A DNA stretch of 64,000 bases from Octopus sinensis (GCF_006345805.1 NC_043015.1:19096001-19160000); one strand, 5' to 3'; counted from the first letter of the stretch, positions 1-64,000 are shown. Translations and numbers: made by a program. Notes: generated by a model from the sequence alone, not told the origin.

Positions 1-254
1 TAACATTTTCTTGAGAATGTATATTTATGTTGTAATCTTTTGTGCCCAAAATTTTAAGGAACTTGTTAAACTTTCTTATGTTCTTAACATGTTCTTGTTA
101 CCAAAGACTGTATATATGTAATGTAGCATTTTGTAACAACCAATAATTAACGCAACCAAACTTTTACATGTTACTTTTGACAATCTTTTTCCAAAGTGTG
201 AAACCGGTAAAGTAAATAAACATCTTTTAAAATTGCATTTTCAAACCTTCTTTC

Positions 255-310
<56 letters not shown>

Positions 311-315
311 ATGTG

Positions 316-352
<37 letters not shown>

Positions 353-354
<2 letters not shown>

Positions 355-638
355 AGGCACATGGCCTAGTGGTTAGAGCAGCGGATTCGAGGTCGAGGGA
401 TCGCGGGTTCGAATTTCAGACTGGGCGATGTGTGTGTTTATGAGCGAAACACCTAAGCTCCATGCGGCTCTGGCGAACTTCTGCTGACTCTTTCGCCATA
501 ACTTTCTCTCACTCTTTCCTCCTGCATCTTGCAGCTCACCTGCGACGGACCGGCGTCCCGTCCAGGTGGAGAACCTATACGCCAAGGAAACCGGGAAACC
601 TGCCTTTATGAGGCGTGGCTCGAGAAGGAACAAACAAC
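353..638 (+). mobile_element. tRNA-derived SINE (family A)
   Basis: A-box TGGCCTAGTGG and B-box GGTTCGAAT; directly follows (GT)n; AAC-rich tail. Confidence 0.8.
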
Positions 639-1339
639 TGTCTCTTCTAAAGGATGAAACATATATATATATATATATCTATATCTGTATGAATATATGT
701 ATGTATGTGTGCGTGTGTCTGTGTGTAAACACGTACACACACATACATACGTATGTATTTGCATAGAGTTGTCTCAAAAATCTCACTTGTCGGCTTGTAG
801 ACTTTCTCATTAGTGCGATTGCGTTTGAGTCGATTTCTAATATTTTTTATGTATTTTACATATACAGAAATACAGTTTCGTCGTTTCCGTTGAAGCTTTT
901 CAGTTTACTTCATTATTGTTAAATTTTATTCCTTCAATAATAAGGTACGCCTCGCTCTAAGTAAAAGCATAAATTAATTTTGTTTATGTCATATTTTACT
1001 GAACATTAACACAACTGGATATTTATGAGTCCCAAAAGTTGATTTTTCTTTTAAAAAAAAGGCTATTACACCAATTGTAAAATACAAATAGTATGTCATT
1101 AGAAACGTAGAAAAAAATCAGTGGTTTTATAATCACCGGATCTTTAAAAATTTAATAATGATAAAGTATGGCAACATTGGAAAAAATATCTGTAGTTTTG
1201 GATAGAAGATAGTACCCAATGTTCCAGTTCTCATATGTCTAAGAATGTGTGTGTGTGTTGAGAAGCAGAAAGTCGTTATAATTTTGGATAATTATTTATT
1301 TAGCGTTTTCATCTCATTTCAGAGATTCAACTAGTGACA

Positions 1340-3330
1340 CGGTGTCATTTATGAGAACCGACTCATGTATCTGTTATAATGGTGTCTCTCGGGTGTTTAG
1401 ACAACATTTCTATACTAATTTGATTCAGCATGCCGCTATGTTGATCAATGAATGTTTTTTCTTTTTTTTGTTTTGTTTTTTTTTCCGTATACTCCCGCAA
1501 GTGTTTATGTAGCCTCTCAGCTAAACACTTAGAAGTCTCCCCAGTATAGAAGTTTCCCAATGTAGAATGTGTCCTGAAGAGAGCTTACCGACGCGCGTAA
1601 GTGCAATAATGTTGAGACCTGGCAATGCTTACTCGACCGCTTCAACGATGGGGGCTCTTTTGGAGAGAATAGTTACAGAATATTGGTCCATCACTTTGAG
1701 CCACAATCTAAAAGGCAAAGTATGGAATGAAAACACCCGGAATCGCCGCAGAAAAAGAGATACTAACCGTTTGGGGGGGGGTGCAAAAGGGCCTCTACTG
1801 GAATATTACCTGGAAAAGGGGTCTATAGTTAGCAGAGTAGGCTGTAGCGAAATGCTGGTCAACAAACTGAAACCAACAATTCGCTCCAGAACCCGAGGTC
1901 TACTGTCATAGTACATATAGCTGCACACACCGTTGAAACCATTGAAAAACTGAGTTTCGAGTAGCTAGAACACCCTGCATACTGACCAGATCTCGTCACG
2001 TCTGACTATCAGATGTTTAGACCGCTCAAACATCCTTTTCGGGGTTGACGATTTGCTACGGACGAAGATGAGCAGTGAGTGGTACATCAATGGCTGCACG
2101 ACCCATCATCTGCAGATGGTATTTTGATATACTAGCATTACATAGAACTTTTTTTTCTTTCTATTTTGCTAGATGATAGAAAATTCTGGTTTTGCTTCTG
2201 AAGTTGTTGGTATAGTCAAATTCTTTAGATGTCAAACGTTTACTGTATTCATTCAATAAAGTCAGGAGATTTCTCATTACCTTTGTTTATCGTTGTCTAG
2301 TTTTTAATAATAGTTATTGTTTTCTAGCATTTTAAGTAAAGTTCTTTATACCATCCATCATAGTAACAACACTACCTTTATCGGCTTCTTTAACTGTAAT
2401 TTAAGTGTCTTCTGTAGATTAATTAATTTTTTTTTTCATTCTTGCTTAGAGAAAGTTGACTTTATATTACTATTTTCTTTCAGTTGAAAAGAAAAATTAA
2501 TAAAGTGTTCACAGAAAGTATCAAGGGCTTTATTCTTGTCTTTCTTCAGGCAGAATCTACTTTTACGCTTTGCTAGTGATTCATCGTCATTATTATTTCT
2601 CTTTCCAAAAGGGTTCGGCTAGTATAAGTTTTCAATAGAATTCTATGATATTATATTTTCATTTCAAGGAAGTTGGACTTTCGGTGAGTGGGTGTAAGTT
2701 TTTACTGCTCATTCAATATTGGTATTTTGCTCAAAGTAATTACTGGTGCGAATGTGCCTGTATAAAATTTTTTTTGGATTTCATGTCCATGCTTTCTGTG
2801 GTTCTGATGATTTCTATTACGTAGTTGTTTCTTGTAGTTTTCAAGAGATTTGAATTGTTGGTATAATTGATTATTTGTGTATCATTTTTGACTGTTTTCT
2901 TTCCATTCCTATTGTTTCTATTTGTTTTGAAATGGTCCAGTTTTGCTTTGGGCCTTTGGTATTTCGTAAATTTTCTTTATGAAAGGGTTGTCTGAGTTGT
3001 ATTTTCTCTTAAACTCCTCTCCACAATGTTAGAATCCAGTTATTGTTTTTCCCTCTCATCATCGGAGCACACAAGTTCTATATTTTCACAGTCTCCTTTC
3101 CAGAGGTTCAAAATGTTTAATAAGGGTAGCCCTTCTGCCTTTTTGTTATAATCTTCCATTTGTAGCTCACTTTCTTTTTTTTATTTGTTTTCATTAATCT
3201 TTGTTCTTAATTTTAGAAGTCGCACTTCTATATCTATTCTATTTAAAGAGATTTGCTCCCTTAGTTGTTCTCTGTTGCTCTGACACCCCAGTTATTATTT
3301 TTATTTGTTGTTTACGAAGTAAAATTAGTG
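1340..3330 (-). mobile_element. Degenerate Penelope-like element (PLE1), interrupted by a mariner fragment
   Basis: Minus strand gives GIY-YIG-like FYTGETSKCLAERLHKH (1363-1560) and the RT N-terminal motif ITVKEADKGSVVTMMD (~2360-2400). Confidence 0.7.
1640..2125 (+). mobile_element. Mariner transposase fragment nested in PLE1
   Basis: LERIVT..WVHHFEP, KGPLLEYYLEKG, KLKPTIRSRTRGLLS and LEHPAY*PDLVTSDY motifs with frameshifts. Confidence 0.8.
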
Positions 3331-3869
3331 GGGTTGTATTCAATCATTTCTCATAAATGTCGACATTGTAGTAATTGTTTATCAGGTTCCAATAGGTGAT
3401 ATTTTCTAGCCACTGGTTGCTAATTTTTTCCTCTGTGTATATCATTGTGAATACACACTTACGCGTGCACACACACACACACATACACACACGCACATAC
3501 ACACACGCACGCACGCACACACACGCACACACACATACACACATACACACGATAATCGTATTTATTATTCCTATCTCAATCAGTTATTGTTTAAATCTTG
3601 TTTCCCTTTTTTAGCAATATCTCAGAAAACCCACGGTCCCGATTTACACAGCTTAAATTTGAGCGGTAACAATCTGCCGTATAGTTAGGGGCAACTGTAT
3701 ATATATAGAAGCTCTCTTCAAACAGAAACTGCACTTCCAAAACAGCGCACCAATCAGCCAATACAGCATATTCACCACCGAATCGCTGTGTATGAGTGAT
3801 CAAAATCTTTAATCTAATAAAAGCTACAGCTCGCCTTGTCAGTTAGTCATTGATCAATATATGCTAGAC

Positions 3870-4225
3870 TGAGCGTTTGTTTAGTGTATTTGTTGCAAGT
3901 TACAGTTCAATAAAGGATTTGAAAAAATGATGTTCGTATGAAATTCCGTTGCAAATTGGAAAAATTTGCACCCTGACTGCTGACCGACGACCAAAACAGA
4001 GAACTGAATCGTTATCATCCAGAAGCTGCTTGATCGTTGGAATGCTGATGAAAACTTTCTGAAAAGAGCCATAATGATTGACGAAACACGGTGTCGAAAC
4101 AAAATGCTTGTCGACAAAGTGGCTTAGATCATAATCACTGCGACCAAAAAAATCATCTCAGAGAAGCTCACATTTGATGATGATTTTGTTGGTCTATTTT
4201 GACTGAGTTCAGGGTCACTATTGTT
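3870..4225 (+). mobile_element. Mariner transposase fragment
   Basis: Degenerate P.LLTDDQ, DET and RPKK motifs of the mariner catalytic-domain start. Confidence 0.55.
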
Positions 4226-4770
4226 CTCAATCACTCTCTCCAAGTCTGGTGATCAGTGCCAGCATGTGCATTGAAGTCTCTTTGTTTGGCAAATGATTCG
4301 GTCTTAACTACATCAAAGGCTGCCATGACTTCGCCAAGGAAGGATTTGTATTTGGACTCGCTGTTTCGTTCACATTCTTGTAACAGCTACAGCTGTTCTT
4401 CCTTCAACCTAAAGTTCAGGAGGCAATCTCTCTCATTTAGTGAGATCCCTTCCAAAACACAATCCAGCAGCCTGGGACTTGTGAGTACCTACACTCTCGC
4501 CTGTACAGTTGGCACCATACCAGAGTAGTCGAATTTCTACTCTCCATCCAAATCTGCGGCACCAGAGCCACGGAAACCTATAACGTAGACACCGACTATA
4601 TCTATCCGATAGCGTTTGGCTTCCTCCACTAGGTTGGATAATATCCATAGTCACAATTCGTTATGCTTGGGTGTCCAGCAGGAAAGTGAAGCGATGGTCT
4701 CTTCTGATAGGACCCTATCGAGAAAGTACCTGAAGATCCTTACCCCATGACCCTCCCAGGAATAGTGAAA
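4200..4770 (-). mobile_element. RTE-type LINE 5' fragment (APE endonuclease)
   Basis: Minus translation LVEEAKRYRIDIVG...LTSPRLLDCVLE...RDFNAHAGTD matches the APE GDFNAH motif and RTE-like context. Confidence 0.7.
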
Positions 4771-5289
4771 CCAAAATCTACTCTCGATTAAGATGAGTTT
4801 AGACGCCAAGAAATATTTTTATTTAATGTAACGTGTGCATGCATAACAGTTGTAATTACAGATTGCGTGTTTTTTTAATCCATTGGTGAATGCATTTAGA
4901 GTAAGATATAAGCTATTCGAATAGAGTTTTCAGTCTGGTTTCAATATACTGTCGCAATTATTTCACCTCCTCTACACCGTTAAATTTCCTAGAGTACAAG
5001 AAAAGTACATTTGCTATTTTCTTCTCTTTTGAAGCCAATAAAAATGGCCACATGGCTGATGCATAATTCTGATTATGAATGTTCAAGCAATTGGCTCCAT
5101 TTGTTGGGTCAGCGACAATATTACAAATAAATTTATTATACTGCAAGAGTGTTAGTCGCCAACAGCGATTGAATGGAATGTCAACCATAGCATTTGCATT
5201 ATAATTGCACATGCAAATATTTCGTGGAAAAACTGGAATGTCGCCCTAAAATGAACATTGGTATATCGGAGACATTTCCCGATGATTAG

Positions 5290-5985
5290 GAAGATGAGTC
5301 AAAATTTTTCAAAAGACTGATTACACAGGATGAAACCTGGGTCCATCACGATGATCCAGAGACCAAAGCCCAGTCAATGCAGTGGAAGCACCGTGACTCA
5401 CCTCCTCCAAAGAAGGCAAGGGTGCAGCCCTCCGCTGGCAAGGTCATGCTCACAGTCTTCTAGGACTAGGACGGAGTAGTGATGACAGATTTCCTGGCAA
5501 AGGGTACCACAATTACAGGAGCCTATTATGCTTCACTTTTGAGGAAATTAAGAGAAGCTATCAAAATCAAGAGGCGGGGCAAGATCAGCAAAGGCATCCT
5601 CCTCCTGCAGGACAACGCTCCGGTCCACAACTCGCGTGTCGCCAGATCAGAAGCACAGGCGTGCGGATATGAACTCCTCCCCCATCCCCCCTACTCTCCT
5701 GACCTTGCACCCTCTGATTTTCACCTCTTTCCAGCCATGAAGTTGCTCTTGAAAGGAAAGCGTTTCCCAGATAATGCAGCCTTGATTTCTGAAGTCACAT
5801 CGTGGTTGGAGGACCAAGCTGGGGTCTTCTACAAAAACGGTCTCCAGAGCTGCATCAAACGATGGGAGAAATGCGTAACTCTGAGTGGTTCCTATGTAGA
5901 AAAAGACTAATAACTGTGCCAAGTTTCGTTGCTCTACTGCTATGGGAAGTGGGTCAGGGGCATTACTTATTGAACGACCCTCGTA
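5290..5985 (+). mobile_element. 5'-truncated mariner (DD34D) with right TIR
   Basis: ITQDETWVHH...QDNAPVH-x-YSPDLAPSDFHLF with 34 residues between the 2nd and 3rd D; TIR ttacttattgaacgaccctcg followed by TA. Confidence 0.92.
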
Positions 5986-7799
5986 TATACACTAAACATT
6001 AATTTTATATTTCAAATAAATACTTTAATGTCAAGAAAGAATGTACTCTGTAGAATTGTAGTGTAAATCCATTTTCTGTGGAGTATAATACGTCACAAAA
6101 CGTACTGTACCCCCCACCTCACTCTCTCGCTTTGTCTTGAAAGAAAGAGAGAGAGAATGAAGAATTAATTCTCATAGAGAACATTAATAGCCAGAGTCGT
6201 AGAGGAATTAGACAAACCGATATATCAGTGACGTATGTTGACATCAGTAATATATCGTATTTGGTAGGTGAGAAACTCAAGTGCTCTAAAATCTATACCA
6301 CCCAGATGAAAACAGGGATCCCTCTAAAGCACTTATCGTAGAAATATAAAATTAAGCGGTGGGACTATTTACTTCGACTCTGATCTAACTATACTGAAAT
6401 TGGCTCCGCTAACTTGAAAGAACGATATTCAATGATGCCTACCAGACCAGGAGACTTGAATCCATGATTCATGAACAATTTATCTGAAATTGTAACTATT
6501 AGGATATATTTGTTATAGAATTGCTGATAGAGAGACGAAATTTCCTGATTGTAATTTAATTCCTACAGGAGCTTTGTTTTGAAGCTAGGCAAGGAATTAT
6601 AATTTCCTTTACCGAGTTGAGTAAAATGCAAAAAACTTGCGTTAGGCAAAAATAAAGATTTTCTACTTACCTGTTGGCATTACAGAAACCAGAATTGTTA
6701 CCATTGTTGTAAAGCCTTTAGTATGAAGAAGCCTTAGAGGTAAAGCAGCTCAATCAATATTGGATAGTAACTTCATGTGTCATAACTTCAGTGATGTTAA
6801 GCAACGCAGCAAGTGGTACATTATAGCTCAAGACAAAACACTTGACTCTACACTGTTTCTTTTATCTAGATACTGGAGAAAGGTACGGAATCGCTTATGA
6901 ATGCGAACAAGGAATGACAGAGTCTTCGGTTTTCAATCATACAATATGGATTTTCTTTGTCGATGAGATGGTTGTTATAGTTATCCTTTTATCTTGTTTC
7001 ACTCTATAAACTTATAGAAATTATTGCACTAATATTATCAGCTGTTGTATAAGTGTGTACATATTCAGATGCTTGTATATTGTTTATATGCATTTTTTCG
7101 TTATTGAATTAAAATCATTAATACATAGATTCCTATCCTCGTGATATAATTCTCAATAAGTCTGGCTTATGTACTCAAGAGAGAAATCATACAGATTTGC
7201 AACTACAAACGAACTTAAATGCTTACATATAGGTAGATATTTTTCTTTTCTTTTATTATTTCAATTCTCCCTATAAAAAAAAAGATCTTTTTTACAAACA
7301 AAGAAACAAGACCCCGGCCCTGGAATTTAATTAACACAACAGTGTACAGTTTACATGCTGCACTTTAGCGAAGTCTTGCATATTACTACTACTGTTAGAT
7401 TGTTTTAACAAGTCATTTTCTTCGTTTGAAATCCTCGACTTTTGGAGAATTCTACTTGGACCTTTACTAATAGAGTGAACTTCACCAATAGTTATAATAG
7501 GATAGAGAAGTTAAAGCTTTTTTTTCATGCCATACATTTGTGAAGAATGGCATCGTTGACTAAAACTTACCGTGTCAATCATTGGTTCACTGCATAGTAG
7601 GAAAGGAAATGCGCAAAACAGTTCAAGCCTTCAACTGTACATCATTTTTCTTTTCTCTTCCAAACAACTGTATCAGGACTGTTGTGATTGTAGAAGGTTT
7701 GATGGGAACATTCCATCAATATTCCTTTTCTCTAAATACATATTTGTACTCAATGACAACTCTCAACAAGTAACATAAGTAATTTACATATTTATCCTA

Positions 7800-7975
7800 G
7801 AGCAGTCTTTCCAACGGATGCATTACACTGGTTCTTGGTGGTCAGTCTTTTTGTTCATGGTGCTGACTGTCTGCCCTCCTATCTCAAAGACAAAGCAAAC
7901 AGGAGTATTTGGTGTATCCCCCTTGAAGACGGAGTAGAAGAGCAATAACTTTTAAATCACCACAAATGAGAAAAG
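7800..7975 (-). mobile_element. Chapaev-like (CMC) transposase fragment
   Basis: Minus strand ICGDLKVIALLLRLQGGYTKYSCLLCL*DRRA..H; family assignment from recall of the motif. Confidence 0.6.
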
Positions 7976-9039
7976 TAGGTTTTGCATATAGAAAAGTGGA
8001 TGCGAATAATTTTAGCCATGAGTGATCTGCATGAATGACGTAGGAAAAAAATTCATAATGAAGTTGAAGTTACCTCTTAGCAGCAGAAATAAAATTTTAA
8101 AATGTATGGCATTCTTTGGTGACCCTTAAAGGAAAAAAGAAGATAATTTATAAAAATTAAAATTAATCTTAACTTATCACTTTTTAGTTTCTTGAAATTA
8201 TTTCCCTTTTTCTTATTGCTGCTAAACAAGGCATTTCAGTTCATTAAGATTGTTTATGTACTCCGTCAATATATCAAATTTATATTTCTCCAAATAAATT
8301 GGTTTAAGTTACTTCACTATGTGAACTATTGCTATTAAACATCTTTGTAAAGACCTCTTTATCTAAATCAAGTTCATACTTCACTATGCTTTGCTGACAA
8401 GGTTCAATAAGAGAAAAACACGACCTTTTTCCCTTTTTTTTCTTCAACTAACAAAGAAATTTCAATTCATTAAAAATTATTTGTGGTGCCATTCAGTACT
8501 TAATTCATTCAATTGTTTTTTTCATTTATTTCCCATAGCAAAATTTTGTTTACTTTACATCAGCGCGTGTCGAAACTACATGGTTTAATTTCTTGTGTCG
8601 TCACTATCCTTGCAACCATTTATTGTCAGACAAGTTTTCTTTACTATAATTAAGTATTATGTACAAATACAACTCCTTGTTGAAAAAATGTAAATATTGT
8701 ATAATCAACGAGTTTTTGTTAGCTTGTAATATTGCGTCGAGTTCCTCGCATGGGCTACGCAGAATTTGTATTACATCATGTCAACGTACAAAACGAATTG
8801 AATGAACCAACAAAACATTTATGTCTTTCTTGATTATCATTGTTTTCACGAGTTAATCAGGCCTATTGAATTATGCATTGTATCTGTTTATGCATTACGT
8901 TAATTTCTTTAAATGAGGCACAGATTTTACGATGACAAAGTTTCGCAAACTCTTCGGTACTGGTTCAGCACTGTTGACTCTATCAAATTATAGAGAACGT
9001 TAAGTGGGATGTTATAACATTTATTTTATTTTCTACTCT

Positions 9040-9178
9040 AGGAATAAGGCCCGCAATTTTGGGGTAGGGACCAGTCGATTAGATCGACCCCAGTACGCAA
9101 CTGGTACTTAGTTTATCGACCCCGAAGTCGACCTCGGCGGTATTTGAACTTAGAACATAAAGACAGACGAATAGCATT
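9040..9178 (-). mobile_element. SINE fragment (Nin/Deu-like central domain)
   Basis: Reverse of gtcgac...cggggtcgataaactaagtaccag; a related fragment lies at ~33390-33520. Confidence 0.6.
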
Positions 9179-9523
9179 TATATTTCCTCGAAAACATATA
9201 CGATATGTTGTAAAATGATAATGACTAAAACCATGAATGGAAGCGTGATCGTGAACTCAACCCACGCAGAAGCTTATTTTCTGTAAGAGCTGAATATAAG
9301 CAAAATATAACAAGATTATCTGTTTTTAAATCTTAACAGAACATCGAGCATATAACCAAGAGAAATCCTGTAAATCTTGATTTAAGCATTGATTCTCCTT
9401 TCTAAGAAATACTTGTTTAGCCATAGGGTTGCCAATTTAGCTTATTTTATGCTAGATCTAGCATTTTTTTTTCAGCATTTAGCAGAACATTTTTGAATCT
9501 AGCATTTAGCAGGGGAAATAGTA

Positions 9524-10775
9524 TTGGGTTGGCAACTAAGCTCCCGCCGTATTTTTTTTTAAATTTTGGAATTTATTGCGTTTTAAAATTTTGGAATCTA
9601 TCATTTTCGAGAATTCTATTTTTGAATAATTTTGGAATCTATTTTGATTTTTTTATAGCAATTTTAGTTAATTTTTGTTTTTCAGACCATTAAAATGGAA
9701 AGTCAAGTTAAGTAAAATGAGCATTTTTGACACCTCCTTTTTGCTTTTACTCAAGATTCTAAGGCCACAAAAGCTGTTTGCGACATTTGTGCTGTGTATG
9801 GAGAGGGTGCCATAGCTGAAAGAACCGCTCGTGATTGGTATGCCAAGTTAAAAAATGGATATTTTTGACCTCTAAGACGTACCTCGTTCTGGCCGTCCAG
9901 TTGAGTTCGATGAAGAGCGATTAAACCAACTTTTGCGCGTAATTCTCATCAAACGACAAGGGAACTGGCAGAGAAATTGGAAATCTTTCACACTGCTATA
10001 GAGAAGCATCTTCACTCGATGGGAAAGGTTCAGAAGTGTGGAGCATGGGTTCCACATGCTTTAAGTGACAACAACAAATATCAACGAGCCACAATTGCCG
10101 CTGGTGTGCTTGCTCGTCACCGCTCAACTCATGGACACAAGCAACGATTTCTTTACCGAATCGTTACTGGCGACGACAAATGCCTGTACATGAATACGAA
10201 GCAGCATAAGGAATGGCTTACCCCCGGTAACAAGCGACACTGCGCGTGAAACAAGATCTTCATCTACGTAAAATGATGTTGTGCGTATGGTGGGACTGGG
10301 AATTACGAATTGCTTGAACGGAACCTAACGGTCAACGTAGAACTCTATGTTCAACAGATGGAACTACTCACCTCAGCTATTCAAGAGAAAGGATCTAATC
10401 AGCAGCATGGAGTTCTTCTGCTGCACGACAACGCCCGCCCTCATATCGCCAATATGACCAAGGAAGCCATTCAAACGCATGATTCAAACGTACTCTCCTG
10501 ATTTGGCACCAACGGATTTCCACCTCTTTCGATCTCTTTCAAATGCTATGCGCAGAGTATTGTTCAATACTGATGCAGAATTGAGAGCTTGGGTGGATCA
10601 ATTTTTCGACTAGAAATCGGGTGATTTCTACCAACGAGGTATTGAAAATTTTCTTGAACGTTAGGAAGTTTTAAACAAGGGTGAAAACATCATTAATTAA
10701 TTAGTTGCTATTTTTTATTAAACCTTTAAAAAAATTTAAATTGAAAAAACGGCGGGAACTTAGTTGCCAACCTAA
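9524..10775 (+). mobile_element. Full-length degenerate mariner (~1.25 kb)
   Basis: TIRs ttgggttggcaactaagctcccgccg / cggcgggaacttagttgccaacctaa with TA on both sides; WVPHAL, RIVTGDDK and LLLHDNARPH motifs; many stops. Confidence 0.92.
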
Positions 10776-12599
10776 TAGGTTTACAATTCTGTTTAGCATT
10801 TTTTTAGCATTTTCATCTGATGATGGCATTTCCACAATAGTTATCCTTTTTTTCTTCTTTTTCCTCCTTTTCTAATTTCGTTAAATTTTAGTACTATTGG
10901 CTATTGTTGAATTTTTCTTTCACTTTCATGAAACTTCAAATGAAAGTTTATCAAAAGGAAGTTTATCAAGTTATGAACTTTTCCAGCAACCCGGCCCCTA
11001 CTACCTCCGTTTGGATACATAGTGGTGCTTGAGGTGGGGGAAGATAATTCATGTCAGCACCTGAATTCACTATGAAAGCATGGAAATTCGTCCTAACAAT
11101 GCTTTATTCTGTAGTGATGAGTTCTTATCACGACAGGTTGACTGATTTACTTTCAGTTTTAAAATAGGCTTGTGCTTTTTCAAGCTTGTTTTGGATTTAT
11201 GGATTATATCTCTATTATAGAAGTACAGGGGTGGCGGTGTCTCCCCCTTATATTTTTTCTAATTTTTTTTTCAAGTATTGTAGTTGTATTTGTAGTTTTA
11301 CCAATAGATACTAAAAATAAGATTGGAAGTGAAATATGGTGTTCCCAGATTTATATCAGAACACAGTTTTAGGATTTCTGCAGATTTTACTTTTCTATTT
11401 ATAAGTTGGGCCACCCTGCATTCTGAATCAGTATTCTTCACCTCAAGAATTTGTAAGCAGCAAACATAAGAATTGTTAATGGCGAATGAAAGAATTGTTC
11501 GCGGCAAACTGATAAGTTGTATTTTCAATTTTATATTTTCATCAATCATTCAATTTATTTTCTTGCTTCCCACTACATTATAATGAACAAAGAAGAAACG
11601 AAGTTGCACCAACAAAAATTCCGAAAGGAATGGCTTAAGACGCCAGCATTTACTAAGTACCTAGTGTGAAGTACCTAGTGACCAATCTAAAGCACATTGC
11701 AGATATTGTAGATGTAATATGTTAGCAAAATATTCCCTTTTAGTAAGCCACTGTGAAGCAAAGAAACATAAGGCATCAACTCTACAGCAAATTATTCCTC
11801 TTATCAATTTTATTAAAACCAAAAATGATAAGACATCTATGCTTGATGCAAATTTAGCAATGTTTATTTGTTGCCACTCATCATTTAATAACTGTGATCA
11901 CTTAATAGAGTTACGTAAGAATTATATGTTTGATAGTGATATTATATCCAAAGTGAAGTTGCATCGTACAAAATGTGCAAATATTGTGAGAAATCTTCTA
12001 GCACCATATTTTGATGGAGATTTGATTTCTGATATAGGAGATAGAAAATTTAGCCTGTTATTAGATGAATCCAATGATATCGATAAACAAGTTGTTAGGA
12101 ATTGTTATCATATATTACAGTGACACTCACAAAAATGTGGTTCATACATATTTCAGTATGGTATCTTTAGAAACATATGATGCAGATGGAAGTGTAGATG
12201 CCTTAAAAACTGAATTAGCGTAAAAGAAATTAGATATAAAGTATTTACTGGGTATACGAACTAACAATGCTAGAGCAATGACAGGAGTCAACAATGGTGT
12301 TTTCCAGAAATTAAAAGAAGTTCCATCTCTATTTAGATGTGTATGTCATTCTTTACAGTTGGCAGTATACCACACTTGTGCTGAATGTCTGCCCATAAAT
12401 TTAAAATTTTTAGTATCCCAAACCTATAAATGGTTCTCTCATTCTTCAACAAGGCGAAGTCCCTACAAAAAACTTTACCTTGCTATCAATGAGAAAGAGC
12501 CTTTGAAGATTGTGAATTCTTGCACAACTAGGTGGCTGTCAATAGAACCAGCTGTAAATAGAATTTTAAGCCAATAATTTGAACTGCAAACTCACTTCC

Positions 12600-12998
12600 A
12601 GTAGTGACTGTGTGGTAAATAGCTTGCTACGAACCACATGGTTCCGGGTTCAGTCCCACTGCGTGGCACCTTGCGCAAGTGTCTTCTACTATAGCCTCGG
12701 GCCGACCAAAGCCTCGTGAGTGGATTTGGTAGACGGAAACTGAAAGAAGCCCGTCGTATATATATATGTGTATATATGTGTGTGTGTGTATGTGTGTGTA
12801 TATGTTTGTCTCCCAACATCGCTTGACAACCGATGCTAGTGTATTTACGCCCCCGTAACTTAGTAGTTCGGCAAGAGACCGATAAAATAAGTACTAGGCT
12901 TACAAAGAATAAGTCCTGGGGTCGATTTCTTCGACTAAAGGCGGTGCTCCAGCATGCTCGCAGTCAAATAATTGAAACAAGTAAAAGAGTAAAAGAGT
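12600..12998 (+). mobile_element. tRNA-derived SINE (family B) inserted in the hAT ORF
   Basis: gtggtaa..ggttccgggttcagtccc head, internal (TA/TG)n, GTAAAAGA tail repeats, TTCCA target duplication. Confidence 0.9.
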
Positions 12999-14562
12999 TC
13001 CAAACTACAACGACAAAAGAAAAGTGCTTTACAGCACAAACGTTACATGAAATGTTTTGTGATTCTTATTTTTGCATCCAATTTTAAAACATGTTCAGGA
13101 AGTGAATAAACTGTTTGAATCAAACACTGTTGACAAAACAAAATTACTTGAAGATCTTTCAAATTTGATCAAATCTGTTGCTAATATGATAGTGCTGCCA
13201 ACATGTAGAATTGATCCTCTTGATCTTGATTCTTCTATTGAAAAGGTTTTGGATCCTAAACCAAATTTAGGCTGCAGATTTGAGAGAAAGATAGCAGAAA
13301 TGATTACCAAGAAGACTGTAAGAGCCACCGAAGAAAATAATATTCGCAAAAGAACACAATTTTTACTCTGCCTTTATAAAGAGCTCAAGCACCGTTTGTC
13401 AGAAAATATTAATATACTGAGGAATATCAAATGTTTTTCAGTAGAGAATATTTTGCAGCATTTCAAAGAGCCAATTTTACATGCTTCAATTGAAATTCAG
13501 TTTAATAGCATTCATTTAGTTAAATGGACAAATACATCTAATACTGAGGCATTCTAGCTGGAAGTTTTGGAATATAAGATGCTACTGAAAGAAATCCTTT
13601 TAGAGATGTTGCAAATTATTTTGCCATTAATCTATTGACATTGCCAAACTCAAATGCAAAAGTTGAATGGTTGTTCAGTAGTATGGGTGTAATCAAATCA
13701 AAATTGAAAAACAAAATGCATTTTCCTATGCTTAGATCAATACTGTCTATAAAATATGGCCTGAAAAGATATGGCAAATGTTGCAAAAACTTCGATATTC
13801 TAAAACACATGATTAACAAGATTGGGACCTTGAATGTATTACAGAAGTCAAGACCAGGGCATTGCAGCTGAAAGTGATCAAATCAGTGAAATTCAAGAAA
13901 TTATTTCTCAATGCTGAATATAATTAAAGAAAGTAAATAAAAATGTAAATAAAAATTAGGCTTTTTAATATAATTAGTCTTTAGCATTTTTTTTTTCTTA
14001 TTTAGCATTATTTAGCATTTTTGGTGGATATTTTTTCTACTAAAATTTAGCATAATATTGTGATTTTAAGTTGGCAATACTGCATATCGAGCTACATCTA
14101 TGTGTATAAACGTTACTGCTTTTTTTTTCCTGTTTCATTTTGTTTTCCTAGCGCTGATTTCTCATTTCAAATGTCAGGGTTCGAAAAATTTTCTCAGATG
14201 CAGTTCTTAAAGATTGAAAATGAAAAAATTCTTCATAACTGGTTAAATCGTTTATGCCGCGGGAAGCATCATATTTCTTGATAATTAAATTCTGATGTTT
14301 AAAGATAGTGTTACGATTCTTTTGCTTTGAATACTCATATACCACAATGAATTGTTTCTATTAATTTGCAAGTCATGTCAAAATATTTTTAACTTTGCAT
14401 GAATCCAACTGTTTTCCTTCGTCTTTAGATCAGATTTATGGAATTTCATGTTAATTCGTTTATATTTAATGTGTTCTTAACAATAAGTTTTTTAAAAAGT
14501 TGTATCTAATTCTGGCGATCCTTGTCTGAAAAGTACATCTGATGGAAAGATAGATTACAAGG

Positions 14563-14770
14563 CTAATTATTGATGATTTATTCTATATCAAACAGGCAAA
14601 CGTACATTACAGAGATGAATGAGACAATAATATTATGTTACTGAAACCTACCCGTAAGTAATTTATTATATTCCTTATATTTACAACAATGTTTCAGTAA
14701 CTTAATATCATTCTGATAGCCATCTCTATAAAACCATGTTTGCCTGTTTGATATAAAATAATCAATAGCT
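14563..14770. repeat. Imperfect ~80-bp inverted repeat with ~45-bp spacer
   Basis: ctatatcaaacaggcaaac...gttactgaaac versus gtttcagtaac...gtttgcctgtttgatat. Confidence 0.75.
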
Positions 14771-15445
14771 TGACACATTTACTGCATTACCTCAACGTAC
14801 TTATAGTATGATTCAATCAACAGAACGCTGATGTCCTTTTCAACGCCCATTTTGATTTCTATTTCTATAACACAACCAGCTATATGATGATGATGATGAT
14901 GGATCCACCTGTCGGTTTCGACGTTAAGAATTTCGTTGTTCTATTAACTAAATTAACTACTCATTAAATTATGTCGCAAGTAGGTGGGCATTTCACTGGC
15001 GTAGTTACTACGTAAAACCAACGACACAATATATGACTAAGACTTGTTATATAGGAGTTACCCATCTAACGGATTTCCAAACAGTTTCCGTCTTCTGGAT
15101 TTCATTCACAACCTTTCAGTCGAAGATATCAGTGACATAGAACCCGGGACCTCACAATCGTGTAGTCCAATTGAACAACTCGGCATGCCTGCGCTTATTT
15201 CTTATATATATACATATATATATATATATAGTCAACAGTTGAGATCCAGGGAGTTTCGGTATAGAAAACACTTAGTAGCACTCAAATGACTCGAACTTAA
15301 CCTCCGCGGGGTAGAGTGTGGTTATAAGAAGAACCCAGGTGAACAGACATGGGAGCAATCATGCGGATACACAAATTAAATATAACAACTTGGGTTTGAT
15401 ATACAACACACACACACACACACACATTGATATATATATATATAT

Positions 15446-15718
15446 CACGTGATCACGTGACCGACCAGACCATCAGATGTTGCTACACATCGCTGGTCAC
15501 AATACGTTCGCATTGTTTTAGCGAGCAGGCCAACAGAAGAAAGAGTGAGAGAAAGAGTGGTGAAAAAGTACAGCAGGGATCACCACCCCCTGCCGGAGCC
15601 TCGTGGAGCGTTTAGGTGTTTTCGCTCAATAAATACTCACAACGCCCGGTTTGAGAATCGAATCCGCGATCCTACGACCGCGAGTCCGCTGCCCGAACCA
15701 CTGGGTCATTGCGCCTCC
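15446..15718 (-). mobile_element. tRNA-derived SINE (family A head, different tail)
   Basis: Reverse complement shares the head and body of the 353-638 copy (ggaggcgcaatgacccagtggtt...gagcgaaaacacctaa), then diverges. Confidence 0.8.
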
Positions 15719-16551
15719 ATATATATATATATATATATGAGAAGTGCTTTACGAGACGTTGTTTCTGTTCAAGAGTTTTAGCTTAAAAATAAAAACGTAC
15801 TTTGTGAAAGAATTTACTAGTACGTCGAGGCGTTACTGTAATTTCTTTTTTATATATTTATTAATCATATAAGATTTTTAGAGTATACATAGTAATTAGT
15901 AGCTTTTAATTATTTAATTTATTTAGTATTAAGTATTATTTATCATAGTTATTTTAATAATAAATTTTATAGTATAGAGTGGTTCTATTCTTTAATCGTG
16001 ACTTCATTCTATTTACATTTATTGATAAACCATAACTTTTTCCATTGACAATTTTAATTCACAATTTTCATTGATAAAACGTATTTGTAGTTCTTCACTG
16101 TTAAAGAATTCTTCAACAATTTATTCTTTTTTTTGTTAATAATGTAATTCCACGAGTATTTTTATAAACGCTGAAAAGACGTTTTCAGATTTAAAATTTT
16201 AGTTCATCACAAAACCTTGCAAAGCTAAGTATATATTTATATTTAAGATTTTTAAATTTTAAAATTTTAATATTTTAATAAGTCTTATTGTATAATTTTG
16301 TATTTTATATAAATACTGTTTGTTATATAATGATTTAGTTATCGTAGTTTTTTTCTATATAATTATTAGATTTTAACTCTACGTTTATTCGTAAGACTTT
16401 ACTTAGCCAAAGAGATATATATATCGTTAACAGTTTTACGAGTTTTTTTAAAGTTAGGTTTCATGTATATACATGTATTGATAGCATAAATTCTAGTCTT
16501 TAATAACTATATTGTTGGAAGTTATTTTAAATATTTTATAATTGTTATTAT

Positions 16552-16593
<42 letters not shown>

Positions 16594-17340
16594 ATATATA
16601 TTAATTGATAATTGATAGTAGTATTTTTTCCATTGTTAAATTTATTCGTAGTATTTATTGGATACTATATAACTACGGATTGATTATTTCATTAAGTATT
16701 TTATTTCATTTTAGTTCTTAACTATACGGTTTTGTAAGTTATTAATTAGCCAACGAGATATATGGATCATTAATTAGTTATAGCGTTATTTTAAGATAGT
16801 TTATTTGTTTATTTACAATTTGCTTTTTCATCTTTAATCTTTTAATATATTTATAAGTAATAATGAATAATTAATTTATTAGGTCTTTATTATGCGTGCA
16901 TATATATTTATTGATAGAGATCATTTTAGATCTTAATTTATATACATTTATATATATTCATTGATAATTTAGTTATTATTCAAATATTATATAATTATTT
17001 GACTTGAAATTAAATTTAATAATATGAATAGTGATTTTTTTGGTTAAATATTTAGGTAATTAGATATTGACTATAACTGAGATTAGATTATATGTGGGTT
17101 TATTATTTTTTTTAAAGCCATATTATCTCTGAATAGATAAATACATTTTCTATCTATTCTTACCTTAAAAATTAATTCTTAAAAATTAATATTTAACATT
17201 ATAATCGATTGTATGACATAATCATAATCGTTAAAGTTTCTAGTTTGATAATAGAGTTTTTTATAAGAAAAATTATTATTTTATTTATTTATTTAAAAAA
17301 TATCGTTTAAATATATTTGATTATTTATTTAAATATTATC

Positions 17341-17442
17341 ATTAACCTGAAGATTGACTATAACCATAATTCGAATTATTAATTGAATTTAAATTATTTT
17401 TATTCGAATTAGGTTATGGGCATGAAACGATCGTAGTGGTTT
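17341..17442 (+). ncRNA. Type-I hammerhead-like motif with long stem II
   Basis: CTGAAGA - ~22-bp imperfect stem II - GAAAC GATC GTA (palindromic stem III ACGATCGT); stem I weak. Confidence 0.5.
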
Positions 17443-17579
17443 TACTTTTTATCTTATATTAAACTTTTTAATACTTTTTGATAGTTATATATTTAAAAAA
17501 ATTAAATAAATAAATATATAATTAAAAATATAAAAAATAAAAATAAAAATTAAAATTAAAATTATAATAAAAAATAATA

Positions 17580-17611
<32 letters not shown>

Positions 17612-17878
17612 ATATATATATAAATTTATAAGTATAAATTAATAATTTTAAAAATTTCAAAAATTTTAACTTTAAATTTAAATAATTTAAATTTTGAATT
17701 TTATATATTATATTTTTTGTATATAATATTAATTAATTTATTTCTATGTTTTGGTTTATGTTTTTCACTGTTTGATTTGCCTAATAGTGGTTTTATCTCT
17801 AATTTATATATATATTTATACAGTAAAATTAGATTTAATCCTAAATCTAATTTTTCCCTGTAAGTTTGGATTTACTCC

Positions 17879-17954
<76 letters not shown>

Positions 17955-18362
17955 AATAATAAGCCGGTGCACACTGTTATATGTGCATCTTAGTGTTAAT
18001 TATCGGAGCAACTTCATCATGGTTTACTTTAACTATTGATTGGATACCATAAACTTGACCAAAATTATTCTTTAATGTGGCGTTAGCATTATTAAAAGTA
18101 GTCGAATATTTCGTGAACTTTATATTAACCTGGCCACTTCAGAATTTATTGCTAGCTTCTGCCTTAAATTAGGTCAATGCTCAAGAATTTTCCTATACTT
18201 CTTAATTCATATTCTAGTTTTCTATTTCACCTATGTTGAATAGTATTCTTTTTAATTTTCAAATGAATTAAATTACTTTTGGGGTTGTTAATATATTAAT
18301 ATATTATTATTATGTCTATTTTCTTGCTATTTTGAAAAAATAATTTAATTTAATATTTGCAG

Positions 18363-18449
18363 TGTAATTTTAGCGGGCATAGTTTGTGTTGCGCAATCAC
18401 ACTGTGCACTGGCTCGCAGTGGAAACGTAGGTCTTGACGAAGAAAGACG
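18363..18449 (+). CDS. Weak candidate signal-peptide-like exon (VILAGIVCVAQSHCALARSGNVGLDEER)
   Basis: Acceptor taatatttgcag, locally higher GC, hydrophobic stretch, possible phase-1 donor GTGATT; no in-frame ATG. Confidence 0.2.
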
Positions 18450-18554
18450 TGATTAACTGTTAAGTAAAATTTGGATGCGTAAACAACAGTTCTCCTGATT
18501 TTAATTTCATTGTGTGTGTGTGTATGTGTGTGTGTGTATGTGTGTGTGTGTGTG

Positions 18555-18601
<47 letters not shown>

Positions 18602-21600
18602 ATGAGAAAATGAAGAAAATGAGAAATTGACGTATGGACATCAATTTATCCAAAGATATTCCAACCAATATGAAATTAAATTTTGATCCCTACAGCCGTT
18701 TCCATATCCAATTAGTTCAATTAAAGAAATTAAATTAAATTAATTTAATTTAAAATTTTCAAAGGTTAAATGTGCAAATGAGGAAAATAATATACAAAAT
18801 ACAAGAAATATGTTACTACGTTCTTCTAATTATCCCCATAAGATTAGGAATATGCATCAAAAACATAACCCATATACATTTAATAAAGTTTGAAAATTTG
18901 AAAATCATAGGAACAAGTCCTCTAGTACCAGCCTCAGCAAATTTATTTGAGACCTAAAAGACAAGAAAAAAAATTTTCTGTGGAGTGGAAAATTATAAGC
19001 AGGGCTACTGCTTGGTAATTCTTTCTGTTTTCTCTGTCTTGAAGAGTTGCACCAAATCCTTATTTTCTTGGTAGCGCCTCTTAAATACGAGAATTGAGAC
19101 TGGTTTTTCATGTATTCATGCTTGTAAAGTGTCTCTCAAAAACTACCATTAGAAGTTTTATTTTCATAAATAGATCAATTATATATTAAACCTAATTTAT
19201 GTACTCCCGCATGTTTATGGTATTCAAAAAACTGCCATTGGACATAATATTATTATCATTATTATTATAAATAATTAATTATATATCATAACTACTTGAA
19301 TTTTAAATCTGTTGATACTTTACGTTTTATTACATTACCATCTGTAAATATAAGTATTAAAGAGTGCTTAGAACATACAATATTGATATAAAGAGATTAA
19401 ATTGTAAAAATGTATATTAAGTTTCCTGAACAAGTGACAATATCATTGTGATTGCTATAAATTCAATTAAGCACGTTTGTCATGAATATGTAGATGCTAT
19501 TTTCTAATATAATTTATTAAACTAAGTTAGAAGTAAACGTATTGATTTATGGTGAATTATGGCTTTAGTAATTTTTATTATAATAATAATAATAAATTTT
19601 TATCAATTGTATTAGGTAACGTTTAAGTTCTCCTTTGTTTACATAGTTGTAATGACAATAACATTTGCACACAAATATCGACGCGATGTTGTAATTAGTA
19701 GATTTTGATAAGTCATATTTTTTGTTGGTTTCCATCTTTTAACAAACACACGCGCTATTACGTGATAAATGTTACCGCTTTCTCTCTCTCTCTCTCTCTC
19801 TCTCCCTCTCTCAACTTATATATTATGGTTGTATTACTAAATACCGTGTCCCTACAAGTTATTAATATTTACATACCAGCTTCCATGAATGTGTTTAATA
19901 TGTAAATTGATATATCCAATAACGTTTCACCGCTATATGTAGTGGCTATTTAAGCAATGAGTTTGTGCATGATTAATGGGTTGGATGGGTGCTAATGAAG
20001 GAGAAAAACTCCTGAAATGTGTCCTGTATACGCTCATTACCCATTTTTCATCTTCGATTTCATTGTTGTTATTTACACCAGGCGTCTCAGAATCGAAACG
20101 TCCTAACAAAATCAGTACCGGCTATAATTTTTAATAGAAAATCTGTTGAGATAACCTTAACAAGTAATGATAATGTTGATATGAGTAACTGTATGTAGTC
20201 GGTACTCTGTTTAGGGTGTACGTTTATAATTTTCCGTATTCTAGGTAAATATGTATAATTTGTATATATAATTGTATATGAAATTTGTCGGGTACCAGAG
20301 CTTTTGAATCTTAGATTTTCTTATAACTTTTAACTGACTCAAATGGTAGAAAAGGGGTCAAAATCAAAGTCTTGGATATACTACAGATATACTGTATAAA
20401 TATTTAGTAATGCCAGTTTTGTATTTTCACTTTCCAGGGTATTTGTCCTCTTCTTCGTATTGGATGTATTATTTTGTACATTTTATGAAAGTGTCCCTTT
20501 GAGTTTATAGTCAGTTTAATTCTATCGGAGTATAAAATCAGATATGTGTTATGGTGGTAAAAATGTTTCCTAATTCATTACGTCTTAAAAGTTGGTTATA
20601 GCGAGAAAATATTTTAGACCCATAATGAGGTTCATTACACCGTTAATAGTTTTTATTGCATTTTAAATTTCTATGTTGTTTGCAAGGTATGCTCTTGGGT
20701 GATGCTTTAAAGTTTCTTTAAATTTGTCCTGTGCAGAAATTTATAAATGCTATATTTGCATGGGTTTCTTGGAAAACAGGATCTAGGGACATTTGAGTTT
20801 GGGTCATGTAGATTCGACTCATATTCACTTTTGTATGGCGTTCGTAAAAGGAACAAATATTTTTCTGCGATGAACTTACAGCGTTCAGCAGATTTTCATC
20901 GTCACACGTTATCAAGCCTAATGATGCCTTAAAGAATATTTAAGACTGGAGGAAAGTAGCATAGACAAGAGACATACTTTCAGAAACTTCGGGAGCCTCC
21001 AACTTTCAAACATGTGCTGTAGTCATTTTACTTCCCTAACAATGGGGCTATTACTCTTTAAGTATGAATATCGCGATGTTATACGCAGCCTTAGAAAACC
21101 GAATCATTGTATGACACCGAATCATTGTATGGAATGAAAAACAATCTTGCAATGTTTTGTTCATATTACACTAAAATTATCTGTGAAACTAAACACACAG
21201 CAAAATCAAATTATTTTATTTTATTTATTTATTTTGCTCTTTTCCGCAGATCTCCCTTGAAAATGTGGAAAATCACAAATATTTCCCTCGTGACTTTACT
21301 TTTGCTACACACTGTGTAAGTATATCTCTTCAAAGATACCACCAAGTTTTTCTCCTTATATCCTCTATATAAATTGCAGAAACTATTTTTTCTATCTTGT
21401 TTGAAAAACAACTTAAAAATATAAACTACATAAAATCTTTTAAAATTCTGCATTCCAAAAGTATAATACGCACTTTTCATATTAAAATATTTTGTTTATA
21501 AGCGTGCACACTGTCTGATAGCGTATTTAGTATTTCGCATTGGGTTTTGTATAAGGTGATTCATCTGTGTATATTATTGAATATAAACTCTTTGATCCAT

Positions 21601-22199
21601 TGACACACGGCGCGAATCGTTTCATGATGCTCCATTTGATGGAAAGATTCGCGCATAAGTTAATGGTTCAAAAATCAGCAGACTTTATTTAGCCTCAAGG
21701 TCTCATATCCTATTTAGATCTACGAATTCTATTGACCAACTGAATTCTAGATCTGAAACTTTCATTAAATGTATATTATTGAACAGAAAATACCACCCTC
21801 TCTAGACTAAACTTGCAGTTGCACAAACTTTCTCCTATCCCGATGAAATTAAATACTCCAACCATCCTAACGGGATAAAGGGATGCAAGTTCCTTTACTT
21901 TCATATTTCTTTTTTCTTTCTTCTCATTCCCATTTTCTTTTTATCTTTTTCCTCTCTTCCTTTCTCGTCCTTTCTCACTTTATTTTAAAAAGCAGCTATG
22001 TTGCTTAGAAATACAAGGTACGCTATACAAGCTTATCCGACCATTGCATTTTTAGAGGCATGAAACAAACAGTAGCTCCAATTTAAATCCTATATATAGC
22101 AAATGGTATGTACCTTTCACTGGATGAAGTACTTTTTTGTTTATGCCATCAATAATGGAGCAGAACGTTACACAAACACACACACACACACATGTATGT

Positions 22200-22910
22200 A
22201 TTTATGTATGTATGTCATTATTCAGTTTTATTTCAAGATTTCTTGCCAACAGAGAAAGAGCTGGTTTCTAACCTAGATCTAAGGTTCCTTCATTGAAATG
22301 TCAACAACATCAACAGGGTATTTTTGCATGTACGTATGTAAACGTGCAGATTCGTATGTTTTGTTTTATGTATGTATTCTCATGCATATACTTGCATATC
22401 TAGACATGTTCATATATACTTAAATGATAAACTTCTGGATAAAATTCTGTTTTACAGATTTTTACAGTTCCAGTGATGGATTGGATCTGTAGTCTTCTAA
22501 TCAGCTTTCTCCTTTATGGTTTAGAGAACCCTAATTTCTCTAGATTGGTATTTAGGCAGTGTGTTACATATATTAGGGCGCCAATAATTACAGGTATCAA
22601 CCTGAACTGGATAGAGTAACTGCAGATCAGTAAAATTCACTGATCATTTTTTTCACTAACATCTGCTGGGCAGCTAGTTTCTACAACTGTACACAGTTTC
22701 TCTTCTCTATCCCTAATCATTATATCAGATATGTTGTGCTTACACTTTATTGAGGTCTTCACTGGGACATTCCACCGGTACTCCTTTTTATTATGAGTGG
22801 CTATGGCTTCTTCTTTACTGTGGGTTCTTATTTTTTTTCGTCCTCTTGGTTATCTTTTCGACGGATTTCATTATAGAGTGTCCTAGCCACAACATCATGT
22901 CTCATTGATA
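22200..22910 (-). mobile_element. R4/Dong-like (REL endonuclease) LINE 3' portion
   Basis: YLSMRHDVVARTLYNEIRRK motif; nucleotide similarity to 56141-56835; the 3' end abuts (CATA)n. Sequence beyond 22910 becomes AT-garbled. Confidence 0.8.
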
Positions 22911-24382
22911 GATATAATTTATGAATTTTTATATTTTATATTTGATATTTTTATACATTTATACATCCTTTTATATACTACCATAGTGTTAATAATTTAT
23001 TAAAAATTTTTTGATAATTTTAAAGTTGTTTTTATATAATTCACTGGATATGTGAATTCCTATTTTATTATAACTTTTAATCATGCAGTGTATTCATTAA
23101 GTGTTTATATGCCCAATTTGTTTAAATATTGTATCTGAACGTACTCTCTTATACATTTGGTACATCTCTAATTTAATTACTCCATATATTGGATACCATT
23201 CCTTACGATAATTCGTAACGAAGCGAAAAGTTTTTATATTGGTTTAATGTATACTATAAGTTTCTATTCATTTGATAATTTAATTCCGTTATACATTCAT
23301 TATAGAATATTTTTATCATGATCTTCTATACACAATGTTTAACAAAAGGTTTAATATATTTTTCTTATGTATTAAAGTATCCCATTATTAGGTTTTACAT
23401 TTAATTTCTAACCTTTTTTATATATTCATTTAAATTTTTTCGTTTTAACATTACAAATTTGCTAAGTTATAATATACTGCCTCAGTTATTCTCTAATTCT
23501 AAATTCCACCCCTAAATTTTATATTACTTATTCCCTTAGATTTTTCATTATATTCAAGATAAATATTGGCCTTTCCTATCCTTCTTTCTTTCAATTATCA
23601 TCCCTTCCCCATCAGGCATTCCCTTATTACTACCCCACGCCCAACCCTTTTGTGTAGTTGGATTTATGATTCTGGTACATTGAGTTTAAAAGATTGACAT
23701 TAATTGATTTATCACCATTAACTAGAATGCAGTTGACAACTGCCAATGTATTTGATTCTAAATGGTTGAAGACTACATTCTACATATTGTCATCCAGATG
23801 TAAATATCTAGGTCACCCTTCTTTTTTATCTTCATCCCCACTCTCTTACTCCTTAAATTATTGTAGACTCGACAAGGTATGCATTATTTTCTAAACTCAT
23901 TCTGCCAGAAATATGACAACAGAAACAATATAAATATTTTGAGCTTCATTATTGATGTGAATATGTTAAAGCAGTGGTTGTACTCTTTATGTTTGAAGTC
24001 TATGCGGTCATCTGACGAGAACGGTTTCTTTCAAATGATGTAATGAGCCGCTTGAAATGGCCGTAATGAATTGACATCTGTACATCTTCATTACTCATTT
24101 ATATTTTATCCATCGATCTTGGAAGATTCACTTTGGAAATACTATAGAAAGTACCTTTATATAAAGTACATGCGTGAACTACCAAGAGCGGATATATTCA
24201 CTCAGCTGGGTTGCGTTGTCTGCACACACTGCAGGAATATCAGTTGCAAACATTACTGCACAGAATGTTGATATTCAAAATTCAATTAATATTGTTTGGG
24301 TGTGCAGATTATGCCGACCTAACATCATGGTGCCTCAATTTAAGTAACTAATTCAATGGAATCTCAATTATATATATATATG

Positions 24383-24473
<91 letters not shown>

Positions 24474-24531
24474 AAGATTATTTTTACAGATATTCTATAG
24501 AACTTATAACCAGCACTGATTTTTGCTACAG

Positions 24532-24583
24532 TGTTTCGTATTGAGACGTCAGATGTAAACAGACAATATGATCGAAGACAAAA
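24532..24583 (+). CDS. Weak candidate upstream exon of the neuropeptide precursor (xFRIETSDVNRQYDRRQK)
   Basis: Acceptor tgatttttgctacag and donor GTGAGT; the phase-2 exit matches the 26981 exon. It lies between (TA)n tracts in sequence with hammerhead-like relics on the minus strand, so it may be repeat-derived. Confidence 0.25.
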
Positions 24584-24778
24584 GTGAGTAATGACTGCTT
24601 ATGCCATATTTCGGGATTTGTTTTCCATTCTTCAGCACTCATCTAACCTCCGAACACATTGATTATATAGCCACCGCATACAGCGGTGTTAAGTTATTGG
24701 ATATGTCAATTTACATATATAGACGCATTCCTGGGGCTAGTATGTACCTAGAAATCTTTTACATATATATAAATATTT

Positions 24779-24864
<86 letters not shown>

Positions 24865-26980
24865 CCCTCTCTTACAACGACCAGTGACTTGATTTAATTT
24901 TCTCTTTAGATCCTACACTCTCTGATTAAATTTATCTAATTGGTATAACAAATGGTGTGCAGTTATTCTTGAAATAAAAACCTTCTAATAATCATATTCT
25001 TTCAAACCGATGAATGCCCATGAAATCCTGCATTCTGGCCTTAATCATAAGTATTCATACAGCTATTAGATAAATATATGTACACGACACAAATATGATT
25101 ACAGTTTTTGTATCCCTTCATCGATACTAGATTCTGGTTTGGCCAGAGAATTAATTGTCCCTCGTAGAATTTACCACGATGTTCTGCGAGATACGGGAAG
25201 TTTATTTCCTGTAAAGATGACAGAAGTGTATAATTTAGGCGCTGATTTCAAAATCTCATACATCCTAGCAAAAGTATGGTGAATGTACTTTATAAATCAA
25301 TCACCATCCTTTGAAATAATATTTATAAAAGACGTTTTTTTATTGATCCCTTATCTTTTCGACTTTTACTTGTTTACCTTGCTATTTTATATTTGATTTA
25401 TTTAATACCCGACAGGGATCGGTAAATTAATTATCGGAATGTACTGATTTGATTATGAATCAATATATTTTTTTATCTATGTATGTGTAACTATGTATAA
25501 TCTGGTACGTTTTAATATTCTTAATTAAGTGCATCGATTTTTTCACATGTCTCTCTCTTGAAGTACAATTCTATATAAACAATGAAAGGCCGAGGAGGCC
25601 TAAGCAATAGGATACTGTACTTGGTGCAACCTCAGTATGTAGTATTTGGGATACTGCTTTCACACACAACATTTCTAAGTGGTAGATAATTCTTAAATAA
25701 TCTTATCTTTCTACTTCATTTCTGTCCTCACTAATCACAAGTATTATTCTCCCGTATATTATCATTCTCTACTGGACACTTTTATTTTACATCACATAGC
25801 AATGATTTCTTGCCCTTTAAAATTCAGAATGATTACATTTATTACAACTTCCATTAGCAAAACCTTCGATTGCATCTGAAATAAAATTTAGAAAATAACT
25901 AGCAAAGCAGTTTGCCCAAGTGCCCATCAACAATTTTTAAAAATCTTTTTTACAGCAAGTGCTGACAAAACCTTTTCCCGGACTCCATTATGAACATTCG
26001 GATTACCTCAGTTCCCAGTTATCTTTTTACATATTCCCTGAATTATGTTACCTTATAATCAGAAAATGACCACGACACCGGCATGTAGTTCTACAATATT
26101 AACTATTGGTGCTAAATAGGTCGCCACTCGAGCGACTTTGATGAAAAGTGAGAAATTATTCTTTATCAGAAGTACTGAAGATATCAAACTTCCCAAAAAC
26201 CACCCTACTACAATGCATTCTTGTAAATCATGGCAACATACAATCTAAACCTACAACATACATATTTTAATATTCTTTTATAGAGACCATAATTTATTTG
26301 AATAGTAACCCTGAGTCAATGCAAGAAAATACTTCAGATCTGAGTTAAAGCTGATTTTATATAAAGTTCAAAAATCCCTTGCACAAAATGTCTGAACCCT
26401 ATCTAAGAAAGACAACTGTCATTTAAACAATACTTTACTCCTCAAAACTCTATAATTTCGGCCCTTTATATGTACTATTATCATTGCAACAAGTCCAGAT
26501 CTTTTGAGATTCTTGACAGAAATCTTGAAGCTTTCACTTATTTTCTAATGTCACAAACTTACTGTTGTATTTCATTCATTAAACAAGTACTTCATTTCAG
26601 ACTTTCATCACTCCTAAATTCTCTGACCTTATTTTCTTTCCAACCAAAATTTTAAATGCAAAAATAGCATCAAATTCATAAATATATTACAGTAGTTTCT
26701 AAATCTGAATCTAGTAAAAGACGTCTTCACCTAACTTGTAAGAAATTAAAACACGATAACTACAATAAATAATGTTATTTGACTTATTTGTATAAAACTA
26801 ACCCAGGTTTAAATTTTTACTTTCAAGTATTAAATCCATATACTATACATTGTTTTGACGGCAATATATAATTTCGGTTAACTAACAATATTCTCTAAGA
26901 TATTCATTTATGAAATAATAATAATAATTACTGTTAATGCAGACATATCTTTGTGACATTGAATATGTTTTATTTTTCAG

Positions 26981-28223
26981 ATTCACAGAAAACAGTCCGG
27001 ACAAAAAGCAGCTGGATCAGTTATCCGGTAAGCTGAATAGAGAGTTATCACTGGATCATTTAGCAAATCAATTAAGCGAGAATATTGAACCCCTGTCAAA
27101 TCGTTTAATTGGAAAGCGTTTTCTGGATCCACTGGCCAGTGGTCTTATTGGTAAAAGATATCTTGATCCATTGGCCAGTGGACTTCTTGGAAAAAGAAAT
27201 TCAGATGTTAACACTAGTAAAAATCATGCAGGAAACAGACAAAAAGATGGAATCTTGAGTCAAACAGGGAAACAACATTTTGACCTCTTAGATAGAGAAC
27301 TTATTGGTAAACGCTATCTTGACCCATTAGCTAGTGGTCTTATTGGCAAACGCTATCTAGACCCTTTGGCTAGTGGTCTCATTGGTAAAAGATATCTTGA
27401 TCCATTGGCTAGTGGACTTCTTGGTAAAAGAGACACACGCCTTGATTCGAAAAGTGATGACAATCAAGGGACAGATGACTACACGTCTAATGATCTTGCT
27501 ATTAATGATGCTGGAAAACGTTATCTTGATCCATTGGCTAGCAGTATCATTGGTAAACGACATCTTGATCCATTGGCCAGTGGACTAATTGGTAAACGAT
27601 ATCTTGATCCATTGGCTAGTGGTCTCATCGGTAAACGATATCTTGATCCATTGGCTAGCGGTCTTATTGGTAAACGGTATCTTGATCCATTGGCTAGTGG
27701 TCTTATTGGTAAACGATATCTTGATCCATTGGCTAGTGGTCTTATTGGTAAACGATATCTTGATCCATTGGCTAGCGGTCTTATTGGTAAACGGTATCTT
27801 GATCCATTAGCTAGTGGTCTTATCGGTAAACGATATCTAGATCCATTGGCGAGTGGTCTCATCGGTAAACGATATCTTGATCCATTGGCTAGTGGTCTTA
27901 TTGGTAAACGATATCTTGATCCATTGGCAAGTGGTCTTATTGGTAAACGATACCTAGATCCATTGGCCAGTGGACTAATTGGTAAACGATATCTTGATCC
28001 GTTGGCTAGTGGTCTTATTGGAAAACGGTATCTTGATCCATTAGCCAGTGATCTTATTGGTAAAAGAGATGTGAACCCCAACTCTAGTAAAGAGAATTCT
28101 GCAAATAGCCGAAGTAATGTGATCTTGGATCCAACGACCAATGGCTCCGCTATGAATAAACGGTATCTTGACCCACTAGCAAGTGGAATCATTGGAAAAA
28201 GACAAAATGAAAAGTCAGAATAA
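26981..28223 (+). CDS. LASGLVamide: Terminal coding exon of a multi-copy amidated neuropeptide precursor (LASGLVamide/LASGLXamide family; main product YLDPLASGLI-amide)
   Basis: Open frame with 20 xLDPLAS..-G-KR cassettes (13 YLDPLASGLI, 2 YLDPLASGLL, and one each of FLDPLASGLI, HLDPLASGLI, YLDPLASSII, YLDPLASDLI, YLDPLASGII). Each has a Gly amide donor plus a KR convertase site, and polar/acidic spacers separate the blocks. Polypyrimidine acceptor ttttatttttcag ends at 26980 (phase 2); TAA ends at 28223. The symbol is a family name recalled from molluscan neuropeptide literature, not a database hit. Confidence 0.9.
27522..28067 (+). repeat. 14 x 39-bp coding tandem array within the neuropeptide exon
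   Basis: Units start every 39 nt from 27522 to 28029; variation is mostly at synonymous third positions. Confidence 0.95.
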
Positions 28224-28650
28224 TCTGATGAAAACATTTATCTACTTAATGGTTTTGAGGATATTCATGAAATGAGAAGTGTATATGCTTAAAAATGGAT
28301 CGATTGATTTGACAGTGATGTTTGATAATATTTGTTTTCTCTCTATTTCAAATGGGACAATTTTCATTGACATCAAAAAACTAAAAGTATAGATAAAAGC
28401 AAAACAAAAACGAATAAAACAATCTATAAAACTTTATAAAAAAAATAAAAATAAAAATATCATCTCCGAAACAAATATATCCAACATTAATAGAGGATGA
28501 TGTTTGAAAAAGAAAAGCTGAAAATCGGTTATTTTCTTTAATGGTTCTTTGTGAAGTAGCAACTGTGATTTTATCGTTCTCTTTTACACAAAACAGGCTA
28601 CCTAAAACATACTGTAAACAATTATTTGTGAATAAAACCTTTTCTTTTCT
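28224..28650 (+). other. Probable 3' UTR of the neuropeptide gene with candidate poly(A) signals
   Basis: AT-rich sequence after the stop, with AATAAA near 28414, 28444 and 28631; the true 3' end is unknown. Confidence 0.45.
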
Positions 28651-29220
28651 CCTCTTCTTCCATGACTTTCTTCTCTTATTCCATCTTAACATATTGAACA
28701 GTGGTGGTACATTAAGTCACAACCTTTGTTTAATGCTCTCTCTTTTTCTCTCAGTATATATAGTTATTGTACGTCCATGAGTGCAAATGTCTATGTATAT
28801 ATATATGTGTGTGTATTGATGTATATATATTCATGTAGAAATTTATGTGTATGTGCATGTGCTTGTGCTTGTAAATGTAAGTGCAAACACACTTAAACTA
28901 ATGCAATACAAACTTATTTCATCAAAGCGAAATAGCACAATGTAACATGTTTTGTTTATTTGTATTTTTTGATGTTCATATATGCATTTTTTGCCACTAA
29001 ATTCAAAAATCACATTCGTTTTGACGTAACGTCGATAGTTATTTATTTATTCCTAATTTAATATTTGCTCATTATATTTGAAACTTTTCTCTACAGCACT
29101 TTGTTGGTTCAATCTATTCTAGTATTGTAAGGATAATTACACAACATTTAGTACTTTTTCATATATTGAAAGATATTTAGGAAGTATAATATTAGAAGAA
29201 AATGAAACAATAAAACTCTG

Positions 29221-29452
29221 CACTGTAAATGCCTTGATAACTCTTTTCTTAAGATGAGAAGTGCTTTGACGATCGAGATTTTCTGGAGTGTATACTTTTA
29301 TCTCTTCTGACTAGAGACCATATATAATCTCCCATCATAGCAGTATCCCATCGTCCTTGGTATCTTTTTTCCATAGTTGCGATGTCCTGATGAAATCTCT
29401 CATCATGCTTGTTTGTATCATTAGAAAAAATAAGAGAGACCACAGAAAACAA
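29221..29452 (-). mobile_element. Chapaev-like transposon 3' end
   Basis: HDERFHQDIATMEKRYQGRWDTAMMGDYIWSL; terminus begins CACTG at 29221 on the plus strand. Confidence 0.65.
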
Positions 29453-29454
29453 GT

Positions 29455-29934
29455 GTTTGGCAAAACCGTGTAATTCAGAGGCTGACGTTAAGAGATCGCT
29501 TCGATTCTGCAGCAGGAATTTCTCGCCATGTAAATCGTGATTATGGAATGAATGTGTCTCGAAAGACTGTGGCTCGTCATTTGAAGAAAGTCGGACTTCA
29601 TGCCCATTTCTCTGCCACTAAACATCACATCAGTATAAAGCGCCAAATAGCGACAACTGGATGTACGACAACTGGTCGCATGTGTTCCTCAGTTACGAAA
29701 GCAATTTCAATTTCGTTGGCTCTGATGGTAGAAAATACTTGAGACGTCGTAAAAGTGAAAGATTGCTCCCTAAATGCGTGGAAAAATCAGTGAAGTTTGG
29801 ATGTAGGGGCTTAATGGTGTGGGGAATGATTTCTGCAGCAGGTGTTGGGCCTTTGATCAAGATCTATGGCAATGTGAATACAGCCATATACAAAAACATC
29901 GTTCTGCAGCATGTTGTGCCAGCTATGAAGCAAA
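29455..29934 (+). mobile_element. Tc1 transposase fragment
   Basis: VSRKTVARHLKKVGL, WSHVFLSYESNFN..GSDG and SVKFGCRGLMVWGMIS motifs. Confidence 0.8.
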
Positions 29935-31150
29935 GACAAGTACAGGTAGCCAGAGTCAACGTTGAATTCTGCAACTCTTTTAACTCTAACAAGTATGTTT
30001 GCAAATATATAAACAGGTTTAAACGCTGCAACACTCTTATGCAGAATGGTAGTCAGCAGATAAATAAAAATGACGAAGATGCACAGTATGACAGAGGAAG
30101 ATATATCAGTATCTACGAGGCTTTTTGGCGCATCTTCAATTTTCCCATTCAAGAGAGGCACCCAGCCATCATTCATCTGAGTGTCCATCTAGAGAATGGC
30201 CACAGGGTTATCTTTACAAAACAAGCAGCCTTGCAACAAACACTCTCCAAAAGAAACTACCCTTACTGCCTTTTTTAAGTTGTGTCAAGTAGATGAAGAT
30301 GCAAGAAAACTCCTTTAGTCACAATTACCTAAGTATTACACCTGGAGAAACAATAAGAGGCACAAGAGGAAACATGGGGCTGAAACACGTGCAAGAGTTT
30401 ACAGTGTTCACCCAAGTCAAGCAGAATGCTACTACTTACAGCTCCTTTTGCCTGAAGTACATGGTCCCAAATCATTCCAAAATTCAAGGAGGGTAAATGG
30501 TCACGTGTGTGAAACTTATAGGGAAGCATGTTATCAACAAGGTTTTTTTTAGAAAATAATGAGCATTGAAACCTTGCATTGACTGAAGCCTCTTTATTAG
30601 ATTCTCCGAGAAAACTCGGTAGCCTTTTTTCAATTATACTGAACATGTGTCAACTTGGCAGTCTCCTACAGTTTTGGATGAAACATCATGAGGACATAGC
30701 TGAGGACCTAAAGTATGCGGTTCAACAGGCAAACTCAAAATATCAATATTCAGTTCTCTGAAACAATTTTTAAGGATTTGAGGATCACGTTTTGGCCATG
30801 GAAGGCAAAAATTTGCAAGAGAGTCTGGCTCTGGACTGCCAAAAACAAACCATCAAATTAGTGATTCAACTTCAAGAGACATAGCAAGAGAGACAAATTA
30901 TGACAGCACAGACTTGGCTGCATTTGTGAACCTAAACTTCTTCCAGAACATCGCCGTGTATATGATAAAATGCTTCGTTTATTACTATTATTAATTTTTT
31001 TTCTTTTATATTATGAATTCAGAATTGATTTCCCAATTGAATATTAAATTGAATTTAGGATAACAAATTTCTATACAACATATTTTGCTTTTTTCTTCCA
31101 ATATATAAGGAATAATTTAATTCCCGGGCAACGCCGGGTTCCTTTGCTAG
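29935..31150 (+). mobile_element. Helitron Rep/helicase fragment with canonical 3' end
   Basis: VNVEFCNS..KYVCKYIN, GRYISIYEAFWRIFNFPIQERHPAIIHLSVHLENG; 3' hairpin CCCGGGCAACGCCGGG (31123-31138) then CTAG|T at 31147-31151. Confidence 0.85.
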
Positions 31151-31160
31151 TGTGTGTGTG

Positions 31161-31224
<64 letters not shown>

Positions 31225-31236
31225 ATATATATATAA

Positions 31237-31304
<68 letters not shown>

Positions 31305-31789
31305 AAAAGTAATGTTTATTGCCACTTCAACATAGCTGATCCGAACGGAACGACGTTACTAATATTTTTTAACACCAGGAGAACTTCTCCAGCTGTGTCC
31401 AATATATTGCAAGCAGGGGAGTGAACCCCTACAATCTAGCGATTTGACAGGATCAGTAGACCAACCTGGTTTTAGGGTATTTGTCGTTCCTCAGTACTGG
31501 ACACCTGTCTACTAGAAGATGGCAGTCGTTCGCCCTAGCTGCAATATATAGAAAAATTAGCGACAAGCAATGTAGCTAATTCTAAAATCTCTATAAGAGA
31601 TGCAGGTAGTAAGAACACTGAAAAGTATTGTTTGTTGCCACTTCAACATGGCTGTTCCGTACAGTACGACGTTACTACTATTTTTCAACCCCAGGAAAAC
31701 TTCTTCTGAAGCAGACATGTGTCTAGTACTGAAGAACGGCAAATACCCTGAAACCAATTTGGTCTACTGGTCCTGTCAAATTGCTAGAT

Positions 31790-32770
31790 GGGCGGGGTTC
31801 GCTGAACAGCAAGGAAAATGTGAGCCATTCTTCAAGTAAAACCTGCTTTAGCTCTTCAGTCAATGATGGCGGGGGAAAGTGGCCCCTCAGCTTGCTGCTC
31901 CAAAATGCACGATAAATGTTCAGTTATAATGAGATCTCGTGATTGTAGGATCAGTCTAAGTTGTTTACTTCACTTTTGTGCTCTTCCTACCAATTTTGAA
32001 TAATATAAACTGTATGAATCAGTGTTTAATTGTCCTACAAATTTTGCCACCGTCAGGGAGCATTATTTGTACTACAATATGGACATGATCAACCAAAATA
32101 GTTAGATACTAGTTGGCATTAACTCTGCCATATAGAACAAATGAAGGGCCAGGAGAATTCCAAAATACGGCAGTCCAAATCATAACAGAGCTACCTCCAT
32201 GCTTCTCTGTAGAATGTCAAACGGTTAAAGTTGAAGGCTTCTTTAGGTTGTCTCCAGATATAAGCACATCCTGAAGTGACAGAAAGGGTGAACGATTATT
32301 CATGAGCGATGACATTGTTCCATTGAGTCACTAATTACTTCTGAGAGTCTAGATACTATTTTCACGCTTATAGATATTGAAGAGACAGGATAAGTTTAGC
32401 AATTGCAGTCCTCTCGTTGTATCTAGTTTTATGGAGCTATGGGGAAACGGTTTTGGTTGGCAAGTTCGTAGTTTAGCTCTGCTATCACTTTTGTTTTCGA
32501 TTGGTTTTTGACACAATTCGTTTCATTATTCTGCAGACCCTCTCTGTGAGTATGCTTTCCGTCCAGAATTATATTTGCCGGAGCTGGTTATATCTTGGTT
32601 TTTGAATGCCAACATAATTTCTCCAAACATTAAATAATGCTATAGTTTTATTAACTGAAGTTCTAGCCATCCGCGCTTCAACAATTTGTCCACTTTGGAA
32701 ATCAGAGAGATCACGTATTTTAACTTATCAATATCAATATCTGCCAGAAGAAATGGGGAGACCAGCTGCT
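31790..32770 (-). mobile_element. Degenerate Tc1 fragment
   Basis: Minus strand TEKHGGSSVMIWTA and ELKQVLLEEW motifs. Confidence 0.6.
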
Positions 32771-33181
32771 ATGTCATTAAGAACAGGATATATAATGAAT
32801 ATGAACACATAGATACAGACTAGAACAGCTTTGAATTTGGCATATTGCCAATGGAAAATATAGTTAAATAAGTTGTATTTCAATTATTTTGTACATCTGT
32901 ATATGCACGCGCGCGAGCACACGCACACACACACACACACACACTCACACACACAAAGGAATATGAATGGACAGCTCAAATTATGCTGCGTATGCTTCCA
33001 TGACTATTTCTTTAATGATACATAATATGCATTTCATTTGGTGATATTCAACATTTTAGCACTAAAAGCATTCTGCGAAAAAATATGCTAACAAAAAATA
33101 TATATATTGTATTCAGTAGGGTGGTTAATCCCAAGTGAGTGAGGAGATACTTTGTATTGCAACCAATCAATCAGAGTAGAA

Positions 33182-33229
<48 letters not shown>

Positions 33230-33534
33230 TTCACAAACTGACAAGGGAGTGGCTAATTCTGTTTTTCCACTCATATGATAGATTTATTTACCGGACAATA
33301 ATTTATCAATAATATTTTGTGCACTAAATTATCCAACTATCTATGCAGCAGAGCTTAAGGGTAAATTTAGATAACTACACAATATAATATTGGTTTCAAA
33401 TTTTGGCACAATGCCAGCAATTTAACTAGTGTTCGTTTTATACATCCAAAACGGATGACATGTAAAGTCGACATCAGTAGAATTTGAACTCAGAACGTGA
33501 GGACAGACGAAATGCCGCATTACACTACACAATA

Positions 33535-33678
33535 TAATGTTTCTGTCTACCACATCCACTCACAATGCTTTGATCGGCCCAAGGATATCGTAAAAGATAC
33601 TTGCCCTAGGTGCCACGCAGTGAGACTGAACTCGGAACCATGTGGTTGGTCAGCAAGCTATTTACCACACAGCCACTA
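33535..33678 (-). mobile_element. SINE family B, 5' part
   Basis: Reverse complement of the agtggctgtgtggtaaatagcttgct...cactgcgtggcacc head. Confidence 0.8.
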
Positions 33679-34162
33679 TACATAAATATTGCAAAAAACA
33701 CATTTGGCCAAATTTAGACATACGACAGTTTAGCATAACAAAACAAAAATACACACACACTCACACACATATATATGTGTATACATATGTATACACATAT
33801 ATATTTGTATATGGGGTGGTAACGTTCATACAACTGTTATTCACGGATATACTCGTGACGCTGAATATATTCGTATACATATGTATACACATATATATGT
33901 GTGTGTGAGTGGGTGTATTTTTGTTTTGCTATGCTAAACAGTCGTATGTCTAAATTTGGCCAAATGTGTTTTTTGCAATATTTATTTTTAATCGTAATAG
34001 CTGGTTCTTTTGGTCAAACTGTCGTATCTCCAGCTGCTTCAGCTGCTTCAGATGCCAAGATATCAAAAATTGTCAGTGTAGTACAACGGATTTACTATGG
34101 AGTGGTGAAACTATTTTCTCGTTGTCTGAAAAAGCAACAACACTTTTGTATAATAGTGACGA

Positions 34163-34720
34163 ACTAGCTGAACAGCCCGTCGTTGCCGGGCAATTTTTAC
34201 AATAGAATGTCTTATATAAATTTTTGTTTTTTCCATGTCAAACCATGCCTTCCCCGACAGATAGGCTTCTTGATCAGGACAGATTTGTGCATTTTTTCTC
34301 AAAAAACTTCCTTGCAGATTTTTTTCCTTTTTAAATTATTTACACGTCTGTTCGACCGTTTCAGATGAAACTTATTAAAATTTCAAAAGTTCTTACAACT
34401 TTGGTCGTCGTAATCCTTTACTTTCGTTTGTTTAATAAAAATTTCTCCACGTAATGATTTTGCTTATATTTTGTGATAGACAGGTATCATAGCGAACATG
34501 CCAGCTTCCAAATCCTATTTTCTGATCAGGACAGATTTTCTTGATTAAACTTTAAACCTCAGTAACATTTTTCTACAATTTTTCAGGAATAAATAAATAA
34601 CAAAATCGGATTTAACGTGGAAAATCATTTCAATATACCAAATTTTAAAATTTTGACGTAATTTTAAAATTTCACAATATGTGACAGCAACAGGGGGGGG
34701 GTCTACTAAAGCACAGAGAC
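34163..34720 (-). mobile_element. Non-autonomous Helitron-like element (3' end at 34163)
   Basis: Minus strand GCCCGGCAACGACGGGC hairpin + TGTTCAG + CTAG|T; internal duplicated tgatcaggacagattt; 5' limit uncertain. Confidence 0.55.
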
Positions 34721-34857
34721 AGACAGTTATGCGACGTGACACACACATAAACACAGACACAAACACACACACTTTTACAAACGTGCACACAGGTAATCAC
34801 GAATTTAAAATGGTGTACAGTAGACATATATACGTTTATAGTATCTATGTATGTGTG

Positions 34858-34912
<55 letters not shown>

Positions 34913-35013
34913 ATGTATGTATCGATGTGTGTATGTGCGTGTGTGTGTCTATGTACTTACGAATATATTCAGCGTCACGAGTATATCCGTGTATGAACGT
35001 TACCACCCCATAT

Positions 35014-35077
<64 letters not shown>

Positions 35078-35085
35078 TATATATA

Positions 35086-35622
35086 TACTTTATAATTAGG
35101 GTTCAGCAAAGATTTGCTTCACCACATACCGGAGTTTAGAAATAGCAGTCAAAAAATCTTAGCTATTTCTTCTACTTTAAAAGGGACTCCCAGAAAAACC
35201 AAAGTACCTGAAAACAATCCACGCAGGCAAAGGGGAAAAATAACGAAAATCAATCGATATTAGGTTACCCACGTACGCGCGTTTCGGAATTAGATCGGTA
35301 TAAAGAATAAATAATTATACTTAACCCGACCATCAGCGTGGGATTCCTAACCGATCATCAGCGTGGGATTCCTCCAATATTAATTATTAAATATTAAATT
35401 CGAAGGCACTGGAAAATATCTCTCCACCTAACGGTATCAGAGAGATCATATTTAGTGCTAGTGCTGCCAAATTCAAAATACGAATGAGAGTTCATCATCT
35501 TCCCCCGCCCATAAGCGTGTCGCCAAGTACACGTAGAAGGAATAGCTAAGATTTTTTGACTGCTATTTCTAAACTTCGGTATGTGGTGAAGCAAATCTTC
35601 GCTGAACCCTAATTATAAAGTA
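35086..35622. mobile_element. Fold-back/MITE-like element with ~90-bp terminal inverted repeats
   Basis: 35086-35175 versus 35533-35622 are near identical (about 3 mismatches); internal short tandem duplication ccga[c/t]catcagcgtgggattcct. Confidence 0.75.
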
Positions 35623-35716
35623 TTACTTAAGCTTACCATGAAATGGTCTTTTTCATGCCGAATTCTACTTGGTGAAATTACTGATTACTTCTTAATTAAT
35701 TAATTTTACCCTTTGT

Positions 35717-35798
<82 letters not shown>

Positions 35799-35869
35799 TA
35801 TATATATATACATAAATGTGAAACAAGGTGGAAAAAAGAGTACTCAAATACCAGTGGTAGAGTAATATG

Positions 35870-36027
35870 CTTTATTTTAAGCAGCAGAAAATTCAACAAA
35901 ATCTGTTACTCTGAGTTTCTCGTTGCCGTTCATCAGACAGTTTTTGCTAGCAAAAGCTGTCTGATGAACGGCAACGAGAAACTCAGAGTAACAGATTTTG
36001 TTGAATTTTCTGCTGCTTAAAATAAAG
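35870..36027. repeat. Spacer-less 158-bp palindrome (79-bp arms, one mismatch)
   Basis: Centre at 35948/35949; the only mismatch is T35941:G35956. Confidence 0.95.
35957..35994 (+). ncRNA. Minimal type-I hammerhead ribozyme motif (mirror copy on minus strand 35903-35940)
   Basis: CTGT-CTGATGA-ACG GCAA CGA-GAAAC TC A GAG TA^ACAG: intact core, stem I CTGT/ACAG, 2-bp stem II with GNRA loop, palindromic stem III, GUA site. Confidence 0.7.
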
Positions 36028-36076
<49 letters not shown>

Positions 36077-36518
36077 AATTTTAGGGTAGCAAGAAAATTC
36101 ATCGAAAAATTCTTAGTTACCAGTGGTCTAGCAAGAAAGAAAAAATTAGTCAATAGACTATATATTATTCAGAGAAGAATACAGTGTACATTCAAACATA
36201 AAAGAGATACCCGAAGAATGGGATATCTGACTCGCTAGAAAGAGCAGTTAAAACTCCAAGCCACCAATTGTTGTAATTCCGAAAGTGATTGAAATATAAA
36301 AACGTTTACCTTAATCCTAGACCCTGCAAGGTTTCTGCAGACTTAAATACAGATTGAAATAAGAAAATTTCAGTCTATATCTGGCGCTGCGTCTTCAGTA
36401 AGTTGCAAAGACTGAACACATAGACATGGAGCTATAAGAAGTCAGCCACGTGTCTATGGGTTCTAACTTTTCGAATTTACCGCGCAGATGCCACCCCCCA
36501 TATACAGATATATATATA

Positions 36519-36584
<66 letters not shown>

Positions 36585-36610
36585 GTGAGTGTGTATGCAC
36601 GAGTATAAAT

Positions 36611-36658
<48 letters not shown>

Positions 36659-36713
36659 TATATATGCATGTGTGTGTGTGTGAGTGTGTATGCACGAGTA
36701 TAAATATACATAT

Positions 36714-36757
<44 letters not shown>

Positions 36758-36989
36758 TATACATGTATACATATATATACAAGTATAACAGTGCTATATC
36801 TTCAATTTACAGACTACTATCCCCCACGGACTTAACACAAGCCCCTCCTCCTAGTGACTGCTTCTACACCTCCCGCAGCAACTTAATTTCTTTTCTCATT
36901 TTTCATTTCTTACTTGTAATTGCGCCTTTTGTATTGCATCAACTTCCTTATCTCCTTTATATTTCATTGATTTCAAATTTTTTTTTTTT

Positions 36990-38250
36990 AGTGTTTATAA
37001 TTTATTGTTTTTATAAATTATTGTTTTTATTTCTATATACACGCACACATACACATCCTTACGTACCCACGAACGCACATATACCTCCCACACAGCATAC
37101 ATGCACATATACACACACATACTTCCACACACGCATACATACAAATACACACACACCCACATACACCCACGCGCGCACACACACACGTGCACAAGCGTAC
37201 ACACACATACATACGCACAGGAATGCACAGATACCTATCCCACGCAACCCCACGCACACACAGACACATACCTTTAGACACACACATATAAACGTACATA
37301 CAACCACATACACACACATACTCAAGCACACGCGCGTACACACAACAGAATGCACACATAACCCGACACACATTGGCAAAAAACACACACACACAAGCAC
37401 ACGCACGCACATACACACAGGTACGCACATTACGCTTACACAACCCCCCTCACACACACACAACCAGCGCGCACAGGCATACACAAATTCACATACACAC
37501 CTATACATATACATACACACACAATATATGCATGCACGCACACAAACATACACATACGCATACATATATAGACACAGACACACACACGCACACGCAAACA
37601 TGCGCCCGCAAACGCACATACACACGCACACGAATGCACACATACCTAACACTCACAACCCCACGCATACACGTATATACACCCACATACGCACACGCGC
37701 AGACACATACACACGCACACACACACACGCACGCACGCATACACGCACATACGACAACACGCACATACAACACGCACGCACATACACACGCACACACATA
37801 CACACGCACACGCAAATGAACCCACACATACCTCCCATACACACAGCACACACTCATACATACACGCACACAATTATACATACATGTATACACACATACG
37901 CACACATACACAAAGTAAAGCACAATTATTCCACACACACAACCCCCTCGCATATACAACTCCCACGCATACACTAACACACACACACACACTACATATA
38001 CATACATGCACGCACACATACTTCAAAATACCAGTATCTTCCACTGACCATTCTCCTACGCACATGTGTAGAGAGAGACACAACAGGAGCCACTCCTACT
38101 ATAAATTCTTCCTATGACCTTAAACGATACTAAGCCCAATCACACACATTGATTAACAGCCACAACCACACAGACACACGTGCTATCATTACACACACAG
38201 AACTGCGCGCACGCACATACCCACACATACACACACATACCTCCTTCTCT
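36990..38250. repeat. Degenerate (CA)n-type low-complexity tract
   Basis: Alternating purine-pyrimidine sequence; yields spurious H/T-rich and C/V-rich ORFs. Confidence 0.85.
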
Positions 38251-38380
38251 TGCACTCTCCTATCTTTGAAAGAACTTTTTCTTCACCCATTCCCTTCCGG
38301 TCATTCAATATGTGACCGCGTGTGTATCGTTGGCGGTTTTTTTTCCTCCGTCTTCCCTTCCTTGGATCTTTCCTTTTTCT

Positions 38381-38418
38381 ATGTTTCTGACGAAGAGCTC
38401 CGCTCGAAACGTTAAATC
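38381..38418 (+). ncRNA. Minimal hammerhead-like motif
   Basis: GTTT-CTGACGA-A GAGC TCC GCTC-GAAAC GTT^AAAT. Confidence 0.6.
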
Positions 38419-38512
38419 CTCCTTTCTTTTCTTTCCTGAGCGTCCAATAACACTATACTTGTTCCACGTCCTCGCGTTGTTGTATTTTCTCTTTGTATTT
38501 TCATTTTTGGAT

Positions 38513-38562
<50 letters not shown>

Positions 38563-38645
38563 CATTTACAAAAAAATCAAAAGACGAAGACGGGTGTGTA
38601 AACGACAAACAGAGGTATTAGTTTAACACTCGGGAAGTGAGAAAG

Positions 38646-38683
38646 TCTTTTACGTTTCGAACCTACGCTCTTCAACAGAAAGG
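38646..38683 (-). ncRNA. Minimal hammerhead-like motif (CUGUUGA core variant)
   Basis: Minus strand CTTT-CTGTTGA-A GAGC GTAG GTTC-GAAAC GTA^AAAG. Confidence 0.5.
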
Positions 38684-38883
38684 AACACAGAAATAGACAG
38701 GGAAAGAAAATAGAAGGAGAAAAATAGAAAAAGGTTTAGTGGCTAGCGATCTAACATGACGAATATATATATATGCATTTATAGACACGTATATATATAT
38801 ATGTAACTCGTAAACACTAGTCGTTTTTTTCTCCATTTCCTGTTGCCCGCTTTGGGATCTTTCTTTCCTCTCTCTTCCTTCTT

Positions 38884-38921
38884 TATGTTTCCGACGAAGA
38901 GCTCCGCTCGAAACGTCATAC
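38884..38921 (+). ncRNA. Hammerhead-like motif (CCGACGA variant, probably inactive)
   Basis: CCGACGA-A GAGC TCC GCTC-GAAAC GTC; same stem II as the 38381 copy. Confidence 0.45.
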
Positions 38922-39446
38922 CTTCCTGCTTCCATATTTCCACGAGCGCCTATTAATAATAATACTGTAATTGTTCCATTGTTGTTGTTTTTTTGTTTTC
39001 CCGTTTGGATTAAAATTATATATATATATATATTGTATAGAGGGCATTATTACACATAAATGCCTCACACTAAGAGGGACAAAGTCATTACTACCAAAAT
39101 TATACTAATCATACCTAAATGCAGTTTTTCAAAGCAAGACATTTAAAAAATGAATTTAGTTCTGTATCACCGTGATTTCACATTCAACTTACGTCTTATG
39201 ATCCTCAGCAGAACTGATTCTGAACACATCATAAATAAACTACCAACCTTACGTAGCGAAGACGAACAGGCAACTGCTCACTCCGGCCAAGCACATGGAA
39301 TGTTTATAAATCATATATCCGGTAAATGGCGGGCTTTTTTACGAACTGCATGTCGGGTAATGAAAAGTATTTCGGAATAAGTTTAACAACTACCCGATAA
39401 TTTCTTGTTAAGATCCCTTATTAAGAGGTTATCCTTAATTGTTAAA

Positions 39447-39528
<82 letters not shown>

Positions 39529-40067
39529 TATATATATGTATAAAACTTATATATAAAATGTACAAAAGGGGACAAGAACGCAAACTACACAAAGAGACAA
39601 CACAAAAAAACAGACAGGTCATTCGAAGTCTCTAATCTTCAGTCAGGGAACCGGATTATATTGGCAATTTCGGCTGATTAATCCTGATATCGGCTCGATC
39701 CGGCCAGCCCCAAGGAAAAACTAGCTCCGAGCATTAGATTTCTTGGAAAAAGGATCGAATGTATACGAAACAAAGACAGCGAAACCGGACGATGCCACAC
39801 GAATATAAATACAAGAAACAAAAAATAAAAAATAAAAATAAAAAACAAGAATAGTAATAACAGGACAGCGGGAATTTTACGACTTCAGACAATTAACTTA
39901 TCTTGGCTGGCGTATTTTGAAAAAATGCCTTTGCGGCAGACAGAGACAACAGTTTTAACATGGCAGCAATCAAAGGTATTATTATACATATATATATATA
40001 TATATATAATATATATATATATTATATATATATATAGATATATATATATATATATTATTAAAGAAGG

Positions 40068-41260
40068 AGCTTCTACAGGACTAGAACTGTTTCATTCAAG
40101 AGAAATCTTCAGGAAGCTAGTTAACAAGAATTGTATGGCATTTATACATTTAGGCAGGTTTAAAGGGGGTTGTGGGGGACTTTTTTGGGGGTAGGCATAG
40201 CGCAAATATCATACTTGGGGAAGTGGTCAAGGGTCAGTGTTAAATTAGATAGAAGAATAAATAAAAAAATAAAAAAATAATAAAAAAATAATAAAAATAA
40301 GTAAAGAATAAAAAAAAAAAATATATATATTATATTATATATAAAAAGGGGATAGAGTTTTAGGTAAATAAGGAGATTCTCACTTATACCTATGCAATAT
40401 GTATACATATATACACACACATACAAACATATATACATATACATACACACATACATACACACACACATATATACATATATACACTTACACATACATATAC
40501 ATATCTACGCATACACATATATGTATACATACACACACTCACATGCATACACGTATACACACATGTATATATCACACACGACCACACATACATATACACA
40601 CAGAAAAATATATATACATACACACACATACTCACATACACGCATACACACACATATCCACACACACACATGCACACACAGCACACTAGTCCCTATATAC
40701 ACATATATACACATAACACATATATACACACACATACTATACATACATATATATATATATAATATATATATATACATATGTGTACTATGCATACCTACAC
40801 ATACACACATATATATACACATACAAATACAGACCCATTCCCTAATTTTAATTTTATTATCTTCATTTATACTTTTGTTATTTTGACCGCTGGTCACAAA
40901 CATCTTGGCTATGACAGCCAGTCCATTTATCTGTCTACTGGAAAACAAGCACTCATTCACTCAACACACTTTTAGCACGTACACTCACTCATTCGTACAC
41001 TCATACACATACACGCACGCACGCGTTATATTCATACATACATACATCTACATACATTCACGTATATACACGTACGTACGCGTACCTACAGATTCATGTC
41101 TACACTCTTAGAAGGCTAGTCTATACATATACACCAATAAATATAAATACACACACATACATATACACCTACATACAAATACATACATGTATATATATAT
41201 ATATATATTCACACCAATAAATATAAATACACACACATACATATACACCTACATACAAAT

Positions 41261-41294
<34 letters not shown>

Positions 41295-41449
41295 TCACAT
41301 ATATATACACACACACATATATATATATATATACACATATACACATATATACACATATATACACACATACACATACATACATATACACAATACACATACA
41401 AATACATACACATACGCATATACATATACATACATACATATACACACAC

Positions 41450-41498
<49 letters not shown>

Positions 41499-41860
41499 CA
41501 AACACATACATATACATACATACATATACAAATATACGCACACACATACATACATACTCATATACACATACACGCACATACACATGTACATGCGTACCCA
41601 TACACACACACACACGCGCGCATCCATATATACACATAAGTACACACATGCGTAAAAGTATACATATATCTATGCTTACACATACACACACACACGCGCG
41701 CCTCCTTATATTCATACTTACATGCATACTCAAAAATAAGTAAATAGTAAAATATATATACGCGCAGTTATTCATACATGCATACTCAAAAAATAAAATA
41801 AATATTAAGTATATGTACGTGCAGTTACCTATATATAGACGGATACATACATATAAACTT

Positions 41861-41912
<52 letters not shown>

Positions 41913-42097
41913 GATACATTACATATATACACATATATATATATACATACTACACACATGTACAAAATACATCACACATAGATAACTCTACGTACCTACA
42001 TATACATAAACACACGAGCGTACACGTATATGTACATATACACATACACATACACACGCATATATATACATACATACATACACATACACACATATAT

Positions 42098-42151
<54 letters not shown>

Positions 42152-42554
42152 TATATATACATATACACACACATATACATGTGTGCAAACATACATACAT
42201 ACTCATACACGCACACACACTTACATATACATATATACACACACTTACACACATATATACATACACATATACATACATACATACATACATACATATATGC
42301 ATACATACACACACACATATAATATACATACATACACATACACATACCTATACATATATATACACACACATATGTGTATGTGTATGTATGTATATATATA
42401 TGTGTGTGTGTATGTATGCATATATGTATATGTATGTATGTATATGTGTATGTATATATGTGTGTAAGTGTGTGTATATATGTATATGTAAGTGTGTGTG
42501 CGTGTATGAGTATGTATGTATGTTTGCACACATGTATGTGTGTGTGTATATGTA

Positions 42555-42601
<47 letters not shown>

Positions 42602-43117
42602 TATATAATATATGTAATGTGTGTGTGTGTATATATGTGTGTATGTGTATGTTTGTATGTATATATATGCGTGTGAATGTGTATGTGTATATGTATATAT
42701 ATATATGTGTGTATGTGTGTGTGTATATATATATGTATATGTATATGTATGTATCCGTCTATATAATAGGTAACTGCACGTACATATACTTAATATTTAT
42801 TATTTATTTTTTGAGTATGCATGTATGAATAACTGCGCGTATATATATTTTACTATTTACTTATTTTTTGAGTATGCATGTAAGTATGAATATGAGGAGG
42901 CGCGTGTGTGTGTGTGTATGTGTAAGCATAGATATATGTATACTTTTACGCATGTGTGTACTTATGTGTATATATGGATGCGCGCGTGTGTGTGTGTGTA
43001 TGGGTACGCATGTACATGTGTATGTGCGTGTATGTGTATATGAGTATGTATGTATGTGTGTGCGTATATTTGTATTGTATGTATGTATATGTATGTGTGT
43101 GTATGTGTATATATATA

Positions 43118-43154
<37 letters not shown>

Positions 43155-43381
43155 TATAGTGTGTGTGTATATGTATGTATGTATATGTATATGCGTATGT
43201 GTATGTATTTGTATGTGTATGCATGCGCGTATATATATGTATGTATATGTATACGTGTGGGTGTGTGTATGTGTATAAATGTATGTATGTATGGATGTAT
43301 GGATGTATGTATGTATGTATACGTATGTATGTGTATGTGTGTATATGTATGTATGTGTATGTGTGTATATATGTGTATATA

Positions 43382-43412
<31 letters not shown>

Positions 43413-43969
43413 GTGTATATATATGTGAATATATATATATATATATACATGTATGTATTTGTATGTAGGTGTATATGTATGTGTGTGTATTTATATTTAT
43501 TGGTGTGAATATATATATATATATATACATGTATGTATTTGTATGTAGGTGTATATGTATGTGTGTGTATTTATATTTATTGGTGTATATGTATAGACTA
43601 GCCTTCTAAGAGTGTAGACATGAATCTGTAGGTACGCGTACGTATGTGTATATACGTGAATGTATGTAGATGGATGTATGTATGAATATAACGCGTGCGT
43701 GCGTGTATGTGTATGAGTGTACGAATGAGTGAGTGTACGTGCTAAAGAGTGTGCGTGAGTGAATGAGTGCTTGTTTTCCAGTAGACAGATAAATGGACTG
43801 GCTGTCATAGCCAAGATGTTGTGACCAGCGGTCAAAGATAACAAAAGTAATAAATGAAGATAATAAATTAAAATTAGGGAATGGGTCTGTATTTGTATGT
43901 GTATATATATGTGTGTATGTGTAGGTATGCATAGGTACACATATGTATATATATATATATATAATATAT

Positions 43970-44000
<31 letters not shown>

Positions 44001-44637
44001 ATGTATGTCTGTGTATATATGTGTGTATATGTATATATGTGTATATAGGGACTAGTGTGCTGTGTGTGCATGTGTGTGTGTGGATATGTGTGTGTATGCG
44101 TGTATGTGAGTATGTGTGGTCGTGTGTGTATATATACATGTGTGTATACGTGTATGCATGTGAGTGTGTGTATGTATACATATATGTGTATGCGTAGATA
44201 TGTATATGTATGTGTAAGTGTATATATATGTATATATGTGTGTGTGTATGTATGTGTGTATGTATATGTATATATGTTTGTATGTATGTGTATATATGTA
44301 TACATATGTGCATAGGTATAAGTGAGAATCTCCTTATTTACCTAAAACTCTATCCCCTTTTTTTTATATATATATATATATTTTTTTTTATTCTTTATTA
44401 TTTTATTTTTTATTTTTTATTTTTTTATTTTTTATTTATTCTTCTATCTAATTTAACACTGACTCCTTGACCACTTCCCCAAGTATGATATTTTGCGCTA
44501 TGCCTACCCCCAAAAAGTCCCCCACCAACACCCCTTTAAACCTGCCTAAATGTATAAATGCCAATACAATTCTTGTTAACTAGCTTCCTGAAGATTTCTC
44601 TTGAATGAAACAGTTCTAGTCCTGTAGAAGCTCCTTC
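40068..44637. repeat. ~4.6-kb inverted duplication (arms ~2.3 kb, ~25-bp spacer near 42346-42370)
   Basis: Unique blocks mirror each other (40068-40390 vs 44305-44637; 40840-41130 vs 43585-43890; 41680-41850 vs 42745-42905); differences are mostly 1-bp indels. Confidence 0.92.
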
Positions 44638-44715
44638 TATATAATAAATTAATTTTACTCTGCTATGTATTGAGTACCTTATTTACTGTGGTTAACCCCG
44701 AATCAACCCGGGACC

Positions 44716-44856
<141 letters not shown>

Positions 44857-44877
44857 GTGTACATATATATATACATA

Positions 44878-44990
44878 CATGTGGTAAGTAGCTTGCTAAC
44901 CAACCACATTGTTCCGGGTTCAGTCCCACTGCGTGGCATCTTGGGCAAGTGTTTTCTGTTATAGCCCCGGACTGAAACAAGTAAAAGAGT
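44878..44990 (+). mobile_element. Internally deleted SINE family B
   Basis: Head gtggtaagtagcttgct...ttgggcaagtg joined directly to the actgaaacaagtaaaagagt tail. Confidence 0.75.
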
Positions 44991-45029
44991 ATATATATAT
45001 TCAAAATAAGCAACAAGTATATCTTGGGT

Positions 45030-45120
45030 AATGTGGTACAATCGTTTCATGCTACTTCATTTTATTAAACATTATAAGCAATACATCAGTTTTAAAATGT
45101 TGACCAATCTTCAGCCATTT
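45030..45120 (-). ncRNA. Type-I hammerhead-like motif at the PLE2 3' end
   Basis: Minus strand AATGG-CTGAAGA-TTGG..long stem II..GCAT-GAAAC GATT GTA^CCACATT; same architecture as 17341-17442. Confidence 0.6.
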
Positions 45121-46925
45121 ATAGAAATCTTCCATCAAACGGACAATACATATGCTTATCTCCATTTCGTTTGCCAACATTATAAAGAGGGTAGATATAC
45201 AGATAGAGAGGTTGATTCGATTCTTATGAACATGATAGTATTAAAATTTACTCTCTGACTGTAGATTTTCACTTAGTTATTTAGATCCGTTAGTGTGGAG
45301 GGGGAGTGATTTTCGGTTGGATGGAGACAACGACTTTTTTCAATTTATAGATATAGGAAGGGGTAGAACAAATGTCAAAAATTATTCCTATTCAGAGGAA
45401 CCCAGTCCAGATACATTTGAATGCACTATAGCAAAAAATAAAACCCAGTATTTTGAAGTTAGAGGGGTAGGGGAATTTAGACTATTAATGTCCTAGCGGT
45501 TTTAATGACTACTACTACTTGACATCCGGATTCTACATCAAGAAACCTAAGCAAATACCCTCTAGACAATTAACTAAATGATTTCAATAAACATTTGTAT
45601 CTTATATAGGAATAGAAAATATAGAAATCATTTCGTATTTATATAAATATATATATATCCATTTCCATTAATATATAATCATAATTAGCTAGTAAGTGGT
45701 GATTATTTTAACGAGTTGAATTAAAGAAAATGTTAGACATATTTACTAACCGTGGAAAAAAAACCTTATTAATTTAGTACATATATTAGGAGTCAATAAG
45801 ATATATTAAAAATAATGGAAGGGAAGTAATCAAGATGAGCTAAGTAATTTTCTTAGATTTATTGAATTATTTGCAATTATTTCATATTTATATATCCCCA
45901 TTTCCATCAATATAGAATCATAATTAGCTAGTAAATGTTGATTTGTTTTATTAATGAGTCGAATTAAAAGAATATATTAGACATAATATTTACTCCCCGC
46001 GGAGAAAAACTCTATCAATTAAGTAAAAATATCAGGAGTCAATATATATTAAAAAGTAATGGAAGTGAGGTAATCATGATGAACCAAGTAATTTCTTTAG
46101 ATACATAGAATTTCTTCTTTCTAATATAGGAGATTATCAGAAAAAAAATTCTAATTTCATATATTCAGATTCATATATGCAATGAAGTTTCTTAGTAATC
46201 TATGCAAGTTGAATAAAAGCCAGTATGGTATATTAATTTTTTATTTGGTTGCAAAATATTAGGATATGAAAATTTAGGAATGGTCAGAATGTTATTATTT
46301 AAAATATTTAAACGTACGGGTGGTACAATGTATACAAGAAACTCCTAGTTCAGAACGGTTATTCAACAAGTTTGTATTATTCCTGTGTTTTAAAATTTCA
46401 TATGTCTCCATAGAACAAAGTTCACAACCATCTCTGCTATTTTTATAAGGCTGTGCCTTTCTTATTATATCCCATTTTAGGTTAAATTCTATTTTTTTTT
46501 TTTCAGTTCCCAAATTTTACTGGACAGCGTTGTGCAACCCGCCTTATGTTTAAGCCTAAAAGAGGAAAAATTATTGTTCAGACGTTTCTTTAGACCTATC
46601 GGACATCCGAAATAAAGATAGCTATTATTTAAAGTCATTATTGTACATTTTGAACCAGACAGCGACCAGATACCGGACATTTCGATCTAATTCTACAATT
46701 ACATCTGGGGGATAATTCCTGGTATTAGTATTATTTAGGAGGAATCTATCTTCATTTTCATTACTAGAGCTATTATTAGCATTAGTGTTATTTCCCCTAT
46801 CTATAGTTATATTGTTATATAAGTTAGAGTTGTTAGTTATTAATCTTTTCTAGTTTCCTCACATACTACATCTTTATTTTTATCATTTATATCATTGATA
46901 TTATCATTATTATTATTTATATTAA

Positions 46926-46929
<4 letters not shown>

Positions 46930-46986
<57 letters not shown>

Positions 46987-46990
46987 ATCA

Positions 46991-47027
<37 letters not shown>

Positions 47028-47055
47028 CATCATCAACATCATCATTATTATTGTT
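46930..47055. repeat. (ATT)n/(ATC)n microsatellite within the PLE2 linker
   Basis: Direct reading. Confidence 0.9.
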
Positions 47056-48519
47056 GCTAATATTCATTCCATTTCTAGCTAACTTAATATTTTTTCTATT
47101 AAGTCTAACAATTATGGTACCCATATTTGGAAGAGTAGAGTGATATTCTTACTGATTTATTAGAAATTATTTTATAATATTTATGGGAAGTAGGGAAGTT
47201 TTTTTTCTAGTATAGACATAAATTTGCCGTATATGTTCGTAGAAATCGCACAGTTGATTTAACCATACAACATTTTTTCTTTTGAATTTTTTTTATTTGA
47301 GTAAGGGTGGGAAAGATTATTGTTATCTATATCCTTTAGAGATTAGAGATTCGTTATTCACTATAGTCTTATATTTATGTTTATTAGGTTTTTTCCTTGT
47401 GGGAGAGATTTTATATTATTATTTATATTTATTTTATCTGGCTTAACTTTTTTATACTTATTTGTGATCTGTTTACTATTTTCATTTATTGTATTGTTAT
47501 ATTGTTATATAAGTTAGAGTTGTTAGTTATTAATCTTTTCTAGGTTACGTGTTTCAATTGATTTATATTTTTTTTAAATAGAAGATTTTATATTATTTGA
47601 GCTATTTTCATTCGTTTTATCGTTTGAAAAATTTGTATTATCAAGATCCAGGAAGGTGATTTCTTGGTCGTATCCAGCTCCAGATAATGCAACATTATAA
47701 TGATGTGAATGAGAATTTAAAATTTCATTGTTAAATGATAATTTTGAAATTCTCCTTGAAATACTTTTCACTATTGATTTCAGTATATCTAGTAACTTCA
47801 CCTTCTTTTCTATATGGGTAATATAAATTCGAATTTAAGTCGAAGGTAACATCTAGAAAGTTAACTATCTTGGTGAAATCCTTGAAAAATCTACTAATTT
47901 TCTTCCTTATTCTCTCAATTATCGATTTATTATTACTAGGGACGATAAATAAAACATCATCCCTGTATAGACCACCTTGTAGTTCGAGGATCTCCCTACT
48001 TATGTATTTTAATAAATAAGTTCCTACTAAATTAGTTATCTCCGTCGAATCACTAGAGCCCATGGGTATATCGAAATTATTTGGGGTATCAGTTCTAGTC
48101 CACAATTTTCCCTCAAATTCAATGATAGTTTTTCTAGCTAATAAAATAATATCAATTTCTTCCCTAGTTATGAGAGAAAGTTTTTTTGCGAAAATGAGTG
48201 ATTTGTTTAAGAGAATAGGGGATAAGCTAGAATAGTAATTATTAATATCAAATTGGATGAAAGAATATCTATTATTATTATTTAAAGATTTAAACCAATT
48301 AATTACCTCCTCTGTGTCAATCCATAGTTTCAAGGGAAGGTTAGGGATTATATGGGGTAGAACATTGTCCAAAATAGATTTACTAAGTCGGCCAATATCT
48401 GACTTAGTTGAGCATATGAGTCTTACAGAAGGGTTTTCACAGAAATTTTTCTTATGGTCCTTAAGGTTAATTTTAGGTTCACACGGTGTTAAAGGTATAT
48501 ATATATATATATATATATC

Positions 48520-48929
48520 AGGAGTGGCTGTGTGGTAAATAGCTTGCTTACCAACCACATGGATCCGGGTTCAGTCCCACTGCGTGGCACCTTGGGCAAG
48601 TGTCTTCTACTATAGCCTCGGGCCGATCAAAGCCTTGTGAGTGGATATGGTAGACGGAAACTGAAAGAAGCCCGTCGTATATATGTATATGTATATATGC
48701 GTGTGTGTGTTTGTGTGTCTGTGTCTGTCCCCCTAGCATTGCTTGACAACCGATGCTGGTGTGTTTATGTCCCCGTTACTTAGCGGTTCGGCAAAAGAGA
48801 CCGATAGAATAAGTACTGGGCTTACAAAAGAATAAGTCCCGGGGTCGAGTTGCTCGATTAAAGGCGGTGCTCCAGCATGGCCGCAGTCAAATGACTGAAA
48901 CAAGTAAAAGAGTAAAAGAGTAAAAGAGT
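48520..48929 (+). mobile_element. Full-length SINE family B inserted in (TA)n
   Basis: ggagtggctgtgtggtaa head through a (GTAAAAGA)3 tail. Confidence 0.92.
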
Positions 48930-48996
48930 ATATATATATAAGGTTAATTTGTTAATATATATATAATTTGTTATATATAAGGTTAATTTGTTAAAG

Positions 48997-49031
<35 letters not shown>

Positions 49032-49555
49032 TAATTTATATACATATATAAGGTTAATTTTTAACTTTAAGGTTAATTTTAGGTTCACACGGTGTTAAAG
49101 GTATATATATATATATATAATATATATATATATAATATATATATATATATACACGAGATATACATTGTTAAGTGTTGTAGTACACTTATTCCAAGATAAC
49201 ATACTTAAATTTTACGTATTTTCCATGAAAAGTGGTCTCTGTTCCGAGTTATAAACCCCATTAGTGGGTTAAATAATATTTTAAGATGGGGAAATTTTGG
49301 AAAGCGTCTTTATTTAGTGCCTGGTAGTTTTGTTATTTTCATTGAAATCGAAGCCATTTGAAATTTATTAGGGAGTGTTTTACCCCTTTAAGCCCCCTAA
49401 TCGCAATGGAAAGTAAATTTTATGTAGCTCATCATCTTTCTCGTAAAATTTTACATGGGAACACATACTTTGTTTTCATGTATCTTCTATTCCCTTTCGT
49501 CCTATAGATGTACAGACACACAGACACAGAGACGTTGAGCATCATTATATAGAAG

Positions 49556-49601
<46 letters not shown>

Positions 49602-50750
49602 ATGCGTGCGTGTGTGTGTATATGTATGTATGCATGTATGTATGTATTATGTGTGTATGTATGTAGCACTAACACGTTCAGAGAGTGTTTTGGCAGAAGC
49701 AAGAGTTTATCAGTAGGACATTTTGAGCCAAAAAATGAAGACTATATATAATCTTTTAACTTACCTGCAACAGTAGCTAGATTCTAGCGAATATCAACCT
49801 AGCGCAAGGAAAAAGGAAGGTCACATTGTATAGTGCCATTCGATATATACAAACAATCAGTGTGAAATTTCACAATGTTATAATTGAAATGTCAACTTAC
49901 AATATTACTTATCGCAATATTGTAAGACTTTTGAGGCTCGCACATTGGTGTTTTGCACTCCGTCACCATCATCGCCATCATCGTTATCATTCACGTAAAC
50001 ACAATCTATTATCATCGCAGCACCTCCATCGCGCTCATGACTATCTCTGCCATCATTATCACCCCCTTATATCAACCTTTACTTTTATCAACATAATTCC
50101 AGTACCATTGCCATCTTCACCCACATCAATATCATCTTTAGTGTTTCCACTTTGTCCTCACATAGTACCATTTCCATTAGTTCAATTAGCATCTGTTAAC
50201 CTTCATGACAACAATCCAAACCACCATCGCACCTACAATCACTCTTCTCAATATCGCCATTTCCATTAACACAGTCACCACATCATCTATTTCACCATCA
50301 TTTTCATCAACCATATTTCCACCATTAATATCGTCAACATCATCTATATCACAAGCGTCATCATTATTTACAGCCTTTGAGGCAACTCTACCAACGTATC
50401 CAGTACTAGCACAACCCGATTATCACCTTCATCTTCATTAACATCAACATTATCATTACAACCATCACTCCAACAACAGCACAACCGTTACCGACACCCA
50501 CCGAACGTTTACAGGTTTACTTATCTTTCTGTTTTTTTATATCTATCCTACTTTCTAAATTTCATAGATAAGCCCTTATTATTATCCCGAAAATACAATC
50601 ATCGTCATGACGAGACTGCGTTGAAAAAAATGTATTTTGCTGACTTTTTTCCCTAAAAACAAATATTGATTTTCAAACTTTACAGTTAAAAACCTTTACA
50701 GTAGTTTGACAATATTCAGGCAACACCAATACATACATACATACATACAT

Positions 50751-50784
<34 letters not shown>

Positions 50785-50949
50785 CACACACACACACACA
50801 TACATACATACATACATACATACATACATACATACATACATACATACATACATACATACATACATGCACTTTTTTTAATCCGAGGGGAGGCAATGCGAGC
50901 AGCAACTAAAGGAACATTACAAAATCCACAGAAAGATCAAACACATACA

Positions 50950-53525
50950 TACATTCATATATTCATTTATATCTCCATGACAGATATAAAGCCCGACGTT
51001 TAAAAATTTAGTAATATATAAATATATAAACATCATATAAAAATATATAAATATATAAGAGACTCAAAGCTGCATATATAACATCTTGAATTTAAACTCG
51101 TAAAATATTTGGTATAAATTTGTTACAATAAAAAAAATTGGGGGTAATAAAACACAATGACATAATAAAAGACGAATTAAAATTCCAGAGAAATGTACAT
51201 AGAAGATAAATATACAAATTTACAAAAATACATAAAAGTCCATCTTCGGAGACGCGCCAATTAATATGAAACATATATATTTAAAATTGACACTCCCCTC
51301 GTCAGGATGTTTTATACGTACAACACATAGTATACGGGAACAAATGCACAATTACATACCGGCTATATTCGAAAGACGAGACATTACGTACTCCTAAAAA
51401 TTTTCATAGATACTGAATGCTACTTTATAAGCATATAATTCAATCCAGCAGCCATAGTAAATGGTATGCGCACTGCTCCATCTGGACTATTTCACTTCTG
51501 CACTTAATTTAATTTATTTTAATCTTATAACTTCTCCCATTCATGCAAAGCCACATATTCCAGTTCAAGTCCTTGACACATTTTATACTAATTGCTAATT
51601 TTTCCTTTTAATTATAATATTACGATTCAATTATTATACTTTAGTTTTATATTAATTACTACTTACTATATTTACTATATTTAATTCAATTGTTATTGCT
51701 TACCTCTAACATTTATAGCTATTTCTATTTCTAAATTTCTTATGGAACATCGAGTGGATCTTATGCGTACACGCTGGTATTGCATCAGTGAATTTATTTA
51801 ACATTGCGTTGTTGTAATTTTTCAATATAGTATATGCTTCCCTTATGTACAAACCGCATCTAGTGGGCCCAATTCTATATGGGGAGGCATGTGCAAGGAA
51901 AGCCCACGATAATTTAAATTCAACATTCCTTTCCTTAAGGTTATTAACATATAATGCCAATGTTGTAGAAGTCCTATATTTAGGATTGTTGAAAGTGCTC
52001 AGGTGGGATCGATACCTCTGCTTAAAGTCTACTGAGCTTCCAATATATATTTTTCTCTGGCCTCCTTGAGCCTCAACACTACATTTATAAATTACATTTT
52101 CCTGGCGACAATTTCCTCTAATCGGACATACTGATGGGTCCCTACAATTACACTTCTTCAGCCTGTTACAGGGTCTCGTATTACTGATCACTCCGAAACC
52201 TTGCCCCCTCCTAGCACTATGATCCACCATATTATTTACACCATCGTTCGTGCTATTTTCAGGTATATTTATTCTATTGTTATTCTTACTATTACCATCA
52301 TTATTATTATTACTAATATTTTTATTACCATTATCACTACTATTAACACTATTATTACCACCGTGATATTCATTATGATCACTAATATCATCACTAACAT
52401 CATTATTATGATTATCTCTACTACTATTTGCATTATTTGTCATTCCAACACGCCCTTCGTAATCGATTTCAGAGGACGTACTATTATTATTACCAATATT
52501 TTCTATGTCATTACTGAATTTCCCATTAAAGCTTCTGTCATCATTTCTATCATTATAGTGCCTTATTTTACTTCTGTTCAACGAAGCAATAATAGATCCG
52601 ACATTGGGAGTGACTGAATAAGCCAACTTGATTGTTGACTTGTTACATATTGAATAGTATTTATGGTGTTTTGGGAATTTTTTCTTCAATAACTTAACAA
52701 ATAGCTTTGGTAAACATTTCACCCTTCATGAAAAGGGAGGGGCAAACAAAATAATTTGACGAATCCTAGACTTAGTATTAATAACGGGATTACAATATGT
52801 TGCTTGACTTGATGTACTAAATGTAAGGCCATTCCTGTATCTATTATTACTAATATTTATATTTTTATTACTATTACTATTATTTTTATTTCTATTCCTA
52901 TTTTCACCTTCGTTAGACCAACTTTAAACCTCAATTCACATTTATGATTCCTGTTATTTGCAACCCTTTCCCTCCCATCACTGTTATCATCCATGGTATT
53001 TTCATCATTACAATTCTTATTATTAATCTTATTAACGTAGTTACCATTTACAAAACTAACATCACATTTATTTCTCTTATTTCTAAAGCTCGTTTTATCA
53101 GCATAAATATTGGTCTTTATCGACTTATTGCGAGCTCCTTGGGGATCATGAGGGGAGCTTCTTCTTTCCGAAATCCGTTTTGTATCATCCCTGACCATGC
53201 TGGCCAATTTAATTTTTAATTTTGTATTGTGCATGTATTCACTGTTATTTGTGAACCCACTCAATTTTAAGGCATTATTGTATATTGGGGCATGTTGGTT
53301 AAAAATGTTTTCATTCGCCGATAGGTCTGAGATTCTGATAGAAATTGCAGTTATAATGCTATTGGTGGTTTATTTGGGATGATTTGAGGAAACATTTATA
53401 TATTGGAAAGTTTGGTTTGGTTTTCGGAAAGCTAGTATTCAGATCGAGAGTGATATCTAAGAAATTTGCCACTTTAGGATTATTCTCAAAGACGATGCTC
53501 AAGTTATAAAAGTCCTTCAGAAGCT
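50950..53525 (-). mobile_element. Penelope-like element PLE3, 5'-truncated (RT thumb, Asn-rich linker, GIY-YIG)
   Basis: 338-aa open frame with KLAYSVTPNVGSII, CNCRDPSVCPIRGNC and VIYKC...KIYIGSSVDFKQRYRSH; VANFLDITLDL upstream. Confidence 0.88.
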
Positions 53526-53569
53526 ATCTGAGGTCCTTCTTCATTCTTTCAATCTGATCCATCCATGCA

Positions 53570-53602
53570 TATGTATGCATCCATGCATACATACACACAT
53601 AC

Positions 53603-53633
<31 letters not shown>

Positions 53634-53664
53634 TGCATACATACATACAACATACATACATACA

Positions 53665-53698
<34 letters not shown>

Positions 53699-53705
53699 CA
53701 TACAT

Positions 53706-53736
<31 letters not shown>

Positions 53737-53757
53737 TACATACATACATACATACAT

Positions 53758-53793
<36 letters not shown>

Positions 53794-53805
53794 CACACAC
53801 ATGTA
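53570..53805. repeat. (CATA)n/(CA)n microsatellite at the 5' flank of the R4/Dong-like LINE
   Basis: Direct reading; further (CATA)n tracts at ~50730-50865, ~55995-56140 and ~57530-57605. Confidence 0.9.
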
Positions 53806-53819
53806 ATAAATGTAATATA

Positions 53820-55630
53820 GAGAACAACTACAGGCAACATCAGGAAGACCTCAGAAAAAGACGAGAGAGGTGATTTGGTGATACAAGATTCAAAAACCTA
53901 AACTTCAGTCAGCTCCAGTTGAAACAACTCATAGCTACAGCTGGGAAACTAATATGTAAATATACAAAATATAAACAGCAAATGCCCAATATATTATTTG
54001 CCAGAGCTCCAAAGTCAGTTTATCACAGCTTCAATGTGAAAGGTTCAATCTCTGTGAAAGACACCCCAACAGCAGATCAGGTTTATGTCTACTGGAGAAC
54101 TATACAGGGAAACAAATGATGAATTCAACAAACAAGCTGTATTACTAAAAGAATTATAGCAGGACTACTGCCTGCATGTCTGGACATGCAGGCAAAAGCA
54201 ATATAAAATAGATGGTGAAATACTGGAAATAATTCTAGAGAAAATGTCAAATAGGAAATCACCAGGCCCAGACCTTATAACATTTTTCTGGCTGAAGAAT
54301 TTCACCTTTTATCAGTGAGATCTCATATGGTTGTTTGAAAAAAGTATCAATGGCAGACAAGAACTGCCACAATGGTTATCAACTGCAACTATTCTCCTCC
54401 TTCCTCAAAATAGCCAAACCACCCTAACTAAAAGTTACCATCCGATAGCCTGTCAGAACATCATGTACAAATTATATATTGGGTGCCTTAATCTGTTCTT
54501 GCAAGATCATTGTGCCACCAGCAACATTATAACACCGGAGCAACCAGGAGGAAAGGAGATTTGGGACTATATATTGCAGTTACTAATTTACAAAATAATT
54601 CAAGAAAAAAGAAAAAAGAAAAATCACAAGAATTTAACCGTAAAATGGCTAGACTGCCAGAAGTCTTCTGATAGTATATCACAAGGATGGACTATCAAGG
54701 CTTTACAGTTAACCAAAGCTCCATAACCATTAGTGAGTGATATTGCTAGTGAGTGCTATTGAACACCTGATCAAGACTTAGTACACTACTTTACTCCTTG
54801 TGAGTGGTAAGGAACAATTTAGCCGGACAAAAGTCACTACCAGAAAGGTATCTTTCAGTGCGATAGCCTGTTGGTGTTGCTTTTTGTTTTCTCATTAAAC
54901 CCATTATCATACTTGCTCCCAAAACAGTGACCAGAGAAATGGCTCCAGAAGTATCTCTCGTCTTTTCTTTGTTGACCTGAAACTGTATGGGCCAAATATC
55001 AACTACATAAAAAAAAAACAATTGGACCTTATAACCCAATTTTCTACAGACATTGGGATAAAATTTGGTGAGTATAGAAGTGCATTTTTGACAGTAAAAC
55101 CTGGAAACGTTGCGCCTACCTTTGAAAACCTAAGAATGAACGGCTTGTCAAAACACCTTCTACGTTCTGGTGACTATGATAGGTACCTTGGACAAGATTA
55201 GAATGTCAGATATGATGGGCCTATAAATAAGAAGACCAGAAATGAATACCTCAGAGAAGTAAAGAGAATATGGTCATTAGAACTCTCAGCTTTCAACAAA
55301 CATATTGCCAAGTCTTTGCAGTGCCTGTCCTCACACCTATGTTTGGCCTTCTGAACTTGTCACTACAAGAACTCAATGAGATAGATGTTCGAACTCGCAA
55401 GCTGCTCAATGTTACAGGAAACTTCAACATCAGTAGAGATTTAGATAGGCTATATTACCCAAGCAAGGAAGGTGGCTGTGGTCTCAAATCTATATTGACG
55501 TCATATCAAGCACAGGTTGTGGCACTGAAACAACATCTACAGCAGAGAAAAGAGACCTGTAACTATCTTGCCCAAGTTTGTGTTCATGAAATCAACAACA
55601 TGATTAGGGTAGCTAACATGAAATCATGAA
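53820..55630 (+). mobile_element. R4/Dong-like LINE RT region (degenerate)
   Basis: KSPGPD, YHPIACQNIMYKL, WLDCQKSSDS, GIFQCDSL, LFFVDLKLY and RLYYPSKEGGCGL motifs. Confidence 0.85.
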
Positions 55631-55669
55631 ATCAACATGATTAGGGTAGCATGAAATCGACAACATGAT

Positions 55670-55990
55670 CAGGCTTCTCAAAACCAGAAAGGAGAAAGCT
55701 GATTTGAAAGCTACAGATCCAATCCATCACTGGAACTGTAAATATCTGTAAAACTTTCCAGAAGTTTATCATTTAAGTATATATGAGCATGTCTAGATAA
55801 GCAACTATATGTATAAGAAGACATACATAGAACAAAGCATAGACATCTGCACGTATACATACATAGACACACATACATGCATACATGCATACATACAAAA
55901 ATACCGTTGTTGATGTTGAAATTCCAAAGGAAAGATCCTTTGATCGAGGTTAGAAACCGGCAAGAAATCTTGAAATAAAACTGAATAAGG
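55670..55990 (+). mobile_element. R4/Dong-like LINE 3' end copy 1
   Basis: Highly similar to 56490-56835; ends aaataaaactgaataa then (CATA)n. Confidence 0.85.
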
Positions 55991-56140
55991 ACGTATATAC
56001 ATGCATGCACGCATACATACATACATACATACATATATACATACATACATACATACATACATACATACATACATACATACATACATACATACATACACAC
56101 ATACATACATACATACATACATACATACATACATACATAC

Positions 56141-56835
56141 AAGAACCAACAGTATGGCAGTATGGTAGAAGCCATAGCTATTCATAATAAAAAGGAATAC
56201 TGGTGGAATGTCCCAGTGAAGACCTCAATAAAATGTAAGCACAACAGACTTGGTGTAATGATTTGAGATAGAGAAGAGAAACTGTGCACAGTTGTTGAAA
56301 TGAGCTGCCCAGCGGATGTTAACATAAAGCTGAAGATCAGTGAAAAAGAGAATACTTACGCTGAACTATTGAGAAATCTGCAGTCACTCTATCCAGATTA
56401 CAAGTCCAGGTTGATACCTGTAATTATTGGGGCCCTGGAATGTGTAACGCATTGCCTAAATACCAATCTTGAGAAATTAGGCTTCACCAAACTAGAAAGG
56501 AGAAAGCTAATTCAAAGACTACAGATCCAGTCCATCACTGGAACTGTAAAAATCTGTAAAACTTTCCAGAAGTTTATCATTTAAATATATATGAGCATGT
56601 CTAGATATGCAACTATATGCATAAGAATACATACATAAAGCAAAACATACAAATCTGCACACGTACATACATGCAAACATACATGCATACATACATGCAT
56701 ACGTACATGCATACATACATACATACAAACAAAAATACCCTGTTGTTGATGTTGAAATTCCAACGAAGGAACCTTGAATCTAGGTTAGAAACCTGCTCTT
56801 TCTCTATTGACAAGAAATCTTGAAATAAAACTGAA
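56141..56835 (+). mobile_element. R4/Dong-like LINE 3' end copy 2 (REL domain)
   Basis: EYWWNVPVKT..KHNR..DREEKLCTVVEMSCPAD..KISEKENTY..IPVIIGALE; ends aaataaaactgaacaa then catacatac. Confidence 0.88.
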
Positions 56836-56859
56836 CAACCATACATACATGATGGCTGT

Positions 56860-57530
56860 CTACTCCTTAATCGAGCATGACTAGCGCTGACAGGTAAACT
56901 TATAAGTAATTGTTCCTACGAACGCGAGATCGACAGTTACTCGTAAAGCCGTGTCAGAGACTTACAAATTTTGCTGCAAAGACTACAAACTAAATCCATA
57001 TTTTCTGTCAAACTGTTAGGCTTCTCAAATGTCACGTGAGCCGCATACATCACAGATATGCAGATCTGCAATAACGAATTGAGCATAATCAATTGACAAG
57101 CGTATCCGACCTCACACACGTTGAACAAACTTAGGAGCAACTAATTCTATTTCACTCCCTTCCTGTCAGCTCTTTTGGTCTTTGCCCAGCTTACTAGCTT
57201 TCCTTGGAATGAGCGACATCTTATAATTGTTTCCTCCATTTGTTTCTGTCGCCAGTCTGTACTTCCCAGTTGTGCAGGTTAAGATCGGATTGTGATAACG
57301 AGTCTTTGACACAGGTCTTAAACGTTTCTCAGGCTTTTGCTGCGGCCTTTTTCTATCAGTCAGCGCTCCGTATAACATCTGCTTGGGGATACGATTTTTG
57401 TCCAGCCGTATCACATGTCCTGCCCAGTGAAGGCAGTGCCATGTGTATAAGAGTTGAGTGTACCAATTTGTTCCAGTACTTCTGTGTCTAGAACATGTGG
57501 GATCCAGTGGATACCCAAGATCAATACACA
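56860..57530 (-). mobile_element. RTE-type LINE 3' fragment
   Basis: LHWAGHVIRLDKNRIPKQMLYGAL..KRPQQKPEKR motif. Confidence 0.75.
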
Positions 57531-57632
57531 CACACATACATGCATACATACATACATACATACATACATACATACATACATACATACATACATACATACA
57601 TACATACGTACATGTATAGATATATAGATATA

Positions 57633-59000
57633 CTAGACTATTCATGACCCGTTGGGTTACCAATAGTTCTAAAACTGCGTATCTCGGGAATCCGTGGTCC
57701 GATTTACGCGAAACTTCTGTTATTCTGTGCGTATTCACATGTCAATGTTACCTTACTTTCAAAGTGTTTTTCCCATTATACTCAGTTTGGCTGTTTATAA
57801 AAGTACCCGAAAAAAAACGCATATCTTGGTAACCCGTGGTCCGATTTATGCAAAACTTGTTTTATTCCGTTTGTATTCACATGAGCATCCGATTCATAAG
57901 GTCTCCTACTTTTGTATATTTCCCTGTTTCGCCAAACGCTCAGCTCTCCGAGTGTCCGATTCCTAATCTCTCCTGCTTCTCTCTCTTTCCCACTGATCCA
58001 CCTGACGCTCAGCCCTTGTTGTATCAGTCTCATCGATCCTTCTATTTGCATACCTGTCCCGATCTTGGGTAGATATTTCGTAAAGGATCCGTTCGTACTT
58101 AGGTGTGAAATAATTTTTACCACAGATTTTTTCAAGTGCATTCAACGTATCTCACCTCCAAACTCACCGCAAGCCATTTTCTTCCGGAAAAGAAAGTTGG
58201 GAAAAGGTTGTGGGGACCTTGGAGTTTCCCAGGAAACTCTTAGTTTTCCACCAACGGAGTTTTGTTTCTTTTCTAGGTTATTTCGTATGTTCTCAACAAA
58301 AGTGACATCGAAATCAAGCGTAAAGGGCTCCTTTCCCTAGAAAAGGAAAGATTTCGCTGCTATTTCTTGCACGTTCTGCTATCACGTAACAGCTATTTCA
58401 GATCCTTAATCGCAAATAGATGTTACATGGTAGCAGGGCGTGCTAGGAATAGCAGCCAAATCTTTGGAGGTGAGATACGTTGAATGCACTCGAAAAAAGC
58501 TATGGAAAAAATTATTTCACATCGAGGTTACGAACGGGTCTTTTACGAAATATTTACAGTATTTTTAAAGTCATTTTCCCTTTAAAATATTTTTTATAAA
58601 TATGTCAAAAAATATTTTTGTAAAATAATTGTTTAAAACGATAAAAATATTGTCTGTTTAAAGAAAGTTAAAATATAAATACTTACTGTACAAACAACTT
58701 ACATTTTTGTAATCACATTATTTCTAAATGATTAAAATATTTTGTTTAAAAAAGCGAAAATAGAAACATTTACTGTAAAAAAACAACTCGTATTTTTCTT
58801 TTTGCAAGTCACTAATACTTTTGCCCATCATGATCAAAAGGTTAGAGTTTCTTCCCTTTCAAGGTTAAGTTATTTCCGAAGTATTCTCCCATACCCTTTT
58901 GGGTATTTATACCCTCCCCCCCCATCAAAAAACATCCGATAGCTCAAGATTTACGCAAAACTTGCTTTACTATTTCGTTTTTGGATTCGGTTTGCAAGAT
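57633..59000 (-). mobile_element. Non-autonomous Helitron-like element with internal repeats
   Basis: Minus-strand 3' end AACCCAACGGGT hairpin...CTAGT at ~57633; repeated ccgtggtccgattta[c/t]gc.aaactt motif at ~57690, ~57834 and (weakly) ~58935; similar motif near 3625. Confidence 0.5.
58347..58465. repeat. ~52-bp stem, 15-nt loop hairpin
   Basis: aaagatttcgctgctatttcttgcacg...ctattt / aaatag...cgtgctaggaatagcagccaaatcttt; several mismatches are G:U compatible. Confidence 0.75.
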
Positions 59001-59581
59001 TCTTGGTATTCTTTCTAAATAACTCGACAAAATCAAAGCAATTCACTTCAGATATTTCAGTGGAAGCAAATGACGGTTTGATTCTGTTTTCTGCTTGGAA
59101 ATTTGCGGGTTTTACTCACACACATGAAACAGATATGCATGAAAGAAATATGCAAGGCTTTTTTTCTTTAAGTTTAAAATGAGGCATTGCTGGCATAATT
59201 TCGTATAGACTCCACCACAACCCACGGAAATATCCGAAGTGAAATGTTTTGATTTTGTCGAGTTATATATCTTTATGTGAGTTCGTGTGTTGAAGCATAT
59301 TGTATTGAGTCTGGGGTAGAGTCATTCTCTTTTGGTGCCTTATAATTTAACACACTTACCAGTAAAATTTCCACTTATTTCTTTTTTATTTTTGTAAAAT
59401 TTTCGTTGCGTCTTGCAACCTTTTCAATAGTCGTTGACTCTGTCCGTTACTCACACTGCGTTCCCTTTTGTTTGTTTGTGCACATGCGTGTGTGTGTATC
59501 TAAATATACATATACAAACACACACACATACAGTTTTCTTTTTTCGTGAACATTGTAAATTGCTGTATATTTTAATTTTAT

Positions 59582-59612
<31 letters not shown>

Positions 59613-59859
59613 TATATATCGTTTATCTTTTACTTGTTTCAGTCATTAGACTACATCTATACTGGGGCACCGCTTTGAAGAATTTCAAGTGGAATGAATC
59701 CACAGTACTTTGTGTGTGTATGTATACATATAGACATGACAGAAGTAAATAGATACCCCATAAAACATCGTTTTATGTTTATTGTGTATTTTTTATTTAT
59801 TGACATTTTCATGTTTCAGGCTCTATATTTGACTGTTAAATTATGCCATAAATTATGCC

Positions 59860-59970
59860 ATAAATTACGCCTTGGAACTGTCTGAATTTCAAAGAGGCCG
59901 TTTTGTGAGTCATACTGAAGGTGGACATAGCGTAAAATTGCTGAAAACCTTGGGATCCCGCAGAAATTGT
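59860..59970 (+). mobile_element. Tc1 5' fragment (same family as 60770-61750)
   Basis: LSEFQRGRFV and gcgtaaaattgc.gaaaaccttgggatcc are shared with the downstream copy. Confidence 0.6.
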
Positions 59971-60769
59971 ATTCTGCAGAACTGCAGAAATTGTATTCAC
60001 CTCAACAGACGTCATTGATTGGTTGAAATTGCCGAAATGCAAGAAATCTAACAAGACATAGCTTACAAGCTTCAAAATTTTCTCAAGAAAGCCAAGAGAA
60101 AAAGATGTTTTATGTAACACATCCTACCAGTATACGAAGTTTAAAAGTGTTTAGTTACAAAGAAATTATTTTAAAACTCTGTTGGTCAAAGTGAAAAGAT
60201 CCTATACACACTTATATATGCGCACGCACATGTGCATATATAAGGAAATACATGCATACATGTATGTGCGTGCATGTATATGTATGTGTATGTATGTATG
60301 TATACATGAATATATATGTGTGTGTATATATTCATGTGTATGTGTATGTGTGTAAATGTACACCTATACACAATACATACTCTCATATAAATACAGGCTC
60401 ACATACTCAGATACATAAGCCCATACACACACACGTATATACGTATATACTTCCACTCCTTACTACTTTCCCTAACCATGCAACCGATTTCCTGTTCATC
60501 ATGCGGTACTTTCCAAGTAACTGTTGTCACTGAATTTCCAACATCAATGTGTGACACCGCATGACCTTTCTCGAAAAATCGCATTCCACCATCCAGTAAT
60601 AAACATTGACCTTCTTAATTCAAATGCCCAACAGCTGAGGGTTAGCAACACGCTTGAAACTCAGAGTACGAAGGAGTCTGATCCAAACTGTTTTTATCTA
60701 TCTATCCATCTAGCTATCTATCTATCTATCTATCTATACACACACACACATACACACAAACACACATGC

Positions 60770-61750
60770 CACGTACAAAAGAAGCAGTCCAAATTTCAAA
60801 GAGGCCATATTGTGGGTCAGTCTGAATGTGGACTTAATCAGCGTAAAATTGCAGAAAACCTTGGGATCCTGCTTTCTACAGTTAATAGAGTGATGGTACA
60901 ATTCACCAGAGAGAAGGGGGACTTCACATCACCTTGCCCAGGTTGACCAGGGCCCTCCCACATGACCCTTCGCTTCGTTAAAAGAAGTGTGGGGGATAAT
61001 CCTTGTTGCAAGGCCTCTGACATAACAGAACAAGTTGATGTCAGTCCCAGAACAGCTGTCAGGTATCTTCACAGACTTGGCTACTATGGCAGAGCTGCAA
61101 GAAGGCAGCAACATCTTCGACCTGCCAATATCAAGTGGAGAATAGATTGGGCCAGTTGGATGGTGGAGAGACCACTAGCATTTTGGGACACTGCCATATT
61201 GTCTGATGGGTCTGCTTTATTTTCTGACAGTGGTCGAGTGTGGGCCTGGAAACTCTGTGGTCAAGAATTTGATGTGAAAAGATTGCAACCAACAATGAAA
61301 CATGGCAGCTATTCTGTGATGGTCTGGGGAGAAATTTGGAGCAATGGTTGATCAAAGCTAGTGGAGTGTGAGGGAAAGATAAACTCAAATAAATATGCGT
61401 TCATATTGCAGAAAGGATTCCTTCCAATCTTCTCCAATAGTGAAATTATTAAAGAAGACTCTTTATTTATGGCAGATGGGGCTCCTTGTCACATGGTTAG
61501 AAAGACCCAACATTGGCTGGACAAGAATGGCATCAAAAAGCTTCCAGGTCCAACCCAATCACCAGATATGAGCCCTAGTGAACTCCTCTGGGGAATAATG
61601 AACAGGACACTTTGTAAAAAGAACAAGATCTTTTGAGATTACCGTGTGAAACTTGGCAAGAAATTCCTCAAGAAAATACTCCTCATCTGATCAGTAGCAT
61701 GCCTGATAGGGTCCTTGCAATGAAAAATGCGAAGCGTATGTCTGCTAATT
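60770..61750 (+). mobile_element. Tc1 transposase pseudogene (DD34E)
   Basis: HTH ([17 protein letters not shown]), ILSDGS, KHGSYSVMVWG and ADGAPCH-x-SPDMSPSE with 34-residue spacing; several stops. Confidence 0.9.
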
Positions 61751-61764
61751 ATTATATATTCACA

Positions 61765-62145
61765 GGAGTGGCTGTGTGGTAAGTAGCTTGCTTACTAACC
61801 ACATGGTTCTGGGTTCAGTCCCAAAGCATCGCACTTTGGGCAAGTGTCTTCTACTATAGCCTTGGGCTGACCAAAGCCTTGTAAGTGGATTTGTAGACGG
61901 AAACTGAAAAAGGTCCATCGTATTTATATATATATACGTATGTGTGTGTGTGTGTTTGTCCTCCCAACATCGCTTGACAACCGATGTTGGTGTGTTTATG
62001 TCCCTGTAACTTAGTGGTTCGGCAAAAGAGACCAATAGAATAAGCACTAGGCTTACAAAGAATAAGTCCTGGGGTTGATTTGCTCAACTAAAGGTGGTGC
62101 TCCAGTATGGCTGCAGTCAAATGAATGAAACAAATAAAGTAAAAT
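61765..62145 (+). mobile_element. Full-length SINE family B
   Basis: Same head, body and tail as the 48520 copy. Confidence 0.9.
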
Positions 62146-62416
62146 AATAAATAATTTAAATAAATTTTAACAATTATAAGGTGTCTATTTACTTCTGTCA
62201 TGACTGTGCATAAAGATATATATATATATATATATATATAATCACAGCCCTTCAATCCAACATTCATAATTCTAAGTACTATAATGACTCACTGTTTGTC
62301 TTAAATTATACATACATGTATAATGACTCACTGTTTGTCTTAAATTATACATACATGTATAAATAATCCTCTATTTACCTTATATCAAGGTCTCATTCTT
62401 TTGTTGTCACTTTTTG

Positions 62417-62459
<43 letters not shown>

Positions 62460-62552
62460 CATTATATATATATATATATATATATCGCCATGTTGATTCG
62501 TTAGTTACTGCACGCATTTTTTTTCTCTCCTTCTTTCTGTGTTTTTTTTCTC

Positions 62553-62590
62553 TCTTTCTGTTGAAGAGCGTAGGCTCGAAACGTTAAAGA
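62553..62590 (+). ncRNA. Minimal hammerhead-like motif (CUGUUGA core variant)
   Basis: TCTTT-CTGTTGA-A GAGC GTAG GCTC-GAAAC GTT^AAAGA; perfect 5-bp stem I and 4-bp stem II. Confidence 0.55.
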
Positions 62591-64000
62591 CTTGTTTTAT
62601 TTATATTTCCTGAGCGCCATACTAATACAATTGTTTGTTTGTTTTCCACCTGCCTTCGTCTTTTGTCTATTTTCATAAAGCTTCCCGTTATATATATATA
62701 TACATATACATATAACCTGACTGAAACAAGTAAAAGAAAACTTAAAAGATATATATAATATCAATCTCTTGATTGAGAAACTTTAGTATCAAGCATATAC
62801 TAAGACCACATCACTACAGAGTGCCATATTTGTCAACTTAGACCACTACATAGGGGCCCCGTCATTGGTTTACATCTTTTGACAAAAAGTTTTTTCATGC
62901 CCACAAAGGAGAAAATGCTTTGGAGTTCAACAAGTAAAACATAATCATATCTCTTTCTCTTTCAAATTCTTTAATTTTCTTAACTAATTTTCTTAAGACT
63001 AAACGAAAAGAAAATAAGGTGATGTAGGGAAGAAATGGTTAAAAGTTTCATCATACAACTAATATTTATTGCAGATAGATATAATATACTATAAATACTC
63101 TTACATTTGCTTTTCAGCATTTCATTTTGCTTCTATTTTTTTTTTTTTATGCAACTGAATTTTCAGGCTTTATAAAAATCTTAAATACTCCAAATTTGAA
63201 AATATTTTTTCTTTGTTGTTATATCTGCATTTATTACTTCTTTGTTAGCTTTCAGTGTTGAGTAGTAAGACTATTTTCAGCACCATCTGACGTGCTATTA
63301 GAAACATGTGTCTGAGAATCTTCCATAACATACATATGAACATCTTTAGACTCTTTCACTACTTTGATCTCCATAGTTGGATAATTTTTATTTTTTGCTT
63401 TTTCCATTGGTGTTTCCTGTTCAATGAATTAAAAAAGATATTTTAATTTGATATTCTGATAATTAGCTTGAAACAATATATTACTTTAGTTTAATTACAA
63501 ATCATCTAATTCAAGTAAATATATATTTATGGCTACATACACTTTTTTTGTAAAATTAAGAAAATAAATTTTCCTAATAACAATTTCTTTCTCTGCCTTT
63601 CAGTATGAGGAATTAGCATAATCAATTTAATCAATGCAAATGTCTATTAATCTGTTGTTAATGCTTGTATAATGTTTCATAGAGCTAATTGTTTAGTAAA
63701 GTATCTAGTTACAAAACAGAACAGAAATATTTTATGGTATGCCTTGAAAGTGTTGCAAAAAACAAAACAAAACTCCTACAGTTTAGATTGTAGACTAGAT
63801 ATTTAGAAGATATATGAGTGTCAGCTGAAAAGTTTATAGGCTGATCAAGATACTCCCATGGAATGTGACCAAATTAGGTGTATTTTTCAGCACAGACTCC
63901 CTTGCAGTCTACACACTTCTTCCATCAGTGTTGCTCTGCTTGGATCCCATTGGTGAAGAAGTTTTCTTCTTTTAGGTCAAAAATGTCATCAACAGATATG

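What the first reader, a model, noticed from the sequence alone, without database searches (positions are those of the whole stretch)
26981..28223. Neuropeptide precursor with 20 copies of xLDPLASGL[I/L]-amide, the only clear host gene in 64 kb
Seen: 20 cassettes, each ending G-KR, 13 of them identical YLDPLASGLI. Established: G-KR means convertase cleavage plus PAM amidation, and LASGLV/LASGLX-amide precursors are reported from molluscs. As far as I recall, their receptor and function are poorly defined. Inference: this is a cephalopod member dominated by one peptide species, so it may mark a high-output peptidergic signalling system that could be deorphanised.
Basis: partly seen in the sequence, partly recalled or inferred. 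Interest (0 to 1): 0.75.

Follow-up and report, generated by a model that had tools for sequence, protein, structure and literature searches.

The report
Octopus LASGLI-amide ("buccalin-like") neuropeptide gene
This is the main coding exon of a real octopus neuropeptide gene that encodes 20 copies of a ten-residue amidated peptide, but the gene, its transcript and its family are already published (under the name "buccalin"), so only its receptor and function remain open.

Summary
Window 26981-28223 (+) is one open exon with 20 in-frame xLDPLASxxx-GKR cassettes, 13 of them YLDPLASGLI. I found the missing signal-peptide exon at 21263-21315. Joined across a 5,665-nt GT-AG intron, the two exons match the published Octopus vulgaris cDNA PV206714 at 372 of 372 nt, so a spliced transcript with a signal peptide exists. 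The 431-aa product is 97% identical to O. bimaculoides XP_014768501.1. Li et al. 2021 already print that protein as a member of the molluscan LASGLI/V-amide family, formerly called "buccalin-like". BLAST hits listed in a 2026 paper name the octopus proteins "buccalin" or "buccalin-like". Published read counts show brain expression, highest in the optic lobe. "Buccalin" in situ maps of octopus brain and arm probably show this gene. The peptides lack the Buc/AstA motif Y/F-X-F-G-L/I-amide, so "buccalin" is a misnomer and LASGLI/V-amide is the right family. The new points are minor. The genome shows 20 cassettes where the published O. vulgaris transcript is collapsed to 7. The phase-2 intron inside the signal peptide is shared with bivalve and gastropod homologues. 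Receptor and function are still unknown. Verdict: real, correctly read, already known.

The parts
21250..21315 (+). Exon carrying the start codon. The coding part is 21263-21315 and gives MWKITNISLVTLLLLHT plus 2 nt, the hydrophobic core of the signal peptide. It is preceded by an acceptor-like ttttccgcag ending at 21249, so a non-coding 5' exon may lie further upstream.
   Evidence: This was the only non-microsatellite candidate in a phase-aware scan for ATG, a hydrophobic core and a GT donor upstream of the exon. The sequence was read. It is identical to the 5' end of the published O. vulgaris CDS.
21316..26980 (+). Intron of 5,665 nt, GT...AG, phase 2. The split codon is GT|A, which reads Val18.
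   Evidence: The donor is TGT|GTAAGTAT and the acceptor is TGTTTTATTTTTCAG|ATTCAC. The published cDNA joins 21315 directly to 26981. The Dreissena and Lymnaea homologues also have a phase-2 intron inside the signal peptide, after residue 16 and residue 24.
26981..28223 (+). Last coding exon: 413 codons plus the TAA stop at 28221-28223. It encodes the rest of the 431-aa prepropeptide, with 24 KR sites, 23 of them preceded by Gly.
27081..27119 (+). Degenerate first cassette (NIEPLSNRLI-GKR). It forms the C-terminus of the N-terminal propeptide and would give a long peptide ending in -LI-amide.
   Evidence: It aligns with NLDSLSDELVGGR in the bivalve-like homologue P0003.
27120..27197 (+). Cassettes 1-2: FLDPLASGLI-GKR and YLDPLASGLL-GKR.
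27276..27314 (+). Degenerate cassette (HFDLLDRELI-GKR) at the end of the first spacer.
27315..27431 (+). Cassettes 3-5: two YLDPLASGLI and one YLDPLASGLL.
27432..27521 (+). Acidic spacer DTRLDSKSDDNQGTDDYTSNDLAINDA-GKR.
   Evidence: It is conserved in O. bimaculoides and missing from the collapsed published O. vulgaris transcript.
27522..28067 (+). Cassettes 6-19, uninterrupted: YLDPLASSII, HLDPLASGLI, eleven YLDPLASGLI, then YLDPLASDLI. Several units are identical at nucleotide level, which points to recent duplication or gene conversion.
28068..28163 (+). Spacer DVNPNSSKENSANSRSNVILDPTTNGSAMN-KR. It has no Gly before KR, so it would not be amidated.
28164..28202 (+). Cassette 20, YLDPLASGII-GKR, followed by the C-terminal tail QNEKSE.
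28224..28455 (+). Probable 3' UTR, with AATAAA signals at 28413, 28444 and 28450.
   Evidence: This rests on motif positions only. The transcript end was not verified.

Best explanation
This is the Octopus (O. vulgaris or a very close relative) gene for the LASGLI/V-amide neuropeptide precursor, the gene that databases call 'buccalin' or 'buccalin-like'.

Two coding exons (21263-21315 and 26981-28223) are spliced across a 5.7-kb phase-2 intron into a 431-aa prepropeptide. An N-terminal signal peptide of about 20 residues sends it into the secretory pathway. Prohormone convertases cut after each of the 24 Lys-Arg pairs, and carboxypeptidase E removes the basic residues. Peptidylglycine alpha-amidating monooxygenase then converts the exposed C-terminal Gly into an amide.

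One precursor molecule therefore yields 20 decapeptide amides: 13 YLDPLASGLI-NH2, plus 3 isobaric variants (two YLDPLASGLL-NH2 and one YLDPLASGII-NH2) and 4 single variants. It also yields two long -LI-amide peptides and some spacer peptides. The peptides are made in central neurons (optic lobe above supra-oesophageal above sub-oesophageal mass), and at a lower level in the arm. They presumably act through a G-protein-coupled receptor that has not been identified.

Shown here: gene structure, splice junction, reading frame, cassette count, purifying selection on the peptide, orthology and family, and transcription in nervous tissue. Inferred: the signal-peptide cleavage site, convertase and amidation processing, secretion, and the receptor class.
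For: **Anatomy.** The open exon holds 20 GKR-terminated cassettes.

**Splicing.** The signal-peptide exon came from a phase-aware scan. Exon 1 joined to exon 2 is identical at 372 of 372 nt to the printed part of O. vulgaris CDS c26559_g1_i1+g2_i1 (GenBank PV206714). The 164-aa prefix and 108-aa suffix of that protein are also identical.

**Orthology.** The model is 97% identical (418 of 430 aligned residues) to O. bimaculoides XP_014768501.1, with the same order of cassettes and spacers.

**Family.**
[quoted passage not shown] 2021, Suppl. Fig. 2.
- The best database relatives are a Dreissena precursor with SFDTLASGLI-GKR units (E = 1e-22), a Lymnaea precursor and a bivalve-like precursor.
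- Dreissena is one of the species in which De Oliveira et al. 2019 named LASGLIamide.

**Gene structure.** Dreissena and Lymnaea also have a phase-2 intron inside the signal peptide.

**Selection.** The 39-nt unit occurs in 17 nucleotide versions. Pairwise codon differences are 793 synonymous against 146 non-synonymous.

**Expression.** Published counts for the two transcript fragments are 12-20 CPM in arm tip, 58-77 in supra-oesophageal mass, 42-44 in sub-oesophageal mass and 130-214 in optic lobe. Convertase 1-like, convertase 2-like and carboxypeptidase E transcripts appear in the same samples.

**Host genome.** The nearest relatives of a retroelement ORF in the window are O. sinensis (75%) and O. 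bimaculoides (66%). The other listed hits are at most 43% identical.
Against: - I found no peptide-level evidence (mass spectrometry) for YLDPLASGLI-NH2 in any cephalopod. Sequence-string searches of the paper library returned no cephalopod peptidomics.
- In oyster the family's peptides were not detected by LC-MS/MS in adult neural tissue.
- No receptor is known.
- The signal-peptide cleavage site was judged by eye, because no predictor was available.
- Neither protein search returned the octopus orthologues. Orthology therefore rests on sequences printed in two papers' supplements, not on the databases.
- O. vulgaris and O. sinensis cannot be told apart with the data I had.
Confidence: 0.93

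Rival explanations
1. It is the true octopus buccalin, the orthologue of arthropod allatostatin-A, as the database names imply. Its peptides would act on the octopus AstA/buccalin-type receptor.
For: - The BLAST hits quoted in PMC12919962 carry the names 'buccalin-like [Octopus sinensis]' and 'buccalin [Octopus bimaculoides]', and that paper files the transcript under 'Buccalin / AstA'.
- LASGLV/I precursors were first described as 'buccalin-like'.
- Li et al. found no other buccalin precursor in O. bimaculoides, Sepia pharaonis or Architeuthis dux, although a buccalin-type receptor is present in all three.
- The family boundary is not clean. Biomphalaria XP_013071848.1 is listed both as a buccalin precursor and as a LASGLI/V member.
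Against: - The defining C-terminal motif Y/F-X-F-G-L/I-amide (PMC12509031) occurs 0 times in the 431-aa protein. The molluscan [FY]xGG[LI]-Gly-dibasic form also occurs 0 times.
- There is no aromatic residue in the last five positions.
- Aligned from the C-terminus, YLDPLASGLI shares 2 of 10 residues with Nautilus buccalin GVDSSFFSGGL, against 6-7 of 10 with bivalve LASGLV/I peptides. This is my reading of the sequences.
- Bivalves and gastropods carry both a buccalin gene and a LASGLV/I gene, so the two are distinct loci.
- Li et al. explicitly excluded this family from the buccalins.
Confidence: 0.1
2. It is a member of the pedal-peptide/orcokinin (PP/OK) group, close to FCAP-like or 'MLD' pedal peptide 2, rather than a family of its own. 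It would share that group's receptors.
For: - The exhaustive phmmer search returns Platynereis 'pedal peptide neuropeptide precursor 2 MLDpeptide' (P0015, E = 1.7e-20), with MLDEVGSSLL units.
- It also returns similar unnamed precursors with MLDPIGSSLL units, a 496-aa Ruditapes protein with GFDRLSSGFV units, and giant gastropod proteins with YLDGIASSLI or YLDHLGSSLV units.
- Scallop FCAP-like peptides MLDRLGSGLV and MDRLGSGLI look alike.
- All share the pattern x-[LF]-D-x-x-[AG]-S-[GS]-[LF]-[ILV].
Against: - Those units are followed directly by KK or KR with no Gly, so they are not amidated. All 20 cassettes here have Gly-Lys-Arg.
- E-values between tandem-repeat proteins are inflated, because each repeat adds score.
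- Identity to LASGLI/V members is higher than to the annelid MLD precursor: 62% for Dreissena against 46%.
- Published surveys list LASGLV-amide, FCAP and pedal peptides as separate genes in the same species.
Confidence: 0.07
3. It is a non-functional repeat expansion, a pseudogene or repeat-derived ORF that happens to stay open.
For: The window is full of microsatellites and transposon remnants that also give long ORFs. The antisense strand of the array is open too (238 aa, 27521-28237).
Against: - A spliced transcript is present in four O. vulgaris tissues.
- The protein is 97% conserved with O. bimaculoides.
- There is a strong excess of synonymous over non-synonymous differences among units.
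- The processing sites never vary.
- Homologues exist in bivalves and gastropods with the same intron phase.
Confidence: 0.01

Closest known systems
Octopus bimaculoides XP_014768501.1 (named 'buccalin' in BLAST output; printed as a LASGLI/V-amide family precursor in Li et al. 2021, PMC8514136, Suppl. Fig. 2)
   Same: It is 97% identical over 430 aligned residues. It has the same signal peptide, the same three spacers in the same order, and the same dominant peptide YLDPLASGLI-amide, including the odd copies YLDPLASSII, HLDPLASGLI, YLDPLASDLI and YLDPLASGII.
   Different: As printed it has 22 cassettes against 20 here. Two of its copies end in SKR instead of GKR, so they would not be amidated. 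It has two extra N-terminal residues (MK-), where the window has TTG instead of ATG. Some single-residue differences may be errors from reading the PDF.
[quoted passage not shown]
   Same: The printed 372 nt are identical to exon 1 joined to exon 2 of the window. The protein prefix (164 aa) and suffix (108 aa) are identical.
   Different: The published protein has 232 aa and only 7 canonical cassettes. It lacks 199 aa (13 cassettes and the acidic spacer), because it was stitched together from two short-read fragments. The genome shows the full array.
Bivalve and gastropod LASGLV/I-amide precursors (Lottia, Crassostrea, Mytilus, Mizuhopecten, Dreissena, Aplysia)
   Same: They are multi-copy precursors of peptides about 10 residues long, with the core D-x-[LI]-A-[SN]-G-L-[IV] followed by Gly-Lys-Arg. 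Dreissena matches with E = 1e-22. Dreissena and Lymnaea share the phase-2 intron in the signal peptide.
   Different: The octopus form has more copies (20, against roughly 7-14 in the bivalve precursors printed), a Tyr-Leu N-terminus and a Pro at position 4. It ends in Ile rather than the Val common in bivalves. The Lymnaea and other gastropod relatives returned by the search lack the amidating Gly.
Buccalin / allatostatin-A family
   Same: These are also multi-copy precursors of short amidated peptides with an Asp near the N-terminus and a C-terminal aliphatic amide. Historically the LASGLV/I family was called 'buccalin-like'.
   Different: The Buc/AstA motif Y/F-X-F-G-L/I-amide is absent. 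The two are separate genes in species that have both.
Pedal peptide 2 'MLD peptide' (Platynereis) and FCAP-like peptides (scallop)
   Same: They share the unit pattern x-L-D-x-[LIV]-G-S-[SG]-L-[LIV], in tandem copies between dibasic sites.
   Different: They are not amidated, and they are annotated as a different family. The relationship, if real, is deep.

Membership tests
LASGLI/V-amide neuropeptide precursors (Mollusca) | Secreted precursor: an N-terminal signal peptide ahead of the peptide array | tested here: met
   Exon 21263-21315 encodes MWKITNISLVTLLLLHT(V). It is spliced to the array in the published cDNA. The hydrophobic core was judged by Kyte-Doolittle score, without a dedicated predictor.
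LASGLI/V-amide neuropeptide precursors (Mollusca) | Several tandem peptides with the C-terminal core L-A-S-G-L-[I/V] | tested here: met
   LASGL[IVL]-GKR occurs 17 times and LASxx[IVL]-GKR 20 times.
LASGLI/V-amide neuropeptide precursors (Mollusca) | Each peptide is followed by Gly plus a dibasic site (amidation signal) | tested here: met
   All 20 cassettes end in G-K-R, and these three residues never vary. Amidation itself was not shown.
LASGLI/V-amide neuropeptide precursors (Mollusca) | Significant sequence similarity to accepted members | tested here: met
   The Dreissena precursor matches with E = 1e-22. The model is 97% identical to O. bimaculoides XP_014768501.1, which is printed as a family member.
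LASGLI/V-amide neuropeptide precursors (Mollusca) | Shared gene structure with homologues (not a published criterion; my own added test) | tested here: met
   A phase-2 intron sits within the signal peptide in the window (after residue 17), in Dreissena (after 16) and in Lymnaea (after 24).
LASGLI/V-amide neuropeptide precursors (Mollusca) | Mature amidated peptides present in tissue | not testable with these tools
   This needs mass spectrometry. A 2025 paper reports such peptides as confirmed in scallop. They were not detected in adult oyster.
Buccalin / allatostatin-A | C-terminal Y/F-X-F-G-L/I-amide, in molluscs often [FY]-x-G-G-[LI]-amide (PMC12509031) | tested here: not met
   Both patterns have 0 matches in the 431-aa protein.
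Buccalin / allatostatin-A | Peptides activate a Buc/AstA-type (galanin/kisspeptin-related) receptor | not testable with these tools
   An AstA-type receptor exists in O. vulgaris (PV164468) and O. bimaculoides (XP_014776263.1). I found no assay of these peptides on it.
Pedal peptide / orcokinin type (including MLD pedal peptide 2 and FCAP-like) | Non-amidated peptides, with units followed directly by a dibasic site and often an acidic or aromatic C-terminus | tested here: not met
   All 20 units here carry the amidating Gly. The related MLD, FCAP-like and gastropod units do not.
Pedal peptide / orcokinin type (including MLD pedal peptide 2 and FCAP-like) | Sequence similarity of the repeat unit | tested here: inconclusive
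   Platynereis pedal peptide 2 is hit with E = 1.7e-20 and 46% identity. Scores between tandem-repeat proteins are inflated.

The most novel reading that the evidence does not exclude
Coleoid cephalopods may have lost the classical buccalin precursor but kept the buccalin/AstA-type receptor. Li et al. 2021 report the precursor as 'not identified' in Octopus, Sepia and Architeuthis, with the receptor present in all three, while Nautilus has both. The 20-copy LASGLI-amide precursor could then be the ligand that serves that receptor in coleoids. In that case the 'buccalin' label would be functionally right for the wrong reason. The LASGLI/V-amide family, orphan since 2010, would be deorphanised in a way that ties it to the galanin/kisspeptin/AstA receptor clade.
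Probability: 0.15. Interest if true: 0.5.

Novelty: already known. Interest (0 to 1): 0.15.

Why it matters
As a discovery it matters little. The gene is annotated, its transcript is deposited, its family is published, and expression maps probably exist.

What it offers is tidying.
- The octopus "buccalin" used as a marker in recent brain and arm atlases is very probably a LASGLI/V-amide gene, not an allatostatin-A orthologue. That bears on functional inferences drawn from Aplysia buccalin.
- The genome gives the true peptide stoichiometry. There are 20 copies, and 16 of them are isobaric at 1059.596 Da. The only O. vulgaris transcript in print is collapsed.
- The family is still an orphan. 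With one dominant peptide and a brain-enriched transcript, octopus is a convenient species for a receptor screen.

Tried and rejected
- **Protein searches.** The word-index search with the exon translation gave only three hits, none cephalopod. The exhaustive search of 1.84 billion representatives gave 184 hits, again none cephalopod. Exact look-ups of the 431-aa model, the 232-aa published protein and the 428-aa raw ORF all failed. I first read this as "gene unannotated in cephalopods". I rejected that reading once two papers' supplements showed the octopus proteins exist. The collections simply do not return them.
- **Pfam.** Scanning the precursor gave no family.
- **Alternative start.** The in-frame ATG at 26937 (MQTYLCDIEYVLFFR...) is not the start. 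It lies in the polypyrimidine tract, is not hydrophobic, and is absent from the cDNA.
- **Signal-peptide exon scan.** Run over the whole window, the scan gives hundreds of false positives inside TG/CA microsatellites. Only within the 27 kb upstream, in the right phase, was it selective.
- **In situ probes.** I looked for the probe sequence behind the O. vulgaris "buccalin" in situ data, but the supplement is not held. The link between those maps and this gene stays an inference.
- **Unused search.** I considered spending the last protein search on Nautilus buccalin, to test whether coleoids lack a true buccalin. I left it unused, because a negative result from a collection that already misses known octopus proteins would not be informative.

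Full report
**1. The observation**

Window 26981-28223 on the + strand begins directly after a textbook splice acceptor (tgttttatttttcag|ATTCAC) and stays open for 413 codons to a TAA at 28221-28223.

The translation holds exactly 20 cassettes of the form xLDPLASxxx-Gly-Lys-Arg:
- 13 YLDPLASGLI
- 2 YLDPLASGLL
- 1 each of FLDPLASGLI, HLDPLASGLI, YLDPLASSII, YLDPLASDLI and YLDPLASGII

Two longer segments also end in -LI-GKR and are degenerate copies: ...NIEPLSNRLIGKR at 27081-27119 and ...HFDLLDRELIGKR at 27276-27314.

Tandem Repeats Finder gives a 39-nt period with 19.3 copies and a score of 881. At 33% GC, an open frame of this length has a probability of about 4e-14 per start.

The 20 units come in 17 different nucleotide versions. 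Pairwise codon differences are 793 synonymous against 146 non-synonymous, and Gly-Lys-Arg never changes. The peptide sequence is being conserved, not the DNA repeat. The 238-aa ORF on the opposite strand (27521-28237) is a by-product of the periodicity.

**2. The rest of the gene**

The exon starts in phase 2 and has no signal peptide, so I looked upstream for an ATG followed by a hydrophobic core and a GT donor in the matching phase. Outside microsatellites there was one candidate: ATG at 21263, MWKITNISLVTLLLLHT, and the donor TGT|GTAAGT after 21315.

The homologous genes of Dreissena polymorpha and Lymnaea stagnalis have the same layout. A short first coding exon ends in phase 2 inside the signal peptide, after residue 16 and residue 24 respectively. 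One large exon follows.

Joined, the two window exons give a 431-aa protein with 24 KR sites, 23 of them preceded by Gly. AATAAA signals lie about 190-230 nt downstream of the stop. An acceptor-like ttttccgcag ends at 21249, which suggests a further non-coding 5' exon. I could not test this.

**3. It is already in the literature**

*The O. vulgaris transcript.* A 2026 paper on O. vulgaris nociception (PMC12919962) prints in its Table S2 a transcript, c26559_g1_i1+c26559_g2_i1 (GenBank PV206714), labelled "Buccalin-like".
- Its 372 printed nucleotides are identical to my exon 1 plus exon 2 model, across the splice junction.
- Its protein matches the model over the first 164 and the last 108 residues.
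- It lacks the 199 residues in between (13 cassettes and one spacer). It was reconstructed from two short-read fragments and is collapsed.

*The O. bimaculoides protein.* Li et al. 2021 (PMC8514136) print O. bimaculoides XP_014768501.1 in Supplementary Figure 2. [quoted passage not shown] That protein is 97% identical to the window's, with the same spacers and the same odd copies, and has 22 cassettes.

*Host genome.* The closest relatives of a retroelement ORF elsewhere in the window are from O. sinensis (75%) and O. bimaculoides (66%). The other listed hits are at most 43% identical.

The window is therefore from Octopus, either O. vulgaris or something nearly identical to it.

**4. Expression**

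Table S3 of PMC12919962 gives, for the two fragments:

| Tissue | CPM |
|---|---|
| Arm tip | 12-20 |
| Supra-oesophageal mass | 58-77 |
| Sub-oesophageal mass | 42-44 |
| Optic lobe | 130-214 |

This is clearly neural but not extreme. In the three brain samples of the same table, FMRFamide-related transcripts reach 235-1,438 CPM and a tachykinin-related transcript 317-910 CPM. Convertase 1-like, convertase 2-like and carboxypeptidase E transcripts are present in the same tissues.

"Buccalin" mRNA has been mapped by in situ hybridisation to large neurons of the O. vulgaris vertical lobe and neighbouring lobes (PMC9303212). It has also been mapped by HCR to a small, non-glutamatergic neuron class in the intramuscular nerve cords of O. 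bocki (bioRxiv 10.64898/2026.06.06.730610). No other octopus buccalin is known, so those probes very probably target this gene. I could not see the probe sequences, so this is an inference.

**5. Which family**

The LASGLV-amide family has been reported as follows:
- First predicted in Lottia, then in oysters, with mature peptides reported as confirmed in scallop.
- Named LASGLIamide in Dreissena and aplacophorans.
- Its function is still called unknown in 2025.

The octopus peptides carry the core L-A-S-G-L-I and the amidation signal (17 exact LASGL[IVL]-GKR). They hit a Dreissena precursor at E = 1e-22.

They do not carry the Buc/AstA motif Y/F-X-F-G-L/I-amide that defines buccalins and was needed for full potency on the Aplysia receptor (PMC12509031). 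The motif has 0 matches. Membership of LASGLI/V-amide is met on every feature I could test. Membership of buccalin fails on its defining feature.

A weaker and deeper resemblance exists to non-amidated units of the pedal-peptide/orcokinin kind. Examples are Platynereis "pedal peptide 2 MLD peptide", scallop FCAP-like peptides, and giant gastropod proteins with YLDGIASSLI-KK units. I regard this as a lead only, because scores between tandem-repeat proteins are inflated.

**6. Mechanism**

*Shown:* the gene structure, the splice, the frame, the repeat count, purifying selection, orthology, and transcription in nervous tissue.

*Inferred from established prohormone biochemistry:*
- signal-peptide removal, probably after Thr20 by the -3/-1 rule
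- cleavage after Lys-Arg by PC1/3 and PC2
- trimming by carboxypeptidase E
- Gly-dependent amidation by PAM
- packaging into dense-core vesicles, and action on a GPCR

One precursor would release 20 decapeptide amides. Sixteen of them share one mass (1059.596 Da), because Leu and Ile are isobaric.

**7. What remains open**

The receptor and the function are unknown. Li et al. could not find a buccalin precursor in three coleoids, although all three keep a buccalin-type receptor, and Nautilus has both. It is therefore possible that LASGLI-amide serves that receptor in coleoids. I give this about 15%, because the peptides lack the motif that the Aplysia receptor prefers.

**8. A caution on the databases**

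Neither protein search returned any octopus orthologue, and the exact model is not in the collection. Other O. sinensis and O. bimaculoides proteins are there. Had I stopped at that point, I would have wrongly called the gene unannotated. The literature supplements corrected this.

**9. Verdict**

The finding is real and was read correctly by the first stage. It is also already known: annotated as "buccalin" or "buccalin-like", deposited as PV206714, and classified as LASGLI/V-amide in 2021. The residual value is a corrected copy number for O. vulgaris, a conserved intron phase, a naming correction for a marker now used in octopus neuroanatomy, and a clean orphan ligand for receptor screening.

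Noticed in passing
window 40397-44305: A microsatellite-rich block forms a near-palindrome centred near 42355. Its arms are 40971-41387 / 43330-43746 (94% complementary), 41526-41736 / 42865-43075 (99%) and 42114-42321 / 42391-42598 (92%, 69-nt spacer). It could be a real inverted duplication or an assembly artefact.
   Followed up: partly
window 47731-48558 (-) and 51706-52722 (-): These look like remnants of a Penelope-like retroelement; that label is my own reading. One is a 275-aa ORF with no Pfam hit, whose nearest relatives are O. sinensis (75%) and O. bimaculoides (66%). The other is a 338-aa ORF with a weak, sub-threshold GIY-YIG match (E = 0.0099).
   Followed up: partly
window 5479-5910 (+), 29661-30278 (+), 60524-60946 (+): Fragments of mariner/Tc1-type transposases. 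The first hits Pfam Transposase_1 and DDE_3. The third has a weak HTH_23 match. The second has no Pfam hit and is Tc1-like only by my reading.
   Followed up: partly
window 26981-28223 compared with GenBank PV206714: The published O. vulgaris 'buccalin-like' transcript is a collapsed assembly. It has 232 aa and 7 canonical cassettes, against 431 aa and 20 cassettes in the genome. It lacks 199 aa, including the acidic spacer DTRLDSK...INDAGKR.
   Followed up: yes
L002 (Lymnaea stagnalis) 18832-19500 and 24762-25145: The repeats of the Lymnaea homologue continue past the annotated end of the gene, which the source marks as partial. A second stretch of similar repeats lies about 5.5 kb downstream inside the next called gene. 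This suggests a tandem paralogue.
   Followed up: no
protein collections: The octopus orthologues named in two papers are returned by neither protein search, and the exact model is absent, although other Octopus proteins are present. The absence of cephalopod hits here says nothing about annotation.
   Followed up: partly
literature: PMC8514136 Table S1 and Suppl. Fig. 2: Biomphalaria XP_013071848.1 (PFDEIGSGLI-amide units) is listed both as the species' buccalin precursor and as a LASGLI/V-amide family member. The published boundary between the two families is not consistent.
   Followed up: no
relatives P0004, P0008, P0015, P0017: The unit pattern x-[LF]-D-x-x-[AG]-S-[GS]-[LF]-[ILV] recurs in several proteins. 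These are Platynereis pedal peptide 2 (MLD peptide), a 1,444-aa Aplysia protein (LOC101861866), a 755-aa Biomphalaria protein, and P0017, whose cluster includes a 496-aa Ruditapes protein. None of these has the amidating Gly. This may be a deep link between LASGLI/V-amide and pedal-peptide/orcokinin-type precursors.
   Followed up: partly
window 27639-27911: Several 39-nt units are identical at nucleotide level: 27639 matches 27756, and 27678, 27717 and 27873 match each other. Copy number also differs between species (20 here, 22 in O. bimaculoides). This indicates ongoing unequal crossing-over or gene conversion in the central array.
   Followed up: partly
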